A DNA stretch of 64,000 nt from an uncultured Candidatus Rokubacteria bacterium (GTDB lineage Bacteria; Methylomirabilota; Methylomirabilia; Rokubacteriales; CSP1-6). The translations under genes were made by a program, and so were the position numbers. This document shows positions 1 to 64,000 of the stretch, one piece after another. The stretch is taken from NCBI GenBank assembly GCA_963754315.1, contig CAVWFS010000015.1, forward strand, positions 86,207-150,206. Direction: 5' to 3'. Below the pieces are notes generated by a model that saw only the letters and a program-made list of their open reading frames with translations, was not told the origin of the DNA and ran no database searches. Every line of letters starts with the position of its first letter. Within the stretch, counting starts at the first letter, position 1.

Positions 1-980
1 AGGTGGGGGAGACCTTGGGCTCGTTGCGATAGGCCCGAGCGCGCTCACCATCGACCTCACCCTCGCCATACTGGCCGCGCACGGTGTCTCGCAAGACCTG
101 CTCGGGGCTCATGGGCCGGATGGACTTGAGGACCTTGACCTTCTCGTCGCGGACGGCGTCCGCCTCGAAGGAGGCGGGCGGCTCCATGGCCACCAGGGCG
201 AGGAGCTGGAACATATGATTCTGGATCATGTCCCGCAGCACACCCGCCGTGTCGTAGTAGTTCCCCCGATCCTCCGCCCCGACCGTCTCCGCCACCTTGA
301 TCTGGACGTGGTCGATGTATCGGCGGTTCCAGATGGGCTCGAAGAGGCCATTGGCGAAGCGAAAGACCATGATGTTCTGCACGGTCTCCTTGCCGAGGTA
401 ATGATCGATGCGATAGATCTGGTCCTCCCTCAACACACTTGCGATCTCGGAATTGAGGGCGCGTGCGGAGTCGAGGTCGCGCCCGAACGGCTTCTCGATG
501 ATCACCCGTCGCCACACGCCGGGATCTTCGCGCACCAGACCCGCGGCGCCGAGGTGGCGCACGACCTCGCCGAAGAAGCTCGGCGGCACTGCCAAGTAGA
601 AGAGAACGTTGCCGCCCGTGCCGTGGGTTCGTGCCACCTCGGTCAGCAAGGTGGCCAGCTGCCGGTACGTCTCGGGGTCGGTGAACTCGCCCGCCTGGTA
701 GTACAAGGCATCACGCAATTCCTTCCACAGCGCGTCGTCCACGCGCACGGTGGCGAAGTCACGGATATCCTGGGACTGTTCCTCGCGAAACTGCTCATGG
801 CTCTTTGGCTTGCGGGTGACCCCCACCACGGCCAGCTGATGAGGCAAGAGACCGTTGGCTTTGAGGTTGTAGAGAGCCGGCATCAATTTCCGCTTGGTGA
901 GGTCGCCGGCCGCGCCGAAGATGACGATCGTACAGGGGCGGGCCGGTCTGAGGAGCCCGGACATCGTGTTCTCGGTCATG
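1..980 (-). CDS. zwf: glucose-6-phosphate 1-dehydrogenase, N-terminal about 326 aa (3' end lies beyond window start)
   Basis: Reverse-strand translation from the ATG at 978-980 gives MTENTMSGLL...IVIFGAAGDLTKRKLMPALYNL (NADP-binding), EKPFGRDL and RIDHYLGKE signature motifs. It is absent from the ORF track only because it runs off the window edge. The overlapping 215..1252(+) and 57..515(-) track ORFs are antisense or out of frame. Confidence 0.9.
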
Positions 981-1200
981 GTGCTCGTCCTCCCTCCCGG
1001 AGCGTACCGGAAATCGATCTCAAGCGTCTGACCACCGGTGCATCGTGTCGGTTGCCTCGCATGCGGGCAGGACGGGGTGACAGGTACGCCAGACAGACAC
1101 GCCGCTCGGGTGATCGATGCACGGTGGGAGAACGGAAGGACACGCAGCCGACGACACGCGGGGGGGAGAATCCACGCGCCGCCGGCTGCGCCGGGGCGGG

Positions 1201-1353
1201 TTACTTCGCGGCGCTCTGGTTAGGGCGCCGTTGGCGGCCGCCCCCGAAGTAGTCGATATATCGATCGATCAGCCGGGGTTGATTCTCGAGAAGCAACGAC
1301 AGGTACAGTATGGAGTCGACGATGCGTCGCCGGGTGGCTATCTGGGTTGTCAT
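1201..1353 (-). CDS. unlisted 50-aa small ORF upstream of zwf (hypothetical)
   Basis: ATG at 1351-1353 preceded by GGGAGGGG 6 nt upstream; stop TAA at 1201-1203. Translation is MTTQIATRRRIVDSILYLSLLLENQPRLIDRYIDYFGGGRQRRPNQSAAK. No family recognised. Confidence 0.25.
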   Translation of the reverse strand: MTTQIATRRRIVDSILYLSLLLENQPRLIDRYIDYFGGGRQRRPNQSAAK

Positions 1354-1442
1354 GACCTACCCCTCCCGTTAGCCCTTAGACTCCCGGGGACCCATCCCCA
1401 TTCACACGTCTCGGAGGGCACTTCCTCGTCGTGCTCCGCGGG

Positions 1443-1628
1443 CTACAACGTTGCCACGTCCTCCTCCCGATCGCCGCGAGGGAGCCGGGCGGGCTCCTTG
1501 CCGCGATGGAGAAGATCACACAGGATGCGGTTGCCCTCGGCCCACCGATCGTCGCCGGACAACTGGTGATGTCCGCATAGAGAAGAGCCGTCGGTGAGCT
1601 CGGCTCCGCAGGAGGCGCAGAGGCTCAT
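1443..1628 (-). CDS. small Cys-containing (zinc-ribbon-like) protein, 61 aa
   Basis: Track ORF MSLCASCGAELTDGSSLCGHH... with four Cys. An RBS-like gaggagaag lies about 8 nt upstream of the ATG. Confidence 0.4.
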   Translation of the reverse strand: MSLCASCGAELTDGSSLCGHHQLSGDDRWAEGNRILCDLLHRGKEPARLPRGDREEDVATL

Positions 1629-1684
1629 AGGTCTTCTCCTCTGCCTGAAGAACCTCCCGCCGCCGCCGTTTGTTCCGAAACCTC

Positions 1685-2046
1685 CTAGCGATACTCCGGC
1701 GCCGCCACGCCCTCGATCGCGACGTTGACACAGGCGGGCAGACCCGACCTTAGGGCCCGGTCGAGGGCCGGCGCGAGGTCGTCGGCGTCCTCCACGAACT
1801 CACCGTGGGCGCCCAGGGCCTCCGCCAGCTTGTCGTAGCGTGAAAGCAGCAGCCGGCATCCGACGGCGCGCTCGCGCCGTAATGCCGGATCTGCAGCTGG
1901 TGCTCGGCGTTCCAGCAGGCGTCGTTTCCGATCACGGTCAGGATCGGCAGGATCTGGTTTCCCGACAGCGAGAAGAGGTGTCGCACGCCGGCCGCCACCA
2001 GCGCGTCAACCACGAGGTCAGCTCCTCGCAGGGGCATGGGCGTCAC
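1685..2046 (-). pseudogene. remnant of a TPP-dependent acetolactate-synthase-like gene (N-terminal 35 aa fused to C-terminal about 90 aa, plus a frameshift)
   Basis: The N-terminus MTPMPLRGADLVVDALVAAGVRHLFSLSGNQILPI is a typical TPP-enzyme N-terminal domain. It runs directly into LTVIGNDACWNAEHQLQI, which corresponds to the C-terminal ...LPVKIVVLNNG..QWQ region. The final C-terminus YDKLAEALGAHGEFVEDADDLAPALDRALRSGLPACVNVAIEGVAAPEYR* is only readable in the +1 frame. About 400 codons are missing. Confidence 0.5.
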
Positions 2047-2079
2047 GCGGCCTCTGCGCGTTCGTTACAATACGGCTCC

Positions 2080-2607
2080 GTGGCCGAGCGCCGGAACCGG
2101 CACCACCTGTTTGTCATCGTCCATCTGCTGGCGCTGGCGATCGGGCTCGGCACGGCGTCGACGAGTGCAGCCGCCGATGCCCCCGGCGGCCTGGTTGGCC
2201 TGCGTCGGGTGAGTGTGCTTGTCGATCTGGAGCATCCCATCGACCCCGTGTCCGTCGAGGACTTGGTGACGCGCGTGGAGGAGGCCTTGCGGGGGACAGA
2301 GCCGCCCCTGGCCATCCACGAACCCGCCACCGACAGGATTCGGCTCATCGTCTCCGTGGGCCCGGTGAGCGCCACGACGCTCCGTGGATTCTGGCTCCCC
2401 CTGTCAGGCACGTACGGGATCGGTTCCGTCCGGCTGGCCGTGGAACGGCTGGTGACCCTGCCGGGCGCGCCACACAAGTTGACCGCCACCGTATGGCAGA
2501 CTGACCGTCGTGTGGCCGGGCCGTGGCGCACGATCGGCCCCGAGACGATGCATGCCGTCGACGAGTTGCTGGCCGAGCTTCTGGAAGCCCGCCGCCAGGT
2601 ACGGTGA
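2080..2607 (+). CDS. hypothetical secreted protein (Sec-type signal peptide)
   Basis: GTG start at 2080 gives (M)AERRNRHHLFVIVHLLALAIGLGTASTSAAADAPGG...: positively charged N-region, hydrophobic core, A-x-A motif. The remaining about 140 aa have non-biased composition. Start is uncertain. Confidence 0.5.
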   Translation: MAERRNRHHLFVIVHLLALAIGLGTASTSAAADAPGGLVGLRRVSVLVDLEHPIDPVSVEDLVTRVEEALRGTEPPLAIHEPATDRIRLIVSVGPVSATTLRGFWLPLSGTYGIGSVRLAVERLVTLPGAPHKLTATVWQTDRRVAGPWRTIGPETMHAVDELLAELLEARRQVR

Positions 2608-2610
2608 GCC

Positions 2611-2802
2611 CTACTGAGCTTGAAAGCCGACCTTGTTATGGGTGCCGTCGCAGAACGGCTTTGTCGTGGAGCTGCCACACCGACAGAGGGCAATCCGCGG
2701 ACGGGCGCTCGTATCGATCTTGTTGCCGGCGGGATCGAGGACCTCGACCTCGCCCTCGATCAGGTAAGGTCCGTTGGGGCGGCAGGCAATCTTGACGGTC
2801 AT
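2611..2802 (-). CDS. CDGSH iron-sulfur domain protein (mitoNEET-like), 63 aa
   Basis: MTVKIACRPNGPYLIEGEVEVLDPAGNKIDTSARPRIALCRCGSSTTKPFCDGTHNKVGF carries the CxC-x2-S-x3-P-x-CDG(S/T)H signature. RBS aagggggac lies 5 nt upstream of the ATG at 2802. Confidence 0.75.
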   Translation of the reverse strand: MTVKIACRPNGPYLIEGEVEVLDPAGNKIDTSARPRIALCRCGSSTTKPFCDGTHNKVGFQAQ

Positions 2803-2896
2803 CACGGTCCCCCTTTGTGCGCGGCTCAGCCGCGTCGGGCCTACACTACCACGGTGAGAACGTTGCGTTGCAGCGCACACGGCGTACACTCGGGCC

Positions 2897-4258
2897 ATGA
2901 ACGAGCCGGGCGCGATCCTGCTCATCGCCTGTTATGAGCTGGGTCACCAGCCCCTTGCCGTCGCCTGGCCTGTCGCCTTCCTGGAACGTGCGGGGTATAC
3001 GCCGGACGTGCTGGACCTCTCGGTCGAGCCGTTTGATGCCGAGAAGGTGCGGCGTGCACGACTGATCGCCCTCTCCGTACCCATGCACACGGCGCTCCGG
3101 CTGGGGGTGCACGTCGCCGAGCGCATCCGCGCCCTCAATCCCGGGTGTCATCTGGCCTTCTATGGTCTCTACGCGACTCTCAACGCCGACTACTTGCGCG
3201 AGCACGGCGTCGACTCGGTACTCTCCGGTGAGGTCGAACAGGCGCTCGTCGAGCTCGCGAATGCGCTCGAGGGCAATCACCGTCCCCTGCACTCGCCCGC
3301 ACCACGGCTCGAGAAGCTCAGCTTCCCTCCCCCGAGCCGTCGTCTGCTTCCGGATCTGAAGAGATACGCCCGCCTCGAGCACGGCGGGCGTCAGGAGCTT
3401 GCCGGGCACGTGGAAGCCAGCCGCGGCTGTCGGCATCTGTGCGCGCACTGTCCGATCCCGCCGATCTACGGTGGGCGCTTCTTCGTGGTCCCGCGCGCGG
3501 TCGTGCTCGCCGACGTGAGACAGCTCGTTGAGGCCGGGGCCGCCCACATCACCTTCGGCGACCCGGACTTCCTGAACGGCCCCAAGCATGCCTTTGCCGT
3601 GGCGCAGGAACTCCACGCCGAGTTTCCTCACCTGACGTTCGACGTGACCGCCAAGATCGAGCACTTGCTCCGGCACCGGCACCGGCTGCCCGAGCTTGCC
3701 ACTGCCGGTTGCCTGTTCATCGTGTCTGCGGTGGAGTCGCTCAGCGATGTCGTGCTCGGTCACCTCGCCAAGGGCCATTCGCGCGCCGACGTCCTCGAGG
3801 CCCTGCACGCGGTGCGCGGGTCCGGCATGACCTTGCGCCCGACCTGGGTCCCGTTCACACCGTGGACCACCCTCGACGACTACCGCGAGATGCTGGACTT
3901 CGTGGAGCGGGAGCATCTCATCGATGCCGTGGACCCGGTCCAGTACTCGATCCGGCTGCTGGTCCCTCCGGGCTCCCTGCTTGCGACCAGCCAGGCCATG
4001 CGCCCACACCTCGGGCAGCTCGTGGCCAAAGACTTCTACTACGAGTGGACGCATCCCGACCCGTCGATGGACACGCTCCAGCGGGCGGTCGCCTCCCTGG
4101 TAGAGGACGCCGCCGCGCGCGCAGAGGACCCGGCGGTCACGTTCGGGAGGATCCGCGACACGGCTGAGGCGGCCGCCGGATGCCCTCCGCGATCGGCCCC
4201 GATTCTGCCCGCCGGACGGCCACGCGCGCCCCGACTCAGCGAGCCCTGGTTCTGCTGA
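2897..4258 (+). CDS. class B radical SAM enzyme with N-terminal cobalamin (B12)-binding-like domain
   Basis: N-terminal Rossmann-like segment ILLIACYELGHQPLAVAWPVAFLERAGY... The CxxxCxxC cluster CRHLCAHC sits in ...HVEASRGCRHLCAHCPIPPIYGG, followed by a TIM-barrel-like region. 453 aa. Confidence 0.85.
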   Translation: MNEPGAILLIACYELGHQPLAVAWPVAFLERAGYTPDVLDLSVEPFDAEKVRRARLIALSVPMHTALRLGVHVAERIRALNPGCHLAFYGLYATLNADYLREHGVDSVLSGEVEQALVELANALEGNHRPLHSPAPRLEKLSFPPPSRRLLPDLKRYARLEHGGRQELAGHVEASRGCRHLCAHCPIPPIYGGRFFVVPRAVVLADVRQLVEAGAAHITFGDPDFLNGPKHAFAVAQELHAEFPHLTFDVTAKIEHLLRHRHRLPELATAGCLFIVSAVESLSDVVLGHLAKGHSRADVLEALHAVRGSGMTLRPTWVPFTPWTTLDDYREMLDFVEREHLIDAVDPVQYSIRLLVPPGSLLATSQAMRPHLGQLVAKDFYYEWTHPDPSMDTLQRAVASLVEDAAARAEDPAVTFGRIRDTAEAAAGCPPRSAPILPAGRPRAPRLSEPWFC

Positions 4259-4355
4259 GCGGAACCTACTCGGGGCCAGTTGGCCCTCACGGAAAAGTCG
4301 GCTACAGTAGGAGTTTGAGACGGTTGGTGACAGCATAGGTTCGAGAGGTGACACC

Positions 4356-4637
4356 ATGAGTGACGAGCTGAAGGCAAAGGTCCAAGAGCTCATCGATTCG
4401 ACCATCAATCCGGCTGTGGCCGGTCACGGCGGCTTCGTCGAGCTGATCGATATCCAGGATAGCCGCGTTTATCTTCAGCTAGGCGGGGGATGCCAGGGCT
4501 GCGGCATGTCGGACGTGACCCTGAAGGCCGGCATCGAGCGGCTCATCAAGGAGGAGATCCCGGAGGTCGCCGAGGTCGTGGACACCACCGACCACGCCTC
4601 CGGATCCAACCCCTACTACACGCCCGGCAAGGCCTGA
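4356..4637 (+). CDS. NifU-like (Nfu-type) Fe-S cluster carrier domain protein, 93 aa
   Basis: ...GGFVELIDIQDSRVYLQLGGGCQGCGMSDVTLKAGIERLI... has the CxxC motif of the NifU C-terminal domain. RBS gagagg lies upstream of the ATG. Confidence 0.8.
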   Translation: MSDELKAKVQELIDSTINPAVAGHGGFVELIDIQDSRVYLQLGGGCQGCGMSDVTLKAGIERLIKEEIPEVAEVVDTTDHASGSNPYYTPGKA

Positions 4638-4663
4638 GCGCCCGGCGCTCAGTCGAGGGGCAC

Positions 4664-5920
4664 GTGGATCGCCTGCTGCTCCTCTTACCAACCACGACGT
4701 ACCGGACCGAGGATTTCCTCGAAGCCGCCAGCCGCCTCGGGGTTGACCTCGTGTGCGCGTCAGAGAGCCCCAGCACCTTCGAAAGCCACGCGCCCGATAG
4801 GCTGTTGACCCTGGACTTGACGGATCCGGAGGGGGCGGCCAGCACGACCGCCCGCTTCGCCGAGCGTTACCCAATCCACGGGGTCGTGGGGGTGGACGAC
4901 AGCACCACGGTCGTGGCGGCTGCCATTGCCGCGCGGTTGGGTCTTCGGGCAAACTCCATCGGCTCCGCGGCCGCCGGCCGAAACAAGCGGCTCATGCGCG
5001 ATCGGCTGGCCGCCGCTGGCGTTCGTCAGCCAGCCTTTCGCCCGTTGCCTCTGGACGGCGATCCGCTTGCTCTGGCCCAGGAAGTCGACTATCCGTGCGT
5101 GCTCAAGCCTCTCGCGCTGTCCGCCAGCCGTGGGGTGATCCGCGCCGACGACATTGGCCAGTTTACCGATGCCATGCTTCGCATTCGGGCGATTCTGGGC
5201 CGCGACGACGTCGCGGTGAGTGAAGAGGCGAAGAAAACATTCCTGGTCGAGAGCTTCATCCCCGGCTGCGAGGTTGCCCTGGAAGGGTTGCTGGTCGAGG
5301 GCGACTTGCGCGTGCTGGCCATCTTCGACAAGCCCGATCCCCTCGACGGACCATTTTTCGAGGAGACCATCTACGTCACGCCGCCACGTCTTGCTTGTGA
5401 CGTCCAGAAGGCCATCGCCCACACGACGGCGGAGGCCTGCAAGGCCCTTGGGCTCACCAGCGGGCCCATTCACGCAGAGTTGCGCCTGAACGATGACGGG
5501 CCATGGGTGATCGAGGTTGCCGCGCGCTCCATCGGCGGGCTTTGCTCTCGTACCTTGCGGTTCGGGACGGGTATGAGCCTGGAGGAGCTGATCCTTCGCC
5601 AGGCCCTCGGCTGGCCCCTGATGTCAACCGAACGAGACGATCGGGCAGCCGGTGTCATGATGATTCCAATTCCGCGGGCCGGTCGGCTGGCCGGCGTGCA
5701 GGGAGTGGAGGCCGCCAAGGCCGTCCTGGGAATCGAGGACGTCGTGATCTCGGCTCACCTCGACCAGGAGCTGATCCCCTTGCCGGAGGGCTGGCAATAC
5801 CTCGGCTTCATCTTCGCGCGGGCCCAGACCCCGGCCGACGTGGAGGCGGCCCTGCGCGATGCCCACGCGCGGCTCCGCTTCGACATCGCCGAGCCGGCCA
5901 GGAGACCACTACCGTCATGA
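4664..5920 (+). CDS. ATP-grasp superfamily ligase (carboxylate-amine ligase type)
   Basis: Pre-ATP-grasp N-domain, then CVLKPLALSASRGVIRADD, FLVESFIPGCEVALEGLLVEGDLRVLAIFDKPD, and GPIHAELRLNDDGPWVIEVAARSIGG, typical of ATP-grasp B and C subdomains. Start is taken at GTG 4664 (MDRLLLLLPTTTYRTEDF...). The track ORF 4490..5920 carries a low-complexity N-terminal extension. Confidence 0.7.
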   Translation: MDRLLLLLPTTTYRTEDFLEAASRLGVDLVCASESPSTFESHAPDRLLTLDLTDPEGAASTTARFAERYPIHGVVGVDDSTTVVAAAIAARLGLRANSIGSAAAGRNKRLMRDRLAAAGVRQPAFRPLPLDGDPLALAQEVDYPCVLKPLALSASRGVIRADDIGQFTDAMLRIRAILGRDDVAVSEEAKKTFLVESFIPGCEVALEGLLVEGDLRVLAIFDKPDPLDGPFFEETIYVTPPRLACDVQKAIAHTTAEACKALGLTSGPIHAELRLNDDGPWVIEVAARSIGGLCSRTLRFGTGMSLEELILRQALGWPLMSTERDDRAAGVMMIPIPRAGRLAGVQGVEAAKAVLGIEDVVISAHLDQELIPLPEGWQYLGFIFARAQTPADVEAALRDAHARLRFDIAEPARRPLPS

Positions 5921-6678
5921 CCCTCACCGAGATCGCCCAGAGCCTTCAAAGCTCCCTTTCGCTCACCTGGTCACCGGTGGCGATAGCCCTCACCGATTCG
6001 GCTCCGGCTGGCGTCCCCGCCTTCAGCGGCAAGGTGGCCGCCGGCTGCCGCTTCTGGCAGGAAGCCGCCACCCGGACGTTCGTGACCGCGCCACGTGACC
6101 ATGACCTGTGCGCGATCGGGACTTTCACCCATAACCTCGAGGTGAGTGCCGCCCACGAGACCGACCGGCGGGACGCGCTTCACGTTTTCGCCGACCTCGG
6201 CTACGTGCGCCCGGAGGATATCCCCAACATTCCCGTACTCGCCCGGCGACCGGCCTTCGTGGTGTACGGACCCCTCGCCGATTCGCCGCTGCCACCCGAC
6301 GTCGTGCTGCTCTTCGTTCGTGCCGACCAGACGCTCATCCTGTCCGAAGCCTCACAGTCCCTGGAAGGCGGCCTCCCGCCGGCCATGGGCCGTCCGGCCT
6401 GCGCGATCATCCCTCAGGTCAAGAATACCGGCCGTGCGGCCCTGAGCCTGGGCTGCTGCGGAGCGCGGGCCTACCTCGACATCCTCACCGACGACGTGGC
6501 GCTCTACGCGATTCCCGGACCTAGCCTCGAGGCCTTTGCGCTACGGGTCACCGAGCTGGCCAAGGCCAACCAGACCCTGAGCATCTTCCATCGCATCCGG
6601 CGGAAGGACGTGGAGGGCGGGAAGACCCCCACGATCAAGGAATCACTGGCGGCCATGGCCACTGGCGGCGGAGGCTGA
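5917..6678 (+). CDS. DUF169 family protein (uncharacterised)
   Basis: MTLTEIAQSLQSSLSLTWSPVAIALTD... matches the DUF169/COG2043 architecture. Its ATG overlaps the TGA of the ATP-grasp gene (ATGA), indicating translational coupling. Confidence 0.7.
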   Translation: MTLTEIAQSLQSSLSLTWSPVAIALTDSAPAGVPAFSGKVAAGCRFWQEAATRTFVTAPRDHDLCAIGTFTHNLEVSAAHETDRRDALHVFADLGYVRPEDIPNIPVLARRPAFVVYGPLADSPLPPDVVLLFVRADQTLILSEASQSLEGGLPPAMGRPACAIIPQVKNTGRAALSLGCCGARAYLDILTDDVALYAIPGPSLEAFALRVTELAKANQTLSIFHRIRRKDVEGGKTPTIKESLAAMATGGGG

Positions 6679-6725
6679 GCGCGAGGGCGCCCCGTCCTGG
6701 CCCACCGCCCCAAGGAGGTTCGACG

Positions 6726-8504
6726 ATGCCGTCGACGAAATTCGCGAATCTCGTGGAGATGTTCGAGCGCTCCGCCAGCACGTTTGCGTCCCATCCGCTG
6801 TTCGGGCTCAAGCGGGGCGGCCAGTGGTCGTGGATCACGTACCAGGACGTCGCCCGGCAAGTCGACGCGTTCCGGGGCGGCCTGGCCGGGCTCGGGGTAA
6901 AGCGTGGCGACCGCGTCGCCATCGTCTCCAACAATCGGCCGGAATGGGCGATCAGCGCCTATGCGTGCTTCGGCCTCGGGGCCTCGCTGGTGCCCATGTA
7001 TGAGGCGCAGCTACCCACGGAGTGGGGCTACATCTGCGCGGACTGTAGCCCGGTGGCCATCATCGCCGCCACCGGTGAGATCTTCGACAAGTGCCTGGCG
7101 TTGCCCAAGAGCGTGTCCGCCATGAAGCACGTCCTCGGACTCGCGCTGCCCTCGGATCATCCGAGCTCGTTCGAGGGCGTGCTGGCCGCCGGCACACGGA
7201 ACCCCACGCCGGCCATACGTCCCGAGCCCACGGACACCGCGTGCCTCATATACACGTCGGGCACCACCGGCTACCCCAAGGGTGTCATCCTTTCGCACAG
7301 CAACATCGCGTCGAACATCAGCGCCGTGCACGAGATGATGCCCATGGGCGGCCAGGACAGAAGCCTCTCCTTCCTTCCCTGGGCCCACTCCTTCGGACAG
7401 ACGTGCGAGCTGCACGCGCTCCTCTCGCTGGGTGCATCCATGGCGCTGTGCGAGGACGTGACCAAGCTGGTCGAGCAGCTGCCCGAGGTGAGGCCGACCC
7501 TGCTCGTGAGCGTCCCGCGCGTCTTCAACCGCATCTACGACGGCGTGCACCAGCAGATGGCCAGCAAACCCAAGGCCATCCAGAAGCTCTTCCACAATGG
7601 CCTGCGCGCGGCCAGCAAGCGACGCCAGGGCGCTGTCCTCGGCACCGGGGAGAGGCTCGTCCTCGCGCTGGCTGACCGCCTCGTGTTCTCGAAGATCCGG
7701 GCTCGGTTCGGGGGACGTATGAAGTACGCCTTCAGCGGAGGGGCCGCCCTCGCGCGCGAAGTGGCGGAGTTCATCGACAGCCTCGGGATCACCGTATACG
7801 AAGGGTACGGTCTCACCGAGACCAGTCCCATCGCCACCGGTAACCGGCCCGGTGTTCATCGCATCGGCAGCGTGGGCAAGCCGATCCCGGGAGTGCGGAT
7901 CGAGCTCGATCAGAGCGCCTCGACCGAGGGTGGTGAGGGCGAGATCGTCGTGTACGGCCCCAACGTGATGCAGGGTTATCACAATCAGGAAGCGGAGAAC
8001 CGCGCCGTCTTCACGTCCGACCGAGGCTTCCGCACCGGGGACCTCGGGCGCTTCGACGGGGACGGCTTCCTCTACATCACCGGGCGCATCAAGGAGCAGT
8101 ACAAGCTCCAGAACGGCAAGTACGTGGCGCCGGCCCCCCTCGAGGAGCAGCTCAAGCTATCGCCCTACATTCTGAACGCCCTCCTGTTCGGCGATAACCG
8201 GCCACACAACGTCGCGCTCATCGTGCCGGACATGGCTTCCCTCAAGCAGTGGAGCACCCGGCACGGGATCGTGACAACCAGTGACGAGGAGCTGCTCGCT
8301 CATCCGCGAGCGCTCGCCCTGATCCAGGAGGAAGTCGACCGGTACGCGGCTGGCTGGAGAGGGTTCGAACGGGTCCACAAGGTGACCCTCATCGCCGAGG
8401 ATTTCACCACGCAGAACGGTTACCTCACCCCCACCCTCAAGTTGAAGCGGCGGGTGGCGCTGCAGACTTACGGGCCCCGCATCGAAGCCCTGTACCGGGA
8501 GTAG
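6726..8504 (+). CDS. long-chain fatty-acid--CoA ligase (AMP-forming, FadD15-like)
   Basis: 592 aa with AMP-binding motif LIYTSGTTGYPKGVILSH, and YGLTETSP, GDLGRFDGDGFLYITGRIKE. RBS caaggagg lies upstream of the ATG at 6726. Confidence 0.85.
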   Translation: MPSTKFANLVEMFERSASTFASHPLFGLKRGGQWSWITYQDVARQVDAFRGGLAGLGVKRGDRVAIVSNNRPEWAISAYACFGLGASLVPMYEAQLPTEWGYICADCSPVAIIAATGEIFDKCLALPKSVSAMKHVLGLALPSDHPSSFEGVLAAGTRNPTPAIRPEPTDTACLIYTSGTTGYPKGVILSHSNIASNISAVHEMMPMGGQDRSLSFLPWAHSFGQTCELHALLSLGASMALCEDVTKLVEQLPEVRPTLLVSVPRVFNRIYDGVHQQMASKPKAIQKLFHNGLRAASKRRQGAVLGTGERLVLALADRLVFSKIRARFGGRMKYAFSGGAALAREVAEFIDSLGITVYEGYGLTETSPIATGNRPGVHRIGSVGKPIPGVRIELDQSASTEGGEGEIVVYGPNVMQGYHNQEAENRAVFTSDRGFRTGDLGRFDGDGFLYITGRIKEQYKLQNGKYVAPAPLEEQLKLSPYILNALLFGDNRPHNVALIVPDMASLKQWSTRHGIVTTSDEELLAHPRALALIQEEVDRYAAGWRGFERVHKVTLIAEDFTTQNGYLTPTLKLKRRVALQTYGPRIEALYRE

Positions 8505-8513
8505 GGCCGACGG

Positions 8514-9432
8514 TCAGTCGGGGTCGGGGTCCGGGTTCGCAGTACCGATGCTAGCCGTTTCCCGCCCCATCCGTCGGAGCCAGGCTTCGACCACGGCGAC
8601 GAAGCGCGTGGGCGCTTCCAGCTGGGGGACGTGGCCGACGTCATCGAAAATCTCGAACGCCCAGTCAGGGCGCTTTCGAGCCAGCGCCTGGGAAGCGGCC
8701 AACGGCACGAGCCGGTCTTTGGTGCCCTGGATCAGCAGGGTGGGGGCAACGATCGTGCTGACCATCGCGTCGTACAGTCGGCGGCGGCGCAATATGCCCA
8801 GCAGGGAGCGCGCAGCCTCCAGAAACGTCCGATTCGCCGCTGGCATTGTCGTGAGCCGGTCGGCGGTGAGCGCGACGTGCGCTCGGCGTACATCGTCCGG
8901 AACACGGGATGGATCGACACAGAGCAGGCGGAGCACCTCGCGAACGAGGCCCTCGGGACCCAGCCGTTCCCCGCGCCGGCGGAGATACCACTCGCCGACC
9001 CATGGGATCGAGTAGATGGCGAAGGCCTGCAAGATCTCGCGGTCGACCCGCGTCCCGGCCGGGAGGGGCTGCGCCGGCGCCACCAGTACGAGCCCGGCCA
9101 CGTTCTCGGGGTGGAGGGCGGCCTCCATCATCGCGATAAGCCCTCCCATGGAATTGCCGACAAGGATGACGGGCTGGCCAACCGCAGCGAGAAATCGATG
9201 CAAGGCATTCCCGATTGGCGGCAACGCGGGCCGAGCGCCCTGCCGGTGGCGTTCGGCCGAATCCTGGGAGATCCGGAGCGATGACCTGTGCCCGCTCCGC
9301 TAGCCTTGGCGCCACGGCCAGCCAGTTCGCATGCGAGCCGCCGAGTCCGTGGACGAGGACCAGACGGGAACCGGAGCCGCCGAAGTCCGCACAGTGCACG
9401 GGTCCGCCTGCGTCGACCGTTCGCATGTGCAT
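8514..9432 (-). CDS. alpha/beta hydrolase, interrupted by a single-base frameshift near 9205
   Basis: The N-terminal part is in the frame of track ORF 8665..9492 (MHMRTVDAGG...LVLVHGLGGSHANW...APDLPGFGRTPPAGRSARVAAN). The C-terminal part is in the frame of 8514..9224 (IGNALHRFLAAVGQPVILVGNSMGGLIAM..., the GxSxG nucleophile elbow). Confidence 0.6.
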
Positions 9433-9549
9433 CGAAGACCGCCCCTCCTGGTCCTCCCGGGATCGTACATCACGGTTTGCCGCGACCGTCACGTCTGAGA
9501 CAATGCGCCCAGACCTCCGGGTCGGCTATGACACAAAGGGGTGCGCCGA

Positions 9550-10532
9550 TGACCACGCACGTGATCGAACCACGGATGGAGCTGGAGCAGAACCTCCACC
9601 TGTACCGCCAGATGGCGAAGATTCGCGCCTTCGAGGAGCAGGTCCACGAGCTGTACAAGAGCGCCAAGATGCCGGGCCTGGCCCATCTGTACGTGGGCGA
9701 GGAAGGGGTGGCGGTGGGCGTGTGCGAAGCCCTGCGTCGCGACGACCTCATCACGAGCACTCATCGTGGGCACGGCCACTGCCTGGCCAAGGGAGCCTCC
9801 GTCAACCGGATGTTCGCCGAGCTGCTCGGCAAGGAGGCGGGCTACTGCCGCGGCAAGGGCGGTTCCATGCACATCGCCGATCCTGACACGGGGAACCTCG
9901 GGGCGAACGCCATCGTGGGCGGCTCGGCCGGCATCGCGACCGGCGCGGCCCTGTCAGCCAAGATGCGACGCACCGACCAGGTTGCGGTGTGCTTCTTCGG
10001 CGACGGGGCCCTCGGCCAGGGTCTCCTCTATGAAGCGATGAACATGGCAGCCCTCTGGAAGCTGCCGGTCATCTACGTCTGCGAGAATAACCTCTACGGC
10101 GAGTACACGCCGTGTGGCGAGACCGTGGCCGGCGAGATCCTCGCCCGCGCCCGGGCCTTCGGTATCCACGCCGAGATGGTCGACGGCCAGGACGTCCAGC
10201 TCGTGCAGGCGACGATGCGGCGGCTGGTGGAGCGCGCGCGCCGGGGAGAGGGGCCGGCCTTCCTCGAGTGCAAGACCTACCGCTACTACGGGCATCACGT
10301 GGGCGACGTCAACCGCGAGTATCGCTCGCGGGAAGAAGAGCATGAGTGGATGAGCAAACACGATCCGCTCGAGACCCTGGCCGGGCGACTCACGGCCGAC
10401 GGCCTGGCCGACACGAGCGTCTTCGAGCGCATCCAGGCCGACGTGAAGGCGGAGATCGACACCGGCGTGCAATTCGCGCTGGCGGCGGCGTACCCGGCGG
10501 CCACTCAAGTCGACGAGGACGTCTATGCGTGA
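9550..10532 (+). CDS. TPP-dependent 2-oxoacid dehydrogenase E1 component, alpha subunit (PdhA/AcoA-like), orphan
   Basis: MTTHVIEPRMELEQNLHLYRQMAKIRAFEE..., with LITSTHRGHGHCLAKG and FFGDGALGQGLLYEAMNMAALWKLPVIYVCENNLYG (TPP-binding). No beta subunit follows. ATG 9550 has aaagggg upstream. The track ORF 9288.. is a spurious N-terminal extension. Confidence 0.8.
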
Positions 10533-12013
10533 GGGGTTGGCCGCGGAGGCGTGACCGGTCGCCGTGGCGCCAGCGGCAGCGCGCGCAGACCGTTCAGATC
10601 GATCGGGGGCATCTCCAGGCTCAGACTCTGGAGCACAGCGTTGGCGAGCTCGTTGTAGCGATTGAAGGAGCGGCGGAGCCGACCGCGCCAGGCAGGAATT
10701 CCACCGTTGGCGTGAAGCTCGAACGCCGACTCCCGGCCGTCCAGGGCAGAGGCGACGTGATCGGCGGCCATCTGAAGCAAGGCCGAGCGCTGCAGAGCCG
10801 TGTAGCCGCCGCCCCTGAACGACTCCTCCAGCTCCGCTCCCACCTCGGGTGAGGCCAGGTCCTTGTCGGACGGGGCCACCATGAGCGACGATCCCGGAAG
10901 AATGCGCAGGATCTCGGTGATACGCTGCCGCGCCTTCTGCATGGCGATGCTGCCCGCCGCCACGTGGCCGCGCCCGGGAATGCAGTAGCCCTCGGCCGTG
11001 AGTTCCGGATCGAGCTCGGCGGCCGTTTGACAGCTTCGGACGGTTTGCACGTCCACGATCAGATCAACCAGGTACTCGATGGTCGGCTCATGCTCCGTGA
11101 GCCCCATGGCGTGCGTGCAGGCCAGGGCGAGCCCCAGCGTGAACTCCGCCTTCGAGAGCCAGCAGTAGAGCTGGTGCCAGAACAGCCAGGAAGCCATGGC
11201 TTCCGGCGATGGATCGAGGAGAAAGACACGCTCCCAGGGGACGAAGACATCATCGAGCCACATCTGGCCGTCGAGCTCGTCATAGCGGCTGCTCAAGGGG
11301 GCGAGGAACGGGTTCGCGTGGCGGGCCGAGATCTTCCGGCACACGATCGTGACGCCGGGAGCATTGACGGCAACGATGAAGGTCGCCCGATGCCCGTCGC
11401 GATCAATGCCCGAGTGCCCCCCCACGTACACGTCCTCGGCGTAGGCGGGGCTGGTGTGCATGCCAATCTTCCCCCGGACGATGACCCCGGCATCGGTCTC
11501 GCGGACGAGCTGAAGCGCGGCGCGGGCGTCAGGATCGTCGCGCAGGCGATAACCGATGGTGGCGGCCCCCGCCGAAAACGTCAGGAATCGTCCCGTGCGG
11601 ACAATCAGATCCCGGTACGCGGCGGCGTGGGTAATCTGCTCCCGGGAGACGTTGCGTTGCTGAACGGCGTCGAGAATGCCGAGCGCGATGAGATTTCCGT
11701 AGGCCGGAGTGTGGGTGATGTTGCCAGCGCTCAGAAAGGTCGTCGCCGAGAAACACTGACCCATTCCGCGCAGGTGATCGGAGCTCGTGGGGAGAGTGAA
11801 GGCCCAGGGCGTACGGCTCCCCTGGGGATCGGCGGGCCCCAGGACGGTGTCGCGCCACGCCGGGTCGAAGTGACGGTCATACCAGGCCACGTATTCGTCC
11901 ACCATGGCGCGCGTGGCGGGATGCACGGTGACGTCATCGATCAAGCCTTCACCCATGATCCACACCCGGCGACCATCGCGCAGCGCCTCTCGGTACTCGG
12001 CTCCCGTCCTCAT
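10523..12013 (-). CDS. 4-hydroxyphenylacetate 3-monooxygenase oxygenase-component family (HpaB-like) flavin-dependent monooxygenase
   Basis: 496 aa. MRTGAEYREALRDGRRVWIMGEG...VHPA is the characteristic HpaB N-terminus, and the length and composition match across the whole protein. Confidence 0.8.
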   Translation of the reverse strand: MRTGAEYREALRDGRRVWIMGEGLIDDVTVHPATRAMVDEYVAWYDRHFDPAWRDTVLGPADPQGSRTPWAFTLPTSSDHLRGMGQCFSATTFLSAGNITHTPAYGNLIALGILDAVQQRNVSREQITHAAAYRDLIVRTGRFLTFSAGAATIGYRLRDDPDARAALQLVRETDAGVIVRGKIGMHTSPAYAEDVYVGGHSGIDRDGHRATFIVAVNAPGVTIVCRKISARHANPFLAPLSSRYDELDGQMWLDDVFVPWERVFLLDPSPEAMASWLFWHQLYCWLSKAEFTLGLALACTHAMGLTEHEPTIEYLVDLIVDVQTVRSCQTAAELDPELTAEGYCIPGRGHVAAGSIAMQKARQRITEILRILPGSSLMVAPSDKDLASPEVGAELEESFRGGGYTALQRSALLQMAADHVASALDGRESAFELHANGGIPAWRGRLRRSFNRYNELANAVLQSLSLEMPPIDLNGLRALPLAPRRPVTPPRPTPHA

Positions 12014-13769
12014 GGCCGCGTGATCACGTCGACGAGGGCGGGGAGGCCCTCGTCCTTCACGACGCGCAGGGCGCGCCGCAGGGCTGGCCCCACGGCGTCA
12101 GGCGTCTCGATGGGGCCCTCCGCGTAAACACCGAATCCCTGGGCGATGCGCGCAAAGTCGGGGGCCGGGTTGTCGATGCGAATCCCCACGACCTTGTTCT
12201 CTACCGGGCGACCCCGGGTCTTGGCGACCGCGTCCTGATGCTCCTCGTCGTTGCCGTACGAGCGATTGTTGAACATCACCGTGAGCAGGGGCAGCCGGTG
12301 GTGAGACGCCGTGTAGAATCCGCTCACCACGTAGAGAAGGTCGCCATCCGCCTGCAAATTCACACAGAGTTTTCCGCTGCCTCGATGGGCGAGCGCCACT
12401 CCCAGCGCGGCCGGAAGGCCGTAGCCAAGTCCAGCTCCGCCGCTCCCGCCATAGCTACGCTCGGGCTGCCAGTCCCAGAGCCGCCGCGCCCAGCCCTTGC
12501 CAGTCCCGTTGGCGAGGATCCAATCCTCGTTCTGGATAACCTTCCACACTTCGGCGGCGAGGACGGATGGGGCAATGGGTCGCGCCGAGCGCTCGAGGTC
12601 GAGCGTGGTGTCCCATTCACGACGGAGCGCTGCATGGCGGGCCGCCACCCGCGCGGCGCGCGTCTGGCGCTCGGAGGCCCGAGGGTCGTTGGTGAGACGG
12701 TCGTCGACCGCCGCCAGCAGGGCGGGCAGCGCCAGCCCGGCGTCGGCAGCGATGGGAAGATCGACCGGGGCCAGCGACTGGTACGTCTGCGCCCAGCTCC
12801 GCAGCGCGTAGTCGTCGAGGGAAATTGAAATGACGTGCGCGCCCTCGTTCAGCAGTCGCACCTCGCGGGTGCTGCGATCGGTCTCGGCCAGCGCGCTGAG
12901 AAAGCTCGATACGTCGAGGGCCAGAACCACGTCGGCCTCGGCCACGACCTCACGGCGAGCATCGGTCATGTCGAGCGGATGGCGAGAGGAGACACTCGGC
13001 CGCCCCTGGGACTCACCGGCGAGATCGATGAGGGGTGCGGCGAGCCGCTCGGCAAGACGACCGAGGGCGGCACACGCATGAGGTCGACGCCCGAGCGACT
13101 CGACGAGAATGATGGGAAAACGCGCCTCGACAAGCCGCCGCGCCGCCTCGTCGAGCGCGCGCGGATCGGCGTGTGGTGGTGTGGACGGCCCGAAGCGCGT
13201 CACATCGGGCACAGAGACCGGACCGTCGAGAGCTTGCTCCTGGAGCGCAGCATCGAGGCAGAGGTACACCGGGCCTTGAGGTTCGCTCTGGGCCACCCGC
13301 CAGGCTCGCAGAAAGGTTTCGGGAATGGCACCGATGCTGGCTGGCTGGTCGTCCAGCTTGACGTAGTCGCGCACCTGGGTGCCCTGCACGAGGGCCGTAT
13401 GGATCCAGTCGATCCACGGCCGGCGGCGGGTCGAATCCATGGGGCCCGTGGCCCCCAGTACCAAGATCGGCGCCCGGTCGCAGAACGCGTTGAAGATCGC
13501 CATGCTGGCGTGCTGAAGGCCGACGATGTCGTGCACCACGGCCGCCATCGGCCTCCCTTTGGCCTTGGCATAGCCGTGGGCGAGGCCGACCGCGATCTCT
13601 TCGTGAGTGGTGAGGATCAGCTCGGGCTGTTGGGGTCCACGGTAGTTCACCAGCGAGTCGTGAAGGCCACGAAAGGTCGCGCCCGGATTGATCGCGACAT
13701 GCTCGACCCCCACCGCGCGCAGCAGGTCAACGACCAGGTCGGAGCCATAGCGAGCCGTCGGCGCCACGG
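12010..13769 (-). CDS. thiamine-pyrophosphate-dependent enzyme (acetolactate synthase / benzoylformate decarboxylase superfamily)
   Basis: ...GSDLVVDLLRAVGVEHVAINPGATFRGL (N-terminal TPP domain) ... GSGGAGLGYGLPAALGVALA ... VNLQADGDLLYVVSGFYTASHH...VMFNNRSYGN (GDG-x24-NN TPP-binding motif). Start is taken at GTG 13767-13769. The track ORF start at 13983 looks like an extension. Confidence 0.75.
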
Positions 13770-13829
13770 AAAGGCACCGTATGTCGGTCCCCGCAAGGTT
13801 GTCAAGCGCGCGCGAGCCATGGCGGCTCC

Positions 13830-13859
13830 TTGACACCGTCTCGCCCCTGACCTTAGAAA
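13830..13859 (+). promoter_or_regulatory. candidate sigma70-like promoter (TTGACA-N17-TAGAAA) for the cupin gene
   Basis: ttgacaccgtctcgcccctgaccttagaaat lies about 50 nt upstream of the first ATG of the cupin ORF, in a divergent intergenic region. Confidence 0.35.
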
Positions 13860-13908
13860 TGCGGCGTAATGGCCCTGTGATGCTGGTCCTCGAGGAAAGG
13901 CGGCGCGC

Positions 13909-14553
13909 GTGGCCTACTTCATGAGACTGCTCGAGGACAGGCTGACGGTCGGGGCTTTGTCGAGGCCGCTGCCACCCCTGCACCGTGTTCTGTTCGTGAT
14001 CGAAGGCGAGTCACGTGTGTCCGCCCAGAAGGTTGAGCGGTCGGTGGCCGCTGGCCACGCCTGGTACGGACACGAGCCCTGCGCGCTCGGGCCAGGTGAC
14101 GCGAACGCGCGCGTGCTACGTTTCGAGCTGTACCGGGATCGGCCCCCCGCGCTCGACGGCGGCATGCTGAAGCTCGCCCACTCGATCGACCTCGATCCGA
14201 AGGCAGCCTGGCTGATGCGCTGCGATCGGGTGGACTTCGAGCCGGCGGGCGAAGCTCCCTTGCATCGTCACCGCGGCGGCGGCATCCGCTGCCTCCTGCG
14301 TGGCGCGATCGAGGTCACCGTGGGCGACGAGCCGGCCCGCCGGATTCTCCCCGGAGGGGCCTGGTTCGAAAGTGGGCGCGAGCCCGTCTACGCGGCGGCG
14401 GCGCTTGACGAGGAGACGAGCTTCATCCGGGTGACCGTCCAGCCGGCGGAGATCCGCGGACGGAGCTCCATCATGTACGTGAACCCCGCCGACGCAACCC
14501 GAAAACCTCGCTCGTACCACGTCTTCGTCGACGAGCCCATCCGGCTGCGCTAG
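13909..14553 (+). CDS. cupin domain protein
   Basis: ...GEAPLHRHRGGGIRCLLRGAIEVTVGDEPARRILPGGAWFESGREPV resembles a double-stranded beta-helix (cupin) core. Start is 13909 or 13921. Confidence 0.55.
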   Translation: MAYFMRLLEDRLTVGALSRPLPPLHRVLFVIEGESRVSAQKVERSVAAGHAWYGHEPCALGPGDANARVLRFELYRDRPPALDGGMLKLAHSIDLDPKAAWLMRCDRVDFEPAGEAPLHRHRGGGIRCLLRGAIEVTVGDEPARRILPGGAWFESGREPVYAAAALDEETSFIRVTVQPAEIRGRSSIMYVNPADATRKPRSYHVFVDEPIRLR

Positions 14554-14662
14554 GATGTAGGCCCCGACATGATCCTCAACCTTCTGCGGCCGAACCGCTC
14601 CCGGGAACCAGGGGGCAGTTCTCGACGTTCCCAGCATGGTGGATCCTGAGAGACGATAGCCG

Positions 14663-15751
14663 ATGAGCATGTCCGCGCCCACGGTGGGAATCATCGGGCT
14701 CGGCTTCGGCCGCGCCCACATCCCTGCCTTCCAGGCCCAGGGCTGTCACGTGGTTGCCCTTTGCCAGCGCGATCAGGCGAGCGCCAAAATCCTGGCTGAC
14801 CGCTATCGCATTCCGCGCGTCTTCGACCGCTGGGAGGAGATGCTGGAGGCGGCTCGACCCGAGATCGTCGTCATTGCCGCCCCGCCGCATCTGCACCACC
14901 CCATCGCGTTGCGCGCGTTTGCCCAGGGCGCCCACGTGCTGTGTGAGAAACCACTGGCCATGAACCGGACCGAGGGCGAGGCGATGCTCAGCGCGGCCGA
15001 GCGCAGCCGCCGCACCGCCATGACCAGTTTCAACTGGCGCTTCGTGGCCGCCATGCAAGAACTTCACGCCCGCGTGAATGAGGGCGCCCTCGGTCGGGTG
15101 TTCCACGTGAACGGCCGGTGGATGGGTGGGCGCTGGGCAAAGGCGACGGACGCAGCGACCTGGCGCATGGACCGAGCCCAGGCCGGCCACGGCTCGATGG
15201 GTGACATGGGAGTGCATCTGGTCGACTTCGTGCGCTGGACCTTCGGTGACTTCGTCCGCGTAGCGGCACGGGCAGGCGTGGCGTTTCCGGAGCGTTCGGC
15301 GCCTGGTGTGGAGCGTCCCGCCGACGCCGAGGACTACTGCGCCATCGTCGGAGAGCTCACCTCGGGCGCCACGGTCGCGCTCAGCACGAGCCGGGCCGCG
15401 CGGGGGCTCAACGAGCACTCGCTGGATGCTTTCGGGAGCGGCGGTGGCCTCGCGTATCGCTTCGTCCGTGACGGCAGCCGCTGGTGGGACGGAGAGCTGC
15501 GCGCCACGGCCGACGGAGATGTCCTCAAGCTCGTGAGCCCGCGTGTCACGTCGGATGGGGCGGGCGAAGGCGACCAGATGGAAATCGTCGGCAAGGCCAC
15601 CATCGGCCCCCTCGTCGGCCGCTTTCTGGACGCCATCAAGACTGGCACGTCTGCCGAGCCCTCCTTTCTCGACGGTGTTCGGGCCCAGGCCGTCCTCGAC
15701 GCTGTGCTGGCCGCCACCGTGCGAGGGGACTGGGTGCCGGTAACACGATGA
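14663..15751 (+). CDS. Gfo/Idh/MocA family NAD(P)-dependent oxidoreductase
   Basis: VGIIGLGFGRAHIPAF (Rossmann GxGxxG) and VLCEKPLAMNRTEGEAM (the EKP motif). Confidence 0.85.
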   Translation: MSMSAPTVGIIGLGFGRAHIPAFQAQGCHVVALCQRDQASAKILADRYRIPRVFDRWEEMLEAARPEIVVIAAPPHLHHPIALRAFAQGAHVLCEKPLAMNRTEGEAMLSAAERSRRTAMTSFNWRFVAAMQELHARVNEGALGRVFHVNGRWMGGRWAKATDAATWRMDRAQAGHGSMGDMGVHLVDFVRWTFGDFVRVAARAGVAFPERSAPGVERPADAEDYCAIVGELTSGATVALSTSRAARGLNEHSLDAFGSGGGLAYRFVRDGSRWWDGELRATADGDVLKLVSPRVTSDGAGEGDQMEIVGKATIGPLVGRFLDAIKTGTSAEPSFLDGVRAQAVLDAVLAATVRGDWVPVTR

Positions 15752-15863
15752 AGGGACGGGTCACGCACCTATGTTGCCGCGCCCGCCACCACCCGGATTT
15801 GATAGCGTCGTCCACGCGACGTTCCCGTGAAGTCAACCGTCCACCACAGAAAGGAGTCACTCA

Positions 15864-16296
15864 GATGATTCGACGCATGCTCACCCTCACCGCCGCGGGT
15901 GCTTTCCTCATGTCGGTCGCGGCGCCCGTCCTGGCCCAGCAGCCCGCGGCAGCACCGCCCAAGGCCGATGCCCCCAAGGCTGACATGGCCAAGCCGGACG
16001 CCAGCAAGGCCACGGCGAAGCCCGCCAAGGCGGCCACAAAGACGGCGACCGGTCAGCTCAAGAAGGTCAGCGATACCGAGATGGTCGTCATCGTCACCCC
16101 GAAGGGCAAGAACGCCGAAGACGTCACCTTCATCGTCGAGAAGGAAACGAAGATCATGAAGGGCGGCAAGGTCGTCGCGGTCAAGGATGTGATGGAGGCC
16201 GAGACGGTCACCGTGACCTACGCCGAGGCCGACGGCAAGAAGACCGCCAAGTCGGTCACGAGCAAGGGCGCCCCTGCCCCAGCCGCCAAGAAGTAG
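15864..16296 (+). CDS. secreted Ala/Lys/Pro-rich protein with signal peptide (hypothetical)
   Basis: ATG 15864 with aaaggag RBS. MIRRMLTLTAAGAFLMSVAAPVLAQQ is the signal peptide; the C-terminal beta-rich domain is TEMVVIVTPKGKNAEDVTFIVEKETKIMKGGKVVAVKDV. The track ORF start at 15484 is an extension. Confidence 0.6.
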
Positions 16297-16309
16297 CCAC
16301 ACGTCAGGA

Positions 16310-17440
16310 TTGCCGGACCCCCGGGGTCGCGCGACTCCGGGGGTGCGGAGTCGGTTGTCGCTTGCTCTGCTGATTCTGCTCGCCACGGTGCTCACGGGAG
16401 CGCTCGTGGCGAGCTACTTCACCTTCTGGCGGGCCGTTCGGCCACCCCGTGCCAAGGTCCCTCTGAAGCCGTCCGATGTCGGTCTCGAGGTGCGCGATAT
16501 CACGATCGACGCCGAGGACGGTGTCGCTCTGCACGGCTGGCTCGTTCCCCGTCCAGGGGCCCCTGGTGTCGTGGTCCTGCATGGCTATCCGGCCGAGAAA
16601 GCGGAGATGTTGCCGATCGCGGCGACATTGGCCCAGCACTTCTCGGTGCTCCTCATGGACCTCCGATACTTCGGAAAAAGCGGAGGTGGCGCCACGACCT
16701 TTGGAGTCCGCGAACGTGGCGACCTGCGGCGCGCTGTCGACGTCCTGATGGCACAGGGCACTTCTTCCGTCGGGGTGTTCGGGCTGTCCCTCGGCGGGGC
16801 GGTGGCGATCCTGACGGCGGCCGAGGACCCCCGCATCCGGGCCATCGCCGCCTGCGCGCCCTATTCCGACCTGAAGACCCTGGCGCGTGAGCTCCACGAA
16901 TGGCTCGGCCTCGCGAAGTACCCTTACGTCGAGCTGATGGCGCTGTGGGGTCGCCTCCTCCTGGGCGTCGATCTCGGCGTTGCCTCGCCAGCAACGGCGG
17001 CGCGCCATCTCATGACGCCAGTGCTTCTGATCGCCAGCCGTGAGGATGAGCTGATCCGCTTTCACCATGCGGAAGCTCTGCAGGCTGCCCTGCGCGGAAA
17101 TCCGGCGGCCGAGTTCGTGGTCATGGCGCGCGGGCGCCACGGGGAGTTGCCGGCCGACGTCGTGTCACGCCTGGCGCGATTCTTCCGCGCTCACCTCACC
17201 TCGACGAAGCTCGACGCAGAGCCAGTGTCCGAATCTCCCGGCCGCGTCAGCGGAATCCCCGTCACCCGGGCTCCGAAGGGGGCCAGAGCGTCCTCGATTG
17301 CCTGGGCTATGAGCGGATGGACCGGCATGATGCCGCCCTCCCCGGCCCCCTTGGCTCCAAGTGGGTTGAGCGGGGTGGGCGACTCCAGATGGCGAATCTC
17401 GAATGTGCGTGGGGCGTCGGCCGCCGTGGCCAGCGCATAG
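16310..17440 (+). CDS. membrane-anchored alpha/beta hydrolase (dienelactone-hydrolase/BAAT-like)
   Basis: N-terminal TM segment LSLALLILLATVLTGALVASYF, then VVVLHGYPAEK and GLSLGG (nucleophile elbow), and RGRHGELP (catalytic His). The ORF runs about 250 nt into the convergent coxL-like gene before its first stop, so the 3' end is uncertain. Confidence 0.65.
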   Translation: MPDPRGRATPGVRSRLSLALLILLATVLTGALVASYFTFWRAVRPPRAKVPLKPSDVGLEVRDITIDAEDGVALHGWLVPRPGAPGVVVLHGYPAEKAEMLPIAATLAQHFSVLLMDLRYFGKSGGGATTFGVRERGDLRRAVDVLMAQGTSSVGVFGLSLGGAVAILTAAEDPRIRAIAACAPYSDLKTLARELHEWLGLAKYPYVELMALWGRLLLGVDLGVASPATAARHLMTPVLLIASREDELIRFHHAEALQAALRGNPAAEFVVMARGRHGELPADVVSRLARFFRAHLTSTKLDAEPVSESPGRVSGIPVTRAPKGARASSIAWAMSGWTGMMPPSPAPLAPSGLSGVGDSRWRISNVRGASAAVASA

Positions 17441-19503
17441 TCCATCAGGGTGGCCGTCAGCCGCTGACCGGACTCATCGTAGGCGAGCTGCTCGTTGAGG
17501 GCGTCAGGAATACCCTGCACCACGGCGCCATGGATCTGGCCGTCGACGAGAGTCGGTTGCAGCACGCGACCACAATCATGGGCCACGATCCAGCGCAGGA
17601 TCGTCACCGCGCCCGTCTCCAGGTCGACCTCGAGGACGACCGCATGGGTCCCGTTGGCGTAGGCCGACTGCGCCACCGTGAACACGTGCGTCTCTTCGAG
17701 GCCCTCCGCCTCTCCGGGCGCGCGAGCCGCGTGAGCGGCTGCCGCGATCTGCGCCCAGCCAACCGAGCGGCTCGGCAATCCCCTCACGAAGAACTGGCCG
17801 TTGTGGTTGATGACGTCGGCCGCGGCCGCTTCCAGCAGACGACCGGCAATGCGGGCAGCTTTCTGCACCACGGCGCGCCCGGCCAGCAACGCAGCGCTGC
17901 CTCCAATGGCCGCCGTGCGGCTGCCGTAGGTCCCACCGCCGGTCTCGATGAGCGCCGTGTCGCCCGTGAGAACCTCGATGGCAGACGGATCGATCCCGAG
18001 AAGGTCGCCCACGAGCTCGGAGAACATGGTGACGTGGCCCTGCCCCTGGGGGGCGGCGCCCGTGATCACCGTCACCTGCCCGTCGGCCCTCACGCGGACC
18101 GTCACGCTCTCGTGGGGGACGGTCGCGGTCGCTTCGATGTAGTTCACGAGACCGATGCCGAGGTAACGTCCCTCCGCGCGCAGGCGCGACTGCTCCTGCC
18201 GCGTGGCGGGCAGGTCGAGGGTTTCCAGTGCCAGCTCCATACAGCGAGGAAAGTTGCCACTGTCGTAGATGACGGGGCCTCGGCCCGCGGTCGTGAGTCC
18301 CGTGTCGTGCGGATGAGCATCGGCCGGGACAAGGTTACGCCGGCGCACCGCGATGGGGTCGACGGCGAGCTCGCGGGCGAGCGCGTCGATGGCGCGCTCG
18401 ATCACGGCCGTTCCCTGCGGGCGGCCGGCGCCCCGGTAGGCGCCTACCGGCGTGGTGTGGGTGAGAAGGCCCCGCATGCTCAGCTCCACGCTCGGGATCC
18501 GATAGGGCCCCACGGAGTGAATCATGGTGTTCTGGGGCAAGTTGAGGCCAGAGATGGTATAGGCCCCCATCTCGTGCAGGAAGCTATCGCGGAAGGCGAG
18601 CAGATCGCCCGCCCGCGTGGCGGCGATCACGAGGTCGTGGATCTGCTCGCGCTCCACGCACGCCACCAAGGTGTGCTCGCGACGGTCCTCGATCCACTTC
18701 ACGGGACGGCCGAGCTTCATGGCGAGCGCGGCCACCACGATGTATTCGGGATAGTACATACCCTTGGTGCCGAATCCACCCCCCACGTCGGCCGGCGCGA
18801 TCACCCGCACCTGCTCCTCGGCCAATCCCAGGTGGCCCGCGAACACGGCGCGGTGGCGGTGGACCATCTGGACGGCGGCCCATACGGTGAGCCGACCGTC
18901 CGCCCAGTGGGCCACGAGCCCGCGCGGTTCGAGAGGATGGGCGCCGCCGCGCGAGAGTCGAAACCGGGTGCGGACCACGACCTCGGCCGCCCGCATGGCC
19001 GCCTCGACGTCCCCCACGCGCTGTTGCCACTCGGTGACGACATTGGTGCCGAGCCAGTCGTGCACGAGCGGCGCGCCGGCCTCCAACGCCGCCTCGACGC
19101 CGACCACTGCGGGACGCGGGTCGTAGTCCACGCGAATGGCCTCGAGCGCGTCGTGGGCGCGGTATGTGTCGTCCGCGACGACAGCCGCCACCGGTTCGCC
19201 CACGAAGCGCACCACGTTCCGCGCCAGCGGCCTGATCCCGCACGGTCGCGGCAGCGCGGGATGCGGCGCATAGATTGGCATGGGCTCGGCCGCCGGCCCG
19301 AGGTCCTCCGAGGTGACGACGGCGATCACGCCCGGCGCGCCCGCGGCCGCCGTCGTATCGATACCGCGGATGACGGCGTGCGCATGGGGTGAGCGGAGGA
19401 TGGCGACGTGCACCGAGTTCGCCAGGCGGAGGTCGTCGACGAACTGTCCGGCCCCGGTGACCAGACGCGGATCCTCACGCCGGCGAACCCCGTCCGTCCT
19501 CAC
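17191..19503 (-). CDS. molybdopterin-binding large subunit of xanthine-dehydrogenase family, form-II CoxL-like
   Basis: 770 aa. HTTPVGAYRGAGRPQG carries the AYRGAGR motif characteristic of form-II CoxL rather than AYRCSFR. It has multiple XDH-family blocks (GGGFGTKG, GQGHVTMFSELV). No adjacent CoxM/CoxS genes. Its ATG overlaps the tctA stop (ATGA). Confidence 0.85.
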   Translation of the reverse strand: MRTDGVRRREDPRLVTGAGQFVDDLRLANSVHVAILRSPHAHAVIRGIDTTAAAGAPGVIAVVTSEDLGPAAEPMPIYAPHPALPRPCGIRPLARNVVRFVGEPVAAVVADDTYRAHDALEAIRVDYDPRPAVVGVEAALEAGAPLVHDWLGTNVVTEWQQRVGDVEAAMRAAEVVVRTRFRLSRGGAHPLEPRGLVAHWADGRLTVWAAVQMVHRHRAVFAGHLGLAEEQVRVIAPADVGGGFGTKGMYYPEYIVVAALAMKLGRPVKWIEDRREHTLVACVEREQIHDLVIAATRAGDLLAFRDSFLHEMGAYTISGLNLPQNTMIHSVGPYRIPSVELSMRGLLTHTTPVGAYRGAGRPQGTAVIERAIDALARELAVDPIAVRRRNLVPADAHPHDTGLTTAGRGPVIYDSGNFPRCMELALETLDLPATRQEQSRLRAEGRYLGIGLVNYIEATATVPHESVTVRVRADGQVTVITGAAPQGQGHVTMFSELVGDLLGIDPSAIEVLTGDTALIETGGGTYGSRTAAIGGSAALLAGRAVVQKAARIAGRLLEAAAADVINHNGQFFVRGLPSRSVGWAQIAAAAHAARAPGEAEGLEETHVFTVAQSAYANGTHAVVLEVDLETGAVTILRWIVAHDCGRVLQPTLVDGQIHGAVVQGIPDALNEQLAYDESGQRLTATLMDYALATAADAPRTFEIRHLESPTPLNPLGAKGAGEGGIMPVHPLIAQAIEDALAPFGARVTGIPLTRPGDSDTGSASSFVEVR

Positions 19504-21022
19504 GGCACCTCGCCCTCCACGCGCAGGCGCGCGCGCCAGTCCATCGAACGCGAGATGAGCGGCCGGAGGGCAAGCAACACCAGCACCGCCCCCACGGCCA
19601 GCAGAACTGCCGAGATGGGACGGGTGATGAAGACGTCATAGCGCCCACCGGACATGGCGAGGCCCTGGCGCAGGCTCAGCTCCATCATCGGCGCCAGCAC
19701 GAGACCCAGCACGATGGGCGCCGTCTCGAAGTCGAGCTTGCGCAGGACGTAGCCGAGAACCCCCATGGCCAGCATGATCCAGACGTCGACCACGCTGCTG
19801 TTGACCGCGTACACCCCGAGGATCGAGCAGACGAGAATGGTCGGGTACAGCACGGGATAGGGAACGCGCAAGAGATTCACGAAGAGTCCGACCAGCGGCA
19901 GGTTCAGGATGAGCAGGACGACGTTGCCCACGTACATCGAGGCGATGAACCCCCAGAAGAGTTGCGGGTCGTTCTTGATGAGCAGCGGGCCCGGGGTCAC
20001 GCCATGCACCATCATGGCCGCCAGCAGCAACGCCGCCACCGGCGCGCCCGGCACGCCGAGGGCCAGCATGGGCACGAAGGCACCCGAGGTCGCCGCGTTG
20101 TTGGCGGCCTCCGGTCCGGCCACGCCCGCCACCGCCCCCTGGCCGAAACGCTCGGGATGCCTGGAGATCCTCCGTTCGACGGCATAGGAGACGAACGTCG
20201 AGATGACGTGGGCAGAGCCGGGGATGATCCCAATCAGGAAACCCAGGAGCGCTCCGCGCCCGGTGGGCAGGCCCGACTCCCGCCACTCCTGAGCCGAGGG
20301 CAGCAACTCGCGGAAGCGCGGCTTGATGACCTGGGGGGGATTCTTCTGACCGGCCGTGATGAGAATCTCCGCCAGTCCAAAGAGCCCGACCGCTACCGGG
20401 ACCACGCCGATCCCATCGCCCAGCTCGGTGATGCCATAGGCGAAGCGAAAGTAGCCGCTCATCTGATCGATACCGATCATGCCAAGGAGGAGACCGAGGG
20501 AGGCCATGGCCAGCCCTCTCAGCATCGAGCCGGAGTTCATGTAGGCGAGCACGAGCAGACCGAGGAGGAGCAGGGAGAAGTACTCGGGAGGTCCGAAGCG
20601 CAGCGCGAACGAGGCCAGCGGCGGTGCCAGGAACATCAGCGCGACCACGCTCAACGTGCCAGCCACGTACGAGCTCACGGCGGCAATGGCCAGGGCAGCG
20701 CCGGCCCGCCCCTTCCGGGCCATCGCGTACCCGTCGATGCACGTCATGACCGAGGCAGCCTCCCCGGGATGCGCATCAGGATCGACGTGGTGGAGCCTCC
20801 GTACATGGCCCCGTAGTAGATGCCGGCCAGCATGACGATGGCGCGCGTCGCATCGAGACCGAAGGTGGCGGGCAGGAGCAGGCTGATGCCAGCCAGCGGC
20901 CCCACCCCAGGCAACACGCCCACCAAGGTGCCGACGAGACAGCCGATGAAACCGTACCAGAGGACGCCGGGGGAGAGCGCGACGGAAAAGCCCAGGTAGA
21001 GGCTCTGGAGCGTCTCGAGCAC
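19500..21022 (-). CDS. tctA: tripartite tricarboxylate transporter large permease TctA, split by a frameshift near 20755
   Basis: The N-terminal part is in track ORF 20744..21232 (...VLETLQSLYLGFSVALSPGVLWYGFIGCLVG...GGSTTSILMRIPG). The C-terminal part is in 19500..20747 (...MTCIDGYAMARKGRAGAALAIAAV...). The expected junction IPGEAASVMTC needs GGGGG where the sequence has GGGG (atcccggggaggctgcc). Confidence 0.75.
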
Positions 21023-21023
21023 G

Positions 21024-21467
21024 TCAGATCCCGAAGGGCCCCCGTGGCAGTGGTACGCGAAGAATGATGTCGAACAGCCAGAACGACCCCCAGGAGACGG
21101 CAACCGTGAGCAGGAGCGAGACGAGTATCCTTTGACGCTCCAGCACCAGCAAGAGGAAGAGAAGCACGGCAGCCATTGTGAGCCGGTAGCCGAGCCGCTC
21201 GAGTCCCCATGCCGCAAAGGCGCAGGCCGCAAAGATGGCGACGGCGTGCCGCCACTCGTCCCAGACGATGGCCGTGAAGCGCCCGCTCTCGGATCTCACG
21301 GCGATCAGGATCACTCCGAAGAGGATCAGCAGAAGAGCGAGCAGGAGAGGCATGTAGGCTGGTCCTGGGCGCTGCAGCGAGCCCAGCGGGAACTGGCGGC
21401 TCTGCCAGACAGCGATCAGGCCAACGACGACCAGCGCGCCACCTGCCACCCGGTCGACGGTCAGCAT
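21024..21467 (-). CDS. tctB: tripartite tricarboxylate transporter small permease TctB
   Basis: 147-aa hydrophobic protein MLTVDRVAGGALVVVGLIAVWQ... with 4 predicted TM helices. It is embedded in track ORF 21024..22049 and sits between tctC and tctA. Confidence 0.7.
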   Translation of the reverse strand: MLTVDRVAGGALVVVGLIAVWQSRQFPLGSLQRPGPAYMPLLLALLLILFGVILIAVRSESGRFTAIVWDEWRHAVAIFAACAFAAWGLERLGYRLTMAAVLLFLLLVLERQRILVSLLLTVAVSWGSFWLFDIILRVPLPRGPFGI

Positions 21468-21478
21468 CACCGAGCCTG

Positions 21479-22456
21479 CTACCGCGCGCTCTCGACCTTG
21501 CCTATTTTCTGGACCACAGCAGCCAGCTTGGCCGCATCCTGAGCCCACCACACGTTGAACTCGTCGGCGTCCATGTAGGAGATGGGGGTATCGAGCTTGG
21601 CGTGCGAGTTCACCACCTCCGGCTCCTTCACCGCCTGGCGCATGCCCTCCCGGAGAATCTTGATCACGTTGGGCGGGGTGTTGCGGGGCGCCACCAGGCC
21701 CGCCCACGCCGAGTACTCGACATCGTAGCCGAGTGACTTCAGGACCGGGACGTCCGGATAGGCGCCGATGGGAGCGCTGCCCGTGTGGGCCAGGAGCCGT
21801 AGTTTCCCGGCCTTCATGTGAGGCGCGACCAGCGAGTTGGTGCTCATCACAACCTGGGCATGGCCGCCCAGGATCGCGTTCATCATTGGACCGCCCCCTG
21901 TCGTGGGCAGGTGGCGCATCGTGAGGCCCGCCGCCAGCAGGAACATCTCCATGGGCACGTGCGAGGCGCCGTAGAGGCCAGAGGAGGTGAAGACGATCTC
22001 GCCCGGCCGCCGCTTCGCGTCTTCCACCAGGTCCTTCAGTGTCTTCCACGGAGCATCGACGGGGACGGTCAGGATCGAGGGTTCCGCGTTGATTCGCGCG
22101 ATACCGGTCAGCTGATCGCGCGTGTACGTCGGCGGACGCCCGAACAGCTTGTCGACCTCCGGCAGTACGGACACACTCACGAGCGCCAGCAACAGGGTGT
22201 ACCCGTCAGGCTTGCTCGTGGCCACGAACTGGTTGCCGACGGCGCCGGCAGCTCCCGGCTTGTTGGCGACCACCACGGGCTGCTTCAGGAGGCGCTCGAG
22301 GGCCAGCGCCACCGGACGAGCCGTGAGATCGGCCAGCCCGCCGGGCGGAAAAGCAACCACGATGGTGATGGGGCGTGTCGGATAGGGCTCCTGCGCTCCC
22401 GCTGGCTGAACCACTGCCGCCAAGAGAGCGGCCGTGGCGCACAGGGTTCGCATCAT
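21479..22456 (-). CDS. tctC: tripartite tricarboxylate transporter substrate-binding protein TctC (Bug family)
   Basis: Signal peptide MMRTLCATAALLAAVVQPAGAQ; ...ITIVVAFPPGGLADLTARPVA... is typical of Bug/TctC. RBS ggaaggag lies upstream. Confidence 0.85.
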   Translation of the reverse strand: MMRTLCATAALLAAVVQPAGAQEPYPTRPITIVVAFPPGGLADLTARPVALALERLLKQPVVVANKPGAAGAVGNQFVATSKPDGYTLLLALVSVSVLPEVDKLFGRPPTYTRDQLTGIARINAEPSILTVPVDAPWKTLKDLVEDAKRRPGEIVFTSSGLYGASHVPMEMFLLAAGLTMRHLPTTGGGPMMNAILGGHAQVVMSTNSLVAPHMKAGKLRLLAHTGSAPIGAYPDVPVLKSLGYDVEYSAWAGLVAPRNTPPNVIKILREGMRQAVKEPEVVNSHAKLDTPISYMDADEFNVWWAQDAAKLAAVVQKIGKVESAR

Positions 22457-22606
22457 CGTCGGTCTCCTTCCCTACTCCCGACGTCTCTGACGTCAGGCGC
22501 CGCCTTCATGGGTCGCGCGAGACTAGCAGCGGGGCGCGCAGAGCGTCAAGGCCGACAGCATACGCCTGTTCCGTTGACGAGCCTGGCGCGCGGTGGACCG
22601 CTCTGC

Positions 22607-23356
22607 CTAGACCAGGCGTGCGCGCAGACGGGAGCTGATGCCGTCGACGACGACCACCATCATCACGGTGACCAGCAGCACGGTGGCCGCCGCCGCGTAG
22701 TCGATCATCCTGAGATACGTCTGCAGGTAGAAGCCAATCCCACCGGCGCCGACGAAGCCGAGGACCGTCGCCGCCCGGATGTTCGTCTCGAATCGATAGA
22801 GCACATACGACATGAACAGGGGTAGCACCTGGGGCAACACGCCAAAGCGCAAGAGCTGCAGCCGCGTGGCACCGGTGGCGGTGATCGCGTCCACGGGCCC
22901 TGGATCGATGCCCTCGATGGCCTCGGAGTAGAGCTTGGCGAGCGAGGTGGTGGTATAGGCCACCACGGCGAGAACTCCGGGAAAGGGACCAAGACCGACC
23001 GCCGCCACGAAGAGCAACGCATAGACCAGCGTGTCGACGCTGCGTAGCACGTTGAGAACGGCGCGCATCCCGTGAAAGAGTGGCGGCGGAGCCACGTTGC
23101 GCGCGGCGAGGAACCCCAGGGGGAGCGCGAGGACGGCCGCGACGGCAGTGCCCAAGAGGGCGATCTCGACCGTCGTGAGGGCGCCGGCAAGGGCAGCGGG
23201 CAGCACACTCAAATCCGGAGGGAGCATGCGCCGGAGGAAATCGAGCATCCAGGGGATTCCCCGCGCGAGCCGCGCGGGATCGGCGCCAGTATCCCAGGCC
23301 GTCCAGATCAGCACGGCCGCTCCCACGACGAGGGTGACGGCTTGCCCGCGCCTCAC
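22607..23356 (-). CDS. phnE: phosphonate ABC transporter permease PhnE
   Basis: 249-aa permease with the EAA-like region. Its start overlaps the phnC stop (ATGA). Confidence 0.8.
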   Translation of the reverse strand: MRRGQAVTLVVGAAVLIWTAWDTGADPARLARGIPWMLDFLRRMLPPDLSVLPAALAGALTTVEIALLGTAVAAVLALPLGFLAARNVAPPPLFHGMRAVLNVLRSVDTLVYALLFVAAVGLGPFPGVLAVVAYTTTSLAKLYSEAIEGIDPGPVDAITATGATRLQLLRFGVLPQVLPLFMSYVLYRFETNIRAATVLGFVGAGGIGFYLQTYLRMIDYAAAATVLLVTVMMVVVVDGISSRLRARLV

Positions 23357-24099
23357 GAGGAACGCTCGTCGCCGTAGATCGCCTGCGCGACCTCGGGAGT
23401 CACGGCCGCAGGCGGCCCGTCGAACCCGACACGTCCGGCGCGGAAACCCACGATGCGGCTCGCGTACGCGCGCGCGGTCTCGAGCTGGTGCTGACTCACG
23501 ACCAGGGTGAGACCTCGTTCGACGTTGATGCGGCGCAGGATGTCCATGATCGTCGCGGTGAGCTGGGGATCGAGGCTCGCCGTCGGCTCGTCGGCCAGGA
23601 TCACGCCAGGGCGCTGGGCGAGCGCACGGGCAATGGCCACCCGTTGCTGCTCGCCGCCGGACAGGGTGTCAGCGCGACGCCCGGCGAGCTCCGCCAGCCC
23701 GACCTGCGCCAGGCACTCCTCGGCCAGATCCCGATCCCGTCGCGGAAAGCGGCCGACCAGGCTCGACCACGTGGGAAGATAGCCGAGGCGACCAGCCAGC
23801 ACGTTGTCCAGTACCGACGCCCGGCGAACCAGATTGAACTGCTGAAAGATCATGCCGATGTGCCGGCGCACTTCGCGCAAGGCCGCGGCGTCGGCTCCGG
23901 TGACCGGCCGCCCGGCAACACGGATCGTGCCCGAGGTCGGCTCCACCAGCCGGTTGATGGACCGCAGAAAGGTCGTCTTGCCGGCCCCGCTGCGCCCGAT
24001 GATCATCACGAACTCGCCCGGTCTGACCCTGAGATCGACGTCGGCGAGGGCAACCGTGCTGGGTGGGCGTACCACCGTGAGCCCCTCCACCTCGATCAT
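23353..24099 (-). CDS. phnC: phosphonate ABC transporter ATP-binding protein PhnC
   Basis: [10 protein letters not shown]...GRSGAGKTT (Walker A), [15 protein letters not shown] (signature), VILADEP (Walker B). The track ORF start at 24456 is an extension. Confidence 0.85.
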
Positions 24100-24163
24100 C
24101 ACGGCTGACGGCTGCCGGCCCCGCCGCGCCCTCGGCGTAGCGGTTCTCCGAGGTGGCGCGGTC

Positions 24164-25048
24164 TCAGCGGGGTCGCACGCCGAGCAGGTCGACGGCGGCA
24201 CGGACAGGGCCGTAGTCACCGTCGTCTGCTGGCTCGAAACCGTCGATATCGTAGAGTCGCTTGAGCAGCGGCGCGTACTCCGGTCCGTGCATCCGCAGGA
24301 GGGCGGACCGCACCTTGGCCACCACCGTCGGGTCGAGACCCGCGCGAGCGCAAATCCCGCTCTCCGGGATGGGTGGGCTCTCGGCGATCCACACGATGCG
24401 CTCGCGTTCGACGGGATCCTTGATGTATTGCTCGCGGGCCAGATCGAACGAGGCAAGCGAGTCCACGTGACCGTTCAGGAGCGCCCGCATGCCAGCATCG
24501 TGCGAACCCGCGAAGACAACCTCGCGAAAGAACGTCTTGGGATCGCGATTCTGGACCAGTCCGCGCTGCATGAGGAGCACCATCGGATAGATGTACCCCG
24601 ATGAGCTGGCCGGATCGATGAACGCGATCGTCCGCCCTCGCAGCGCCTCCAGGGTGGCGAGCCCGGAGTCCTTCCGTACGTAGATCCGCGAGGTGAAGGT
24701 CGTCTTGCCGTGCCAGCGGTTTCTGACCACGATCATGGCCTTCGCCTCGCGATTGGCCAGGACGTAGCCGACCGGATGTGCGAAGGCCAGGTCGGCTGTC
24801 CCGTTTCTGAGCGCCTCCACCACGGCCGCGTAGTCGGCGGCCACCGTCACCCGCACCGGCATGTCCACCAGTTTGCCGAGCTTCTCCGCGAACTCCTGGC
24901 CCGTGGCCAGCAAGTCGGTGGGCTTTTGCGAGGGCGTGAGGACAAGATGAAGCGGCTTCTGGGCTTCCAGACGCGGTGTCCCGGCGAGCAGGACGAGGAC
25001 CGCCGCCGACAACCACACGGACACACGTTTCGCCATGACGAGGATCAT
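24164..25048 (-). CDS. phnD: phosphonate ABC transporter substrate-binding protein PhnD
   Basis: MILVMAKRVSVWLSAAVLVLLAGTPRLEAQ is the signal peptide, followed by a PhnD-like periplasmic binding fold. The ATG at 25046-25048 overlaps the methyltransferase stop (ATGA). Confidence 0.8.
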   Translation of the reverse strand: MILVMAKRVSVWLSAAVLVLLAGTPRLEAQKPLHLVLTPSQKPTDLLATGQEFAEKLGKLVDMPVRVTVAADYAAVVEALRNGTADLAFAHPVGYVLANREAKAMIVVRNRWHGKTTFTSRIYVRKDSGLATLEALRGRTIAFIDPASSSGYIYPMVLLMQRGLVQNRDPKTFFREVVFAGSHDAGMRALLNGHVDSLASFDLAREQYIKDPVERERIVWIAESPPIPESGICARAGLDPTVVAKVRSALLRMHGPEYAPLLKRLYDIDGFEPADDGDYGPVRAAVDLLGVRPR

Positions 25049-25891
25049 GCTACCGCATTCGGCTGACTGTGTCGGCGACCGACCGTCATGATGTGCGCCC
25101 CCACGCCGAGCATGGACGGCTCGCGCTCGACGGCACGCGCGGCCATCAGCAGGTGCTGGCGCCATCCGGGATCTGCCCAGCGCTGCGCGACATCGGCCAG
25201 GACCCATCCCGGCCCCTCGATGCCGACCGTCTCGACGATCTCGAAGCCGCCTTCGGCGACCTCGCGCTCCAGCTCCTCCGGGCGATGGAAGAACGATGTG
25301 GTGAAGTAGTCGCGCGGGGTCGGGTTGCGATGCTGGCCGCTCCGGAGATCCTCTTCCACGATGCGGGCGGCAGTCGGATCCTCGAGGAGGCCCTCGAAGA
25401 GCCCGTCGAGGAGGGAAGCAAACCGGGAAACCCCGACCGCGAAGAGAAGCCCGCCCGGCCTCAGCACGCGCCAGGCCTCGCGGAGGGCGCGTATGCGGTC
25501 CGTCCGCTCCGTCAGGTGATAGAGCGGTCCCATCAGGAGCACGGCGTCGGCGCTTGTGTCAGGTGACATCGAGGTGCCGGGCGTCGCCGAGCCTGACGCT
25601 GGCCAGGGGATGGTCGGGCTGGTTGGCGGATGCCCGGCGCGCCTGCTCGACGTGGAGCGGCGAGGCGTCGAGGAGGTGCACGGTGTGGCCCCGCGCTGCC
25701 AGCCAGCATGCATAGGCGCCGGGCCCACCGCCCACGTCCAGAATATCCTGAGGTAAAGCGGGCAAGTGGCGGAGCAACAACTCGCGCGTGCGCTCGGCTT
25801 CCAGCGGGCCGTGGCCGAGCGACAGGCGCTGCTCCTCCCGCCCCTGCCCGTAGTAGGCGAGGATCTCCGGCGGGACGCGGGGAACACTCAT
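25045..25891 (-). CDS. class I SAM-dependent methyltransferase, split by a single-base frameshift near 25565
   Basis: The N-terminal part is in ORF 25559..25891 (...DVGGGPGAYACWLAARGHTVHLLDASPLHVEQAR...RLGDARHLDVT*). The C-terminal part is in 25045..25887 (...PDTSADAVLLMGPLYHLTE...). Restoring one C in accctgac gives the continuous DVTPDTSADAV. The start overlaps the upstream kinase stop. Confidence 0.65.
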
Positions 25892-27363
25892 GAATCCGAG
25901 GGCCAGCGCTCGACGTCGGCTTCGGCCGCCGGCGGCTCGTAGTGGCGGAGCTGAAGATCCAGCACGTCCTCGCGCGCATCGGAGAGATCGCGCCCTGCCG
26001 CCTGGCGCTCACGTAAGCGCTCGCGCAGCACCGTCTCCGGCGCCTGGCACCACACGATTCGAAACGACGCAGCCCTGTCGCGCGCCAGCGCCCGGGCCGC
26101 CTCCCGCTCGGTCCGCCGGCCGAAGACCCCGTCGAGCACCACGCTCCAGCCCGCCTCCAGCAGCTCGGCTGCGATATGCAGACACGTGGCGTAGGTCCGC
26201 TCGGTCATGGCGGCCGTGTACAGGCCTTCACCGACTGCCCCTGTGTGGTGCTGATGCCACGGGACTCCCGCGAGCTGCTTGCGAACGGCGTCGGTTCGTA
26301 CCACGATGGCGGAGGCGCCGTGGGCGATGCTGCGCGCTGCCGTCGATTTGCCGCTGGCGCTGAGCCCCGTCATCACGGTGAGCGTGGGAGCCCGGCGCCG
26401 GTCGGCATAGGAAGCCGCGAGGTCGAAATAGCTCCGCGCCCGTGATACCAGCGCCGCATGGTCTGCCCGATCAGGATCGACCGCTTGCAGACCGTACACC
26501 TTGCCCCGGATCCACGCGCGATACGCGCGGTAGAAGCCGAGCAGTGGGACGGCGCCGAAATCCCCGCTCGAATCCAGGTACGCGTTGATGAAGTCGAGGG
26601 CCAGGTCCGGGCGCCCGCTGGCGTCGAGATCCATGGCCAGGAAGGCGATCTCACTCGCCGTGTCGCCGTAGCGAAACCGGTGATTGAACTCGATGCAGTC
26701 GAATACCTGAACGGGGTCCGTGCAGCACACGTGCTGTGCCTGGAGGTCGCCGTGGCAGTCGCGCACACGGTCAGCTCGCCGGCGCTCGGCGAACCGCCGG
26801 CGCTGATCGCGCAGGGTGTCCCGCAAGAAGGTCCCCACGGTCGTGCGCGTGGCCGGGGTCAGTACCTCCGGCGGAAAATGCCCGGTCTGGGTGAGGCTCT
26901 CCTCCATGTTCCGCCGGATCACCTCCGGCCGACCAAAGCGGGCGATGGTCGGCCCGGAGGCCGCTGTCGCATGAAAGTCAGCGATCGTCCGACCGATATC
27001 CTCCAGCAGACGATGATCGGCGCCGGCTGTCTTCACGAGCTGGTCGAGCATGCGATCCGCCGGCAGGCGTCGCATCCACACCGCGACCTCCAGTGTCCGA
27101 CCGGAGCCGCCCAGCCGATACGCCCCTCGTCCGCCGGTCACCGCGACGACGTCCAGATACGCCTTGGGCGCGAGCCGCTGGTTCAGGCGGACTTCCTCCC
27201 GACAAAAGTGTCGGCGCCGCGCCAGGGTCCGAAAATCGAGAAAGCCGAGGTTGACGGGCTTCTTGACCTTGTAGACATACTCACCAGCCAGGAAAACCCA
27301 TGAGATGTGGGTTTCGATCAACTCCACGGAGGAGGGCCGGTGGGGATAGAACGTCGGATCCAT
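25888..27363 (-). CDS. bifunctional phosphotransferase-family (APH-like) kinase / P-loop kinase (gluconate-kinase-like AAA) protein
   Basis: MDPTFYPHRPSSVELIETHISWVFLAGEYVYKVKKPV (APH-like N-domain) ... CHGDLQAQHVC (Brenner-type motif) ... C-terminal TVMTGLSASGKST Walker A. The track ORF start at 27501 is an extension. Confidence 0.7.
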   Translation of the reverse strand: MDPTFYPHRPSSVELIETHISWVFLAGEYVYKVKKPVNLGFLDFRTLARRRHFCREEVRLNQRLAPKAYLDVVAVTGGRGAYRLGGSGRTLEVAVWMRRLPADRMLDQLVKTAGADHRLLEDIGRTIADFHATAASGPTIARFGRPEVIRRNMEESLTQTGHFPPEVLTPATRTTVGTFLRDTLRDQRRRFAERRRADRVRDCHGDLQAQHVCCTDPVQVFDCIEFNHRFRYGDTASEIAFLAMDLDASGRPDLALDFINAYLDSSGDFGAVPLLGFYRAYRAWIRGKVYGLQAVDPDRADHAALVSRARSYFDLAASYADRRRAPTLTVMTGLSASGKSTAARSIAHGASAIVVRTDAVRKQLAGVPWHQHHTGAVGEGLYTAAMTERTYATCLHIAAELLEAGWSVVLDGVFGRRTEREAARALARDRAASFRIVWCQAPETVLRERLRERQAAGRDLSDAREDVLDLQLRHYEPPAAEADVERWPSDS

Positions 27364-27499
27364 GAAGGGGCGAACGCGGGCGGGCAGCGCGGGGTCCTTC
27401 CCCGGCGACCCCTGCCCCGCTGTCGCCCCGATCCCTGGTGTCACGCGTGGTATCGTAGCGCGGCGCGGCCGTTCGCAGCGCATCGCAAGGAGATCGAAC

Positions 27500-29044
27500 A
27501 TGATCGTACCGCTAACCCTCGTCGACTTCCTCGAGCGTGCTGAGCTGGCCTATGGAGATCGCGAGGCCATCGTGGACGAGCCGAATCCCCCCGGGGGAGG
27601 TTTAGGCAGGATCACATACGCCGACTTTGGCCGCATGGCCCGCAGCCTGGCCACCGCGCTCGACGATCTGCGGGTCGAGCCCGGCGCGCGCGTGGCCATC
27701 GTCTCGCCAAACGCAACCCGCTTCCTGGTGAGTCTCTTCGGCGTGAGCGGATATGGACGCATCCTCGTCCCCATCAACTATCGTCTGCGGACAGACGAGA
27801 TCGCCTACATCCTCGAGCACTCCAGGGCTTCGGTGTTGCTCGTCGACCACGAGCTGGAAGAGTCGCTCCGGCCACTGAAGGTGGAGCACCGCTTCCTGCT
27901 CGGCGCGGCCACGGACCCCATCCTGTTCGGCCGCCCGGACGCTCAGCCACGCCATTCGGTCACCGACGAGAACGCCACCCTCTCGATCAACTACACCTCG
28001 GGAACCACGGCGCGGCCCAAGGGGGTGCAGCTTACCCACCGTAGCTGCTGGCTCAACGCCGTGGTATTCGGTTGGCACGTGGGTGTCACCGACCGCGACG
28101 TCTACCTGCACACCTTGCCCACCTTCCACTGCAATGGCTGGGGCATGCCCTACGCGCTCACCGCCATGGGCGCTCGTCAGGTGATCATCCGAAAGATCGA
28201 CGGCGAGGAGATCCTGCGTCGGGTGGAGTCGGAGGGGGTGACGCTCTTCAATTGCGCGCCTGCCGTCATCGCCGCCGTCCTCGATGCTGCCGCCGCTCGG
28301 CGCCAGCAGGGGCAGGGCACACCAGGGCGGGGGCGGGTTCGCATCGTGGTGGCGGGCGCTCCTCCGCCCTCGAAGACCATCGAGCGGGTCGACACCGAGC
28401 TCGGCTGGGAGTTCATCCAGATCTACGGACTCACGGAAACGTCGCCGCTGCTCACCATCAACCGGGCACCACGGGAGTGGGACGGTCTACCCCCCGATGA
28501 GCGGGCGCGGCGCCTGGCCCGGGCCGGTGTGCCTGGTATCGGGGTCCGCATGACCGTGGATGGCGAGGGCGAAATCTTGGCTCGCTCCAATCATGTGTTC
28601 GAAGGTTACTGGGACCAGCCCGAGGAGACGGCCAAGGCTCTGGAGGGGGATTGGTTTCACACGGGCGATGGGGGTCAGCTCGAAGGCCCGTATATCGTGA
28701 TTTCCGATCGCAAGAAGGATGTGATCATCACGGGCGGAGAGAATGTTTCCTCGATCGAGGTCGAGGACTGCCTCTACCAGCATCCGGCGGTAGCGGAGGC
28801 GGCCGTCATTGGCGTTCCCGACGAAAAGTGGGGTGAGACCATCAAGGCCCTGGTGACGTTGCGCCCGGATGGGCGCGTCACTGCTGAGGAGCTCGTGGCC
28901 TTCTGCCGCTCTCGCCTCGCCCATTTCAAGTGCCCCACCTCGGTCGAGTTCCGCGACGGCTTGCCGCGGACGGCCACTGGTAAGCTCCAGAAGTTCAAGC
29001 TTCGCGAGCCCTTCTGGCAAGACCGGACGCGGCGGGTTAATTGA
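27500..29044 (+). CDS. acyl-CoA synthetase (AMP-forming; medium/long-chain FadD-like)
   Basis: aaggag RBS then ATG 27500. MIVPLTLVDFLERAELAYGDREAI..., INYTSGTTARPKGVQLTH, YGLTETSP, ITGGENVSSIEVE. Confidence 0.85.
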   Translation: MIVPLTLVDFLERAELAYGDREAIVDEPNPPGGGLGRITYADFGRMARSLATALDDLRVEPGARVAIVSPNATRFLVSLFGVSGYGRILVPINYRLRTDEIAYILEHSRASVLLVDHELEESLRPLKVEHRFLLGAATDPILFGRPDAQPRHSVTDENATLSINYTSGTTARPKGVQLTHRSCWLNAVVFGWHVGVTDRDVYLHTLPTFHCNGWGMPYALTAMGARQVIIRKIDGEEILRRVESEGVTLFNCAPAVIAAVLDAAAARRQQGQGTPGRGRVRIVVAGAPPPSKTIERVDTELGWEFIQIYGLTETSPLLTINRAPREWDGLPPDERARRLARAGVPGIGVRMTVDGEGEILARSNHVFEGYWDQPEETAKALEGDWFHTGDGGQLEGPYIVISDRKKDVIITGGENVSSIEVEDCLYQHPAVAEAAVIGVPDEKWGETIKALVTLRPDGRVTAEELVAFCRSRLAHFKCPTSVEFRDGLPRTATGKLQKFKLREPFWQDRTRRVN

Positions 29045-29054
29045 TTAAATTGAA

Positions 29055-29323
29055 GGGGGGCCTCGAAGGGCCCCCTGGCCCCCCGCGCTCGGGACGTCCC
29101 GGGGAACCCGTGACGCCCCTCGGGATTACGCGGCGATGCTGGGGCCTCGAAGGGCCCCCTGGCCCCCCAGCGCTCGGGGACGTCCCGGGGAACCCGTGAC
29201 GCCCCTCGGGATTACGCGGCGATGCTGGGGCCTCGAAGGGCCCCCTGGCCCCGCGCTCGGGACGTCCCGGGGAACCCGTGACGCCCCTCGGGATTACGTC
29301 GCGGTGTGGGGCCTCGAAGGGCC
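29055..29323. repeat. GC-rich tandem repeat, about 84-bp unit x about 3.3 copies, each unit containing short palindromes
   Basis: Units start at about 29057, 29141, 29227 and 29307 (the last is partial). The unit is GGGGCCTCGAAGGGCCCCCTGGCCCCCCGCGCTCGGGACGTCCCGGGGAACCCGTGACGCCCCTCGGGATTACGCGGCGATGCT. It contains the hairpin GGGGCC-TCGAA-GGGCCCC and the perfect palindrome GGGACGTCCC. It lies between convergent fadD-like and yfbR genes. Confidence 0.8.
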
Positions 29324-29334
29324 CAGTTCTACGA

Positions 29335-29913
29335 CTACTTGAGTTCGTCGAGGGTGAGGCGGAAGCTGGGCACGAAGGTGCGGAGGAAGTAGCGCACCTC
29401 GGGAAGGTCGATGCCTTCAACGCTTTCCCGAAGGACTTTCTCCGCCTCCACGAACTCCCGGTTTCCGGCGCTGGTCTCCTCCAGACACTTGATGTAGGCG
29501 CAGAGCTTGTCAGCGGCCTTGATAAGGTCCACGTAGGGGCCGTCAGCCGCGCCCGGCTCCAGGAGAGCCCGGTAGTCCGGCTGCAGGGCGGCTGGAAGCA
29601 TGCCGAGCAGCCTTTCCCGAGCCACCCGCTCGATGACGTGGTAGGCACGTTCGATCTCGGGGGTGAAGTACTTCACCGGACGTGGCAAATCTCCCGTGAG
29701 CACCTCGCTGGCATCGTGGTAGATCGCCGCCACTGCCGCTCGCTCCGGGCTGACATCGCCAGCGAACAGCCGGTTGCGGATGACGGCCAGGGCGTGCGTG
29801 ATCATCGCCACCCGCAAGCTGTGCTCCTGGATGTTCTCCGTCTGGGTGCTATGCATGAGTCCCCAGCGCTGGATGAACTTCATGCGGGCCATCCAGGCGA
29901 AGAAGTGGCTCAT
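29335..29913 (-). CDS. yfbR: HD-domain 5'-deoxynucleotidase YfbR-like
   Basis: ...MHSTQTENIQEHSLRVAMITHALAVI...IYHDASEVLTGDLP has the HD motif arrangement of YfbR. Confidence 0.8.
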   Translation of the reverse strand: MSHFFAWMARMKFIQRWGLMHSTQTENIQEHSLRVAMITHALAVIRNRLFAGDVSPERAAVAAIYHDASEVLTGDLPRPVKYFTPEIERAYHVIERVARERLLGMLPAALQPDYRALLEPGAADGPYVDLIKAADKLCAYIKCLEETSAGNREFVEAEKVLRESVEGIDLPEVRYFLRTFVPSFRLTLDELK

Positions 29914-29935
29914 CCGACGCCGCCCTTGGCCTCTC

Positions 29936-30313
29936 TCAGCGAGGCTTCAGTTCGATCATGTAGCCGTCGGGATCGCGCAGATATAGCGAGGGGCCGGTCC
30001 CGTAAGCGCCCCGCCGGCTGGCGATCCCGCCCTGGAGCTGCACGCCGCGCGCCTGAAGGTCAGAGGCCACCTTCGCCAGATCATCACAGTGAATCGACAG
30101 ACACACGTGATCGACACCCCCGGACCCGCGCGGACGTTCCGCGGTGATCGGGAGTAAATCGATGTAGTGCTCGCCGAAGCGCAGGTGGATGAGCGAGATC
30201 CGCTCGTTGACGTGATCGAGCGTACAGCCGAGGACGTCCTGGTAGAAGCGCTGCGAGGCTTGCTGATCGCGCACGACCAGCACCACGTGATCCAGACCAA
30301 GCGGGGTGAACAT
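29936..30313 (-). CDS. VOC family protein (glyoxalase/bleomycin-resistance/dioxygenase fold)
   Basis: MFTPLGLDHVVLVVRDQQASQRFYQDVLGCTL...YLRDPDGYMIEL. Start is taken at internal Met 30313. Confidence 0.7.
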   Translation of the reverse strand: MFTPLGLDHVVLVVRDQQASQRFYQDVLGCTLDHVNERISLIHLRFGEHYIDLLPITAERPRGSGGVDHVCLSIHCDDLAKVASDLQARGVQLQGGIASRRGAYGTGPSLYLRDPDGYMIELKPR

Positions 30314-30348
30314 GGGCGCCTCCTGTTGGGACTCTGCCCTGATCATAC

Positions 30349-31545
30349 TCACGCACGGCGCTGGCGATGGATGGCATTGCGGCCGAGCCAGAGGGCAGTG
30401 GCGGCCGCCGCCGACAGGGCAGCAAATACCCCCCAGGCCACGGCGTAGGAATCGGTTCCTTCAAGTATGAGTCCGAACAGCGGGGCACCGAGTGGAATCC
30501 CGGTGAAGATCACGCCCATCGCCACCCCCGTCAGGAGACCGGCCTGCTCGCGACCACCGAGCTCGGCGCTCACCACCAGGTAGAGACCCACCCAGCCGAG
30601 GGTCCCGACACCGGCCCAGAAGGTGACCAGAGCCGCCACCACCCACGATATGGCCGGGGGCCAGGCGAACAGCATCAGCGAGAGAGCACCGATCACACAC
30701 GTCAGCACGAGCCAGGGAACGCGCTGGCCACCGAGCCAGCGGTCGCTGGCCATGCCGAGGGCGAGGCGAGCCACCGTCCCTCCTCCCTGGGCGACGGCAA
30801 GGAGGATGCCCGCACTCACCGTGCTCAGCCCGAAACCCTGGGTGGCGAAGAGCGGCAAGTAGCCGAGCACTGCCGATTGCACCATGCCGAGCACGAGGCC
30901 CGTGGCGAAGAAGATCACGAGGGCCGGCCGCCCGAGCCACCACCAGATCGCCGTCTCTCTCGCTGAGCTCTCCTGACGCTCCGGGACGGTCAGGGCGGCA
31001 AGTGGGCGCCATGCGAGGATGACCGGGACGAACGCCACCACGGCGCCAAGCACGAGCGCGGCGCGCCACCCCCAGCGCACCGCGACCGCCGGCAGTACCA
31101 TCGCCGAGGCAATCCCGCCGATGGTCAGCCCCATTTGCTTGATGCCCATGGCGACCCCGCGCTCGCCCAGCGGAAACAGCTCGATGATGGCGCGGCCGAG
31201 GGCAGGATTCACGATGCTCCACCCCATCCCCACCAGCGCGAGGCAGCCGAGCAAGACCCCGAAGCTCGACGCGGTTGCGCCCGCCCCGAGGACGGCGCCA
31301 CAGAGGGCCAGGCCACCGATCAAGCAGATGCGGGCACCGAAGCGATCCGCGAAGCGCCCGGCCGGCAGCGAAACCAGGAACCCTCCAAGATAGACGGCGG
31401 GCAATAGCAGACCTACCTCGAAGCGTGTCAGCCCGAATGCAGTCAGGAGGATCGGGGAGAGCGGCGACACGCCGAGGACGCCGAAGGCACCGGCAGCGTA
31501 GGCGACAGTCAGGTAGGCGAGCAACCGCCAGCGACGTGGGCTCAC
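30349..31545 (-). CDS. MFS transporter
   Basis: 12-TM-like hydrophobic profile; ...LPAGRFADRFGAR... is the MFS signature loop. Start is uncertain (GTG 31545; the track ATG 31629 would overlap the upstream gene by 60 nt). Confidence 0.75.
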   Translation of the reverse strand: MSPRRWRLLAYLTVAYAAGAFGVLGVSPLSPILLTAFGLTRFEVGLLLPAVYLGGFLVSLPAGRFADRFGARICLIGGLALCGAVLGAGATASSFGVLLGCLALVGMGWSIVNPALGRAIIELFPLGERGVAMGIKQMGLTIGGIASAMVLPAVAVRWGWRAALVLGAVVAFVPVILAWRPLAALTVPERQESSARETAIWWWLGRPALVIFFATGLVLGMVQSAVLGYLPLFATQGFGLSTVSAGILLAVAQGGGTVARLALGMASDRWLGGQRVPWLVLTCVIGALSLMLFAWPPAISWVVAALVTFWAGVGTLGWVGLYLVVSAELGGREQAGLLTGVAMGVIFTGIPLGAPLFGLILEGTDSYAVAWGVFAALSAAAATALWLGRNAIHRQRRA

Positions 31546-31565
31546 GGGCAGGGCTTGGTGGCGCT

Positions 31566-32771
31566 CTACACGACCCCGCGGGCGCGGAGGCCGGCGAGGT
31601 CGTCGCTCGTCAGGCCAAGCCGCCCACAATAGATCTCCTCGTTATCGCCGCCCACGGCCACCGGACCCGGGTGGTCGATGGCCCCGGGGGTCAGGCTGAG
31701 CTTCGGCACGATCCCCGCCATGTGAAGGACACCGCCGAGCGGATTGGGCACCTCCACGATGTTCTCGCGGGCCGCCACCTGGGGGTCCGCGAAAAGGTCG
31801 GCCACGCTGTTCACGAGCGAGCACGGGACCTGAGCGGCATCGAGGCGAGCCAGTGCCTCGGAGGCGTCGAAGGCCCCTACCCACTCACCCACGATTCGAT
31901 CGAGCTCGTCTCGGCGCCGGATGCGCTCAGGCATGGACGCGAATTCTGCCAGCAGCTCGGGGCGCTCCATGGCGTGCGTCACGAGTCGTTCGAACATCCG
32001 GTCGTTCGTGCACGCGATCGCAATCCAGCTCCCGTCGCGAGCGCGGTAGTGATTGTGTGGAACGACGTATTCTGTTCCCGAACCGATGCGCTCTCGTTGG
32101 TGTCCCACCGCCCCGTAGACGGGGATCAGCTCATCGAGCATGCGCAGCATCGGCTCGTAGAGGGCCACGTCGACCACCTGCCCCTGCCCCGTACGCTGTC
32201 GGTGCTGGAGCGCAACGAGCGCTCCCAGCGCTCCCATCGTCCCGGCGAGGTAGTCGGGGATGGTAGGGGTCCCAGGGGTTACGGGCGGCCGATCAGGGTA
32301 CCCCGAGAGATAGCTCACTCCACTCACGGCGGCGGCGATACGGCCGAAGCCGGGACGCGCGCGGGCTGGCCCCGTCTGGCCAAAGGCAGAGATGCGCACC
32401 ATGACGAGCCCAGGGTTGACCGCGCACAGATCCTCCCAGCCAAGGCACCAACCCTCCATCGTGCCCGGGCGAAAGTTCTCGGCGAGAATGTCCGTCTGGG
32501 TGGCCAGGCGCTTCATGAGGGCCTGGCCTTCGGGCGCGCGGAGGTTACAGGTGATGGACTTCTTGTTGCGCGACTCGACCAACCACATGTAGGCGGGCCC
32601 CGGGCCGGCTCCGCGCCCGAGGCGCCGCAGGTCATCGCCGATGCCGGGCTGTTCGACCTTGATGACCTCAGCCCCGAATTCGCCAAGCAACGTACAGCAG
32701 AATGGCGCCGCGATGAACGTGGCCAGGTCGAGGACACGTACACCCGTCAGGGCACGCGCGTTGGCGCTCAT
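31566..32771 (-). CDS. CoA-transferase family III (CaiB/BaiF-like)
   Basis: MSANARALTGVRVLDLATFIAAPFCCTLLGEFGAEVIKVEQP...DILAENFRPGTME. Typical length, 401 aa. Confidence 0.85.
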   Translation of the reverse strand: MSANARALTGVRVLDLATFIAAPFCCTLLGEFGAEVIKVEQPGIGDDLRRLGRGAGPGPAYMWLVESRNKKSITCNLRAPEGQALMKRLATQTDILAENFRPGTMEGWCLGWEDLCAVNPGLVMVRISAFGQTGPARARPGFGRIAAAVSGVSYLSGYPDRPPVTPGTPTIPDYLAGTMGALGALVALQHRQRTGQGQVVDVALYEPMLRMLDELIPVYGAVGHQRERIGSGTEYVVPHNHYRARDGSWIAIACTNDRMFERLVTHAMERPELLAEFASMPERIRRRDELDRIVGEWVGAFDASEALARLDAAQVPCSLVNSVADLFADPQVAARENIVEVPNPLGGVLHMAGIVPKLSLTPGAIDHPGPVAVGGDNEEIYCGRLGLTSDDLAGLRARGVV

Positions 32772-32789
32772 AGCAGGCCGCGCCTGGCG

Positions 32790-35313
32790 CTACTCCTGCC
32801 TGAGCACGGGCAACGGCTTCTCGCCGAGCAGCCGGAAGGTCGCCAGGAATCCCACCAGGAGCGCAACGGCCGCAGTGAGGGTGACGCCGACGACAAGCGC
32901 CTCCGGCTCGAACGTCCACGGGACCTCGAGAAGGTAGCGCAAGACCACCCACGAGAGCGCCATGGCCAGGGCGCTTCCGCCCAGGCCCGCCGCCACCCCC
33001 ACACAGGCGTACTCGACCGCGAAGATGCGCGCCACCACGCCCCGGGTGGCCCCGAGCGTTCGCCAGATCACCGACTCGCGCAAGCGCGTGTAACGACTCG
33101 CCGTGAGGGCCGAAATCATGACCACCAGACCGGCGCCGATGCTGAAGAGCGCCATCATCCGAATGGCCACGGCCATCTGATCGAGCACGGTCGCCACTCG
33201 CTCGAGCACGTCGCGCACGGGTATGGCCGTCACGTTGGGAAACGCGGTCACGACGGCGCCCTGGACGCGAGTCTCGTTGGCCGCAGGGACTCGGCTCGTC
33301 GCGACGAACGTGCCCGGCGCACCATCGAGGGCGCCCGGCGAGAGAATCATGAAAAAGTTGGTGGACAGCGTCTGCCAGTCGACCTTCCGAGTGCTCGTCA
33401 CCTCCGCCTCGACCGGCACGCCTTGCACCTCGAAGGTGAGGCGGTCGCCCACACCGATTCCGAGCTGCCTGGCCACGGCCTCCTCGACCGAGACGAGGGG
33501 CCGCGTCCAGTCGGTCGGGGCGCCACCAGTGCCCGCGGACGAGCACGTTGGCAGGAGGAAGATCGGCGGCGTAGGTCAGGACATACTCGCGGCGGAGATA
33601 CCAGGAGCCCTCGCTGTTCGGGCCGCCGCGCCGAGCATCGATCATGGCGCGGGTTACGGGCTGACCGTTGATGGCCGCCAGGCGCGAGCGCACCACGGGC
33701 GTGAGCACGGGGAGGGCGCCTCCTGCGGCCTCGGCTGCCACCCGCACGAACTCCTCGCGTTGATCGGGCTGTATATCGATGAAGAAGAACGACGGAGCCT
33801 CCCGCCGCTGCTCGTGATCGATCTGGCGGCCAAGGCTTGCCTCGAGCAACGCTACCGACACCAGCAGCATCACTCCGACTCCGAGCGCGATGACGATGCC
33901 CTCCGTCTGTGACCCGGGACGCGCGAGGTTGGCCACACCCTGCCGCCAGGCCAGCCCGCTCAAGCGCGGCCGCTGGCGCGCCGCCAGCGCCACCAAACGG
34001 GCCAGGCTCACCAGGAGCAGGAGTGCCGCTACCGAAGCGCCCACGAAGATCCCACCGAGCTTCCATGATCCGGCCTGCCAGAAGGCCAGCGCGACCAGGC
34101 CAAGCGCGATGGGCACGGCCGCGGCCGATGGTCTCCGCTTGGAGGCAGGATCGACCTCGTGACGCAGGAGAAGGGAGGGTCGTACCGTCCGGATGGCGAG
34201 CAAGGGCCAGAGGGCGCAAAGAAGTGCTGTCAAGACTCCCATCGCGAACGCTCGCCCGATGGTCAGCAGGTCCGGCCGCGACGATACCTCGATGGGCAGG
34301 ATGCCGGTCAGGACACCCACGACGATCGATTGCAAGGCCACGCCGAGAACGACTCCCGCCACGCTGGCGGCGACCGCCACGATCTGAGTCTGCAGGAGGT
34401 AGCCCGTCAGGAGCACTCGCGAGCTGGCCCCGAGAACTTTCAATATGGCGATCGTCGGACGCTGACGCCTCATGAACGTTGCCACGGCCGAGGCCACGCC
34501 GATGCCGCCGACCAGGAGGCTGACGAGCCCGATCAGACCAAGGTACGTCGCCATCTGGGAGAAGAAACGCCGCAGCCCAGGCTGCGCCTCGTTGAAGGAC
34601 GTCACCCTGATGGTCGGGTCCGAGATTTCGCGCGCGATGGCCTCCCGGCTCTCGCGCGCCGCCATTCTATCGGGCAAGCGAAGCAGGGTTCGGTAGCGTA
34701 CACGGCTCCCGAACTGGAGGAGCCCTGTGCCTTCGAGTGTCTGGCCGCTGATCAGCACGCGCGGTCCCAGCCCGAAGCCCACCGGGCTGTCCGGCTCCTT
34801 ACGCACAACGCCTCGGATGGTCACCGTCCCGTTGCCGACCAGGATACGGTCACCGACTCTCATGTCGAGCCGCGCCAGCAACGTCTCGTGCACGAGAGCA
34901 CCACCGTCGGCGAGCAGCTCTGCCAGTGGACGTTCGGGCTCGGTCTGCATGCGGCCGTACAGGGGATAGTCTGGCTCCACCGCTTTCAGCTCGACCAGCA
35001 GGGAACCCCCAGCACGAGGATCGCGGACCATCCCGACGAGCTCCCGCACACGGGTCACGGCAGCTCCGGCCGAGGCAACCCGCTCCACGGCCTGTGTTGC
35101 CTCGTCCCCAAGGGGACGCATGGCCCGAAGCTCGAGGTCCCCACCCATGAGCGTCCTGGCCTCACGGGTCAGAGCGCGGTCAACGTTGGCGGCAAGCGTG
35201 CCGACCGAGGCCAGCGCCGCCACCCCGACGGCGACGCAGGCGAAAAAGCCAACGAAGTGGCGCCACCCGCCCCGCATCTCGCGCAGGGCTATTAAGATGG
35301 GGGGCCCCGACAT
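32790..35313 (-). CDS. ABC transporter permease with two FtsX domains (YbbP-like), split by a frameshift near 33525
   Basis: The N-terminal part is in ORF 32668..35448 up to ...VLVRGHWWRP. The C-terminal part is in 32790..33476 (...QLGIGVGDRLTFEVQGVPVEAEV... second FtsX domain). The junction lies in gcgccccgacc. Removing one C gives the continuous HWWRPTDWTRPLVSVEEAVARQLGIG. The N-terminus is tentatively MSGPPILIALREMRGG at 35313, inside the repeat. Confidence 0.75.
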
Positions 35314-35478
35314 GGCCCCCCATACCCCCCAACGCTCGGGGCGCCCCGGGACACCCGGGTCACCCCTCGACATGACGCCAGCTTCTGGGGCCCCGATATG
35401 GCCCCCATACCCCCCAGCGCTCGGGGCGCCCCGGGATACCCGGGTCACCCCTCGACATGACGCCAGCCTCTTAACGTG
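35297..35478. repeat. about 2 copies of the same GC-rich about 84-bp repeat family, between the ABC ATPase and its permease
   Basis: Unit is GGGGCCCCGACATGGCCCCCATACCCCCCAACGCTCGGGGCGCCCCGGGACACCCGGGTCACCCCTCGACATGACGCCAGC. It aligns block for block with the 29055 unit (...CGCTCGGG.CG.CCCGGG.A.CCCG.G.C.CCCCTCG...). The second copy starts at about 35388. Confidence 0.7.
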
Positions 35479-35490
35479 GGGGGCCCCATC

Positions 35491-36186
35491 TCAGAGCCCA
35501 GCCTGATCGGCGGGCGGATGGCCGTTGCCGTTGACGAGGCGACCGTCCAGGAGGCTCACGATCCGATCAGCGTGGGCGGCCAGAGCCGGATCATGGGTGA
35601 CGAGCAGGAGCGTGCTTCCCCGTTCCCGTCTGAGCCGCAGCATCAGATCGATGATGGCGGCCCCGGTGGCGGAATCGAGGTTTCCGGTGGGCTCGTCGGC
35701 GAGGAGCAACTTCGGTCGAAGCGCCACCGCGCGCGCGAGCGCCACGCGCTGTTGCTCTCCCCCGGAGAGCTGCGCCGGATAGTGATGGGCGCGCCGGGTC
35801 AGGCCGACCTCGCTCAGGAGCCCTGCCGCACGGGTCAGGGCGTCGGCGTGGCCGGCGAGCTCGAGCGGAACCGCCACGTTTTCGCGCGCGCTGAGGGTCG
35901 GTATCAAGTTGAACGACTGGAAAACGTAGCCGATTCGTTGGCACCGGAAGCCCGCGAGCATATTCTCCGAGAGTCCGGTGATCTCGATGCCATCGACCTC
36001 GATACTCCCCGTGGTCGGCTGATCCAGCCCCGCGATCAGTCCGAGCAAGGTCGACTTGCCACTCCCGGAGGGGCCGGTGATGGCCACGAACTCGCCGGCC
36101 GCCACCTCGAGGTGAATTGCGTCGAGGATCGGGACGGGACGACCACCGCTGGCGAGACGCATAGAAAGGTCCCGTACCCGGATCAT
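35491..36186 (-). CDS. ABC transporter ATP-binding protein (YbbA/LolD/MacB-type)
   Basis: MIRVRDLSMRLASGGRPVPILDAIHLEVAAGEFVAITGPSGSGKSTLL (Walker A), [27 protein letters not shown]. Confidence 0.85.
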   Translation of the reverse strand: MIRVRDLSMRLASGGRPVPILDAIHLEVAAGEFVAITGPSGSGKSTLLGLIAGLDQPTTGSIEVDGIEITGLSENMLAGFRCQRIGYVFQSFNLIPTLSARENVAVPLELAGHADALTRAAGLLSEVGLTRRAHHYPAQLSGGEQQRVALARAVALRPKLLLADEPTGNLDSATGAAIIDLMLRLRRERGSTLLLVTHDPALAAHADRIVSLLDGRLVNGNGHPPADQAGL

Positions 36187-36212
36187 CTTGAATCCCATAC
36201 TACACTCGGGTC

Positions 36213-36833
36213 ATGAGACACGCCGCCCTCGCGGTAGTGCTCGTCGCCCTGGCGCTGACCGGCGTGGTCGAAGACATCTCGGCGGAAGAGACGCTCGCCG
36301 TGCTGGGTGACAGTCTCACCGCCGGCTTCGGCATCGGCCTTGAGGAGGCATTCCCGGCCCTCCTCCAGGAGCGGCTCCGGCGAGAGGGTTACGACTATCG
36401 AGTCGTCAACGCGGGCGTGAGCGGCGACACCACGGCCGGAGGCCTCAGGCGGGTGGACTGGGTGCTCCGCACACGACCGTCCATCGTCATCGTGGCCCTC
36501 GGCGGCAACGACGGCCTGCGCGGCCTCAGCGTGGATGCGATGCGCGAGAACCTGGAGGAAATCATCGCGCGTATCCGGGCCAGCGGCGCCCGGGTTCTGC
36601 TGGCCGGCATGCGGGTGCCTCCCAACTATGGTGGGGAATACGCGCGCGCGTTTGCTGCGGCCTTCCCGGCGGTGGCGCGCAAGGCTGGTGTCTCCCTGAT
36701 GCCATTCCTGCTCGACGGAGTGGCCGGCGACCCGGGTCTGAACCAGCCCGATGGCATCCATCCCAATGCGCGCGGTCAGCAGGTCGTCGCTGCGCGGCTC
36801 TGGCCCTATCTGACCCCGCTGCTACCGAAGTAA
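36213..36833 (+). CDS. SGNH/GDSL hydrolase, arylesterase / acyl-CoA thioesterase I (TesA-like)
   Basis: Signal peptide, then LAVLGDSLTAGFG (GDSL block I), ALGGNDG (block III), DGIHPN (block V). It is divergent from the ybbA/ybbP-like genes, as tesA is in E. coli. Confidence 0.8.
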   Translation: MRHAALAVVLVALALTGVVEDISAEETLAVLGDSLTAGFGIGLEEAFPALLQERLRREGYDYRVVNAGVSGDTTAGGLRRVDWVLRTRPSIVIVALGGNDGLRGLSVDAMRENLEEIIARIRASGARVLLAGMRVPPNYGGEYARAFAAAFPAVARKAGVSLMPFLLDGVAGDPGLNQPDGIHPNARGQQVVAARLWPYLTPLLPK

Positions 36834-36927
36834 CGCCGCCGGTAGTGGATGGGTCAGGGGCCGCCCCCATCCGGCGGTCCCCGGTATTTCCGACGGCTCC
36901 GCTCGGTCCGGTCTCTACCATGGGAGA

Positions 36928-37584
36928 GTGGCCGTTTGGCTTCCCCTGCTCGCGCTCGTTATCACAAGCGCTGCGTGCAGCACGTTCCCGGAGGGCGCGT
37001 ACCATCCCTTGGCACGCGATCCGCATGCCACCGCTGTGGCACGATCGCTCCACCGCGCAGCGCTGGCCGCTGACGACGACCCCAAACGCTACACGTTCGC
37101 CATGATCCAGACGCGGGACATCGCCGCCTATACCACGGACGATGCGTCGTTCTACTTCACCGACGGGCTCGCCCGCCTACCCGCACCGAGCCTAGACGCG
37201 CTCGTCGCGCAGCAGGTCGCGCACGAGATTCTCGGCCACCTCGGGCGGCGCCGCGCCCTCTCCCTCTCGATGGCGGCGGGATTCACGGTCTTCGGCTTCA
37301 TCGTACCCGGGATGGGACTGGTCGACTACCTCGTGAGCCCGCTCGTGGTGCGCGCGTACACGCGGGATCAGGTCCTCGCGGCCGATGGCAAGGCGGTGGA
37401 GATTCTCTCTTCAATGGGCTATCGGGCGCCCCGACGCGTGATGGCTGATGCGATCCGGACGGCCACCGCCCACCGTCCCGCTCAGGGAGGGGTGTTGGAT
37501 ACGGAGCCCAGTTCCGATGATCGCCTGACGGCCCTGGAGCCGCTGGAGTCCGTCTCGCGGAAAGCGGGGCCCCGCGCGCGCTGA
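36928..37584 (+). CDS. lipoprotein with HExxH zinc-metallopeptidase motif (M48-like)
   Basis: Lipobox LLALVITSAAC; QVAHEILGHLGRRR (HExxH); AADGKAVEILSSMGY resembles the M48 C-terminal region. Start GTG 36928. Confidence 0.6.
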   Translation: MAVWLPLLALVITSAACSTFPEGAYHPLARDPHATAVARSLHRAALAADDDPKRYTFAMIQTRDIAAYTTDDASFYFTDGLARLPAPSLDALVAQQVAHEILGHLGRRRALSLSMAAGFTVFGFIVPGMGLVDYLVSPLVVRAYTRDQVLAADGKAVEILSSMGYRAPRRVMADAIRTATAHRPAQGGVLDTEPSSDDRLTALEPLESVSRKAGPRAR

Positions 37585-37600
37585 AACGAGACCGAATCTC

Positions 37601-40225
37601 TCAGCGAGAACTATAGATCCGACGATACTCGTCCCAGGATAGCATGACACGCTTGACATAGTGGCGCGTCTCGTCGAACGGGATCTCCTCGACCCAGACT
37701 TCGATGTCGTCGTTGCGGCGCGCTTGCCACCACTGGCGTGCCCGCCGGGGACCGGCATTGTACGCGGCCAGTGCGAGCCGGGGATCGGTGAATTCCCGCA
37801 GGAGCTGCCCGAGGAAGCTCGTCCCGAGCTCGATGTTGGCCGCCGGCTCGTCGAGCAGGTCGCCCCCTCGGAAAGACCAGCCTCGCCCCGCCACCATGGG
37901 CTGGGCGGTGCTCGGCATGAGCTGCATGAGCCCGCGTGCCCCCGCTCGCGATACCGCGGCCGGATGGTAGCTCGACTCCTCACGAACCACCGCGGCCACG
38001 AGGCACGGATCGAGTCCCACGCGCTCGGCGGACTCTGTCACCTCCACACGCCAAGGCCACGGATAGAGGAGCTCCCAGAACGCGCGTGGAATTGCCGGGT
38101 GCCCGCTCGTGGCGAGCCCGGCGAAGTTTCTCCGCATGACTCGCAGTGCCAGGTGATGGCGCTCACCATCGACGTAGGCTCGGCTGAGCCCGTAGAGTCG
38201 AACGGTGTCGCCCGCCGAGCGCTGTACGACATCCGCGAGCTCGACGAGAGCCAGCTCGCCAAGGCCGACCCGGCGGAGCAGCTCGACGCGCTCGAAGCCC
38301 GGGTCGCCGGCGACGGCGTCTCGCGGGTTGGCAGGCAGACGCAAAGACGGTTCAGGGGGATCGTGAACGGCCGCTCGTGAGCCTGCCAGGCGGCGCTCGG
38401 CCAAGAGCCCGTAATAGCTGCGGGGCGCCTCGCTGATGACGCGCTGATACGCTCGCTGGGCCGGCTCGCGCGCGCCCAGCTGGTCCTTGGCACGTCCAGT
38501 CCAGTACAGCGCGGCTAACCGGTGAGCACGACTACCCGGCATCTCGGTGAGATGCGTCCAGCTCAGCGCCGCCGCACTCACGTCGCCACGGACGTAGGAC
38601 AGCCAGCCCAGGCGCCAGAGAGCATTCGCGCTCGCCTCGCGGGCAGGAAAGCGCCGGACCAACGCGCGATAGGAGTCCTCGGCGAGCGACTCGCGGCGCC
38701 GATCCTCGAAGAGGCGCGCTTGCAGATACATGGCCTCCGCCGCCTCGGCGTCTGGCCCCGTCCCGATCACCACGGTCAGGACCTTGTGCGCGCCATCCTT
38801 GTTACCGCTCCGGCTGAGAAGCCGGGCCTGTTCGAGCTGGAGTGCACTTTTCTGTTCGACGGGAGCCCGCGCCACGGCCGACTCGATGGCACGCACAGCC
38901 GCATCGTAACGACCGAGCCGCTGCGAAGCGTCCGCGGCGAGCTTGAGCGCGCGCACGACGATGCTGACATCCTGAGCATCGGCGGCGAGGCGGTCAGCCT
39001 CGTCTGCCGCGGCCTGGGGCACACCTCCGCGAAGCAGACGGTCCGCGCGATCAAGGCGTTGCTGGGGCGACAGCGGCGCGATGCGGACACCCCCGCGGGC
39101 GAGCGCGGACAGACGGTCTCCGGCGGCCGAGGCGTACGCCCCGGCCGGGGCGATCAGAGTAAGCTCGCGATAGGCCGCCGCCGCTGACTCGAGCTGCCCT
39201 CGTCCTTCGGCCGTCATGCCCAGCAGGTACAAGGCCTCCGGCACCTCCTCGGCATCGGGATAGTCGGCGATCAGCTTCACGATCGCCTCCTGGGCTCCCG
39301 CCTCGTCGCCGGCGCGCGAGCTTGCCCATGCCGCCACCAGCAGTGCGCGGGGTGCCAGCCGGCTATCGCGATGGTGCGTCGCCACGCTCAGCGCCAATTC
39401 ACGTGACGCGGTCCAGTTCTCGCGTCGTGCGAAGGCATCGGCGAGCAGCCACCGCACGTAGTCTGCGATGGGGCTGGCCAGCGCAGCTGGCGCATTGACT
39501 TGGTCGAGAAGCGGGCTCATATCACCCGCCTGGTAGGCGGCGATCGCCTGGGCCCACGTCCGTTCCTGCGCCGCCATCACCGGCGGGTCGGCCGCGCTCG
39601 CGGTCGGGCTGAGGAGGACCGTCGCGATCAGCACGCAGCGGGGGATGGCCGCCGGGCGGGTCGCGCGCCAGGTGAAGGCGATGCGCTGAAGCGCGGTGAG
39701 ATTGGCGAGGACAGCCAGAACCCACAGGGCCGGTTCCAGCACGTCCAGCAGGGCACCCAGGATCAGGCAGATCATCCGCTCGGGGCGCTCCATGAATCCG
39801 ATCGTACACTCGACCCCAATCGACGATGCCCGGGCCTTCGTGTAGCTGACCATCACCGATCCCACCAGACCGGCCATGGCCACCAGGGCCCCGCGCGTGT
39901 GTGGTGTGCGGGCGAACAGGACGACGATGGCGAGAAGCACCACGATGTCCGAGTAGCGATCGATCACCGAGTCCAAAAAGGCCCCGAATGGCGTCACCAT
40001 CCCGGAGGCACGGGCCAGGGAGCCGTCGAAGAAGTCGCAGAGACCCGCGATCACGAGGAGTACTCCCCCCGTCCGGATGTGGCCGGTCACGATGGCGGCA
40101 GCCGCCACCAAGCTGACGCCAAGCCCGATGAGCGTGAGGTGATTCGGTCGGAGGTGCAGGCGGACGAGGCTCCGCCCGACAGGGTCCGACCAGACGCGAG
40201 CCGTCTCGCGGTAACGACTGATCAT
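37601..40225 (-). CDS. 874-aa ORF: N-terminal CDP-alcohol phosphatidyltransferase (PgsA-like) membrane domain fused in frame to TPR repeats and a C-terminal SLT lytic transglycosylase domain
   Basis: N-terminus MISRYRETARVW...DFFDGSLARASGMVTPFGAFLDSVIDRYSD (DG-x2-AR-x8-G-x3-D-x3-D). There is no in-frame stop before CVLIATVLLSPTASAADPP (signal-peptide-like) ... C-terminal ESSYHPAAVSRAGARGLMQLMPSTA...AYNAGP (SLT). The start is 4 nt after the glnD stop. Confidence 0.7.
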   Translation of the reverse strand: MISRYRETARVWSDPVGRSLVRLHLRPNHLTLIGLGVSLVAAAAIVTGHIRTGGVLLVIAGLCDFFDGSLARASGMVTPFGAFLDSVIDRYSDIVVLLAIVVLFARTPHTRGALVAMAGLVGSVMVSYTKARASSIGVECTIGFMERPERMICLILGALLDVLEPALWVLAVLANLTALQRIAFTWRATRPAAIPRCVLIATVLLSPTASAADPPVMAAQERTWAQAIAAYQAGDMSPLLDQVNAPAALASPIADYVRWLLADAFARRENWTASRELALSVATHHRDSRLAPRALLVAAWASSRAGDEAGAQEAIVKLIADYPDAEEVPEALYLLGMTAEGRGQLESAAAAYRELTLIAPAGAYASAAGDRLSALARGGVRIAPLSPQQRLDRADRLLRGGVPQAAADEADRLAADAQDVSIVVRALKLAADASQRLGRYDAAVRAIESAVARAPVEQKSALQLEQARLLSRSGNKDGAHKVLTVVIGTGPDAEAAEAMYLQARLFEDRRRESLAEDSYRALVRRFPAREASANALWRLGWLSYVRGDVSAAALSWTHLTEMPGSRAHRLAALYWTGRAKDQLGAREPAQRAYQRVISEAPRSYYGLLAERRLAGSRAAVHDPPEPSLRLPANPRDAVAGDPGFERVELLRRVGLGELALVELADVVQRSAGDTVRLYGLSRAYVDGERHHLALRVMRRNFAGLATSGHPAIPRAFWELLYPWPWRVEVTESAERVGLDPCLVAAVVREESSYHPAAVSRAGARGLMQLMPSTAQPMVAGRGWSFRGGDLLDEPAANIELGTSFLGQLLREFTDPRLALAAYNAGPRRARQWWQARRNDDIEVWVEEIPFDETRHYVKRVMLSWDEYRRIYSSR

Positions 40226-40229
40226 GTGC

Positions 40230-42911
40230 TCAGAGGGGCCGCGCCAACGCGTCGCGCAGCGACGCGCGAATCCGCTCGACGACCCCGGTGTCTTCGATCT
40301 TCTGCCCCTGACCGTTGGTCACATAGAAGGTATCGACCGCCTTGTCGATCTCGGTGGCGATGCGCGCACTGGTGATATCGAGACCGAGGGCGGCCAGGGT
40401 AGCCGTGATCAGGTAGAGGAGACCCACCCGATCGGGACACTTCACTTCCACGACGGTGGCGACGTCGGACAGCTGGTTATCGACGACTATGCGGGGCGGG
40501 CCCGCCACGGTCGTGGGCTCTCCCTGCGCAGGGCGCCGGCTTTCCAGCAAGGTCTCCACGGTGCGGTCACCCGCGATCACGGCACGAAGGGCGTCCAGGG
40601 TCCGCGTCCAGCGCGCCGCCGCGGAGAGGGGTTCGCCCATAGGATCGTTCACCTGAAGGGTATCAATGGCAACGCCGTCCGCCCGGGTGTGAATCTGGGC
40701 GGAGATGATGTTGACCCGGTTGGCGGCCAGGGTCCCCGTGATGAGGGAGAAGAGACCGGACACGTCCCGCGCCACCACCACCAGGTCGGAGGAACCGAGG
40801 TCAGGGTGGTGGAACAGCTCGGTCACCACCGGTTGCTCCTCCAGACGCCGCAGCATGGCCAGATGCTCGGCCATGCGTTGCACACTGGTCGTCGTCAGAT
40901 AGCGATCGGAAACCATGGCCACGTGCGCCCGCACCGCTTGCCGGGGCACGTCGTCGCCCGCGTGCGCCTGGAGCCGCTCCACGAGCTGTTGGCGCGCCGG
41001 CCCTTGCTGGTGCCCGCCCGTGAGCTGGGCCAAGGTCCGCGCGAACAGCTCGTGGAGGATCTTCGCCTGCCAGCCAGTGAGCACACCTGGGCCCACGGCG
41101 CGCATGTCGGCGTAGGTCAGGAGATAGAGCATACGCAGACGCTGGGGGGTCTCGGCAATGGCCGCGAAGTTGGAGATGGTGCGGGGATCGTCGATGTCAC
41201 GCCGCTGAGCCACGTGGGACATACTGAGGTGATGGGCAACCAGGAATTCGACGAGGCTCGCTTCCTCCGTGGGAAGGTCGAGACGCGTGGTGAGTTGCCG
41301 CACAAGGGGGATTCCCTTGGCGACGTGCCCATGCCCCTTGGCCTTGCCGATGTCGTGCAGCAGCATGCCCAGCATGAGTAACTCGGGCTTCTCCACCTCA
41401 TGAAAGACGAGGGCTGCTCCCTCCGATTCCGCCGACTGCCCGGGGGCCAGCGCTTCCAGATGCTGCACGGCCAGGAGTGAGTGCTGGTCGGCCGAGAACT
41501 TGTGGTAGACGTCGTACTGCACGAGACAGGTGAGGGCCCCGAACTCGGGAAGGTAACGCCCGAGCACACCCAACTCGTGCATTTCGGAGAGCGTCTCGCC
41601 AATCCGCCCCCACCGCCGACAGATGTCGAGGAAGACGTCCCGCACACGAGGGTCCTGCTGCACACGCTCGTCGATCGCCTCGACGGCTTCCTCGATCGCC
41701 CGCTCGAGGTCCGGAGACAGCGTGCACCCCAGCCGATGCATGTGCCAGAAGACCTTCATGAGCCGAGCGGGCTCGGCCGTCAGATCCCTCGGATCGCGAT
41801 CGGCCAGATGCAGAGCGCCGTCCAGGAAAACGAGGCCATCGGCGAGGGCCTGTTGGCGCTGGCGCCGCCCGGCCCCCCCCCGTTGCGCGAGCGTGTCCTG
41901 GCAACGCGCGATCAGACGGCGCGACAACCGGTGGATCGTCCGCGCGTGAAGGTAATAATCGCGCATGAAACGCTCGACCCCCAGGCTCTGCTCGGTATCC
42001 TCGTAACCACCAAAGGCCTTGGCGATTTGCGGCTGCAGGTCCCGGGACAGCACGTCGTTCTTGTGGCCGGCCAGGAAGTGAAGCTCGTTGCGTACGCGCC
42101 AGAGAAAGGTCAGGGCGGCGTCGGTGGCGGCCCGCTCGCCAGGGGTGATGAGACCCTTGTCGGCCAGCTCGCGCAGGGTGCGGGCGCCGAACTTGGCCGA
42201 GCTCAGCCACATGGCGGTGTGCATGTCGCGCAACCCGCCCGCCGACTCCTTGACGTTCGGCTCGCCAATATAGGGCGAGGCGCCGAACTTGCGGTAGCGC
42301 TGGTCGCGCTCGGTCAGGGTCGTGGCCAGGAACTCGCCAAAATCGCGGCGAAAGAGGCTTTCGCGGAGATCGTGGCGGAAACGGTTGAAGAGCCGGCGAC
42401 TGCCCGCGACGAGGCGAGCTGCCTGCATGGAGGTGAGGCTCGGGAAGTCCGTGCGCGCGATGGCCACGCAATCGTCCAGGGAGCGCAGGCTATGGCCGAT
42501 CTGCAGCGACAGGTCCCACAGGGTGTAGAGCAGCTCCTGGGTGACGCGGTGAACGTAGGGCGTGCGCTCTCCCTCGTACACGACCATGAGGTCGATGTCC
42601 GAGGAGGGGTGTAGCTCCCCGCGTCCGTAGCCGCCCAGGGCCGCCACCACCAGCGGAGCCGGCGCCAGGCCAGCCGCCGCCGCGTCGGACGCGATCAGCC
42701 GGGTGAGGGCCCTGATGATCGCGTCGATGAACTCGGCGTGCGCGCGGACGGATTCCCCTCCCGACGCGCCCTCAGCATGCTTGAGCTTGAGAGACTCCAG
42801 CCCCTCAGCGAGGGCGGCGCGGAAAAATTCGAGTCGCAGACGGCGCCGATCGTCGGTGCGTTCGGCCTTAGCCTCGGCACGTCGGGCCCGGCGGAACAGC
42901 TCGGGCGGCAT
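40230..42911 (-). CDS. glnD: [protein-PII] uridylyltransferase/uridylyl-removing enzyme GlnD
   Basis: About 890 aa with nucleotidyltransferase, HD (HDIGK) and two C-terminal ACT domains. Start is taken at ATG 42911 (MPPELF...). Confidence 0.85.
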   Translation of the reverse strand: MPPELFRRARRAEAKAERTDDRRRLRLEFFRAALAEGLESLKLKHAEGASGGESVRAHAEFIDAIIRALTRLIASDAAAAGLAPAPLVVAALGGYGRGELHPSSDIDLMVVYEGERTPYVHRVTQELLYTLWDLSLQIGHSLRSLDDCVAIARTDFPSLTSMQAARLVAGSRRLFNRFRHDLRESLFRRDFGEFLATTLTERDQRYRKFGASPYIGEPNVKESAGGLRDMHTAMWLSSAKFGARTLRELADKGLITPGERAATDAALTFLWRVRNELHFLAGHKNDVLSRDLQPQIAKAFGGYEDTEQSLGVERFMRDYYLHARTIHRLSRRLIARCQDTLAQRGGAGRRQRQQALADGLVFLDGALHLADRDPRDLTAEPARLMKVFWHMHRLGCTLSPDLERAIEEAVEAIDERVQQDPRVRDVFLDICRRWGRIGETLSEMHELGVLGRYLPEFGALTCLVQYDVYHKFSADQHSLLAVQHLEALAPGQSAESEGAALVFHEVEKPELLMLGMLLHDIGKAKGHGHVAKGIPLVRQLTTRLDLPTEEASLVEFLVAHHLSMSHVAQRRDIDDPRTISNFAAIAETPQRLRMLYLLTYADMRAVGPGVLTGWQAKILHELFARTLAQLTGGHQQGPARQQLVERLQAHAGDDVPRQAVRAHVAMVSDRYLTTTSVQRMAEHLAMLRRLEEQPVVTELFHHPDLGSSDLVVVARDVSGLFSLITGTLAANRVNIISAQIHTRADGVAIDTLQVNDPMGEPLSAAARWTRTLDALRAVIAGDRTVETLLESRRPAQGEPTTVAGPPRIVVDNQLSDVATVVEVKCPDRVGLLYLITATLAALGLDITSARIATEIDKAVDTFYVTNGQGQKIEDTGVVERIRASLRDALARPL

Positions 42912-42990
42912 TTCGAGCACGAGCGTAACAGCCGCCCACAAAGACTGTCAAACTCGGCGCCGACTTACTAGAATCGAGACCGTGCGCTCC

Positions 42991-44082
42991 CGCTGGCGAC
43001 CCGTTCTTGACCGCATCACGCCGTATCCGTCTGGCAAGTCGCTCGAGGCCCTGGCCGCGGACCTCGGGATCGCGGACCTGGTGCGGCTGTCTGCCAACGA
43101 GAGCGCGCTTGGTCCCTCGCCGCGAGTGGTGGCGGCCATCGCGCGGGAGGCGGGCCGTGCACACCTGTACCCGGACGGGGGCAGCACCGCGCTGCGCGAG
43201 GCCCTGGGCCGGCGCCTCGGGGTGGCGCCCGGGCGGATCGTTGTCGGCAACGGCGGCGACGAGCTTCTGTCGATGATCGGAGGCGCGGCGCTGGAAGCGG
43301 GCGACGAAGTCGTGCTGCCGTACCCCTCGTTCGAGCCCTATACGACGGTGGCCCTGCTCGGTGGCGCCCGCCCGGTGACGAGCCCGCTCGCCGGATACGA
43401 AACCGACCTTGACGACATGCGGCGACGGATCACGGTGCGTACCAAGGTCGTGTTCATCTGCTCTCCTCACAACCCGGCCGCCACCATCGTCCGTCGCGCT
43501 CCGCTTCTCGCGTTCCTCGATTCGCTCGGAGCCGAGCCACCGCTGGTCGTGCTCGACGAGGCCTACCGCGACTTCTGTGACGACCCTGAGTACCCGGACG
43601 GCGTGACCCTCCTCGCCGACCGTCCGTACCTGCTCGTGCTCCGGACCTTTTCCAAGATCGCGGGCCTGGCCGGCCTGAGGGTGGGCTACGTCGTGGCCAG
43701 CGTGGAGGCCGTGGACCGTCTCAACCGCGTGCGGGCGCCGTACAACGTGAACCGCCTCGGGCAGGTGGCCGCGCTGGCCGCCCTGGAGGACGAAGGCCAT
43801 TGGAGGAAGACCCGGCAGCTCGTGCTCGACGAGCGTGAATTCCTCTCCCGGGAGCTGGCCCGTCGTGGCTTCGTCTTTCCGCCGTCCCAGGCCAACTTCC
43901 TGCTCGTGAAGGTGCCGGACGCGCCGCAGGCGCAGGCACGACTGCTCCGGGCCGGGCTCCTCGTGCGGGACGGGAGCGGCGTGGGCTTTGCCAATCACCT
44001 GCGCATCGCGGTGGGCCTGCGCGAGACGAACGAACGTGTGCTCGAGGTGCTGGATGCGATGAACACCGCGGGACCTTCTTAG
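42991..44082 (+). CDS. hisC: histidinol-phosphate aminotransferase
   Basis: ...ITPYPSGKS...LSANESALGPSP...PDGGSTALREALGRRLGV...FSKIAGLAGLRVGY (PLP-Lys region). GTG start assumed at 42991. The track ORF start at 42703 is an extension. Confidence 0.8.
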   Translation, partial: RWRPVLDRITPYPSGKSLEALAADLGIADLVRLSANESALGPSPRVVAAIAREAGRAHLYPDGGSTALREALGRRLGVAPGRIVVGNGGDELLSMIGGAALEAGDEVVLPYPSFEPYTTVALLGGARPVTSPLAGYETDLDDMRRRITVRTKVVFICSPHNPAATIVRRAPLLAFLDSLGAEPPLVVLDEAYRDFCDDPEYPDGVTLLADRPYLLVLRTFSKIAGLAGLRVGYVVASVEAVDRLNRVRAPYNVNRLGQVAALAALEDEGHWRKTRQLVLDEREFLSRELARRGFVFPPSQANFLLVKVPDAPQAQARLLRAGLLVRDGSGVGFANHLRIAVGLRETNERVLEVLDAMNTAGPS

Positions 44083-44459
44083 CGCGGTCGCCTCGATGCG
44101 GTCGGCCGGCGCCCAGCCGCCAGCCGTCGCTCGAGCTGCTCCACGCGGCGCGCCAGCTCGTCGCGCTCGGCGCGGAGGGTCTTGACGTGCTGCTCACGCT
44201 GCGCCTGATGCTGCTCGATCTGGGCGAGCTTCTCGTGGAGTCGAGCCTCCTGCGCGTACAGCGTCTTCAGCTCGGCCTCCAGGTGTCGCGCGCGGTGCTT
44301 GGCCGGCAAGAAGCCGGCGAAGAGCACGTAGAGCATGAGGGCGGCGAACAGCACGCTGGCCGCGACGAGGAACCACGGGACGGCTGCGCGCACGCGATCC
44401 GCCACCGGCCGCCATACTAGCAGAATGTCCCGAGATATCGGGGTGGCCGGTGCTATCAT
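44079..44459 (-). CDS. small membrane protein with coiled coil (FtsB/DivIC-like septum-formation-initiator type), tentative
   Basis: 126 aa from ATG 44459: TM segment AAVPWFLVAASVLFAALMLYVLFAGFL, then a heptad-rich LEAELKTLYAQEARLHEKLAQIEQHQ... The rest of track ORF 44079..44798 looks non-coding. Confidence 0.4.
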   Translation of the reverse strand: MIAPATPISRDILLVWRPVADRVRAAVPWFLVAASVLFAALMLYVLFAGFLPAKHRARHLEAELKTLYAQEARLHEKLAQIEQHQAQREQHVKTLRAERDELARRVEQLERRLAAGRRPTASRRPR

Positions 44460-44991
44460 CGATTCCTCAGAGGGACGCGTGGAGCTCAGACGTTTCTTCG
44501 ATCGGGCCATTCGCGCCAGCTTCTCCGACCTGGCTTTCCGCGACGATCCAGTGGTGCCGTACCTGGCCGATCTGCTGACGCGATTCGCGCGCACCGAGAA
44601 TCTGTTCCCGCGCGGAGCCACCGTGCCACGGCTGGAGACGGTGGTGGACATGGTCTCGGAGATCCACGGATTCTGGCAGGAGGAGGCCTCGTCGTTCCGA
44701 CCCGAGCGCGAAGTGTCCCTCCGACGCCACATCGGTGACTTCACCCTGTTCATGATCGGGATCTTTCGAGAACGGGTGGAGCGGTCCGCGTCGACCACCT
44801 ACTACATCGTCGAGGGCAAGCGCGCCTATCGCTTCGTGTCCGAGCACGCGCGGGCGAGCGACCGTCAGCCCACGCCGTACCATCGCCTGGCTGACCGCTT
44901 CGAGAACTACGCGCGCGTGCTCGACTACACCCGCCGTGTCCACTTCTTCGATCACCCGGCGCACCCGTTCTTTCGTCTGGACGGCACATGA
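44425..44991 (+). CDS. hypothetical protein (188 aa)
   Basis: ATG 44425. Balanced composition (…ENLFPRGATVPRLETVVDMVSEIHGFWQEE…YYIVEGKRAYRFVSEH…). The stop overlaps the next start (ATGA). Confidence 0.5.
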   Translation: MSRDIGVAGAIIDSSEGRVELRRFFDRAIRASFSDLAFRDDPVVPYLADLLTRFARTENLFPRGATVPRLETVVDMVSEIHGFWQEEASSFRPEREVSLRRHIGDFTLFMIGIFRERVERSASTTYYIVEGKRAYRFVSEHARASDRQPTPYHRLADRFENYARVLDYTRRVHFFDHPAHPFFRLDGT

Positions 44992-46133
44992 CGTCCCCGA
45001 ACGCCGGGGACGCCGCCCGAGGAATCCTGAACGCTGCCCTCGGCACGGACGGTCAGATCGCACCGGCCGCGCTGACCAGCATCGCCGAGCTGACGGCCGA
45101 AGTGCTCGACGAGATGCTTCGAGCCTTCGCCGCCGACGAGGGCGCCGCCGCTCTCCCCGTGCTCTCGACCCTCTCGGAGAAAGCGTCTCGCCCCGTTCGG
45201 CGCGCCGCCAAGCTCGCCTTGTATCGTCTGGCTCAGCAGGGAGTCGTCGCCCCGCGCCCGACATCAGCCCGTCACGTCGTCGAGCGTGAGGCCGAGCGGC
45301 CGACCCGAGCGTGGATCTCCGCGGTCGACGGCACCGGGTCGCGGGCGGCCTGGATCCTCTTCCAGGGATCGTTTGGCGGGGGCGCCCTGTGTTCCCTGAT
45401 CTTCAGCGATACGATCGGGATCGTCGAGGTTGCCGGTGGCGATATCACCAAGAAGCGCTTCGAGCGCGAACTCGGTGCGCTGCGACAGTCGCAAACCCTG
45501 CCGTGGGTCGAGACCGACCCCGTGCGCGTCGTCAGGCTGGTGGGAGAATCACTGGCGCTGCACGCGGCGCTCGGGACGTCTCCTCCCCCTGCGTTCGCCC
45601 GCTGGAAGACAGCGTTTGCCTCCGTCGACGCCGCGCCCGCCCATGACGTCCCCGACCCGAGCCCGGCGGCACCGCTCGATCCCGCCCTGCTGGAACGCTC
45701 GGCTGCCTTGCTCGATCTCCCGGAGTTTGCGGGGTGGTTCCTCGATCCGGAGGCGCTTCAGAGCGATTCCGTCGCGCTGCTACAGACTCGCGAGAGCCGG
45801 CTGGTCGTCTCCGATCACGTCAAGGCCGAGCGCGAGTCAGCCATCGTGGACGGCGTCATCGTGCGTGAGCTGACGCCCCAGGCGCGCCGGCGATGGGCAC
45901 GGCGCCTGGAGGAGATGGCGCTGATTCTGGCGTCGACCGATCGCCCCGAGCCGGCGACGTGGGCCGCGGCCGCCGCCGCCGGGCTGCGCGACGAGGCGCG
46001 CGAGGTCATTCGCCATCCGTTGATCCAGGCGTTGGCGCGACGCGGGCTGGACGTGGCGGCCGAGGTCACGCTCGGTCGCCGCAAGCTTGCCGACGTCAGC
46101 CGCACGCCGAGCCCCACGACGTCGGTGAGGTGA
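44988..46133 (+). CDS. hypothetical protein (381 aa), Ala/Leu-rich helical-repeat-like
   Basis: Translationally coupled to the upstream and downstream genes. No recognised family. Confidence 0.55.
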   Translation: MTSPNAGDAARGILNAALGTDGQIAPAALTSIAELTAEVLDEMLRAFAADEGAAALPVLSTLSEKASRPVRRAAKLALYRLAQQGVVAPRPTSARHVVEREAERPTRAWISAVDGTGSRAAWILFQGSFGGGALCSLIFSDTIGIVEVAGGDITKKRFERELGALRQSQTLPWVETDPVRVVRLVGESLALHAALGTSPPPAFARWKTAFASVDAAPAHDVPDPSPAAPLDPALLERSAALLDLPEFAGWFLDPEALQSDSVALLQTRESRLVVSDHVKAERESAIVDGVIVRELTPQARRRWARRLEEMALILASTDRPEPATWAAAAAAGLRDEAREVIRHPLIQALARRGLDVAAEVTLGRRKLADVSRTPSPTTSVR

Positions 46134-47110
46134 TCACCCGCGTCCCCGGCATTCGCGTCGGCCACGCGACCGATACCGCTGCCCTGACCGGGGTCACTGT
46201 CGTGCTGTGCGATCGTCCCGGTATCGCCGCGGTGGAGCTGAGGGGCGGTGCCAACGACGTGATCGGACTCGACTACCTCGATGCCCGCCACCTGGTTCCG
46301 ACCGTGAACGGTATCGTCCTCGGGGGGGGCAGCCGATTCGGGGGGGAGGCCATCTGGGGCGTCCTGCGCTATCTCGAAGAGCGCGGCACCGGATTCGCGG
46401 CCGGACCCGCGGTGATCCCTCACGTGCCCGGCGCCTTCCTGTTCGACCTCGGCGTGGGCGACGGACGCGTTCGCCCGACGCGGGAGATGGGCTATGCAGC
46501 CGCGGCCGCGAGCACGAGGAGCGACCCCGCAGAGGGTAACGTGGGGGCGGGCACGGGGGCCAGCATCGGCAAGCTCTTCGGGATCACCCGAGCCATGCGA
46601 GGCGGCATCGGCTCCGCGAGTGTGGCTGTGGGCGACGCCGTGGTGGGCGCCATCGTGGCCGTCAATGCCGTCGGTGACGTCCGCGATCCCGACACGGGTA
46701 GGTTGATCGCGGGCACGCGCGCAGCGCCCGACAGTCTGCGTCTGAGCGACTCGGCGGCGCTGCTGCGTTCGACGGTTGCCCTCGGGCGCTTTGCCGCGCC
46801 CCAGAACACGACCATCGGCATCGTCGCCACCAACGCTCAGCTCGGCAAAGCGCAAGCGGCCAAGGTGGCCGCGCTGGCTTTCCTCGGCTTCGCCCGCGCG
46901 CTCTCCCCGCCCCACACCGCGTTCGACGGCGATACCTTGTTCGTTCTCTCCGTGGGGGACGTGCCCGTCGATCTGACCCGGCTGGGGTTAGCCGCGGCCG
47001 ATACGGTCGCCCACGCCATCGCCCGGAGCGTGAGGGCGGCCACGCCCCTGCCTGTCCTTCCTGCCGCCTGCCAGCTTACGGACCCTGGTGCGGCTACGCG
47101 GGAGTCCTGA
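46128..47110 (+). CDS. P1/S58 family peptidase (DmpA-like L-aminopeptidase/D-esterase)
   Basis: VITRVPGIRVGHATD...GVTVVLCDRP...GGANDVIGLDYL...AGTGASIGKLFG (self-processing G-S/T region). GTG 46128 with ggtgagg RBS, overlapping the upstream stop. Confidence 0.75.
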
Positions 47111-47198
47111 GGAGTAGCCAAGACAACTCCGCCAGGGCCTGGTGTGGGCCCGTCCCGCTCAGCAGCGGGGCGAACGCCGAGAGCCGGCGCCACGTCCG

Positions 47199-48591
47199 CT
47201 AGTCCGGGAGCGGTCGGCCGCGTGTCTCCGGTCCGGCGAATGGCGTGACGATGAGCCCGATGAGATAGACGGCGCTCATCATGACGGCGGCGCGCGCGAT
47301 ACCCCCCAGGGACTCCGCGAGCCATCCGGCGACGAGAGGACCGAGGGCGGCCACGTAGCGCGCGCTATTGAATACCACGGCCGTGCCGGTACCACGCACC
47401 GCGGTGGGATAGACCTCGGGCGGATACATGACCAGCCATGCGAACTGGCCGGTGGTGAAGAACCCGTTTACCGCGACCGCGAAGAGGAAGAGAGGGAGGC
47501 TCTTCTGCACCAGGAAGGGAGCACCGGCGGCGACCAGCGAGCCGGCAAAGAAGAAAGCGAAGGATCGCTTGCGGCCCCAAGCATCGGCCATGCTCCCCAG
47601 GCAGAGATACCCCGCGATCCCTCCTGCGCTCCATAGCAGCCCCGCCCGGGCCCCCCAGCCATCCGGCCCCAGCCCAGCTCGGGTGGCCACCTGGGTCGCG
47701 TACTGTGGAATCCACGTGGACACCGCCCAGTAGCCGACGATGGTGGAGAGCGCCATCATCAGGAGCAAGAGCGTTCGCCTCCTGAGCTCGTGGCTGGCGA
47801 AGAGGTCCACCACCGTGAAGCGCGTCAGGCGGCGCTCCTCCTCGCTCAGGCGACGCCCCTCCAGCGCCGCCCGACGGGCAGCTTGCCGTCGGCGATCGGC
47901 GGCGATCCACACCGCGGGATCGGCAACACCCCGACGCATCCACAGCAAGAGGAGCGCGGGGAGCACTCCGATCACGAACAGGTATCGCCAGGACCCATGC
48001 CCCAGGGGTTCGATCAGGAACCAGAGGCCAGCGGCGAGCAAGGTTCCGATGCCGAAGGCCGAGGCAAGGACCCCCGCTGCTCTGCCCCGCCGCGCCGGGG
48101 GCCACAGCTCGCCGACCAGGGCGGCCCCTGGACAGAATTCTCCTCCCAGCCCCAAACCGGTCAAAAAGCGGAAACCGAGCAACATCCAGTAGGTCTGTGC
48201 CAGCGCGCTCATCCCTGTGAACACCGCATAGCAGAGAACCGACAGCATGAGCATGCGGCGCCGCCCCAGATAGTCGGCGAGCACCCCACCCACGAGCCCT
48301 CCGGTGGCCCATCCGACGAGCGTTACCCCGATGAGGCCTCCGAAGTAGAGTGGACTCTGGGCACGCTTGGTCGGGCGGCAGGAGGTCGCCGATGGCCACC
48401 GCTCCGACCAGGATCAGGGCGTATGTCTCGTATCCGTCAAATAGCCAGCCGAATGCGGCAGCCAGCAGCGCACGCCACGCGGCCGGATCGAGCGGGCGAG
48501 AAGCCTTCCGGTCGAAGGCAGGCGCCGGCGAGCCCTCGGCTGCCTTCGTGGCGGTCATCGTGCCCCGATTGTAGACTGTCACTATGGCCAA
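47199..48591 (-). CDS. MFS transporter, split by a frameshift near 48345-48380
   Basis: The N-terminal part is in ORF 47365..48591 (...AAFGWLFDGYETYALILVGAVAIGDLLPP). The C-terminal part is in 47199..48293, whose frame upstream also reads ...QSPLYFGGLIGVTLVGWATGGLVGGVLADYLGRRRM (MFS motif A). Confidence 0.65.
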
Positions 48592-48901
48592 GCGAGGTAA
48601 GGTTATTCCCTTTCCCGGATCCCGGCCCGTGCTGCCGGAGCCTGGTGTCGAGCGCGAGCTGGCAGAAGTCCACCGGTGCCATCATGCAGAGGCAATCGTC
48701 GTGCGGAGCCTGTTCGAGAGCGAGGGGATCCCGACCTTGTTACGCTCTCGGCTCCTCGCGTCGGTTCACCCTTTCAACGTCGGCGATCAGGGAGAGGTGG
48801 TGGTGCTCGTCCCCACGCGCGAGGTCGCCCATTGCCGCGTGCTCCTCGAGATGGGGATCATTCGCTGGCCCGACTTCGCCCCTAGCCCATCTCGGCGATA
48901 A
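48584..48901 (+). CDS. DUF2007-like small protein (putative signal-transducing protein fold)
   Basis: ...AEAIVVRSLFESEGIPTLLRSRLLASVHPFNVGDQGEVVVLVPTREVAHCRVLLE matches the DUF2007 pattern. Confidence 0.5.
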   Translation: MAKRGKVIPFPGSRPVLPEPGVERELAEVHRCHHAEAIVVRSLFESEGIPTLLRSRLLASVHPFNVGDQGEVVVLVPTREVAHCRVLLEMGIIRWPDFAPSPSRR

Positions 48902-49808
48902 CCGCCTCGATCGCGCCGAGGACGAGGGCCAGGGCTGCCGGCTCGACGGTGACGGTCAGGTCACGCGGCGTATGGTACGTGTCGAACGGTGGCGGTCGTC
49001 GCACCACGTGCATGAGCGCGCTCCTTGCGGGGCTCAGCACGAACTGACGCAGAGCCTCTGCCTGGGCCACCGGCACCACGCTGAGCCCGTAGGCAGGAAC
49101 ACCGACCGCTGCGAAGGCCCGATGATCGCTGCCGAAGACGGGGATCCGGCCCACCTGGTGATAACTCTCGTCCGGCCTCAGCCCCGAGCCCTCGAATGCG
49201 GCGCGTATCCGGCCCAGGAACGGGGTCTCGGCACCGGCGTCCCAGATGGCGACGCTGTCACCGATGCCGCAGAGCTCCAGACTCAGCACCCCCACGATAT
49301 CGTCCAGGGAGACGTCGTGGACGTAGGCGCGAGCCCCGAGATAGCCGAGCTCCTCGGCCGCCGTGAAAAGCAGACGCACGCGCAGCCGAGACGTCACCAC
49401 CTGCGGTAGCCGCTCCAGCAACGTGAGCAGGATGGCCACGGCCGCCGCGTTGTCGTTGGCACCGGGACTACCCGGAACCGCATCGTGATGGGCGATGAGC
49501 ACGAGGGTCCGCGGGCCAGTCCCGACGTCGACGACAAAATTCTCACCCTGCCCCTCGAAGGTCGCAAAGCGGTGGCGGGTCAGCTCGACCCCGCGCGCGG
49601 TCAACCAGCGCGCCACCGCTGCTTCTCTCGCTTCGTTCGATCGCCCCTCGAGGAGGGCCAGGAGAGCCAATGGCGAGCGCGCGGTCCGGATCACGTCATC
49701 AACCGGAGGTGGGATGATGCCGTGCGGCCGCGCACGCCCGTTGATGAGATGGCTCAGCCCGCTGTTGAGCCTCCCGCGCACGTAGAACCCCACCTCTCGA
49801 AGGCCCAC
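48882..49808 (-). CDS. M28 family zinc peptidase
   Basis: ...LVLIAHHDAVPGSPGANDNAAAVAILLTL...LLFTAAEELGYLGA (Zn-binding H/D/E blocks). Confidence 0.7.
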   Translation of the reverse strand: MGLREVGFYVRGRLNSGLSHLINGRARPHGIIPPPVDDVIRTARSPLALLALLEGRSNEAREAAVARWLTARGVELTRHRFATFEGQGENFVVDVGTGPRTLVLIAHHDAVPGSPGANDNAAAVAILLTLLERLPQVVTSRLRVRLLFTAAEELGYLGARAYVHDVSLDDIVGVLSLELCGIGDSVAIWDAGAETPFLGRIRAAFEGSGLRPDESYHQVGRIPVFGSDHRAFAAVGVPAYGLSVVPVAQAEALRQFVLSPARSALMHVVRRPPPFDTYHTPRDLTVTVEPAALALVLGAIEAVIAEMG

Positions 49809-49817
49809 GATGCCCTC

Positions 49818-50597
49818 CTATCGCAGGCGAAACAGGGTACGAGCAGTCTCGGTCGTGCGCACGGCCAGTTGCTCCAGCGTCTCGCCGCGCAGCTCGGCCA
49901 CGCGGACCGCGGTCAGGGTCAGATACGCCGGCTCGTTGCGTGTCCCGCGGTGACCCTCCGGCGGCAGAAAGGGACAGTCCGTTTCGACCACGAGACGGTC
50001 GGCGGGCACGAAGCGCGCGACCTCGGGAAGCGCGCGAGCGTTCCGATAGGTCACGGGGCCCGCCAGCGAGATGAGAAGACCGAGATCCAGACACTGACGA
50101 GCGACGGCCACGTCCCCCGAGAAGCAATGCATGATGCCGCCCAGGTCGCTCACGCGTGCCTCAGCGAGGATGGACAGCGTCTGCGCATGCGCGTCGCGGC
50201 AGTGCACGAGCACGGGCTTGTCGACCCGATGCGCCAGCTCGAGCTGACGCCGAAAAACAACCTCCTGGACATCGCGAGGTGAGAGGTTGCGGAAGAAGTC
50301 GAGCCCGACTTCGCCCACGGCAACCACACTGGGGTCCGCCGCGAGATGCTCGAGTTCCGTGAAATCCTTCTCGGTGGCGGCGGCCGCGTCGTGCGGGTGG
50401 ACACCAACCGAAGCCCACACGCCTGGCTCGAGGGCCGCGAGAGCGACGGCCGCCTGCGAGCTGGCCATGTCGGTGCCCACCGTGACCAACCCGGTCACGC
50501 CCGCCGCTCGGGCGCGAGCAAGAACGGCCGCGCGGTCCTCCGCATAGTCGGCAAAGTGGAGGTGGGCGTGGGTGTCGAAGAGCACCGGTATGGTCAC
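49818..50597 (-). CDS. tatD: TatD family metal-dependent deoxyribonuclease/hydrolase
   Basis: (M)TIPVLFDTHAHLHFADY...VAVGEVGLDF...VLVHCRDAH...MHCFSGD...VETDCPFL. GTG start 50597 overlaps the upstream stop (GTGA). Confidence 0.85.
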   Translation of the reverse strand: MTIPVLFDTHAHLHFADYAEDRAAVLARARAAGVTGLVTVGTDMASSQAAVALAALEPGVWASVGVHPHDAAAATEKDFTELEHLAADPSVVAVGEVGLDFFRNLSPRDVQEVVFRRQLELAHRVDKPVLVHCRDAHAQTLSILAEARVSDLGGIMHCFSGDVAVARQCLDLGLLISLAGPVTYRNARALPEVARFVPADRLVVETDCPFLPPEGHRGTRNEPAYLTLTAVRVAELRGETLEQLAVRTTETARTLFRLR

Positions 50598-51925
50598 TGG
50601 AGAATTTCCTCGAGAACACGCCCCTCCACCGCGGGGGCCGCAATACCCAGAAGGCGCGCGGCGGTAGGAGCGATATCGACCAGACGGATCCGGTCGAGGA
50701 CGGTGCCCGCCCGTACCCCGAATCCGGCGGCGATGAAGCCGGTCGCCATGCTGGGACGGAAGGGCAGAAAGCCGTGCGAGCCGCGCGAGATGGCGGACGC
50801 CTCCCTCTTGGCGCCAGACCGCGAGCACGAGCCCGACAAGTCGAAACCGGGCGCCGCCTCGATAGCGAAGGCCGCGCCGGGCATGGCGCCCATCGAGTCG
50901 AGCTCCTCACGGCTGACGATCGTCAGCCGGCCCGTGGCGGCGCCCCTGAGCGCGGCTTCGGCCTGGCGGGCCGTCGTCGTATCCCCGGCCGGAGCGACGA
51001 ACACGGCCGCCGCACCTCCCGCGATGTGCACGGTCGCGCGCCACCCATCCCCGGCGCGCGGGCAGTCTCGCAGGCCAGCGGCGGCCAGGATCTGGTTGGG
51101 AAAGAGCGTGCGCTCGACGTCCTGGAAGCCGTGGTCGCCGGTGATGACGATGGTCGTGCGCGTGGCGACTCCCGCCTCCTCAAGCGCGCGGCGCAGTGTT
51201 CCGATGTGAGTGTCCACTCGGGCCAGAGCCGGCTTCACCCCCGCCCCGGCGCGCCCGCCCCGATGCTGGAAGTGGTCGAGCTGGACCAGGTGAAGCATGA
51301 GCAAATGGGGGCGCGCGTCACGAATGATGGCGGCGCTGACGGCGGTGAGAAACGCATCCCACTCGATCGCGTCACGGAAGATGTCCGGGCGAGGAACGAG
51401 ACCCAGTCGTTCCAGCAAACCGGGCGTGACCGCCGCCCCCATCACATCGAGGGGATCGGGCCGAACATGGTAGTCGCGCTCGGGCAGAAGCCAGTCGATG
51501 CGCGCTCCGAGGGTCGAGGGCCATGACACGCCGGCGGTTCGCAGTCCTGCCGCCCGCGCCCATTCCCAGAGGGGCGACGCGCGCAGGTCGGAGGCCTCCT
51601 CGTACCATCGGCCGCGGGCGCCGAGGGGATCGAATCGCACATTGAAGAGGATCCCGTGGCGGGCCGGGCGGACACCGGTGACGATCGATGCGTGGGCCGG
51701 ATAGGTGACCGTCGGAAAGACCCCTTCGGCCGCCCGCGCGGCGCTGCCCGCACGCACAAGGGCGCGTAGCTCGGGAGCCGCGAAGGCATCGTCGAGATAG
51801 AACTCGGGACGGAGTCCGTCCAGGGAGATCAGCACGAGGTAGCGCTCCCCGACTTCGTGGGCACCGGCCCCGGTGTCGAGCCCGAGGAGCAGCAGGGCCA
51901 CGAGGATCGCCCGCCCGCACCTCAC
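50594..51925 (-). CDS. secreted nucleotide pyrophosphatase/phosphodiesterase (alkaline-phosphatase superfamily, NPP type)
   Basis: Signal peptide, then YLVLISLDGLRPEF...TVTYPAHASIVTG...ITGDHGF (metal-ligand blocks of the type I phosphodiesterase family). Confidence 0.75.
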   Translation of the reverse strand: MRCGRAILVALLLLGLDTGAGAHEVGERYLVLISLDGLRPEFYLDDAFAAPELRALVRAGSAARAAEGVFPTVTYPAHASIVTGVRPARHGILFNVRFDPLGARGRWYEEASDLRASPLWEWARAAGLRTAGVSWPSTLGARIDWLLPERDYHVRPDPLDVMGAAVTPGLLERLGLVPRPDIFRDAIEWDAFLTAVSAAIIRDARPHLLMLHLVQLDHFQHRGGRAGAGVKPALARVDTHIGTLRRALEEAGVATRTTIVITGDHGFQDVERTLFPNQILAAAGLRDCPRAGDGWRATVHIAGGAAAVFVAPAGDTTTARQAEAALRGAATGRLTIVSREELDSMGAMPGAAFAIEAAPGFDLSGSCSRSGAKREASAISRGSHGFLPFRPSMATGFIAAGFGVRAGTVLDRIRLVDIAPTAARLLGIAAPAVEGRVLEEILQ

Positions 51926-52353
51926 GGGCTGACCTGGAATGACAGCCGTCCGATGAGCTGTCCCGAGCCGGTCATCACGTCACTGACCAGCGACCAACCG
52001 GATCAGGGGGAAACCCCGTCTTGCGCGAGTACGTGCGGAATCCGCCGGCGCGCCCGCCGCGTACCGCCGACAGCCGCACGACCGTGATCGCACGGCCGTT
52101 CAGTCGCCACACGTGCTCGATGGGTTGACCCAGGCCGGCCGGCGCATAAATCGCAGTGTACGCGACGAGGCTTCCCCACCTCGAAAAGCCCTCGGAACTG
52201 GGCCAGCATCGCGGCCAGAAGCCATATCAGATATCCGCAGGACGATCCATGCCAGGGTTGGAAGGCCGCGGCGGAAGACGATCAGGGTGAGCAGCCCCGC
52301 GAACAGCGAGGCAAGCGAGATCCCCCAGCGACGAAGGAGGCAGCCGGGATGCG

Positions 52354-52599
52354 TCAGGGGGACGGGCCGAGCCGGGCCGCCAGTCGGTGGGCGAGATCGT
52401 CTCCGCGAAGGGCCTCGAGACATTGGAGGACGTCTGCCGAGGCGCGGCGTCCCAGGTGTATTCCGACCAGATCAAGGGCCGCGCGGCGCGCCGCATCATC
52501 CAGGGCACAGATCTCACGGAGCACCTTGGCGATCGACTCGTCCCGCGCCGCGACCTGGAGAATGAGATCGACGTCGATCGTCACCTCACGAAGCTCCAC
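52354..52599 (-). CDS. hypothetical 81-aa helical protein immediately downstream of metG
   Basis: The ORF starts 4 nt after the metG stop. Composition is plausible but no family is recognised. Confidence 0.3.
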   Translation of the reverse strand: MELREVTIDVDLILQVAARDESIAKVLREICALDDAARRAALDLVGIHLGRRASADVLQCLEALRGDDLAHRLAARLGPSP

Positions 52600-52603
52600 G
52601 TTG

Positions 52604-54529
52604 CTATCGTACCTTGGACCCCGGGGGAAGCTCGCGATCGAGCGTCACCAGGGCCAGGCCCCCCGTGCCGGAACCGGCCAGCACCATCCCGTTCGACTCG
52701 ATCCCCATGATGGTCGTGGGTTGAAGATTCGCCACCACCACCACCCGTCGGCCCACCAGATCGCCCGGCGCGTAGTGCTCGGCGATCCCAGCGAGCACGG
52801 TGCGTGGCTCGCCGCCAAGGGAAACGGTGAGCTTGAGCAGCCGCTTCGATTTCGGCACCGCTTCCGCTGCGAGGATCTCGGCCACGCGAAGATCCAGCCG
52901 CGCAAACTCGTCAATGGTCACGGGGGCCGGCTTCTCCGCGTCGGTCTCGGCTGACGGCTCCCTCTTCGCCGATTCCTGGCCCGCCCGGGAGCCGACACCC
53001 TCGGGAGGATGCGTTCGCGGGAAGAGCCCTGTCAGCTTGCTCACCCGCGTGCCGGCAGTGATTCCGCCCCACGCGAGGTCGGCCAGGCTGAGCTTGCCGG
53101 TCTGGCCGAGAGCCGTCCGGATCTTCTCGGCCGCCACCGGCAGGAAGGGATCGAGCACAATCCCGAGGCAGCGCAACGATTCGGCCAAGGTGTACAGCAC
53201 CGTATCGAGACGCGGCCGCTGGGCCGGGGTCTTGGCCAGGGTCCAGGGGCGTTCGGTGTCGACGTAACGGTTCAGGCCCCCGACCCACTCCCAGATAGCA
53301 GCCAGGGCGCGGTGGAAGGCGAAGCCGTCCATGGCGTTCTCGACGTCGACCAGCGCCCTGGTCAACCCGCCGCGCACCTCCGCGTCGGCGGCCGTCTCGG
53401 CGTTCGGGGTGGGCACGGAGCCTCCGGCGAAATTGACGATGAGGGTCGTCGCGCGAGACACGAGGTTACCGAGATCGTTGGCGAGGTCGGCGTTGAGGCG
53501 TCCGAGGAATGCTTCTTCCGAGAAATCGGCGTCCAGCCCGAACACCATCTCACGTAACAGGAAGTACCGGAACGCGTCGTGACCGTACTTGTCGGTGAGC
53601 GCCAGCGCCTCCACGACGTTGCCGATGGACTTGGACATCTTGCCGCCGCCGAGACCCCAGTAGCCGTGGACGTTCAAGTGCCGATACACGGGCAGCCCGG
53701 CCGCCTTCAGCATGCAAGGCCAGTAGACGCCGTGCGGCTTCAGGATGTCCTTGCCGATCGCGTGCTGCACGTGAGGCCAGAACGTCGCATAGCTGTCGCC
53801 GCCGATCTCGCCGAGGGCGGAGACGTAGTTGATGAGGGCATCGAACCAGACGTAGGTCACGAAGCGGTCGTCGAAGGGAAGCGGAATCCCCCACTGCAAG
53901 CGGCTGCGCGGGCGGCTGATGGAGAGATCTTGCAGCGGCTCGCGGAGGAAGCCGAGGATCTCGTTACGATAGCGCTCGGGTCGAATCAGGTCCGGATTCG
54001 ACTCGATGTACCCGACCAGCCAGTCCTGGTAGGTCGACATCCGGAAGAAGTAGTTCTCCTCTTCGATATAGGTGAGCGGCCGCTGGTGGTCGGGGCACTT
54101 GCCGTCGACGATTTCCTTCTCCGTGTAGAAGCGCTCGCAGCCGAGGCAGTATTGGCCTCCGTACTTGCCGAAGTAGATCTCACCGGCGTCCCACAGCTGC
54201 TGCAGGATCTGCTGGACGATCCGTGCGTGGCGGGGCTCGGTGGTGCGGATGAAGTCGTCGTTGCTGATGCCCAGCCGTCGCCACGTCTCGCGGAAGGCGG
54301 CCGAGATCTCGTCCGTATAGGCCTGGGGTGATACGCCGGCCCGGGCGGCCGCCTGGGCGATGTTGTCGCCGTGCTCGTCGGTGCCGGTGAGGAACCACAC
54401 CCGATCCCCGCGAAGCCGACGGTAGCGGGCCATCGTGTCGGCGACGATCGTGGTGTAGGCATGACCCAGATGGGGCCGGGCGTTGACGTAATAGATGGGG
54501 GTAGTGAGATAAAAGACCGACTCGCTCAC
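52604..54529 (-). CDS. metG: methionine--tRNA ligase with C-terminal tRNA-binding (EMAP-like) domain
   Basis: (M)SESVFYLTTPIYYVNARPHLGHAYTT (HIGH), KMSKS at GGGKMSKSIGN, C-terminal ...LDLRVAEILAAEAVPKSKRLLKLTVSLGGEPRTVLAGI. GTG 54529 with ggagcgg RBS; its first two bases overlap the yaaT stop (GTGA). Confidence 0.9.
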   Translation of the reverse strand: MSESVFYLTTPIYYVNARPHLGHAYTTIVADTMARYRRLRGDRVWFLTGTDEHGDNIAQAAARAGVSPQAYTDEISAAFRETWRRLGISNDDFIRTTEPRHARIVQQILQQLWDAGEIYFGKYGGQYCLGCERFYTEKEIVDGKCPDHQRPLTYIEEENYFFRMSTYQDWLVGYIESNPDLIRPERYRNEILGFLREPLQDLSISRPRSRLQWGIPLPFDDRFVTYVWFDALINYVSALGEIGGDSYATFWPHVQHAIGKDILKPHGVYWPCMLKAAGLPVYRHLNVHGYWGLGGGKMSKSIGNVVEALALTDKYGHDAFRYFLLREMVFGLDADFSEEAFLGRLNADLANDLGNLVSRATTLIVNFAGGSVPTPNAETAADAEVRGGLTRALVDVENAMDGFAFHRALAAIWEWVGGLNRYVDTERPWTLAKTPAQRPRLDTVLYTLAESLRCLGIVLDPFLPVAAEKIRTALGQTGKLSLADLAWGGITAGTRVSKLTGLFPRTHPPEGVGSRAGQESAKREPSAETDAEKPAPVTIDEFARLDLRVAEILAAEAVPKSKRLLKLTVSLGGEPRTVLAGIAEHYAPGDLVGRRVVVVANLQPTTIMGIESNGMVLAGSGTGGLALVTLDRELPPGSKVR

Positions 54530-55398
54530 GCACCGCTCCGCGGGGCGGGGCGATCCAGGGTGATCTTGATGTGCGCGCGCCCCTCCCAGGTCAGCTCCGA
54601 TAGCGGCACCTCGGCCTCCGTGCCGTCGGGGAAACCGACGACGACTACTTCCTTCAGGACGCGCAGCGACCGCACCTTGCCCGTCATGCAGCCTCCTCCA
54701 CCGCAGTCGGCCTGACAGGGCGTGTTCACCTTGGGCAGACGCCCGCGTAGCTCCTCGTAGGTGGAGAACTCGTAGAGCAAGCAGCACTTCAGTCGTCCGC
54801 AGTTACCGAGGAGCCGGCTGTCCGTCAGCGGCACATCCTGGATCTTGGCCATCTTGACGGCCACGGGCTCGAACTTCCTGAGGTGCGACGAGCAGCAGAG
54901 CTGGCGACCGCAGGGACCGATACCGTCCATGACCTTGGTGGTATCCCGGGCGCCGATCTGCCGCATTTCGATGCGGGCATGAAACTCGCGGGCGAGGTCG
55001 CGCACCAACTCGCGAAAGTCTACCCGCTCCTCCGCGTTGAAATACACCAGCACGCGCCGGGCACGCGGAATGATCTCCACGTCGACGACCTTCATGGCCA
55101 GGCCGCGCTCGCGGGCCAGCCGTTGGACCGTGTCGACGGCGTCACGCTCGCGCGTGGCGTGCGCGCGGTGCTCGCCGACCTCGCTCTCGGTGGCCACCCG
55201 CAGCACGCGACGGTACAGGTGATCGCGCTTGGCCTCCGGGAGCGGCCGCCGGGGGCGCCGAACCTCGCCGATGGCGGGCTCGCCCTCCGTTTCCACGAGA
55301 CAGAGGTCACCCACGTGCAGGTCGAGATGTTCCCCGAGCCGATAGTCGTTCGCGTTCTGACCCGTGCGAAGGCGAATCCCGATCAGGAATTCATCCAT
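54526..55398 (-). CDS. yaaT: PSP1 C-terminal domain protein (YaaT/RicT-like)
   Basis: ...MDGIGPCGRQLCCSSHLRKFEPVAVKMAKIQDVPLTDSRLLGNCGRLKCCLLYE... (PSP1 Cys-rich core). It sits downstream of holB as in many genomes. Confidence 0.8.
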   Translation of the reverse strand: MDEFLIGIRLRTGQNANDYRLGEHLDLHVGDLCLVETEGEPAIGEVRRPRRPLPEAKRDHLYRRVLRVATESEVGEHRAHATRERDAVDTVQRLARERGLAMKVVDVEIIPRARRVLVYFNAEERVDFRELVRDLAREFHARIEMRQIGARDTTKVMDGIGPCGRQLCCSSHLRKFEPVAVKMAKIQDVPLTDSRLLGNCGRLKCCLLYEFSTYEELRGRLPKVNTPCQADCGGGGCMTGKVRSLRVLKEVVVVGFPDGTEAEVPLSELTWEGRAHIKITLDRPAPRSGA

Positions 55399-55410
55399 GC
55401 CTCCGACCCT

Positions 55411-56292
55411 TCATGCCGCCCGTGCGGCGAGGCGGCTCAGCAGAACTTCCACGGTGAGCCGCGGCGATACGTTCGTTTCCAGGGCAGCCCGGGCTACCCG
55501 GCAGTTCGCCATCTCCTCCAGCAGGTCTCGCATCGTCCATCGTTCGGCCTCGCGCGCAAGGTCCACGATCATACTGGCATGGGCAAGCAGGGCGGGTGGC
55601 GCGCCGCTCTGGACAACGAGCAGGTCCCGGCACCAGAACCAGTAGGCATCGATGAGGACGACGGCCTTGTCGCGGTCGACGGTCGGAAGGCGTCTGATGA
55701 GGGCGTCGACCCCCTTCGCTCTGACCTCTGCCACCAGGGTGAGCGCTCCCGCCCGGGCCTCCGCTGCGGCGGGATCAGCGTGGGGCGCGCAGCGCACGAT
55801 CTGACAGCGCGAGAGCACCGTGGCCGGCAGCGCCCGCACCGTGGAAACGCCCAGGATCAGGATGGTGCCGGGGGACGGTTCCTCCAGCGTCTTGAGGAAG
55901 GCCTGGGGGGTATCGGCCGTCATGCGGTCGGCGTCCTCCACGATGAAGACCTTATGCCGTCCCATAGCGGGTCGCAGAGCGGCTCGGCGCTCCAGCTCAC
56001 GAATGGCGTCGATCCGGATGGCCCGGGGGCCGCGCGGGTTCCGCTCGGGAGGGGTCGGCACGATCAGGTGGAGGTCGGGATGCTGGCGTTTAGCCACGAG
56101 CGCACACGCGCGGCATTGGCCGCAGCCCCCGACGGCCGAGGCGCGCTCGCAGAGGAGCGCCTCCGCGAAGACCGCCGCCAGCGCGCTCCGGCCGGACTCC
56201 GCTGACCCCACCAGAGCGTAGGCGTGGGCGACTCGCCCGCTGGCCAGGGCGCGGCCGAAGAGGGCGATAGCTCTGGGTTGACCCTCGACCAC
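55411..56292 (-). CDS. holB: DNA polymerase III delta-prime subunit
   Basis: ...AHAYALVGSAESGRSALAAVFAEALLCE...GGCGQCRACALVAKRQHPDL...HKVFIVEDADRMT...SRCQIVRC. Start is taken at GTG about 56292, just after the tmk stop. Confidence 0.8.
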   Translation of the reverse strand: MVEGQPRAIALFGRALASGRVAHAYALVGSAESGRSALAAVFAEALLCERASAVGGCGQCRACALVAKRQHPDLHLIVPTPPERNPRGPRAIRIDAIRELERRAALRPAMGRHKVFIVEDADRMTADTPQAFLKTLEEPSPGTILILGVSTVRALPATVLSRCQIVRCAPHADPAAAEARAGALTLVAEVRAKGVDALIRRLPTVDRDKAVVLIDAYWFWCRDLLVVQSGAPPALLAHASMIVDLAREAERWTMRDLLEEMANCRVARAALETNVSPRLTVEVLLSRLAARAA

Positions 56293-56293
56293 G

Positions 56294-56917
56294 CTATAGG
56301 GCACGCAGATAGGCCTCCACCGTCCTCGCCACGTCTGCGGCAACCTGGTCCGGTGGCCGAACGGCGCGGATCAAGCGGACACGCTTGGGTTCCGCGCGCA
56401 GGATTTCAAGGTAGCCCCGACGCACGCGGCGGTGAAAGGCGACCGCCTGCCGCTCGAAGTGATCGAGTCGCCGTCCGCGGATACGCCGCAGTCCCTCGAG
56501 TGGGGGAAGGTCAAAGATCAAGGTCAGGTCTGGCAACATTCCGCCAGTGGCCCTCACGTTGAGGTCCCGGATCAGATCACGATCGATCCCGCGTCCATAG
56601 CCTTGATAGGCGACGGTGGCGTCGGTGTAACGGTCGCAGAGAACGATCCGCCCTCCCTGGATCCAGGGCCCGATTTTCTCGGCCACGTGCTGCCGCCGTG
56701 CCGCCATGAAAAGGAACACTTCGCTGAGCGGCTGCGGCCGGGTGGCGGCGCGCTCGAAAAGGTGCCGAATGGCCACACCCAAAGGGGTGCCATCCGGCTC
56801 GGCCGTCCGCTCCACCTGGTAACCCTGCTGCTTGAGCCGCCGGGCGAGACGGATCATTTGAGTCGTTTTCCCCGACCCCTCGACCCCCTCGAACGTGATG
56901 AGCGCTCCGCGCACCAC
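56294..56917 (-). CDS. tmk: thymidylate kinase
   Basis: MVRGALITFEGVEGSGKTTQ (P-loop), ...DRYTDATVAYQGYGRG..., 207 aa. Confidence 0.9.
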   Translation of the reverse strand: MVRGALITFEGVEGSGKTTQMIRLARRLKQQGYQVERTAEPDGTPLGVAIRHLFERAATRPQPLSEVFLFMAARRQHVAEKIGPWIQGGRIVLCDRYTDATVAYQGYGRGIDRDLIRDLNVRATGGMLPDLTLIFDLPPLEGLRRIRGRRLDHFERQAVAFHRRVRRGYLEILRAEPKRVRLIRAVRPPDQVAADVARTVEAYLRAL

Positions 56918-56957
56918 TCAACCTCCCAGCACCAGTAAGCCACTCTAGCACGCCCCC

Positions 56958-57330
56958 TACAAGGGGGCCCTTTCGGGCCCCGCCCTCACGCATTCCCGAG
57001 GCGCGCCACGCTCCCCCGGGGCGTGCCGAGCCGCCTTGGGGGGCCAGGGGCCCTTTCGAGGCCCCGCCCTCGCGCATTCCCGAGGCGCGCCACGGGTCCC
57101 CCGGGGCGTGCCGAGCCACCCTGGGGGGCCAGGGGGCCCTTTCGGGGCCCCGCCCTCGCGCATTCCCGAGGCGCGCCACGCGTCCCCCGGGGCGTGCCGA
57201 GCCGCCTGGGGGGCCAGGGGGGCCCTGTTCGGGGCCCCGCCCGCCGCGCATTCCCGAGGCGCGCCACGGGTCCCCCGGGGCGTGCCGAGCCGCCTTGGGG
57301 GGCCAGGGGGGCCCTTTCGAGGCCCCCCTC
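56958..57330. repeat. GC-rich tandem repeat, about 85-bp unit x about 4.5 copies, same family as 29055 and 35297 but in inverted orientation
   Basis: The unit GCGCATTCCCGAGGCGCGCCACGGGTCCCCCGGGGCGTGCCGAGCCGCCTTGGGGGGCCAGGGGGCCCTTTCGAGGCCCCGCCCTC is close to the reverse complement of the 29055 unit. Copies are nearly identical and directly abutting, with no spacers. It ends at the acuC-like stop and lies about 40 nt upstream of the tmk start. All track ORFs inside (56577..57566) are repeat artefacts. Confidence 0.8.
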
Positions 57331-58460
57331 TACAAACGAAAAACCGGGAAGATCAGGCGGCGGATTGCCTCGATCTGACGCTCGGCGTAGGTCCTGACGG
57401 GCTCGGCGAGGTGGCCTGGAATAGGATCGGCGGGGTCCCAGAGATCCCCGGAGGAGAAGTTGTAGCGCTTGAGATCAGGCTCGAAGGCAAGCGGCATCTG
57501 GGTCGGGAGGTTCATGTCATTCATGATGGCCCAGGCCACTGTCCAGGCCCGGGCCACGTTGCGTAGATCATAGCCTCCTCCCCCCAGCGCGACCACACGG
57601 GGGGACAACGCGACCACGCGCCTGACGGCAGCAGCGAAAGTCTGCACGTCAAGTGCGAGATGCGTGAGCGGGTCGGTCCGATGGGCATCGATACCGAGCT
57701 GCAGCACCACCACGTCGGGATTGAATGCCTCCAGCAGCGGAGGAACCACGGCATTGAAAGCCGGCAGGTAGGTGTCGGGATCCGTGAACGCCTCGAGGGG
57801 GAGGTTGACGGAGTAGCCTACGCCCTTTCCCTCGCCGCTCTCCTCGACAAAGCCGGTCCCCGGAAACAGGCGGTCGCCGCGCTCATGCGTCGAGATGGTA
57901 AGAACGGTCGGATCCGCGTAGAACGCGTGCTGTACACCGTCGCCATGGTGGGCGTCGATGTCCACATACGCGACCCGAAGACCCCGGGCCCGCAACCTCA
58001 GAATCGCCAGGACGGCGTCGTTCACATAGCAGAAGCCCGACGCACGAGCTGGCATCGCGTGATGCAGTCCGCCGGCGAAGTGAAACGCTCGATCTACCTC
58101 CCCGCGCGCCACAAGGTCGGCGGCATCCAGCGACCCGCCGGCGGCAAGCCGAGCCACCTGCCAGAGGCCGGCAAACACCGGATTGTCTCCCGGCCCCAGA
58201 CCAAACAGCGCGGCTCGAGGGGGCGGATGGCCGCTGTCGGAGGCCTTCAGCACCTCGAGATAGGCGCGGCTATGAAACTCGGCAATTCGCGCTTCGTCGG
58301 CAGGCTCCGGCTCTCGCACGAGCATCCCCGGTAACGTGGTGAGCCCGTAAGCCTCCATGAGCCTCCACGTGAGTCCGAGCCGCTCCATCCGCAGCGGGTG
58401 TTCGGGCCCATAGTCGAAGCGCGTATAGGCGTCGGAGTAGAGGAGAGCGGTCTTCGGCAT
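57330..58460 (-). CDS. histone-deacetylase-family protein (AcuC/acetoin-utilisation-type deacetylase)
   Basis: ...FHFAGGLHHAMPARASGFCYVNDAVLAI...VDIDAHHGDGVQ...GGGGY (class I/II HDAC zinc-site blocks). Confidence 0.8.
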   Translation of the reverse strand: MPKTALLYSDAYTRFDYGPEHPLRMERLGLTWRLMEAYGLTTLPGMLVREPEPADEARIAEFHSRAYLEVLKASDSGHPPPRAALFGLGPGDNPVFAGLWQVARLAAGGSLDAADLVARGEVDRAFHFAGGLHHAMPARASGFCYVNDAVLAILRLRARGLRVAYVDIDAHHGDGVQHAFYADPTVLTISTHERGDRLFPGTGFVEESGEGKGVGYSVNLPLEAFTDPDTYLPAFNAVVPPLLEAFNPDVVVLQLGIDAHRTDPLTHLALDVQTFAAAVRRVVALSPRVVALGGGGYDLRNVARAWTVAWAIMNDMNLPTQMPLAFEPDLKRYNFSSGDLWDPADPIPGHLAEPVRTYAERQIEAIRRLIFPVFRL

Positions 58461-58496
58461 CGGCTATGTCATCCCGGGCCCATTGCGTTTGTCGGC

Positions 58497-58997
58497 CTAT
58501 CGCTTCCAGCGGCCGGACTTACCGCCGGACTTCTCGAGCAGCTGGATCTCGGCGATCGTGACCCCCCGCTCTACGGCCTTGACCATATCGTAAACGGTCA
58601 GGGCCGCCACGCTCGCCGCCGTGAGTGCCTCCATCTCCACCCCTGTCTTATCGACGGTTCGCACCCGGGCCTCGATGGCAAGCTCACCGCGCCGGGGATC
58701 CTCGCGAAACGCAATGTCCACCCCGGTGACACGGAGGGGGTGGCACATGGGAATGAGATCAGCGGTTCGCTTCGCGGCAAGCACACCGGCGGTGCGCGCC
58801 ACGCCAAGCACGTCCCCTTTGGGTGCATTGCCCTCACGGATGATCGCGAGGGTCGCTGATTTCATCCGGAGGACGGCGCGGGCGACGGCTTCCCGCACGG
58901 TCTCCGGCTTGGCGGAGACATCCACCATGCGGGCGTCCCCCTGCGGGGAAAGGTGGCTCAGACCGCGGAACGACTCGACTCGACGGTTCCGCGGCAT
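58497..58997 (-). CDS. moaC: cyclic pyranopterin monophosphate synthase accessory protein MoaC
   Basis: ...[27 protein letters not shown]...[29 protein letters not shown]...[18 protein letters not shown] (conserved MoaC blocks). Confidence 0.85.
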
Positions 58998-59019
58998 GGG
59001 AAAGCTCGCGGACCGGCCG

Positions 59020-59247
59020 TCAGGCGCCGACGCTGGCGCGAGTCTGCCGCGCGATGGCCTCCATGCGGTCCTTGGCCATGAGCTTCAACTTCTTGAGCTC
59101 GCTGATTCTCCAGTGTTGGTCCGCCGAGAGCGAGGGGATTGTGGTCAAGGTCGCCAGCTCCTGGTCATAACTCTGGTGCTCCGTCCGGAGCCGACGAAAC
59201 TCCTCGTTCTCGGCCATGAGTCGTGCTGCGATGTCTTCCTGATTCAT
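59020..59247 (-). CDS. DUF465 (YdcH-like) small protein
   Basis: [34 protein letters not shown]...[16 protein letters not shown] matches the DUF465 pattern. Confidence 0.6.
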
Positions 59248-59257
59248 GCGCGACCTC

Positions 59258-59300
59258 CCCTAAAAACACAGAAAGCCAGCGCCGTCATGAGGTCGCTGGC
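59258..59300 (-). terminator. candidate rho-independent terminator downstream of modC
   Basis: On the minus strand the hairpin is GCCAGCG-(12-nt loop)-CGCTGGC, followed by UUUCUGUGUUUUUAGGG. Confidence 0.45.
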
Positions 59301-59432
59301 CTTTGGGACTGCACTGTCCACCTTGGAGACCCGTTCCTGCGCTCCCATGCTACGGGGAATCGGCACCGGGTGATTTGTTTATACGCCTCGGTACGCGGCG
59401 GTGTCAAGCAAAGGGAGAACGCGCGAGTGCGT

Positions 59433-60587
59433 TCACGAGGGCAAGACATGGATGGATCCGCGATGGATCGAGAACTCCCACTGTCGGTCGTCCTTGATCT
59501 CGAGAATTTCGTAGACGAGGCTCGGCACCTCGACCTCCAGGTCGTAGTCACCCTGGGCGGCCGGCCCCGGTTCATCGAGCCGCATGCGGAGCGACCAGGT
59601 GGTTCCCCCATCGGCCTCGCCGACGACGCACCCGCGCATCAAGTTCATGTGATGCCCTGCGTCAGGGGCCATCCGATCCTTGCGGATCAGGCGGACGTAC
59701 TCGGGGCGGATGAAGAACGCGATGGAAGAGCCTGCTGGCGGCAGGTACGCCCGCGTCGGCGAGTTCACCGCCTCGAGGATCTGGCCGCGCCAGTGGAACT
59801 GGATGCGATCGGGGCTTGCCTTGGCCACGGTGCCATGCAGCACATTGCGCAGCCCGATCAGCCTCGCCACTCGCTCGGAGCTCGGCTGCCAGAGGAACTC
59901 CGTCTTGGACGAAGCCTGGATGACACGGCCATGGTCGTAGACGACCACGCGGTCGGCAAGCTGGTAGGCTTCGGACAGATCGTGCGTCACGAGCACGGCC
60001 GGCTTTCCCCAGTCGCGAAGGGTCCGTTCCAGGTCGTCTCGTAGCTGCCGTCGGAGCGGCGCGTCGAGAGCCGATAGCGGCTCGTCCAGCAGGAGCAGGT
60101 CTGGATCCACGGCCAGAGCACGGCCGAGGGCGACGCGTTGTTGCTGGCCTCCCGACAGCTCGCGGGGCGAGCGACGCGCAAGGTCGCCGAGCCCGAGCCG
60201 CTCCATGACTTCCTGGGCTCGCCGCCGCCGCTCCGCTCGCGGACGGTCCCGTAGCCCGAAGGCGATGTTCTGGCCGACCGACAGATGGGGAAACAGCGCG
60301 TACCCCTGGAATACGTAGCCGATGCGACGATGATGCGGCGGCAGGTCGACCCCCAACGCCGAATCGAAGAATACGCGGCCGTTGACGACCATCCGACCAG
60401 CATCAGGACGGTCGAGTCCAGCCAGGCAACGCAAGGTCAAGCTCTTGCCCGAGCCCGATGGTCCGAAGAGCACGGCCACCCCGTCGCCGGCGGTCCAGGC
60501 GACGTCGAGCACAAAGGCGCCCAGGCGCTTCGTGATCACCAGGTCGACCGAGTCCGCCGGGAGGCCGCTGCCCGGACTCCGCGTCAT
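59433..60587 (-). CDS. modC: molybdate ABC transporter ATP-binding protein ModC with C-terminal TOBE/Mop domain
   Basis: ...VLFGPSGSGKSLTL (Walker A), LSGGQQQRVALGRAL, LLLDEP, C-terminal TOBE. Start is at ATG 60587 (MTRSPGSG...), which overlaps the modB stop (ATGA). The track ORF start at 60857 is an extension. Confidence 0.85.
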   Translation of the reverse strand: MTRSPGSGLPADSVDLVITKRLGAFVLDVAWTAGDGVAVLFGPSGSGKSLTLRCLAGLDRPDAGRMVVNGRVFFDSALGVDLPPHHRRIGYVFQGYALFPHLSVGQNIAFGLRDRPRAERRRRAQEVMERLGLGDLARRSPRELSGGQQQRVALGRALAVDPDLLLLDEPLSALDAPLRRQLRDDLERTLRDWGKPAVLVTHDLSEAYQLADRVVVYDHGRVIQASSKTEFLWQPSSERVARLIGLRNVLHGTVAKASPDRIQFHWRGQILEAVNSPTRAYLPPAGSSIAFFIRPEYVRLIRKDRMAPDAGHHMNLMRGCVVGEADGGTTWSLRMRLDEPGPAAQGDYDLEVEVPSLVYEILEIKDDRQWEFSIHRGSIHVLPS

Positions 60588-61252
60588 GACGCGCGGGCCC
60601 CGAGTCGACCTGACAGAACGAGGACGATGCACGAGATGACCGTGAGCACCGCCACCAGGACCAGGACTTCGCCCGATTCGCCCGTCTGGACCGCCGTGTA
60701 GATGGTAAGCGGGACGGTGGCAGTCTTGCCCGGGATGTTGCCGGCCAGCATCAGGGTGGCGCCGAACTCGCCCAAGGCACGCGCGAAGGCGAGCACGAGC
60801 CCGGCCAGGATGCCCTTCCGGGCAAGCGGCAGAGTCACCTCGAACGCCGTGCGCCACTCCGAGCGTCCAAGGGTCCGTGCCGCCTTCTCGAGGTCAGGGT
60901 CGATCGACTCGATGGCTGCTCGCGCCGTCCTCACGAGTAATGGCAGCGCCATCACGGTGGCAGCGATGACGGCGGCATACCAGGTGAATGCCACCGTCCA
61001 TCCGGTGAGGTCATAGAGAGGCGCTCCGAGCCAGCCCTTCCGGCCGAGGACGACGATCAGGTAGTAACCCGTCACCGTCGGCGGTAGCACGAGGGGCAAG
61101 GTTACTGCGACGTCCAGGACCGCGTGGCCCCAGAAGCGTCGCTTGGCCAGCAGGTATGCCAACGGTATCCCGAGCAACGCGTTCAGGACCGTGGCCAGGA
61201 CGGCCACCTGCAGGGAGAGCCCGACACTGCTGAGCGCTTCCTGGCTCACCAC
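60584..61252 (-). CDS. modB: molybdate ABC transporter permease ModB
   Basis: ...LQVAVLATVLNALLGIPLAYLLAKRRFWG...MLAGNIPGKT (ModB-type EAA region). GTG start at about 61252 is assumed. Confidence 0.8.
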   Translation of the reverse strand: MVSQEALSSVGLSLQVAVLATVLNALLGIPLAYLLAKRRFWGHAVLDVAVTLPLVLPPTVTGYYLIVVLGRKGWLGAPLYDLTGWTVAFTWYAAVIAATVMALPLLVRTARAAIESIDPDLEKAARTLGRSEWRTAFEVTLPLARKGILAGLVLAFARALGEFGATLMLAGNIPGKTATVPLTIYTAVQTGESGEVLVLVAVLTVISCIVLVLSGRLGARAS

Positions 61253-61286
61253 CCACGTCCACCCCCCGCCTCGTGCCGAGCTCCCT

Positions 61287-61607
61287 TCACGGCCGAAATA
61301 TCCGCCGAAAGCGCCGCCGGGCAACATCATCGAGCCCGGTCCGGAACCGCCAGTACTGGGTCAGAAATAGCCGACCGCGAGTCGTCAAGCGCGTGCCGCC
61401 ACGGGAACCCCGTCCCGGGTGGCGCTCCAGGAATTGGAAGCCGGCCGCCTTCTCCAGCTCCCTCAGGTATCCCCAGGCGTTACGGTATGACATGTTGAAC
61501 CGCTCCACGGCCTGCTTCAGGGATCCGAGCTCGTCGATCATCTCCAGCAGCCGGGCTCGCCCATCCCCGAACTTCAATCGATCATCGAAGACCACCCAGA
61601 GCCGCAT
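61287..61607 (-). CDS. ModE N-terminal-domain-like winged-helix regulator (no Mop domains)
   Basis: MRLWVVFDDRLKFGDGRARLLEMIDELGSLKQAVERFNMSYRNAWGYLRELEKAAGFQFLER...GGTRLTTRGRLFL matches the ModE N-terminal HTH. Only 106 aa. Confidence 0.6.
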   Translation of the reverse strand: MRLWVVFDDRLKFGDGRARLLEMIDELGSLKQAVERFNMSYRNAWGYLRELEKAAGFQFLERHPGRGSRGGTRLTTRGRLFLTQYWRFRTGLDDVARRRFRRIFRP

Positions 61608-61701
61608 CTTCGGCTCCAGCTGGGACACGGGCGTCTCGGACGTGGGCGGTCGCCGTGAGAGCATGCGGCCCTATCTTAACGTCGGCAGCCCCGAGCGCCG
61701 C

Positions 61702-62802
61702 TCAGGCGTCGGGAAGTACGTGGGCGGCGATCGCCTTGAAGATGGCCACAACCGGTGATCCGGCCACCAGCCGCATGTCCTCGACCGATCGGCGTGTGAT
61801 CAGAGCCATGAGCGGAAAGCCGCAGTCGACCGTTACCCGTACATGGACGCCCTGAGGCTGGAGACTGATAACGGTCCCCGACAAATGGTTGCCGGGGCTC
61901 CCGCCGGTAATCTGCTCCGGGATGGCCAGGGCGACATCCTCAGGCCGCAGGCAGAATCGGACCCGATCTCCAGGCTGCGCGGCGGCGGCTACCTCGACCG
62001 TCTGCCCGCCAGCATCGAGAGAGACCAATCCGTCCTCGGCCCTGATCACCTTGCCATCAACGATCGTCTCGACTCCCACGAACCTGGCCACGACCTCCGA
62101 TATCGGGCTCTGGAAGAGGCGAGCCGTCTCGTCGATTTGCTGGATTCGGCCTGCCATCAGCACGGCCACGCGATCGCCCAGGGTCATGGCCTCACTCCGG
62201 TCGTGCGTCACCATGACCGTCGTGATGCGATCGTGGCGCAGAATGCGTCCTAGCTCGACGATGAGCGTCTCGCGGGTCGGCTGATCGAGCGCCGCGAAAG
62301 GCTCATCCAAGAGCAGCAGGGCCGGCTGCAGTACCAGCGCCCGCGCAAGGGCAGTGCGCTGAGCTTCCCCGCCTGACAGAGTCCTCGCACGCCGTTCTCC
62401 GAGGTGGCCAATGCCGAGTCGGTCGAGCCAGGGTTGCACTCGAGGGGCAAGGTCGGCTCGGGGCACGCGCCGAAAGCCAAGGCCGAGCGCGGCATTCTGG
62501 AAGACGGTGGCATCGATCAGCAGCGGATCCTGGAAAACACTCGCCATGTGCCGTCGCACGGCGAGGACTCTCCGCGCATCCACGGGCTCACCCTTGAATC
62601 GAATCGCGCCCGTGGCTGGCGTCTCGAGCAGCCCCAAGGTCCGCAGAAGGGTCGACTTTCCCGATCCGTTGGGACCGATGACGACCAGGATCTCCCCTTC
62701 GAGCACCTCGAGCCGGTCGACCTCCACGGCCACGGCGCCTCCGTACCGGACCGTTACTCCCACCAGCTCCAGCACGGGTGGGGCTTGGTGGTGGCCCGTC
62801 AC
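61702..62802 (-). CDS. ABC transporter ATP-binding protein with C-terminal TOBE domain (tungstate/molybdate-type, TupC-like)
   Basis: ...VVIGPNGSGKSTLL, LSGGEAQRTALARAL, LLLDEPF, and a C-terminal TOBE-like beta domain. Confidence 0.7.
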   Translation of the reverse strand: MTGHHQAPPVLELVGVTVRYGGAVAVEVDRLEVLEGEILVVIGPNGSGKSTLLRTLGLLETPATGAIRFKGEPVDARRVLAVRRHMASVFQDPLLIDATVFQNAALGLGFRRVPRADLAPRVQPWLDRLGIGHLGERRARTLSGGEAQRTALARALVLQPALLLLDEPFAALDQPTRETLIVELGRILRHDRITTVMVTHDRSEAMTLGDRVAVLMAGRIQQIDETARLFQSPISEVVARFVGVETIVDGKVIRAEDGLVSLDAGGQTVEVAAAAQPGDRVRFCLRPEDVALAIPEQITGGSPGNHLSGTVISLQPQGVHVRVTVDCGFPLMALITRRSVEDMRLVAGSPVVAIFKAIAAHVLPDA

Positions 62803-63500
62803 CGTCCCACGGATCCGCTCTGCTGGATGGAGGTGAGGGCCCAGTTCACGAGGAACACGAGCACGAGCAGGAGAACGGCCAGGGCCAGGGCGATGTCGAA
62901 GTTGCCCTTGCTCGTCTCGAGCACCATGGCCGTTGTCAAGGTTCGCGTGTGTCCCTTGATATTCCCGCCGACCATCAGAGAGGCGCCGATTTCGGAGATG
63001 ATCCCGCCAAAACCGGCCATGACGGCAGCCAGCATGGGCAATCGAGCCTCACGGAGGACGACCCAGGTCATCTGCGGCCGCGACGCCCCCAGGGCCAAGA
63101 GCTGCAATCGGAACTTCGCGGGCACGTTCTGCACGGCCGCGAGGGTGATCCCGGTGACGATGGGCGAGGCAATCACGGCCTGCGCCACAATGATGGCCGC
63201 CGGCGTGTACAGGATCTCCATGAAGCCAAGCGGCCCGCTTCGCCACAGCGCCAGAGATACGAACAGGCCGACCACGACCGGGGGCAGTCCCATCCCCGTG
63301 TTGACCGCGCTCACGATCAGGTTCCTGCCCCGGAAACGCCCAAGCGCGAGCGCGACGCCGGCGGGAATCCCCAGCCCCAGAGACACGAGCGTGGCCGTCG
63401 TCGAGACCTGAAGCGAGAGCCACAGCACGGCCCATACCTCGCCGTCGCCGCCGAAAAGCAGCGTGACGGCCTGGCCGAGTGCGTCGAGGAGCAGGCTCAC
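62799..63500 (-). CDS. ABC transporter permease (TupB-like)
   Basis: 233-aa, 5-6 TM, ...IISEIGASLMVGGNIKGHTRTLT... (EAA-like region). The start overlaps the tupC-like stop region. Confidence 0.7.
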   Translation of the reverse strand: MSLLLDALGQAVTLLFGGDGEVWAVLWLSLQVSTTATLVSLGLGIPAGVALALGRFRGRNLIVSAVNTGMGLPPVVVGLFVSLALWRSGPLGFMEILYTPAAIIVAQAVIASPIVTGITLAAVQNVPAKFRLQLLALGASRPQMTWVVLREARLPMLAAVMAGFGGIISEIGASLMVGGNIKGHTRTLTTAMVLETSKGNFDIALALAVLLLVLVFLVNWALTSIQQSGSVGR

Positions 63501-63503
63501 GCG

Positions 63504-64000
63504 CTAGAGATCTTCGTCCTTCTTGCCGGCGATGGGGACGAACAGCGCCCGTGAGAACTTCTCGACTCCGAACGTCTTGATGACCTCTTGCGTCGCCGGG
63601 GACACCATGAAGTCGGCGAACGCCTTGCCGGCCGCCGCGTTGACCCGCGGTCCGTTGGCCGGATTGACCTCCATCACCGAGTAGATGTTGAGCAGAGGCC
63701 GGTCTCCCTCGACCATGATGGTGAGCGCCACCCGCTTGGCGAATGCCAGCAAGGTCGCGCGATCGGTGATCGTGTACGCCTGACGATCGTCCGCAATGCC
63801 GAGGGTGGCCCCCATGCCTTGCCCTGACTCGATGTACCACGGCGGGCCGGGCGTGACGCCCGCCTCTTTCCAAAGGGCGAGCTCCAGGGTGTGCGTGCCC
63901 GACTTGTCCCCGCGCGACACGAAACGCGCCTTCGCCTCGGCGATCCGCTTGAGGGCGGCCACCACGCTCTTTTCCCCCCGAATCTTTGCTGGATCCGCCT
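63504..64000 (-). CDS. periplasmic oxoanion-binding protein (TupA/ModA-like), C-terminal part. The 5' end lies beyond the window end.
   Basis: ...SRGDKSGTHTLELALWKEAGVTPGPPWYIESGQGMGATL... is typical of tungstate/molybdate-binding PBPs. The ORF is open to the window edge. Confidence 0.6.
   Translation of the reverse strand, partial: ADPAKIRGEKSVVAALKRIAEAKARFVSRGDKSGTHTLELALWKEAGVTPGPPWYIESGQGMGATLGIADDRQAYTITDRATLLAFAKRVALTIMVEGDRPLLNIYSVMEVNPANGPRVNAAAGKAFADFMVSPATQEVIKTFGVEKFSRALFVPIAGKKDEDL

Follow-up and report, generated by a model that had tools for sequence, protein, structure and literature searches.

A recoded UGA codon completes a radical SAM selenoprotein encoded in a recurrent gene module with a predicted L-amino acid ligase, an Nfu-type Fe-S carrier and a DUF169 protein

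The window analyzed here, a 64 kb stretch of DNA from an uncultured Candidatus Rokubacteria bacterium, contains at positions 2611-8504 a cassette of six genes (Table 1), and the initial annotation had named all of them, with domains that Pfam profile searches confirmed. The CDGSH gene starts at the ATG codon 2800-2802, which is preceded by the ribosome-binding site AAGGGGG; a longer ORF reaching position 2925 was rejected, as it would run into the start of the radical SAM (rSAM) gene on the opposite strand. The ATP-grasp gene starts at the GTG codon 4664, and a database protein of the same 418 amino acids is 100% identical to its product. No terminator-like sites were found within 2897-8504. 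The overlap (ATGA) of the ATP-grasp and DUF169 genes at 5917-5920 is real, and the earlier description of the cassette as translationally coupled fits this single junction, because only these two genes overlap, whereas the other junctions are gaps of 26-47 nt. The gap between the DUF169 and FadD genes is 47 nt, and not 48 nt as first counted.

Alignment of the divergent intergenic regions from 13 Rokubacteria-type loci revealed a hexamer, TACACT, kept 6-11 nt before the start codon and changed to TAGACT, TACAAT or TAAACT in three of these loci; an upstream sequence, ATACCAC, is also kept in most of them. The hexamer is a candidate -10 box, possibly serving a short-leader or leaderless transcript.

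Table 1. Genes and sequence elements of the cassette, with positions counted from the first nucleotide of the window
Feature	Position	Strand	Evidence and remarks
CDGSH-type [2Fe-2S] protein, 63 aa	2611..2802	-	zf-CDGSH 70.6 bits (Pfam); divergent from rSAM; lineage-specific accessory
Conserved TACACT hexamer	2885..2890	+	6 nt 5' of the rSAM start codon
CUAEP-tail radical SAM selenoprotein, 473 aa	2897..4318	+	NF040546, 649 bits; read-through translation
In-frame selenocysteine UGA (U454)	4256..4258	+	TGA/Cys codon column in homologues
Bacterial SECIS hairpin, GGGGCC-AGUU-GGCCCU	4272..4287	+	Starts 16 nt after the U of UGA
Nfu-type Fe-S cluster carrier, single-domain, 93 aa, CQGC motif	4356..4637	+	NifU 88.8 bits (Pfam)
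ATP-grasp protein, L-amino acid ligase (LAL) type, 418 aa	4664..5920	+	ATP-grasp_4 + ATPgrasp_N + LAL_C2 (Pfam)
DUF169 protein, 253 aa	5917..6678	+	DUF169 (Pfam); start overlaps the ATP-grasp stop (ATGA)
FadD-type AMP-forming acyl-CoA ligase	6726..8504	+	AMP-binding 269 bits (Pfam); same-strand neighbour

The rSAM gene had been read as an ordinary ORF ending at 4258, so that a recoded TGA and its SECIS element were missed. The TGA at this place is a selenocysteine (Sec) codon, within the context ...SEPWFC-TGA-AEPT..., and in the read-through translation the ORF continues as ...WFC-U-AEPTRGQLALTEKSATVGV up to the stop codon at 4316-4318. Among 74 homologous loci, the position of U454 is occupied by TGA in 50 and by a Cys codon (TGC or TGT) in 24, and the peptide following it, AEPTxGQ and then L or F, is conserved in both the Sec-type and the Cys-type loci. 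A hairpin with a stem of 5-9 bp and the loop (A)GUU(N) was found at +15..+35 after the UGA in 48 of the 50 Sec-type loci and is missing from most Cys-type loci, the mean hairpin energy being -9.7 kcal/mol in the former versus -2.7 kcal/mol in the latter (p = 2e-9). Six of the seven base pairs of the stem demonstrate compensatory changes, and none of 500 shuffles reached the observed score. Rfam has no model for this hairpin, which is the sole SECIS-like site in the window; no tRNA genes were detected in the same 64 kb. The codon column and the covariation together establish a SECIS hairpin that is predicted to direct Sec insertion at the UGA, yielding a Cys-Sec pair near the C-terminus. Methylomirabilota MAGs are reported to be rich in selenoproteins (PMC13188914). 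All close database homologues that we inspected terminate at ...WFC, and the copy of the cultured bacterium Thermomicrobium roseum DSM 5159 carries the same kind of annotation. Gene callers cut the rSAM at the UGA, and therefore the functionally telling Cys-Sec tail is hidden in most database records.

The rSAM protein scores 649.4 bits (cutoff 500) with the NCBIfam model NF040546, 'CUAEP/CCAEP-tail radical SAM (seleno)protein', the match spanning model positions 1-457 of 468 with the truncated 453-aa protein as a query. It consists of an N-terminal Rossmann (B12-binding-like) domain, a radical SAM domain (Pfam Radical_SAM, 44.4 bits) with the CxxxCxxC motif C178/C182/C185, which is invariant in 76 sequences, and the C-terminal tail WFC453-U454-AEP. 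The only conserved Cys or Sec residues outside the SAM motif are C12, C272, C453 and U454. The AF2 model (pLDDT 93) has a class-B-like fold. Both the identity of this protein as a Sec-containing member of NF040546, a curated family with no assigned function, and the recoding are nearly certain, and no feature sets it apart from other members of the family. NF040546 is represented in at least 567 of 185,579 species-representative genomes, its hosts including Rokubacteria, Nitrospira, Planctomycetota, Acidobacteria, Chloroflexota and sponge-associated Poribacteria. A single sentence is devoted to it by Haft and Gwadz, who describe both its structure and its function as poorly known (10.1101/2022.07.06.499078). 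It is not mentioned in a 2026 selenoproteome review, and the literature searched contains no mention of its conserved gene partners.

To describe these partners, we considered 39 well-flanked rSAM loci and counted the genes located within 5 kb. The ATP-grasp gene accompanies rSAM at 20 of the 39 loci, Nfu at 18 (across phyla) and DUF169 at eight. The ATP-grasp proteins encoded beside rSAM are 50-71% identical. Homologues of the three partners lie at most 5 kb from rSAM in Rokubacteria, Acidobacteria, Nitrospirota, Planctomycetota and some Chloroflexota, and the complete set of four is present, arranged in varying order, at loci L029, L036, L061, L116, L136 and L161. Since the gene set recurs in several phyla in differing orders, this co-localization is beyond chance, and the association proposed in the initial annotation, which would have been undermined had the homologues never been found side by side elsewhere, extends well outside this genome. 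In a reverse scan starting from the ATP-grasp gene, rSAM is present at 10 of 20 well-flanked loci, and the ATP-grasp gene keeps Nfu or YggX as a neighbour even at loci without an adjacent rSAM. The DUF169 proteins, which are often paired with a small ferredoxin, have four Cys conserved family-wide (C44, C65, C162 and C180). Thus, rSAM, an ATP-grasp protein of the predicted LAL type, Nfu and the four-Cys DUF169 protein form a conserved module in several phyla.

Other neighbours differ between lineages. The Fe-S and iron helpers near the module vary from Nfu to YggX (Chloroflexota and Bryobacteraceae), CDGSH, ferredoxin and an Rrf2 regulator (locus L085), and an ATG22-like MFS transporter of the amino-acid-effluxer type adjoins the module in Blastocatellia. 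The two flanking genes named in the initial annotation are both present here, but CDGSH is found beside rSAM only in Rokubacteria-type loci (five of six well-flanked ones, plus L083 and L084), whereas FadD is found at none of the 39 loci and follows DUF169 only in L084, an 85%-identical relative; FadD is therefore probably outside the conserved module.

The ATP-grasp protein matches the LAL BL00235 (3vot), the solved structure nearest to it, over its full length (residues 19-401, E = 1.4e-41). The three domains listed in Table 1 are also those of the LALs BL00235, BacD (YwfE), DdaF and RizA, among which BL00235 aligns with our protein from end to end and BacD partly. On the other hand, none of the curated LAL equivalog models reaches its cutoff with the protein; it belongs to a subfamily of its own, 50-70% identical across phyla and encoded beside rSAM, Nfu or YggX genes. 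We predict from its domain content and its match to BL00235 that it is a LAL-type ligase. BL00235 makes Met-Gly and Met-Met (PMC6920838), and thus the N-terminal residue that it accepts is a 2-amino-4-substituted butanoate.

The closest characterized relative of rSAM is ArsL (NF040542), a radical SAM enzyme of arsinothricin biosynthesis, which has the same two-domain architecture and is approximately 31-36% identical over the full length (36% for the RCCLKC-tail proteins). ArsL cleaves SAM to a 3-amino-3-carboxypropyl (ACP) radical, and its reaction has been reconstituted with SAM, dithionite and arsenite; the arsenite, which the radical attacks, is held on a C-terminal Cys-rich tail, RCCLKC, all three cysteines of which are required. 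The CC of this tail aligns with the Cys-Sec pair C453-U454, and 62 of the 94 family-invariant residues are shared. At the same time, RCCLKC forms the extreme C-terminus of ArsL, whereas WFC-U-AEP is followed in rSAM by about 15 more residues, and C12, H17, H64, H184 and H294, which are invariant in the rSAM family, are replaced by N, F, F, Y and T, respectively, in the RCCLKC-tail (ArsL-family) protein of B. cereus. Likewise, the partners of ArsL are ArsM and ArsQ, and not LAL, Nfu and DUF169.

By analogy with ArsL, we tentatively propose that rSAM performs a similar chemistry on its Cys-Sec tail and that the resulting amino acid is then ligated, a reading that we favour while holding it to be somewhat short of probable. 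The [4Fe-4S]-SAM site of rSAM would most likely produce a radical, either ACP or 5'-deoxyadenosyl, that would attack a soft small molecule, or else a chalcogen or metalloid, gripped by the Cys-Sec tail; in the N-terminal domain, C12, H17 and H64, which are specific to the family, may help to form this site. An amino acid of the 2-amino-4-substituted-butanoate type would result, to be coupled by the ATP-grasp ligase to a second amino acid or an amine, or else the ligase could build a dipeptide first, with rSAM modifying it afterwards. The hosts are mostly aerobic, and loading or repair of the oxygen-sensitive cluster would fall to Nfu (to YggX in Chloroflexota and to CDGSH in Rokubacteria), with DUF169, often together with the small ferredoxin, as a putative redox or electron-supply partner. 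In its favour are the relationship to ArsL, the LAL-type ligase and the residue accepted by BL00235, the co-localization seen in both directions, the recurrent Fe-S and iron helpers, and the ATG22-like transporter of Blastocatellia. Several observations count against this chemistry. The score of rSAM with the whole ArsL model NF040542 (319.3 bits) is below the cutoff of 450; its tail offers two chalcogen residues in place of the three arsenite-binding cysteines; no ars, methyltransferase or resistance genes were found conserved near the rSAM homologues; 13 of the 39 well-flanked loci have no partner gene within 5 kb, and no ATP-grasp orthologue was found on the T. roseum megaplasmid that carries rSAM; finally, the wide, housekeeping-like distribution is a poor fit to a toxin or antibiotic pathway.

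The best surviving alternative, although an unlikely one, places the module in iron-sulfur or iron-stress physiology rather than in the synthesis of a secreted metabolite. In one variant, C12, H17, H64 and the Cys-Sec tail would form an auxiliary or sacrificial metal site of the MiaB/LipA type that is rebuilt by Nfu; in the other, the gene set would build or repair a metallocofactor, or else a low-molecular-weight thiol or selenol with a protective role, under an Rrf2-type sensor. The recruitment of different Fe-S and iron helpers by different lineages is in agreement with this alternative, as is the persistence of Nfu or YggX beside the ATP-grasp gene in loci lacking an adjacent rSAM. Moreover, MiaB, which carries an auxiliary cluster in its N-terminal domain, is among the fold matches of the AF2 model, and C12 directly follows strand beta-1, like the first ligand in MiaB. 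However, the four conserved Cys and Sec residues outside the SAM motif are too few for a standard auxiliary [4Fe-4S] cluster, cluster assembly is not known to involve a LAL-type ligase, and the helpers may simply keep any rSAM enzyme working in aerobes.

The initial annotation had assumed a cobalamin-dependent methylation or rearrangement, a view that hangs on a Pfam B12-binding match barely exceeding the threshold (34.3 bits, cutoff 32.1), whereas ArsL makes an ACP radical instead. A true class-B enzyme would act on a small molecule or lipid, methylating or rearranging it at an unactivated carbon or heteroatom and using Cys-Sec as a redox or H-atom-donor pair. Apart from the Pfam match, the structural comparison is consistent with such an activity: Foldseek matched the AF2 model to OxsB, TsrM, AprD4 and TokK (E values 1e-18 to 1e-11), the closest folds being OxsB and TsrM, both of them cobalamin enzymes (E ~1e-18), and the invariant H17 after strand beta-1 is, by positional reasoning, roughly in the canonical place of the B12 His ligand. 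All four proteins combine an N-terminal Rossmann-like domain with a radical SAM barrel, as rSAM does, but they are only 13-18% identical to it in sequence and none has a selenocysteine tail. The same fold is also seen in AprD4 (TM 0.70), which is not known to bind cobalamin, and ArsL is active in vitro without added cobalamin. In addition, rSAM scores just 20-44 bits with every NCBIfam class-B methylase model, and no cobalamin genes were found conserved in the rSAM neighbourhoods. We therefore consider a class-B function quite unlikely.

An ArsL-type metalloid pathway proper, in which the tail binds As(III), Sb(III), Hg(II) or Se/Te and an organometalloid amino acid is made for detoxification or antibiosis, appears very unlikely. 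The homology to ArsL and the alignment of the tail with the arsenite-binding CC agree with it, as does the recurrence of CU motifs in heavy-metal-handling proteins, e.g. HgcA and MerT (Haft and Gwadz, 10.1101/2022.07.06.499078). But the B. cereus ArsL is encoded in an ars island (ArsR, ACR3, ArsC, ArsD, ArsA and GNAT), whereas neither arsM, arsQ, arsN nor any other ars, mer or methyltransferase gene was found in the window cassette, and no ars, mer or methyltransferase families rank among the conserved neighbour clusters of 81 CUAEP loci; the requirement of ArsL for all three tail cysteines is also at odds with the two chalcogen positions of rSAM. Least of all do we expect a RiPP or protein-modifying system, with a ribosomal peptide or a residue in a protein as the target, in spite of the rSAM and ATP-grasp pairs that exist in some RiPP clusters and of the analogy with Dph2-type diphthamide synthesis (in which a protein receives an ACP radical and is then amidated in an ATP-dependent step), since ORF clustering and gap inspection revealed no conserved precursor-peptide or other small ORF beside the rSAM homologues, as the initial annotation had seen for this locus (the sole suspicious long gap, in Acidobacteria, encodes an N-terminal Nfu domain), the ATP-grasp protein has the LAL architecture including LAL_C2 and is not of the graspetide type, and the conserved neighbours include neither a protease nor a leader-recognition domain nor an exporter.

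The same ligase and Fe-S helper genes adjoin rSAM in many phyla, and so an undescribed pathway is likely; that it is a widespread one producing a new non-proteinogenic amino acid, converted to a dipeptide by a dedicated L-amino acid ligase, is a more specific proposal that we regard as doubtful. The chemistry of ArsL, the only characterized relative of the family, broke the canonical radical SAM rule, and the ArsL-like reading, if true, would provide the second case of an ACP radical in a canonical radical SAM enzyme. To our knowledge, no selenocysteine-containing member of the radical SAM superfamily has a defined chemistry so far, and this one would then be the first. The conserved partnership of rSAM with the predicted LAL and with Fe-S helpers offers a concrete and testable lead to its function, and the existence of Cys-type orthologues and of cultured hosts (T. 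roseum and Thermogemmatispora carboxidivorans PM5) makes such experiments feasible.

The gene content of the cassette was taken from the ORF list and Pfam domains, and all six genes named in the initial annotation were recovered in the window (G+C content about 67%). The radical SAM gene (rSAM) matched both domains attributed to it earlier, although the B12-binding match is only at threshold level. Read from the sequence, the ATP-grasp and DUF169 genes indeed overlap as ATGA at 5917-5920, and FadD follows DUF169 in the same order at a distance of 47 nt, not 48 nt as first given. No terminator-like sites were found inside the cassette. The most plausible start of the CDGSH gene is at 2802, where an ATG has a ribosome-binding site; a longer ORF reaching 2925 would collide with rSAM.

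Features of the window, with strand and the domains or evidence on which each rests
Feature	Position	Strand	Domains or evidence
CDGSH gene	2611-2802	-	zf-CDGSH (Pfam); 63 aa
rSAM	2897-4318	+	Radical_SAM and threshold-level B12-binding domain (Pfam)
SECIS hairpin GGGGCC-AGUU-GGCCCU	4272-4287	+	comparison between loci
Nfu	4356-4637	+	NifU
ATP-grasp	4664-5920	+	ATPgrasp_N, ATP-grasp_4, LAL_C2
DUF169	5917-6678	+	DUF169
FadD / AMP-binding ligase	6726-8504	+	AMP-binding
E1 dehydrogenase	9288-10532	+	
HpaB-like hydroxylase	10523-12013	-	
TPP enzyme	12010-13983	-	
GFO/IDH/MocA oxidoreductase	within 9288-29044		
Molybdenum hydroxylase large subunit	17191-19503	-	
TctA and TctB	within 9288-29044		
Second AMP-binding ligase	27362-29044	+	

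The initial annotation ended rSAM at 4258. Translation past this apparent stop gives ...SEPWFC-TGA-AEPTRGQLALTEKSATVGV-stop, and therefore the TGA at 4256-4258 is read as a selenocysteine (Sec) codon and the gene continues to 4318. The product scores 649 bits (cutoff 500) against NF040546, the NCBIfam model of CUAEP/CCAEP-tail radical SAM (seleno)proteins. We collected 80 homologous loci from species-representative genomes, in 74 of which the tail was readable; the codon for residue 454 is TGA in 50 and TGC or TGT in 24, and the motif PRLTEPWFC[U/C]AEPTxGQ[L/F] is conserved on either side of it. Sec-type genes predominate in Rokubacteria, Planctomycetota, Poribacteria, and Blastocatellia, members from Nitrospirota are Cys-type, and Chloroflexota have both. 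The window itself comes from a Rokubacteria/Methylomirabilota-like organism. All seven close database homologues with sequence inspected stop at ...WFC, and most others listed have 452-455 aa, which agrees with a cut at the TGA. Gene callers thus cut members of the family short, and the cultured Thermomicrobium roseum DSM 5159 is a case in point. Its megaplasmid (NC_011961.1, locus L081) carries a Sec-type member at 8953-10389 and beyond with the tail ...WFC-TGA-AEPLEDPSG..., annotated as stopping at the TGA (WP_012643191.1); its neighbours encode a PLP aminotransferase, an MFS transporter, and a large GNAT protein.

No SECIS family of Rfam was matched, either in the whole window at gathering thresholds or in 4200-4400 at E <= 10, and a single-sequence fold of the region after the UGA (z = 0.09) is uninformative in such GC-rich DNA; the case for a SECIS element therefore rests on comparison between loci. 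A stem of 5-9 bp with an (A)GUU(N) loop lies 15-35 nt past the UGA in 48 of the 50 Sec-type loci. The mean hairpin energy is -9.7 kcal/mol in Sec-type versus -2.7 kcal/mol in Cys-type loci (Mann-Whitney p = 2e-9), the latter being a control under equal protein constraint. When 35 Sec-type sequences are aligned without gaps, compensatory changes occur in six of seven stem pairs, with 44 double-change cells observed versus 16 expected; none of 500 shuffles reached the observed covariation score, and slid controls collapse. For the predicted element this comparison is decisive. A heuristic scan of the 64 kb found a Cys-adjacent in-frame TGA with a SECIS-like hairpin only in rSAM, and a tRNA scan of the same window found no tRNA-Sec. 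Further Sec sites, suspected from in-frame stops within tblastn matches to DUF169 (L029, L033) or ATP-grasp (L009, L010, L014, L016), were rejected. The TGA at about 2750 in the L029 DUF169 gene falls in a non-Cys column (Asp, Glu, or Gln in homologues) and probably stems from a pseudogene or from faulty sequencing, and the remaining stops lie at or past the true stop of the gene.

These data show that rSAM is a selenoprotein gene of the NF040546 family with a working-type SECIS element. Both the family and its recoding are curated already, so the window gene is one ordinary representative of this known, uncharacterised family. Haft and Gwadz give the family a single sentence, calling its structure and function not well known (10.1101/2022.07.06.499078); a selenoproteome review of 2026 does not include it, and the literature searched contained no paper on its function or partners.

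The window proteins served as tblastn queries against the 80 loci, all neighbouring ORFs were clustered de novo, and neighbours within 5 kb of rSAM were counted in the 39 loci flanked by 4 kb or more on each side. ATP-grasp is present in 20 (50-71% identity across phyla), Nfu in 18, DUF169 in eight, and CDGSH in five, all from Rokubacteria; 13 have none of these partners. The order is CDGSH / rSAM-Nfu-ATPgrasp in Rokubacteria, ATPgrasp-rSAM-Nfu-MFS (ATG22-like) in Blastocatellia, rSAM-DUF169-ATPgrasp in Nitrospirota and Planctomycetota, and formyltransferase / YggX-rSAM, sometimes with a convergent ATP-grasp gene, in Chloroflexota. Six loci (L029, L036, L061, L116, L136, and L161) hold rSAM, Nfu, ATP-grasp, and DUF169 together in shuffled orders. 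A reverse scan of metagenome contigs with a diverse ATP-grasp alignment gave 20 well-flanked loci, with rSAM in 10, Nfu in 10, DUF169 in five, and YggX in three; ATP-grasp adjoins Nfu or YggX even where rSAM is not adjacent. The co-localisation of rSAM with ATP-grasp and DUF169, named as a test in the initial annotation, is thus seen in multiple phyla and in both scan directions, and these results establish an association of rSAM with a ligase of the L-amino acid ligase (LAL) type, Nfu, and DUF169.

FadD, named earlier as flanking the cassette, was rejected as a pathway member, being found in none of the 39 loci. The full window order including FadD is kept only in a relative at 85% identity (L084), and its presence therefore reflects recent shared ancestry only. 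The same relative shares the abhydrolase, E1 dehydrogenase, HpaB fragment, TPP enzyme, and Mo enzyme. Genes in 9288-29044 are of catabolic or transport type, and none is conserved with rSAM elsewhere. The alpha/beta-hydrolase gene at 8514-9492 (minus strand) is split across two overlapping frames (ORF 8665-9492, Abhydrolase_1 profile positions 3-47; ORF 8514-9224, positions 60-245) by a frameshift, pseudogenization, or an assembly error; its L084 orthologue is likewise called short (193 aa). A 345-aa ORF at 215-1252 (plus strand) was discarded as a shadow ORF, since the minus strand at about 1-982 encodes the N-terminal part of a glucose-6-phosphate dehydrogenase (motifs IVIFGAAGDLTKRK and RIDHYLGKE) that leaves the window at its left end.

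Upstream of rSAM, in the divergent intergenic region 2803-2896, no Shine-Dalgarno sequence was found. A TACACT-like hexamer (2885-2890) is kept 6-11 nt before the rSAM start in the loci compared (L001-L010, L016, L083, and L084), most of which also keep an upstream ATACCAC. Candidate roles are an operator or the -10 box of an mRNA with a short leader or none.

The alignment of the ATP-grasp protein with the solved LAL BL00235 (3vot, E = 1.4e-41) runs the full length, and that with BacD is partial; the products of BL00235 are Met-Gly and Met-Met (PMC6920838). Nfu has the usual CxxC motif. DUF169 recurs as a pair with a small ferredoxin of the 2x[4Fe-4S] type (L085 7498-9658, L086 8001-9105, L087 7127-8231), also without rSAM. 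In the Bryobacteraceae contig (L085), ATPgrasp-rSAM is divergent from Rrf2-DUF169-ferredoxin-YggX, whereas the pair in the remaining two has only an ArsR-type regulator next to it.

An AF2 model of rSAM residues 1-453 (pLDDT 93, pTM 0.90) has a predicted class-B architecture, a Rossmann domain followed by the radical SAM barrel, with OxsB, TsrM, and AprD4 (TM 0.70), then MiaB, as the closest folds. In the model C12 and H17 follow strand beta-1 and H64 follows beta-3 of the Rossmann domain, an edge that we take to hold cobalamin in class-B enzymes and an auxiliary cluster in MiaB. This placement would suit either of two rival readings, a true cobalamin methylase or a role in Fe-S or iron-stress physiology that involves an auxiliary site. 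The former has the threshold-level B12-binding match in its favour; the latter agrees with the Nfu and YggX neighbours, and set against it is the recurrent LAL-type ligase.

By sequence, the nearest characterised homologue is ArsL, the radical SAM enzyme of arsinothricin biosynthesis, and the homology spans the full length. A sequence search of the PDB found no structure of ArsL or of the NF040546 family. RCCLKC-tail proteins of the ArsL type from Bacillus plasmids are 36% identical to rSAM; that of B. cereus shares 62 of 94 residues invariant in the CUAEP family, and its CC aligns with C453-U454. The family-invariant C12, H17, H64, H184, and H294 are replaced in it by N, F, F, Y, and T. The B. 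cereus gene (L082, pAH820_272; noted regions 1438-2661 and 5995-7269) lies inside an arsenic island whose other genes encode a MIP channel, a GTP-binding protein, GNAT, ArsR, ACR3, and ArsC/D/A. An ATP-grasp gene stands beside an ArsR about 3.3 kb upstream; at 25% identity its product is too distant from the window ligase to support a shared ArsL-LAL partnership.

SAM cleavage by ArsL yields MTA and a 3-amino-3-carboxypropyl radical; the enzyme binds arsenite by its C-terminal cysteines and was reconstituted with no cobalamin added (10.1101/2024.02.01.577332, 10.64898/2026.04.29.721666). A metalloid pathway proper would fit such arsenite binding; however, ars genes are not conserved near family loci. 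A RiPP or protein-modifying system finds no precursor-peptide ORF, as already noted initially: the sole suspect, an apparent 400-nt gap after rSAM in Acidobacteria, encodes the conserved extra N-terminal domain (about 105 aa) of a two-domain Nfu of about 200 aa (L012, L014, L015, L020, L028, L034, L035, L037, L040, and L062).

An ArsL-like reading has points against it: rSAM scores 319 bits with the ArsL model, below the NCBIfam cutoff of 450, its tail is unlike that of ArsL, neither ars genes nor a methyltransferase or resistance gene are conserved near family loci, a third of the loci have no partner within 5 kb, and no close orthologue of the ligase was found on the T. roseum megaplasmid. 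By analogy with ArsL, we infer a radical pathway in which the Cys-Sec tail, perhaps with C12, H17, and H64, would hold a soft substrate for a SAM-derived radical. The product would be an amino acid, then coupled to a second residue by the LAL-type ligase, and the Fe-S helper proteins may sustain an oxygen-sensitive enzyme in hosts that are aerobic or act as its source of electrons.

Follow-up and report, generated by a model that had tools for sequence, protein, structure and literature searches.

Three tandem arrays in a Candidatus Rokubacteria contig as probable local expansions of a short interspersed two-hairpin repeat

Rokubacteria live in soil and groundwater, have large genomes and are uncultured. 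In one of them (Candidatus Rokubacteria, Methylomirabilota), a GC-rich unit is repeated head to tail at three intergenic sites within a stretch of 64,000 nucleotides, which we call the window. This raises the question of what kind of element the unit is and how it came to stand in arrays. Our analysis indicates that the arrays probably arose by local tandem expansion of a short interspersed repeat, which is non-coding and present many times per Candidatus Rokubacteria genome. The repeat looks like one of the familiar bacterial REP/BIME-BOX-RIME-MIRU kind and not like a new kind of system. Tandem Repeats Finder (TRF) detected three related arrays in the window and no others. They are given here with one example of each of the two hairpins of the unit, H1 and H2.

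29055..29324, plus strand: array A (TRF 29057-29324, period 86, 3.2 copies, 94% matches), with units at 29057-29140, 29141-29226 and 29227-29307 and a terminal partial H1 at 29308-29324 (from sequence, profile hits and alignment)
35299..35489, plus strand: array B (TRF 35301-35471, period 85, 2.0 copies, 94% matches), with units at 35301-35386 and 35387-35471 and a terminal partial H1 arm at 35477-35489 (from sequence and profile hits)
56962..57328, minus strand: array C (TRF 56962-57326, period 86, 4.2 copies, 92% matches), with units at 57326-57239, 57238-57152, 57151-57066 and 57065-56982 and a terminal H1 at 56981-56963
29055..29075, plus strand: example of H1, GGGGGGCC-TCGAAG-GGCCCCC, in which TCGAAG is a minor loop variant
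29087..29124, plus strand: example of H2, GCTCGGGACGTCCCGGG-GAA-CCCGTGACGCCCCTCGGG

The initial annotation had described the same unit in tandem at the three loci, in about 3.3, 2 and 4.5 copies, with the third site inverted. Indeed, the nine units of arrays A, B and C align as one family once C is reverse-complemented (80% mean column identity), and the inverted relation of the 29-kb and 57-kb arrays was also recovered by the repeat finder as inverted-repeat pairs. The copy numbers need a slight correction, to the TRF values of 3.2, 2.0 and 4.2. In line with the description of nearly identical, abutting copies, the TRF matches amount to 92-94%, all unit-to-unit junctions are direct with zero spacers, and the period equals the unit length. 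Identity is 92-100% inside an array and 68-78% from array to array. When the window was searched with the H2 core pattern, allowing up to three mismatches, nine matches were found, eight of them in the arrays; the shuffle expectation was 0.46, and none of 100 shuffles reached nine. The remaining match, at 15379, has three mismatches and is due to chance. The H1 pattern matched 12 times against 1.84 expected, a number reached by no shuffle. Each of the three arrays is terminated by an extra partial H1, and the arrays start and finish with H1.

The genes next to the arrays are ordinary and differ from site to site.

27362..29044, plus strand: AMP-binding (acyl-CoA synthetase-like) gene (Pfam), stop codon 12 nt before array A
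29335..29913, minus strand: YfbR-like HD-domain 5'-deoxynucleotidase gene (Pfam), stop codon 10 nt after array A
35491..36198, minus strand: ABC transporter ATPase gene (Pfam), transcriptionally upstream of array B
32668..35277, minus strand: FtsX/MacB-type permease gene (Pfam), downstream of array B, start at 35277 taken from the sequence
57330..58460, minus strand: histone-deacetylase-family (HDAC-like) gene (Pfam), upstream of array C
56294..56917, minus strand: thymidylate kinase gene, tmk (Pfam and homologues), downstream of array C

Array A occupies the gap between two convergent genes, as had been annotated, and spares only 12 nt and 10 nt at its sides. Convergent flanks are found only there; arrays B and C lie between co-directional minus-strand genes, the unit of B being antisense to the ATPase and permease genes and the unit of C in sense orientation relative to the HDAC-like gene and tmk. 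An exact-protein look-up for the AMP-binding gene beside array A returned no record. The regular period of 84-88 nt gives the arrays a superficial likeness, and nothing more, to a CRISPR array, an assembly duplication or a protein-coding repeat. However, there are no spacers, the family is present in more than 100 independent contigs, the Pfam domains of the flanking genes stop short of the arrays, and a scan of viral contigs with the sequence pattern described below gave no hits. Since the flanking genes differ and the identity between arrays is only 68-78%, the arrays are not assembly duplications. We consider the probability of this group of explanations to be negligible.

The extent of the family was assessed with a 26-base degenerate pattern, derived from the best-conserved block of the unit and scanned against one genome per species. 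It matched at least 117 genome stretches. An nhmmer profile built from the window units detected 193 copies and, after one iteration, 207. These 207 profile-confirmed copies are located at 149 sites in 109 of 118 sequences (117 loci among the matches listed, and the window). The nine sequences lacking a profile hit are chance matches in organisms other than Rokubacteria (Frankia, Myxococcus, Spirochaeta, Acidobacteriota and others). Among the matches listed, the profile-positive loci are almost all metagenome assemblies of Candidatus Rokubacteria, Rokuibacteriota or Methylomirabilota, originating from soils and groundwater of many places, and the element is a taxonomic flag for Rokubacteria contigs. 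The window itself is syntenic with the Rokubacteria loci L040 (74-76% protein identity) and L076, and the best named homologues of its Tmk belong to Candidatus Rokuibacteriota (87% identity). In the fetched loci, which total approximately 0.9 Mb for the site counts, an extra site occurs every 22 kb or so; the window has three sites per 64 kb. Contigs assigned to Anaerolineaceae (L013) and Acidoferrum (L095) also carry canonical copies, and for these contigs a binning error is probable.

No catalogued counterpart of the repeat was found. Rfam gave no match for the whole window at the gathering threshold, and in E-value mode array A matched only mir-1233 (E = 2.4). A search for tRNA and tmRNA found none, and literature searches for an interspersed repeat family in Rokubacteria yielded nothing relevant; a search on MIRU gave no results. 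As far as the literature and Rfam go, the family looks new and undescribed in Rokubacteria.

The basic element comprises approximately 77 nt and consists of H1, a C-rich linker, H2 and a short tail. The consensus of H1 and the linker is (N2-3)GGGGGCC-CCGAMAT-GGCCCCC(N'2-3), then A-CCCCCC-AACGCTC; that of H2 and the tail is GGAGCGCC-C-CGGG-GAA-CCCG-T-GGCGCTCC, then TCGA-TCACGCG. The whole family consensus reads (TG)GGGGGCCCCGAMATGGCCCCC(CA)-A-CCCCCC-AACGCTC-GGAGCGCCCCGGGGAACCCGTGGCGCTCC-TCGA-TCACGCG. Conservation begins about 3 nt 5' of the G-run and ends about 7 nt 3' of CCTCGA, and an A/T-enriched patch lies immediately 5' of H1. Approximately 45 of the 77 or so positions are at least 90% conserved in 145 distinct copies, unpaired loop and linker bases included. 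The apical part of H1 occurs in the variants CCGAMAT, TCGAAG, GC-TCCGG-GCG and A-CTATCGAA-G. H2 has a stem of 13 bp and a loop of the GAA type, and its C·T mismatch is kept in 100 of 145 copies. The blocks GGGACGTCCC and CCCCCGGGG, annotated initially as separate perfect palindromes, are in fact both parts of this one long hairpin. Furthermore, the modules are separable, as there are H2-only arrays in L029 (period ~46) and L014 (period 77).

Both stems are supported by compensatory changes. The H1 stem has 9 to 10 bp, and pairs 1 to 7, counted from the loop, are nearly invariant G-C in 148 distinct copies. Pair 8 is GC in 83 of these copies, TA in 37 and CG in 3, and pair 9 is TA in 81, CG in 14, GC in 13 and AT in 10. 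Positions 8, 9 and 10 form pairs in 86%, 82% and 52% of cases, compared to 50%, 53% and 33% with permuted 3' arms (0/500 permutations reach the observed values). These numbers stem from a loop-anchored count, used in place of RNAalifold on a MAFFT alignment, which under-called H1 because alignment gaps fell in the C-run. In H2, 90.4% of the cells are paired, vs 36-62% when the partner is slid by 1-3 columns. Two-sided changes occur at 9 of the 13 pairs (91 cells vs 16.4 in shuffles), and the covariation score is 0.158 vs 0.047 for shuffled data, with 0/500 shuffles reaching 0.158. Folding of the consensus yielded exactly H1 and H2 in both orientations (z = -3.7 for sense and -3.1 for antisense). 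The window units of arrays A and C are no more stable than shuffles in folding (z = -0.1 and +0.4), and thus the support for the structure rests on covariation. An outer helix CGC...GCG around H2, also predicted by folding, was rejected, since it shows zero covariation and equals the shuffles.

A single copy is the usual state of the element. Among the matches listed, 109 of the 149 sites (73%) contain one copy, 28 contain two, eight three, two four and two five. None of the 40 multi-copy sites has units on both strands, and the arrays are strictly head-to-tail. The sole close inverted pair that we saw is in L031, where the copies are 175 nt apart. Intergenic gaps are almost filled by the element, with a median distance to the gene of 10 nt on the 5' side and approximately 20 nt on the 3' side. 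The sites were sorted by gene context with a crude codon-usage gene caller, and since it missed the FtsX permease of the window, all of the following counts are approximate: 104 of the 149 sites are clearly between predicted genes, 26 of them convergent, 5 divergent, 33 co-directional in sense and 40 co-directional in antisense orientation. Under a strict filter, there were 21 sense and 35 antisense sites (p = 0.08), and 14 convergent sites vs 1 divergent site (p = 0.001), the background gene pairs being 73 convergent and 64 divergent. We conclude that the elements favour positions after gene ends and inside operons, that they are rare in the promoter-bearing divergent gaps, and that they show no clear strand preference relative to transcription. 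The spread over many Rokubacteria genomes, the single-copy state and the lack of a clear orientation bias were beyond the reach of the initial annotation.

Could the element be a strand-specific structured RNA that recurs in the genome, be it a small RNA gene or a cis-regulatory motif? The two covarying hairpins, the conserved loops and the A/T-enriched patch 5' of H1 would be expected of it. However, the orientation bias given above is not significant and leans to antisense, and at the ATPase-permease junction the element in L076 is oriented opposite to array B of the window; both observations argue against a strand-specific RNA. Furthermore, Rfam offers no match, the promoter scan listed no candidate site at array A or array B in the region that it covered, elements lie 5-15 nt from stop or start codons, and some copies are within ORFs. 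We therefore regard a structured RNA as very improbable.

The consensus, read from the sequence, is free of stop codons in all six frames. In line with this, copies at 6 of the 149 sites, none of them in the window, are in frame inside long ORFs, between or within Pfam domains.

L033: linker between Pro_dh and Aldedh of a PutA-like protein
L006: junction of the TPP_N and TPP_M domains of a TPP enzyme
L025: inside hydantoinase A
L022: junction of the two radical-SAM halves of a CofG/CofH-like fusion
L113: between a NIR_SIR domain and a rubredoxin domain
L097: C-terminus of an MFS protein

The in-frame copies support insertion as a real process. They also have a practical side: gene callers read through stop-free units, which inflate or fuse ORF calls, and the consensus and the profile aid annotation here.

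Comparison of orthologous sites revealed gains, losses and changes in copy number. At the site of array A, defined by the same convergent gene pair (81-84% protein identity), the element is absent from L118 and L119, which have 15-22 nt between the stop codons; L120 has one degenerate copy in the same orientation, and the window 3.2 copies. In L114 and L077 (~80% protein identity), two adjacent junctions are reciprocally filled and empty, and in the empty counterparts the stop and start codons overlap or abut. L030 has three copies and L032 four, with flanks that are 98% identical. At the HDAC-tmk junction, the orientation is the same in the window and four relatives (Tmk 85-90% identical), and the copy numbers are 4.2 in the window and approximately 2.3, 1.2, 1.2 and 0.5 in the relatives. 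One of the 1.2-copy sites is degenerate and the 0.5-copy site is a remnant; L133 and L132 are examples of decay to remnants. The copy numbers come mainly from assemblies of short metagenome reads, in which tandem repeats can be collapsed or broken. The repeats account for broken contigs and assembly errors in metagenome-derived genomes. We conclude that the element is gained or lost at intergenic sites and that its copy number is polymorphic between relatives. The arrays can serve as VNTR-type markers for tracking strains in metagenomes. Together with the covariation in 145-148 copies, the variable copy number and the empty orthologous sites sustain the initial description of an expanding, structured, REP/MIRU-like or satellite-like element.

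The arrays themselves carry traces of their origin. Their periods are locus-specific, ranging from 46 to 104 nt, and incorporate bits of the local flank; in L114, the repeat unit contains the duplicated start-codon region of the downstream gene. We therefore interpret the arrays as local duplications of a resident copy and not as repeated insertions. A resident unit together with a few flanking bases would have been duplicated head-to-tail into VNTR-like arrays, either by replication slippage or by unequal recombination between repeated H1 copies. When transcribed, the very stable stems could in either orientation act as a REP-like barrier to 3' exonucleases or as an attenuator of intergenic transcription.

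The main rival to this explanation is that the element is host-selected and not selfish. The hairpins with their conserved loops and linker would then be a binding site or an RNA or DNA structure used between genes, and new copies would be kept because they are useful. The element might, for instance, be a bidirectional terminator or insulator that works independently of a U-tract, stabilise the 3' ends of mRNAs, or bind a nucleoid or topology protein, along the lines proposed for E. coli REP/BIME. In its favour are the high conservation of the unit across many genomes, the placement behind genes and within operons together with the scarcity in divergent regions, the stability of the hairpins in both orientations, and the retention of the element at the HDAC-tmk junction in five relatives, where it directly precedes a conserved promoter-like block. 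On the other hand, close relatives often lack the element at the orthologous site, where their genes abut or overlap, and thus no single copy is indispensable. Decay of copies to remnants is seen as well, and insertions in the reading frames of enzymes are difficult to view as selected terminators. Moreover, the consensus has no T tract behind H1 or H2 that would make an intrinsic terminator, and a terminator scan found four sites vs 2.6 by chance, just one of which touches an array. The origin of new copies is also left unexplained. The very high conservation of loops and linker among genomes with only 55-85% identical proteins fits a host-selected function and a selfish element equally. On balance, we judge host selection to be rather unlikely; it and the interspersed-repeat explanation are not mutually exclusive.

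A point against the interspersed-repeat explanation is that no mobilising enzyme was found in the DNA sampled. A tblastn search with E. coli RayT, covering about 0.95 Mb around elements and the window, gave nothing at E below 0.5. The recurrent neighbour families include no transposase and are ordinary metabolic genes (ABC transporters, SDR, acyl-CoA dehydrogenases and similar). According to Pfam, the genes bracketed by inverted element pairs encode only a DinB-family protein and ATP synthase epsilon, and again no transposase. The ends of the element, (TG)GGGGGCC... and ...CCTCGATCACGCG, are non-complementary and do not form terminal inverted repeats. In 84 single copies, the longest word common to the 5' and 3' flanks was distributed as in mismatched pairs, and no consistent target-site duplication was detected. 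Three to four of these 84 copies have flank repeats of 9-13 nt at a variable distance from the core. There was no conserved target motif apart from the A/T enrichment and no conserved tetranucleotide at the hairpin foot, and no hit in the sample had H1 and H2 split by a gene. Given that terminal inverted repeats, a consistent target duplication and a conserved target motif were all missing, we infer transposition solely from the presence/absence patterns. A trans-acting enzyme or a host protein, by which the element is copied or maintained, would recognise the hairpins, probably in single-stranded DNA. With two strongly conserved hairpins and no recognisable transposase nearby, the element provides a lead to such a recognising protein.

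These results bear on the proposal that the repeat is a strict REP/REPIN family mobilised by a RAYT, or a cargo-less derivative of the IS200/IS605 type with H1 and H2 as its ends. Imperfect palindromes, a conserved mismatch, high copy number and extragenic location are all typical of such elements, the lack of target duplication is as expected for HUH single-strand transposition, and the lineage-wide persistence is as in REPIN-RAYT systems (PMC3116915; bioRxiv 10.1101/2022.05.22.493013). However, REPINs and BIMEs are defined by inverted doublets, and the REP unit measures 20-40 nt (PMC3116915, PMC3337134). Since inverted doublets are absent (0/40) and neither the loci sampled nor the window showed a RAYT-like ORF, the repeat is not a REPIN-RAYT system as defined. 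The proposal is further opposed by the missing foot tetranucleotide and the missing split H1/H2 pairs, and there was no sign of the strand bias expected from lagging-strand insertion. We therefore consider this proposal unlikely, while the Rokubacteria repeat may work in a similar way to REPIN-RAYT, by analogy.

As an interspersed repeat, the element shares traits with several known families. With REP/BIME and the REPIN-RAYT systems of Enterobacteria and Pseudomonas, it has in common short GC-rich imperfect palindromes in many copies per genome (a number estimated here from density and not counted), an extragenic location mostly behind gene ends and in operons, compensatory hairpin changes, and a lineage-specific, long-lived presence with no target duplication. 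It differs in that its unit, at approximately 77 nt and thus longer than 20-40 nt, combines two unlike hairpins with a conserved C-rich linker, and in that its clusters are strictly head-to-tail with no RAYT near any sampled copy.

RIMEs of Rhizobium are mosaic elements. The Rokubacteria repeat resembles them and BOX in its modular stem-loop make-up, in the tandem amplification of a single module (the H2-only arrays of L029 and L014), in its interspersion in intergenic DNA and in its capacity to alter or extend ORFs. BOX of Streptococcus pneumoniae has the structure boxA-boxB(n)-boxC (PMC3049150). In contrast to BOX, the Rokubacteria repeat is GC-rich and not AT-rich and has no terminal inverted repeats or IS-like ends, and it differs from both BOX and RIME in belonging to another phylum, with no sequence relationship. 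As for the MIRU (mycobacterial interspersed repetitive units), which Supply et al. are said to have described in 1997, they are reportedly oriented with operons and contain small ORFs that overlap with stop and start codons of the adjacent genes. Direct tandem intergenic repeats of 40-100 bp, often within operons of a high-GC genome, are a shared feature, and so are VNTR-type arrays, here of two to five units at 40/149 sites and with variable copy number at orthologous sites. Unlike MIRU, the Rokubacteria repeat has no fixed orientation, 73% of its sites are single copies, and its conserved feature is the hairpin pair.

Rickettsia palindromic elements (RPEs) are AT-rich, stop-free repeats of 100-150 bp that are frequent inside genes, in frame within coding sequence. 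The in-frame copies at 6/149 sites, e.g., in the PutA linker and the TPP enzyme, are likewise stop-free palindromic repeats within genes, but such cases are the exception in the Rokubacteria repeat. RPEs are named in a review (PMC10969869). MITEs differ from the Rokubacteria repeat in their terminal inverted repeats and fixed-length target-site duplication, and CRISPR differs in the unique spacers, similar in length, between units.

What sets the repeat apart is the combination of two-hairpin conservation across genomes, strictly direct arrays, in-frame insertions and no identifiable mobilising gene, and there is a small chance that these unusual features leave room for something mechanistically new. 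The element could have spread in the absence of terminal inverted repeats and target duplication, with neither inverted doublets nor a RAYT nearby, and could have entered reading frames, as the substrate of an undescribed DNA-copying route; alternatively, it would be the domesticated partner of a conserved Rokubacteria protein. We consider either version improbable. Finally, the G-rich strand, in which GGGGGG-TNT-GGGGGG stands beside further G4 runs, could form G-quadruplexes that compete with H1 and thereby provide a structural switch.

The two-hairpin element, an interspersed repeat of about 77 nt in which hairpin H1, a C-rich linker, hairpin H2 and a short tail follow one another, was also found inside reading frames. 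In the genome stretches compared with the window (L-numbers; coordinates are local to each stretch), the following copies lie in frame, each inside a long ORF:

L033:2124-2193, PutA linker
L006:941-1011, TPP enzyme, between the N and M domains
L025:2479-2600, hydantoinase A
L022:6695-6762, CofG/CofH-like fusion
L113:3172-3347, sulfite-reductase/rubredoxin protein
L097:4998-5068, MFS C-terminus

These copies encode peptides such as GGPDMAPHTPPRSERPGEPAALLD, and the element consensus is free of stop codons in all six frames.

Two tandem arrays repeat the H2 module alone, one with a period of about 46 nt (L029:1843-2099) and one with a period of 77 nt (L014:1040-1426). The element is therefore modular, a make-up that it shares with BOX elements. 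On the strand complementary to the linker, every unit reads GGGGGG-(3-5 nt)-GGGGG(G), with more G runs adjoining, as in GGGGGG-CCA-GGGGG at 29068-29084 of the window (minus-strand reading). Judged from this sequence, the G-rich complement of the unit has the potential to form a G-quadruplex, which would compete with hairpin H1.

Comparison of gene order placed one element copy between a permease stop codon and a glyoxalase gene (L076:4062-4132), where the window carries two additional genes, for a CoA-transferase III and an MFS transporter (30349-32771). Thus, this copy is located at a synteny breakpoint. At another junction, an intergenic short tandem repeat, CTTTTGCAATAGCCGCC... (period of about 47 nt; L072:3875-3999), is unrelated to the element; the counterpart of this gap in L033 is filled by the two-hairpin element instead.

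Array C, a tandem expansion of the element in the window, is positioned immediately upstream of the block GGGGGCGTGCTAGAGTGGCTTACTGG...GGGAGGTT (56920-56959, minus strand), which lies between the array and the tmk start. By its sequence, this block resembles the tmk promoter (-10-like TAGAGT) together with a Shine-Dalgarno sequence. It is kept in the syntenic loci L130-L133, with weaker conservation in L134.

Canonical Rokubacteria copies were also present on two short contigs assigned to other phyla, L013 from an Anaerolineaceae bin and L095 from a Candidatus Acidoferrum bin. Mis-binning is the probable cause of these assignments, and the element might be useful as a taxonomic flag for contigs.

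Two weak tandem-repeat calls adjoin arrays of the window and are probably due to chance or codon periodicity:

29349-29397, period 24, score 56, adjoining array A, within the YfbR-like coding sequence
57375-57412, period 21, score 51, adjoining array C, within the HDAC-like coding sequence

The FtsX/MacB permease gene (32668-35277, minus strand) scored low in our codon-usage gene caller, which favored spurious ORFs on the opposite strand; either its codon usage is atypical for the region or the caller performs poorly on membrane proteins. Finally, a CDP-alcohol phosphatidyltransferase domain, TPR repeats and an SLT lytic transglycosylase domain are joined in one 874-aa ORF of the window (37601-40225, minus strand), an architecture that is unusual. 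In L040, a homologue aligns over 617 residues, about 70% of the ORF, with 56% identity.

Follow-up and report, generated by a model that had tools for sequence, protein, structure and literature searches.

A mobile, MIRU-like repeat family of Rokubacteria-type bacteria and its tandem array at a ybbA/ybbP-like operon junction

The gap between the ATPase and permease genes of a ybbA/ybbP-like ABC transporter operon in the window (the whole stretch of DNA analysed, 64,000 nt) contains two tandem copies of a G+C-rich repeat. The element supplies the start codon and codons 1-8 of the permease gene, in exact replacement of the ancestral first eight codons. The junction insertion is derived, and its copy number varies between strains. 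At other loci, members of the same family have moved with target duplication and show a translational coupling architecture. Taken together, these observations make it probable that the junction carries a short tandem array of a non-autonomous mobile repeat, which inserted in the manner of the mycobacterial MIRUs and now serves as the permease start and its first eight codons.

The array and its host operon

The operon has the YbbA/YbbP-type layout, in which the genes of an ABC ATPase and of a duplicated FtsX permease of about 800 aa are divergent from tesA (tesA<>ybbA-ybbP). The top NCBIfam match of the ATPase was YbbA (235 bits), and that of the permease was YbbP over its full length (profile positions 21-802 of 806). 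Since these matches and that of the TesA-like protein all fall under the equivalog cut-offs, the genes are named only "ybbA/ybbP-like" here. Pfam Lipase_GDSL is present in the tesA-like gene calls of related contigs. A surplus C in the run at 33517-33520 puts the permease gene of the window out of frame (+1), and a tblastn search with the orthologue from L001 split it over two frames. Deletion of one C in silico gave a permease of 840 aa, identical at 829 of 840 positions to the intact protein P0001. The gene may be dead in the source strain, or the frameshift may be a homopolymer error of the assembly.

Table 1. Features of the operon, of the junction array and of the two further arrays in the window
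Feature	Position	Strand	Details
ybbA-like ABC ATPase gene	35491..36198	-	Stop TGA 35493-35491; Pfam ABC_tran
ybbP-like FtsX/MacB_PCD permease gene	32790..35313	-	Read from ATG 35313; Pfam MacB_PCD and FtsX
tesA-like GDSL thioesterase gene	36213..36833	+	Divergent; top NCBIfam match acyl-CoA thioesterase I
14-codon ORF	35445..35489	-	ATG 35489-35487, 1 nt past the ATPase stop; TGA 35447-35445
Partial unit	35468..35487	-	GGGGCCCCCCACGTTAAGAG; 3' half of terminal hairpin (GGGGCCCCCC) and 10-nt tail (ACGTTAAGAG)
Repeat unit A, promoter-proximal	35387..35467	-	Body with 13-bp central hairpin; terminal hairpin 35387-35406
Repeat unit B, promoter-distal	35299..35386	-	Body with central hairpin; terminal hairpin 35299-35321
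Terminal hairpin of unit B	35299..35321	-	GGGGGGCC-AUGUCGG-GGCCCCCC; 8-bp G+C stem, 7-nt loop
AT-rich element tail	35289..35298	-	ATCTTAATAG; permease codons 6-8 (I L I); host homology restarts at GCC
Second array, same family	29057..29324	+	3.2 units; fills gap of convergent genes, stops at 29044 and 29335
Third array, same family	56962..57326	-	4.2 units; between co-directional minus-strand genes (stop 57332-57330, start 56917)

Tandem repeat finder reported the array at 35301-35471 (period 85, 2.0 copies, 94% matches, score 307), and a separate repeat search found two 70-nt copies with 96% identity. The gap contains two tandem units of 85/86 nt (35299-35467, 94% identical), a partial third piece and a 10-nt tail. 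On the mRNA (minus) strand the order is the ATPase stop, the partial unit, unit A, unit B, the tail and the conserved permease codons. As everything from the partial unit to the tail is element sequence, the element extends over 35289-35487; the sequence-only reading, which had noticed the two copies, placed them at 35297-35478, a slightly short interval. It had rightly spoken of "the same repeat", given that the second and third arrays of the window share a family with the junction repeat.

The partial unit and positions 35289-35308 make up a direct repeat of 17-20 nt (GGGGCCCCCCAYSTTAAKAG) that brackets the array. A target duplication of this length, with an ancestral "TGAGATGGGGCCCCCCATGTTAATAGCC" start, was considered and is not preferred as the main reading, because the hairpin arm and tail are the normal 3' end of the element at unrelated loci, hairpin plus tail being the usual end of single family members, and because a full hairpin, or a unit truncated at its 5' end, takes the place of the window's partial unit in other occupied lineages. 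The bracketing repeat is better read as a partial unit than as a long duplication. The loop of the terminal hairpin is CCATNTCGG family-wide, where N is G in 19 cases, T in 16, A in 10 and C in 9. The tail was compared with other family tails, such as ACGTGAACAG and ATTCTAATAG, and with the empty-site orthologues.

The TGA of the 14-codon ORF overlaps an in-frame GTG at 35448-35446 (GTGA), which opens the permease frame. This ORF is a possible coupling relay. It is not kept in near-identical strains (99.5% identical): L084 has ACG for ATG, and L081 has a TAG further on. An ORF relay conserved across the window array was dropped on account of its absence in these two strains.

Orthologous junctions and the permease start

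Comparison with the ybbA-ybbP junctions of relatives, which had been proposed in the sequence-only reading, revealed empty sites with a GTGA overlap and no repeat. In the empty-site orthologues L001, L090 and L092, the permease GTG overlaps the ATPase stop and lies 16 codons before the W of a conserved WRHF motif. More distant orthologues also have empty GTGA junctions. The permeases of the repeat-free relatives are 74-80% identical to that of the window. Occupied junctions were found in nine loci (L081-L086, L088, L089 and L091), which were monophyletic in 177 of 200 NJ bootstraps (88%), and the occupied operon is still intact over a protein divergence of about 80-87%. The junction copy number is 1 in L083, about 1.2 in L091, 2 in the window, L081 and L085, and about 2.5 in L088; short-read assemblies can collapse arrays, and the single unit in L083 could be the result of such a collapse.

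The ATG at 35313-35311 lies, as had been noted earlier, inside the repeat, namely in the 7-nt loop of the unit's hairpin, and the suggestion that start codon and 5' end of the gene came from the element holds: codons 1-8 (MSGPPILI) are encoded by the loop, the 3' arm and the tail, each of which is family-wide element sequence. This ATG is at codon -16, the same place as the ancestral GTG. The permease has also been parted from its upstream translation signal, as was supposed, and what was a 4-nt overlap with the ATPase stop is now a distance of 177 nt from the stop to ATG 35313, filled by the repeat. The opinion that this ATG is the only plausible start stands in part. Among canonical starts it lies closest upstream of the conserved A(L/W)RE, but no stop interrupts the permease frame anywhere in the repeat as far back as the ATPase stop, and this stretch includes the in-frame GTG 35448 and ATG 35373 (codon -36). 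Three occupied relatives with intact permease ORFs lack the loop ATG, which is ATA in L085 and is replaced by other loops in L089 and L091. The permease would thus be initiated at AUG 35313 or at the upstream in-frame GTG 35448 or ATG 35373.

The history of the junction may be outlined as follows. One insertion would have occurred in the ancestor of the sub-clade, and later changes of copy number (1, 2 and about 2.5 units) may have arisen by unequal recombination or slippage. The first eight original permease codons would have been lost, with the loop ATG, the 3' arm and the AT-rich tail substituting for them in frame and at equal length. The absence of the ancestral eight codons means that the event was not a simple insertion, or that a deletion came afterwards; at the junction itself, neither a clean target duplication nor an arithmetic of empty site plus element could be reconstructed. 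Initiation of the permease would need ribosomes that arrive from the ATPase cistron and melt a structure of -132 kcal/mol; they would get there through the 14-codon ORF, which opens 1 nt past the ATPase stop and closes with GTGA.

The dispersed family and alternative explanations

The arrays of the window were recognised by nhmmer with E-values from 1e-13 to 1e-22. At the orthologous sites of the second array, there are two units in L085 and one in L086 and L089, versus 3.2 in the window. The third array runs against the direction of transcription, with a direct repeat, TTGTAG, on either side; the upstream stop codon is part of this repeat. In a near-identical contig, a repeat of this family gave a 378-residue antisense gene call.

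Overall, the family comprises 208 units at 135 loci, essentially all of them Methylomirabilota/Rokubacteria-like; soil-metagenome contigs account for 120 of the loci, with a median GC of 70%. Among 80 orthologue loci, family matches were found in two only, both of Methylomirabilota, and none in Nitrospirota, and, for one carrier contig, homologues of its proteins bear Rokubacteria names. No relevant report of a repeat family in Rokubacteria or Methylomirabilota came up in literature searches. Units are 85/86 nt long in the arrays of the window and about 90 nt in single copies, and the metagenome loci include 110 singles, 24 doubles, two triples and two quadruples. Two hairpins per unit are supported by covariation: 94.8% of cells are paired, versus at most 69% in slid controls, and there are 50 double-change cells versus 8.7 in shuffles, a number exceeded in none of 500 shuffles.

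The non-redundant copies include 24 in the sense orientation and 15 in the antisense orientation between co-directional genes, 16 between convergent genes and 6 between divergent genes. The junction array has the sense placement between co-directional genes; across the family this is a preference, not a rule; a strict orientation relative to transcription was considered, and both orientations were found. Both orientations and the convergent-gene sites indicate that a start-codon relay is not the sole mode of the family.

Mobility is seen at locus L111, where the filled site reads GAGACCCG-ATGAGC-(element)-CG-ATGAGCCGCGGC. In its empty orthologues, L213-L216 (93% identity), L219 (87%) and L217 (82%), GAGACCCG is joined to GTGAGCCGG, with a 4-nt overlap between the OEP and CzcB genes. 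This filled/empty pair defines a 90-nt insertion with an 8-nt duplication at an overlapping stop/start junction, and the insertion resulted in a 33-codon mini-ORF coupled (-4) at both ends. Target duplications of 7-13 nt, with the start codon included, were found in about 12 independent copies. Flanking repeats of at least 7 nt accompany 28% of copies versus 16% in mismatched controls. The idea of a family-wide target duplication was dropped, the "AC-tail" subfamily alone showing one. In 20 of 42 sense copies, versus 5 of 26 copies in the opposite orientation, an ORF runs through the element and its stop shares 4 nt with the downstream start. Complete two-sided relays, with mini-ORFs of 32-36 codons, are made up by 13 copies, and the flanking genes are real operon partners. 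The junction of the window presents only a variant of this arrangement, in which TGAgATG leads to the 14-codon ORF, GTGA and an in-frame fusion. No autonomous partner or transposase was found among the ORFs between inverted copies, which are ordinary genes (amidase, MacB-type permease, dehydrogenase and GltX). In single copies, the 5' end GCGCGGGTGATCGAGG is not the inverted complement of the 3' end CCCCCCACGTGAACAG.

These features suggest that a two-hairpin repeat of about 85-90 nt has spread through a clade of Rokubacteria-type soil bacteria, with gene boundaries as its typical habitat, notably the 4-nt overlapping stop/start junction (ATGA/GTGA) of a translationally coupled gene pair. Insertion with a short target duplication containing the start codon would create a mini-cistron of about 33 codons; this mini-cistron would overlap both neighbours, the upstream stop at its own start and the downstream start at its own stop, so that ribosomes would be relayed across it. 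It may be, with about equal weight for and against in our judgement, that the repeats represent a new family of mobile mini-cistrons of uncultivated Methylomirabilota/Rokubacteria that colonises overlapping junctions, brings its own relay, is convergent with MIRUs, can be exapted as a start codon and N-terminus (as in ybbP), and uses a new mobility mechanism with 7-13-nt start-codon duplications, without terminal inverted repeats and with no partner transposase seen.

It could be argued that the junction repeat works in cis as a regulatory RNA (an attenuator, terminator, thermometer or mRNA stabiliser) selected to tune the ATPase:permease ratio. The 216 nt examined fold to -132 kcal/mol (z = -3.4 versus shuffles), compensatory changes preserve the hairpins, the start codon lies in the loop of a hairpin whose stem has a G-run, and 33 G.U pairs versus 13 A.C pairs on the mRNA-sense strand hint at constraint at the RNA level. 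However, near-identical strains differ in copy number, orthologous operons (74-80% identity) work without the repeat, the element occurs in either orientation and also between convergent genes, and the filled/empty pairs mark it as an insertion. The gap has no U-tract or terminator-like site; intrinsic termination was rejected after a promoter/terminator scan of 34900-36400 placed zero sites in the gap. Rfam 15 yielded no matches at the gathering score in the whole window, and at E<=1 only two chance-level matches in 35200-35560 (E about 0.8-0.9). A selected regulatory RNA is therefore unlikely, and the intra-operon attenuator suggested by the sequence-only reading is not favoured. The repeat may nevertheless affect the expression level.

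Another explanation is that the repeat codes for a Gly/Pro/Arg-rich N-terminal extension of the permease, whose start would be GTG 35448, ATG 35373 or, in relatives, the GTGA overlap. No stop breaks the permease frame across the entire repeat, either in the window or in L085, L086, L088, L089 and L091; the units of L088 are 87 nt long, that is, 29 codons in frame, and its ORF starts at a GTG that overlaps the ATPase stop; and gene callers gave the extended proteins P0001, P0003 and P0006. Such coding is distinctly improbable, as units of 85/86 nt are not multiples of three and the two units are read in different frames, a 57-codon open frame would by our own estimate arise by chance about half the time at such G+C content, Pfam matches are confined to the permease domains, with none in the extension, and intergenic or antisense positions account for the other arrays and for most of the family. 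An artefact of assembly or sequencing, with part of a long-read contig duplicated or chimeric, hardly comes into consideration. The window and related "contig_" assemblies do show homopolymer-type frameshifts and split genes, and the short-read contigs L082 and L084 break within the repeat, but the junction repeat recurs in nine or more independent assemblies, which differ in sample and platform, is spanned by short-read contigs (L083, L086/L087, L088 and L091) and belongs to a family present in more than 120 metagenome contigs. A CRISPR array was also rejected, along with the coding repeat domain and the assembly artefact: the stretches between the hairpins do not differ within an array and are conserved from array to array, unlike unique spacers, and the sole Rfam CRISPR match is noise (E 0.89, 19 bits versus a 50-bit cut-off). 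The insertion of a mobile repeat array remains the preferred reading of the junction.

The family has practical consequences for metagenome-assembled genomes. It misleads gene callers, which here gave spurious or uncertain N-terminal extensions of 20-72 residues, and it breaks short-read contigs. It could also serve as a source of VNTR-like strain markers for an uncultivated soil phylum. The series of relatives, in addition, documents an element swapping the start and the first codons of a gene without killing the gene.

Comparison with known repeat systems

REP/BIME elements are single imperfect palindromes of 20-40 nt with associated RAYT transposases. The repeats described here resemble them as extragenic G+C-rich palindromes located just past stop codons, clustered and with possible effects on mRNA stability. 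The unit of the Rokubacteria-type family is, however, 85-90 nt long and comprises two different hairpins, a G-run and a tail; it is accompanied by target duplications, and no RAYT-like gene was seen at the loci examined. With this unit size and two distinct hairpins, the family does not belong to REP/BIME. The BOX elements of Streptococcus pneumoniae and the neisserial NIME, with RS units flanked by dRS3, are modular intergenic repeats with a variable number of internal units between conserved end modules; they have a strong predicted structure and are co-transcribed with their neighbours. The Rokubacteria-type repeat is likewise modular, with variable units and conserved ends, strongly structured and co-transcribed, but differs in sequence and module structure. 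To our knowledge, there are no reports of mini-cistrons overlapping stop and start codons in BOX or NIME.

MITEs and repeats fused to gene ends, including RUP, Correia and Rickettsia palindromic elements, have been reviewed (PMC3184786). The likeness consists in small non-autonomous insertions with target duplications, which extend or replace the ends of ORFs or insert in frame. The Rokubacteria-type repeat differs in having no evident terminal inverted repeats or identified parent IS, and in duplications of variable length (7-13 nt) that always include the start codon. Assignment to MITEs was rejected on the grounds of its ends, its duplications and the absence of a transposase between inverted copies.

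The closest likeness is to the MIRUs of mycobacteria (Supply et al. 1997). According to PMC12548453 and PMC3184786, MIRUs are units of 40-100 bp forming tandem arrays with strain-variable copy number; they lie between genes of polycistronic operons, are inserted at start codons and carry an ORF coupled to its neighbours through stop and start codons that share 4 nt. They have short direct repeats at their flanks and G+C-rich inverted repeats inside, and their sites are found filled or empty. The family shares with MIRUs the unit size, variable arrays, start-codon insertion, the -4 coupled ORF, the flanking and internal repeats and filled and empty sites, and it shows a preference for operon sites. 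The term MIRU-like denotes a functional class; homology to mycobacterial MIRU sequences is not expected, and the carriers are Methylomirabilota/Rokubacteria here and Actinomycetota there. Unlike MIRUs, the Rokubacteria-type family has a fixed two-hairpin architecture with arrays bounded by a terminal hairpin, and antisense or convergent-gene positions make up about 40% of its classifiable copies; at the ybbA/ybbP-like junction, the element is fused in frame to the gene and gives it a start codon, in place of a separate mini-ORF that ends at the start of the gene. It seems that this is a second, phylogenetically independent case of the MIRU strategy, whereby translational coupling is kept and a selfish repeat can thus persist in operons, and the strategy therefore looks general, not a mycobacterial oddity.

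Repeat array and start codon of the permease

The tandem repeat between the ATPase stop codon and the permease, described in the sequence-only reading, is a real feature, as confirmed by two repeat searches and by reading of the strand, with slightly wider limits (35289-35487). One tandem repeat search revealed two 85-nt copies with 94% matches (35301-35471, score 307), and the second found two 70-nt copies with 96% identity. In the window, with a G+C content of 67.7%, the 216-nt region is predicted to fold with -132 kcal/mol (z = -3.4), and an 8-bp all-G/C stem, GGGGGGCC-AUGUCGG-GGCCCCCC, holds the ATG at 35313-35311 in its 7-nt loop. The YbbP model is matched full-length by P0001, an intact near-identical homologue of the window permease. 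The gene order is tesA<>ybbA-ybbP; the divergent-then-operon order of the tesA-, ybbA- and ybbP-like genes of E. coli is kept despite the large phylogenetic distance.

Features of the junction, in mRNA-strand order from the ATPase stop codon to the conserved permease codons, with neighbouring genes and related arrays of the window
Feature	Coordinates	Strand	Description
TesA-like gene	36213-36833		Divergent from the ybbA-like ATPase gene
ABC ATPase ORF	36198-35491	minus	Pfam ABC_tran; best NCBIfam match YbbA
ATPase stop codon	35493-35491	minus	TGA
Partial unit			ATGGGGCCCCCCACGTTAAGAG; 3' half hairpin and tail; after the stop codon and a single G
Unit A	35467-35387	minus	
Unit B	35386-35299	minus	
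Tail	35298-35289	minus	ATCTTAATAG
Conserved permease codons			GCC CTG CGC GAG..., directly after the tail
In-frame upstream GTG	35448	minus	In the repeat
In-frame upstream ATG	35373	minus	In the repeat; codon -36
MacB_PCD/FtsX permease (ybbP-like)	32790-35313	minus	Downstream of the ATPase
Array 1	29057-29324		3.2 units; between convergent genes (stops 29044 and 29335)
Array 3	56962-57326		4.2 units; opposite orientation relative to transcription; between co-directional genes

In orthologues lacking the repeat (empty sites), the start codon of the permease is a GTG located 16 codons upstream of the W in the conserved WRHF motif, as in the relative L090 (V-T-S-A-P-L-R-L-A-W-R-E-M-R-G-G-W). The ATG 35313 is also located at codon -16 (M-S-G-P-P-I-L-I-A-L-R-E-M-R-G-G-W). 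Codons 1-8 comprise the hairpin loop (ATG TCG), the 3' arm (GGG CCC CCC) and the tail (ATC TTA ATA), which all recur as element sequence at unrelated loci, and homology to the empty orthologues restarts at codon 9 (GCC). Thus, the first eight permease codons have been exchanged for eight from the element, and the proposal that the element was the donor of the start codon and the 5' region is right and well supported. A true permease start downstream of the repeat is unlikely, because even Nitrospirota conserve the A(L/W)RE residues that precede the next ATG (35277). Across the entire repeat, back to the ATPase stop codon, the permease frame has no stop and includes GTG 35448 and ATG 35373; for the near-identical P0001, the gene caller chose the corresponding upstream codon as the start.

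The family-wide hairpin loop is CCATNTCGG, where N is G in 19, T in 16, A in 10 and C in 9 copies among the matches listed. The loop ATG is replaced by ATA in the occupied relative L085, and the loops of L089 and L091 are those of another subfamily; the permease ORF is nevertheless intact in all three. The ATG is not built into the loop by design.

History of the insertion and the permease frameshift

The repeat is absent from L001, L090 and L092 (74-80% protein identity) and from more distant orthologues; there, the ATPase and permease genes either share a GTGA overlap or have a few nucleotides between them. Among the closer relatives, occupied at this same position, two units were found in L081 (99.5% identical DNA) and L085, at least two in L082 and L084, whose contigs both end within the repeat, about 2.5 units of 87 nt in L088, about 1.2 in L091, one in L089 and one between two hairpins in L086/L087. 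The single unit of L083, as well as the unit lengths of 85, 86 and 87 nt, may be influenced by homopolymer errors or array collapse. The neighbour-joining tree of the permeases with trimmed N-termini placed the occupied loci in one clade, sister to the empty pair L090 and L092, in 177 of 200 bootstraps. This indicates that the insertion is derived and old, with an unstable copy number; the simplest history is a single ancestral insertion, after which units were gained and lost. Five occupied lineages have an intact permease ORF (828-913 residues as called); hence, the insertion and long-term retention of the gene are compatible.

In the window itself, an extra C in the minus-strand run 33517-33520 causes a +1 frameshift that splits the permease into two frames; removal of one C yields an 840-residue protein identical to P0001 at 829 of 840 positions. 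The extra C is common to the window and L081. It is likely an assembly error, because sister long-read contigs of the same ENA series contain several split genes; less probably, it is real and the window permease is a pseudogene. In L085 and L089 (ENA ERZ25039531 and ERZ25039602), several conserved genes (GlnD, a CDP-alcohol transferase/SLT fusion and a YfbR-like one) are split compared with L086 and L090, which suggests frequent indel errors in this assembly series. In L081, a 378-residue ORF without a Pfam match was called antisense to the permease (6903-8039, corresponding to window 34159-35295, plus strand) in place of the missed N-terminal part; the frameshift and the repeat are the probable cause of this artefactual call.

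Spread and structure of the repeat family

A search with the conserved-core pattern found the repeat in at least 120 soil-metagenome contigs (median G+C of the listed carriers 70%), and a profile built from the repeat units found at least 208 units in at least 135 loci. Among 80 orthologous ybbP loci of GTDB genomes, the profile matched only two Methylomirabilota genomes, with no matches in about 70 Nitrospirota loci. For one carrier contig, the homologues of its proteins bear Rokubacteria/Methylomirabilota names. The Rfam search with the whole window and the junction locus gave no match to the repeat, and no transposase or other mobility partner was found among ORFs between inverted copies. 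The family is new and apparently undescribed in the literature.

Read in the direction of the ybbA/ybbP mRNA, 82 non-redundant copies give the consensus nnATCGAGGAGCGCCACGGGTTCCCCGGGGCGCTCCGAGCGTnGGGGGGTnTGGGGGGCCATnTCGGGGCCCCCCA, followed by a tail of about 10 nt. In the two hairpins 94.8% of cells are paired (at most 69% in slid controls), and double-change cells number 50 versus 8.7 in shuffles, a value exceeded in 0 of 500 shuffles. Pairs 20-45 (AU 49, GC 16, CG 8) and 24-40 (CG 59, UA 12) covary. Covariation thus supports both predicted hairpins. The excess of G.U over A.C pairs on the mRNA-sense strand (33 versus 13) is a weak hint that the constraint acts on this strand.

Arrays 1 and 3 of the window, which consist of the same unit as the array at the ybbA/ybbP junction, begin 1-13 nt from stop codons. 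Array 1 fills a 290-nt gap, and the orthologous site carries two units in L085 and one unit each in L086 and L089. Array 3 begins 1 nt past the upstream stop codon (TAG 57332-57330), and a direct repeat on either side of it, TTGTAG, takes in this codon; the downstream gene (GTG 56917) retains its own GGGAGG Shine-Dalgarno sequence.

Insertion at overlapping junctions and likeness to MIRUs

Many sense single copies carry ...GATGAG... on both flanks, and the meaning of these flanks is settled by a filled site and its empty orthologues. At the filled site, in L111 (13986-14090), the sequence between the OEP and CzcB-type genes reads GAGACCCG-ATGAGC-[element]-CG-ATGAGCCGCGGC. The element is absent from L213-L216 (93% protein identity), L219 (87%) and L217 (82%), and the two genes share 4 nt there, GAGACCCG|GTGAGCCGG. 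The 98-nt insertion consists of the 90-nt element and an 8-nt duplication, CG(A/G)TGAGC, containing the overlapping stop and start codons, and yields a 33-codon mini-ORF coupled at both ends. Among the matches listed, about 12 independent copies have target duplications of 7-13 nt, always including the start codon. The result is a mini-ORF of 32-36 codons, whose start overlaps the upstream stop (NTGA) and whose TGA overlaps the real downstream start; 13 non-redundant copies among these matches form complete two-sided relays. The downstream -4 overlap was found in 20 of 42 listed sense copies versus 5 of 26 in the other orientation. The flanking pairs are genuine operon partners (AMP-binding enzyme and LivH-type permease, OEP and HlyD/CzcB, LivM and LivG), with N-termini that agree with Pfam profile starts.

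The ancestral ybbA/ybbP junction was a GTGA overlap, the preferred target of the family; most likely, the relay lost its downstream half once the element had inserted, and the ORF of the element came to continue in frame into the permease. Such a fusion is clearly apparent in L088 (119-350), where the ATPase stop overlaps a GTG from which an ORF runs in frame through the 2.5 units (29 codons per unit) into the permease. In this locus (permease 83% identical), the called permease has a 72-residue repeat-encoded N-terminal extension with three in-frame loop ATGs. In the window, an ATG 1 nt past the ATPase stop opens a 14-codon ORF whose TGA overlaps GTG 35448 (GTGA) in the permease frame; this relay may be fortuitous, since neither L081 nor L084 conserves it. 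Ribosomes that have finished the ATPase cistron would re-initiate and unwind the repeat structure, with the permease initiated at GTG 35448, ATG 35373 or ATG 35313.

The suggestion of an intra-operon attenuator found no specific supporting feature: a terminator scan around the junction detected none in the gap, copies lie in both orientations, and the dosage of the element is variable. A putative quantitative effect of the repeat on permease translation is plausible.

MIRUs, as summarised in the literature, are mobile, insert at start codons and, through an ORF of their own coupled at -4, disturb the target gene as little as possible (PMC12548453 citing Supply et al. 1997; PMC3184786). The start-codon insertion of the present family and its mini-ORF coupled at -4 correspond to the behaviour given in these summaries. 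Unlike this mode, copies of the family are also antisense co-directional (15), convergent (16) and divergent (6), besides 24 sense co-directional ones (non-redundant, among the matches listed), and the family is not limited to the start-codon relay. By analogy with MIRUs as these sources portray them, it can be regarded as a MIRU-like intercistronic mobile repeat, an element of a known kind.
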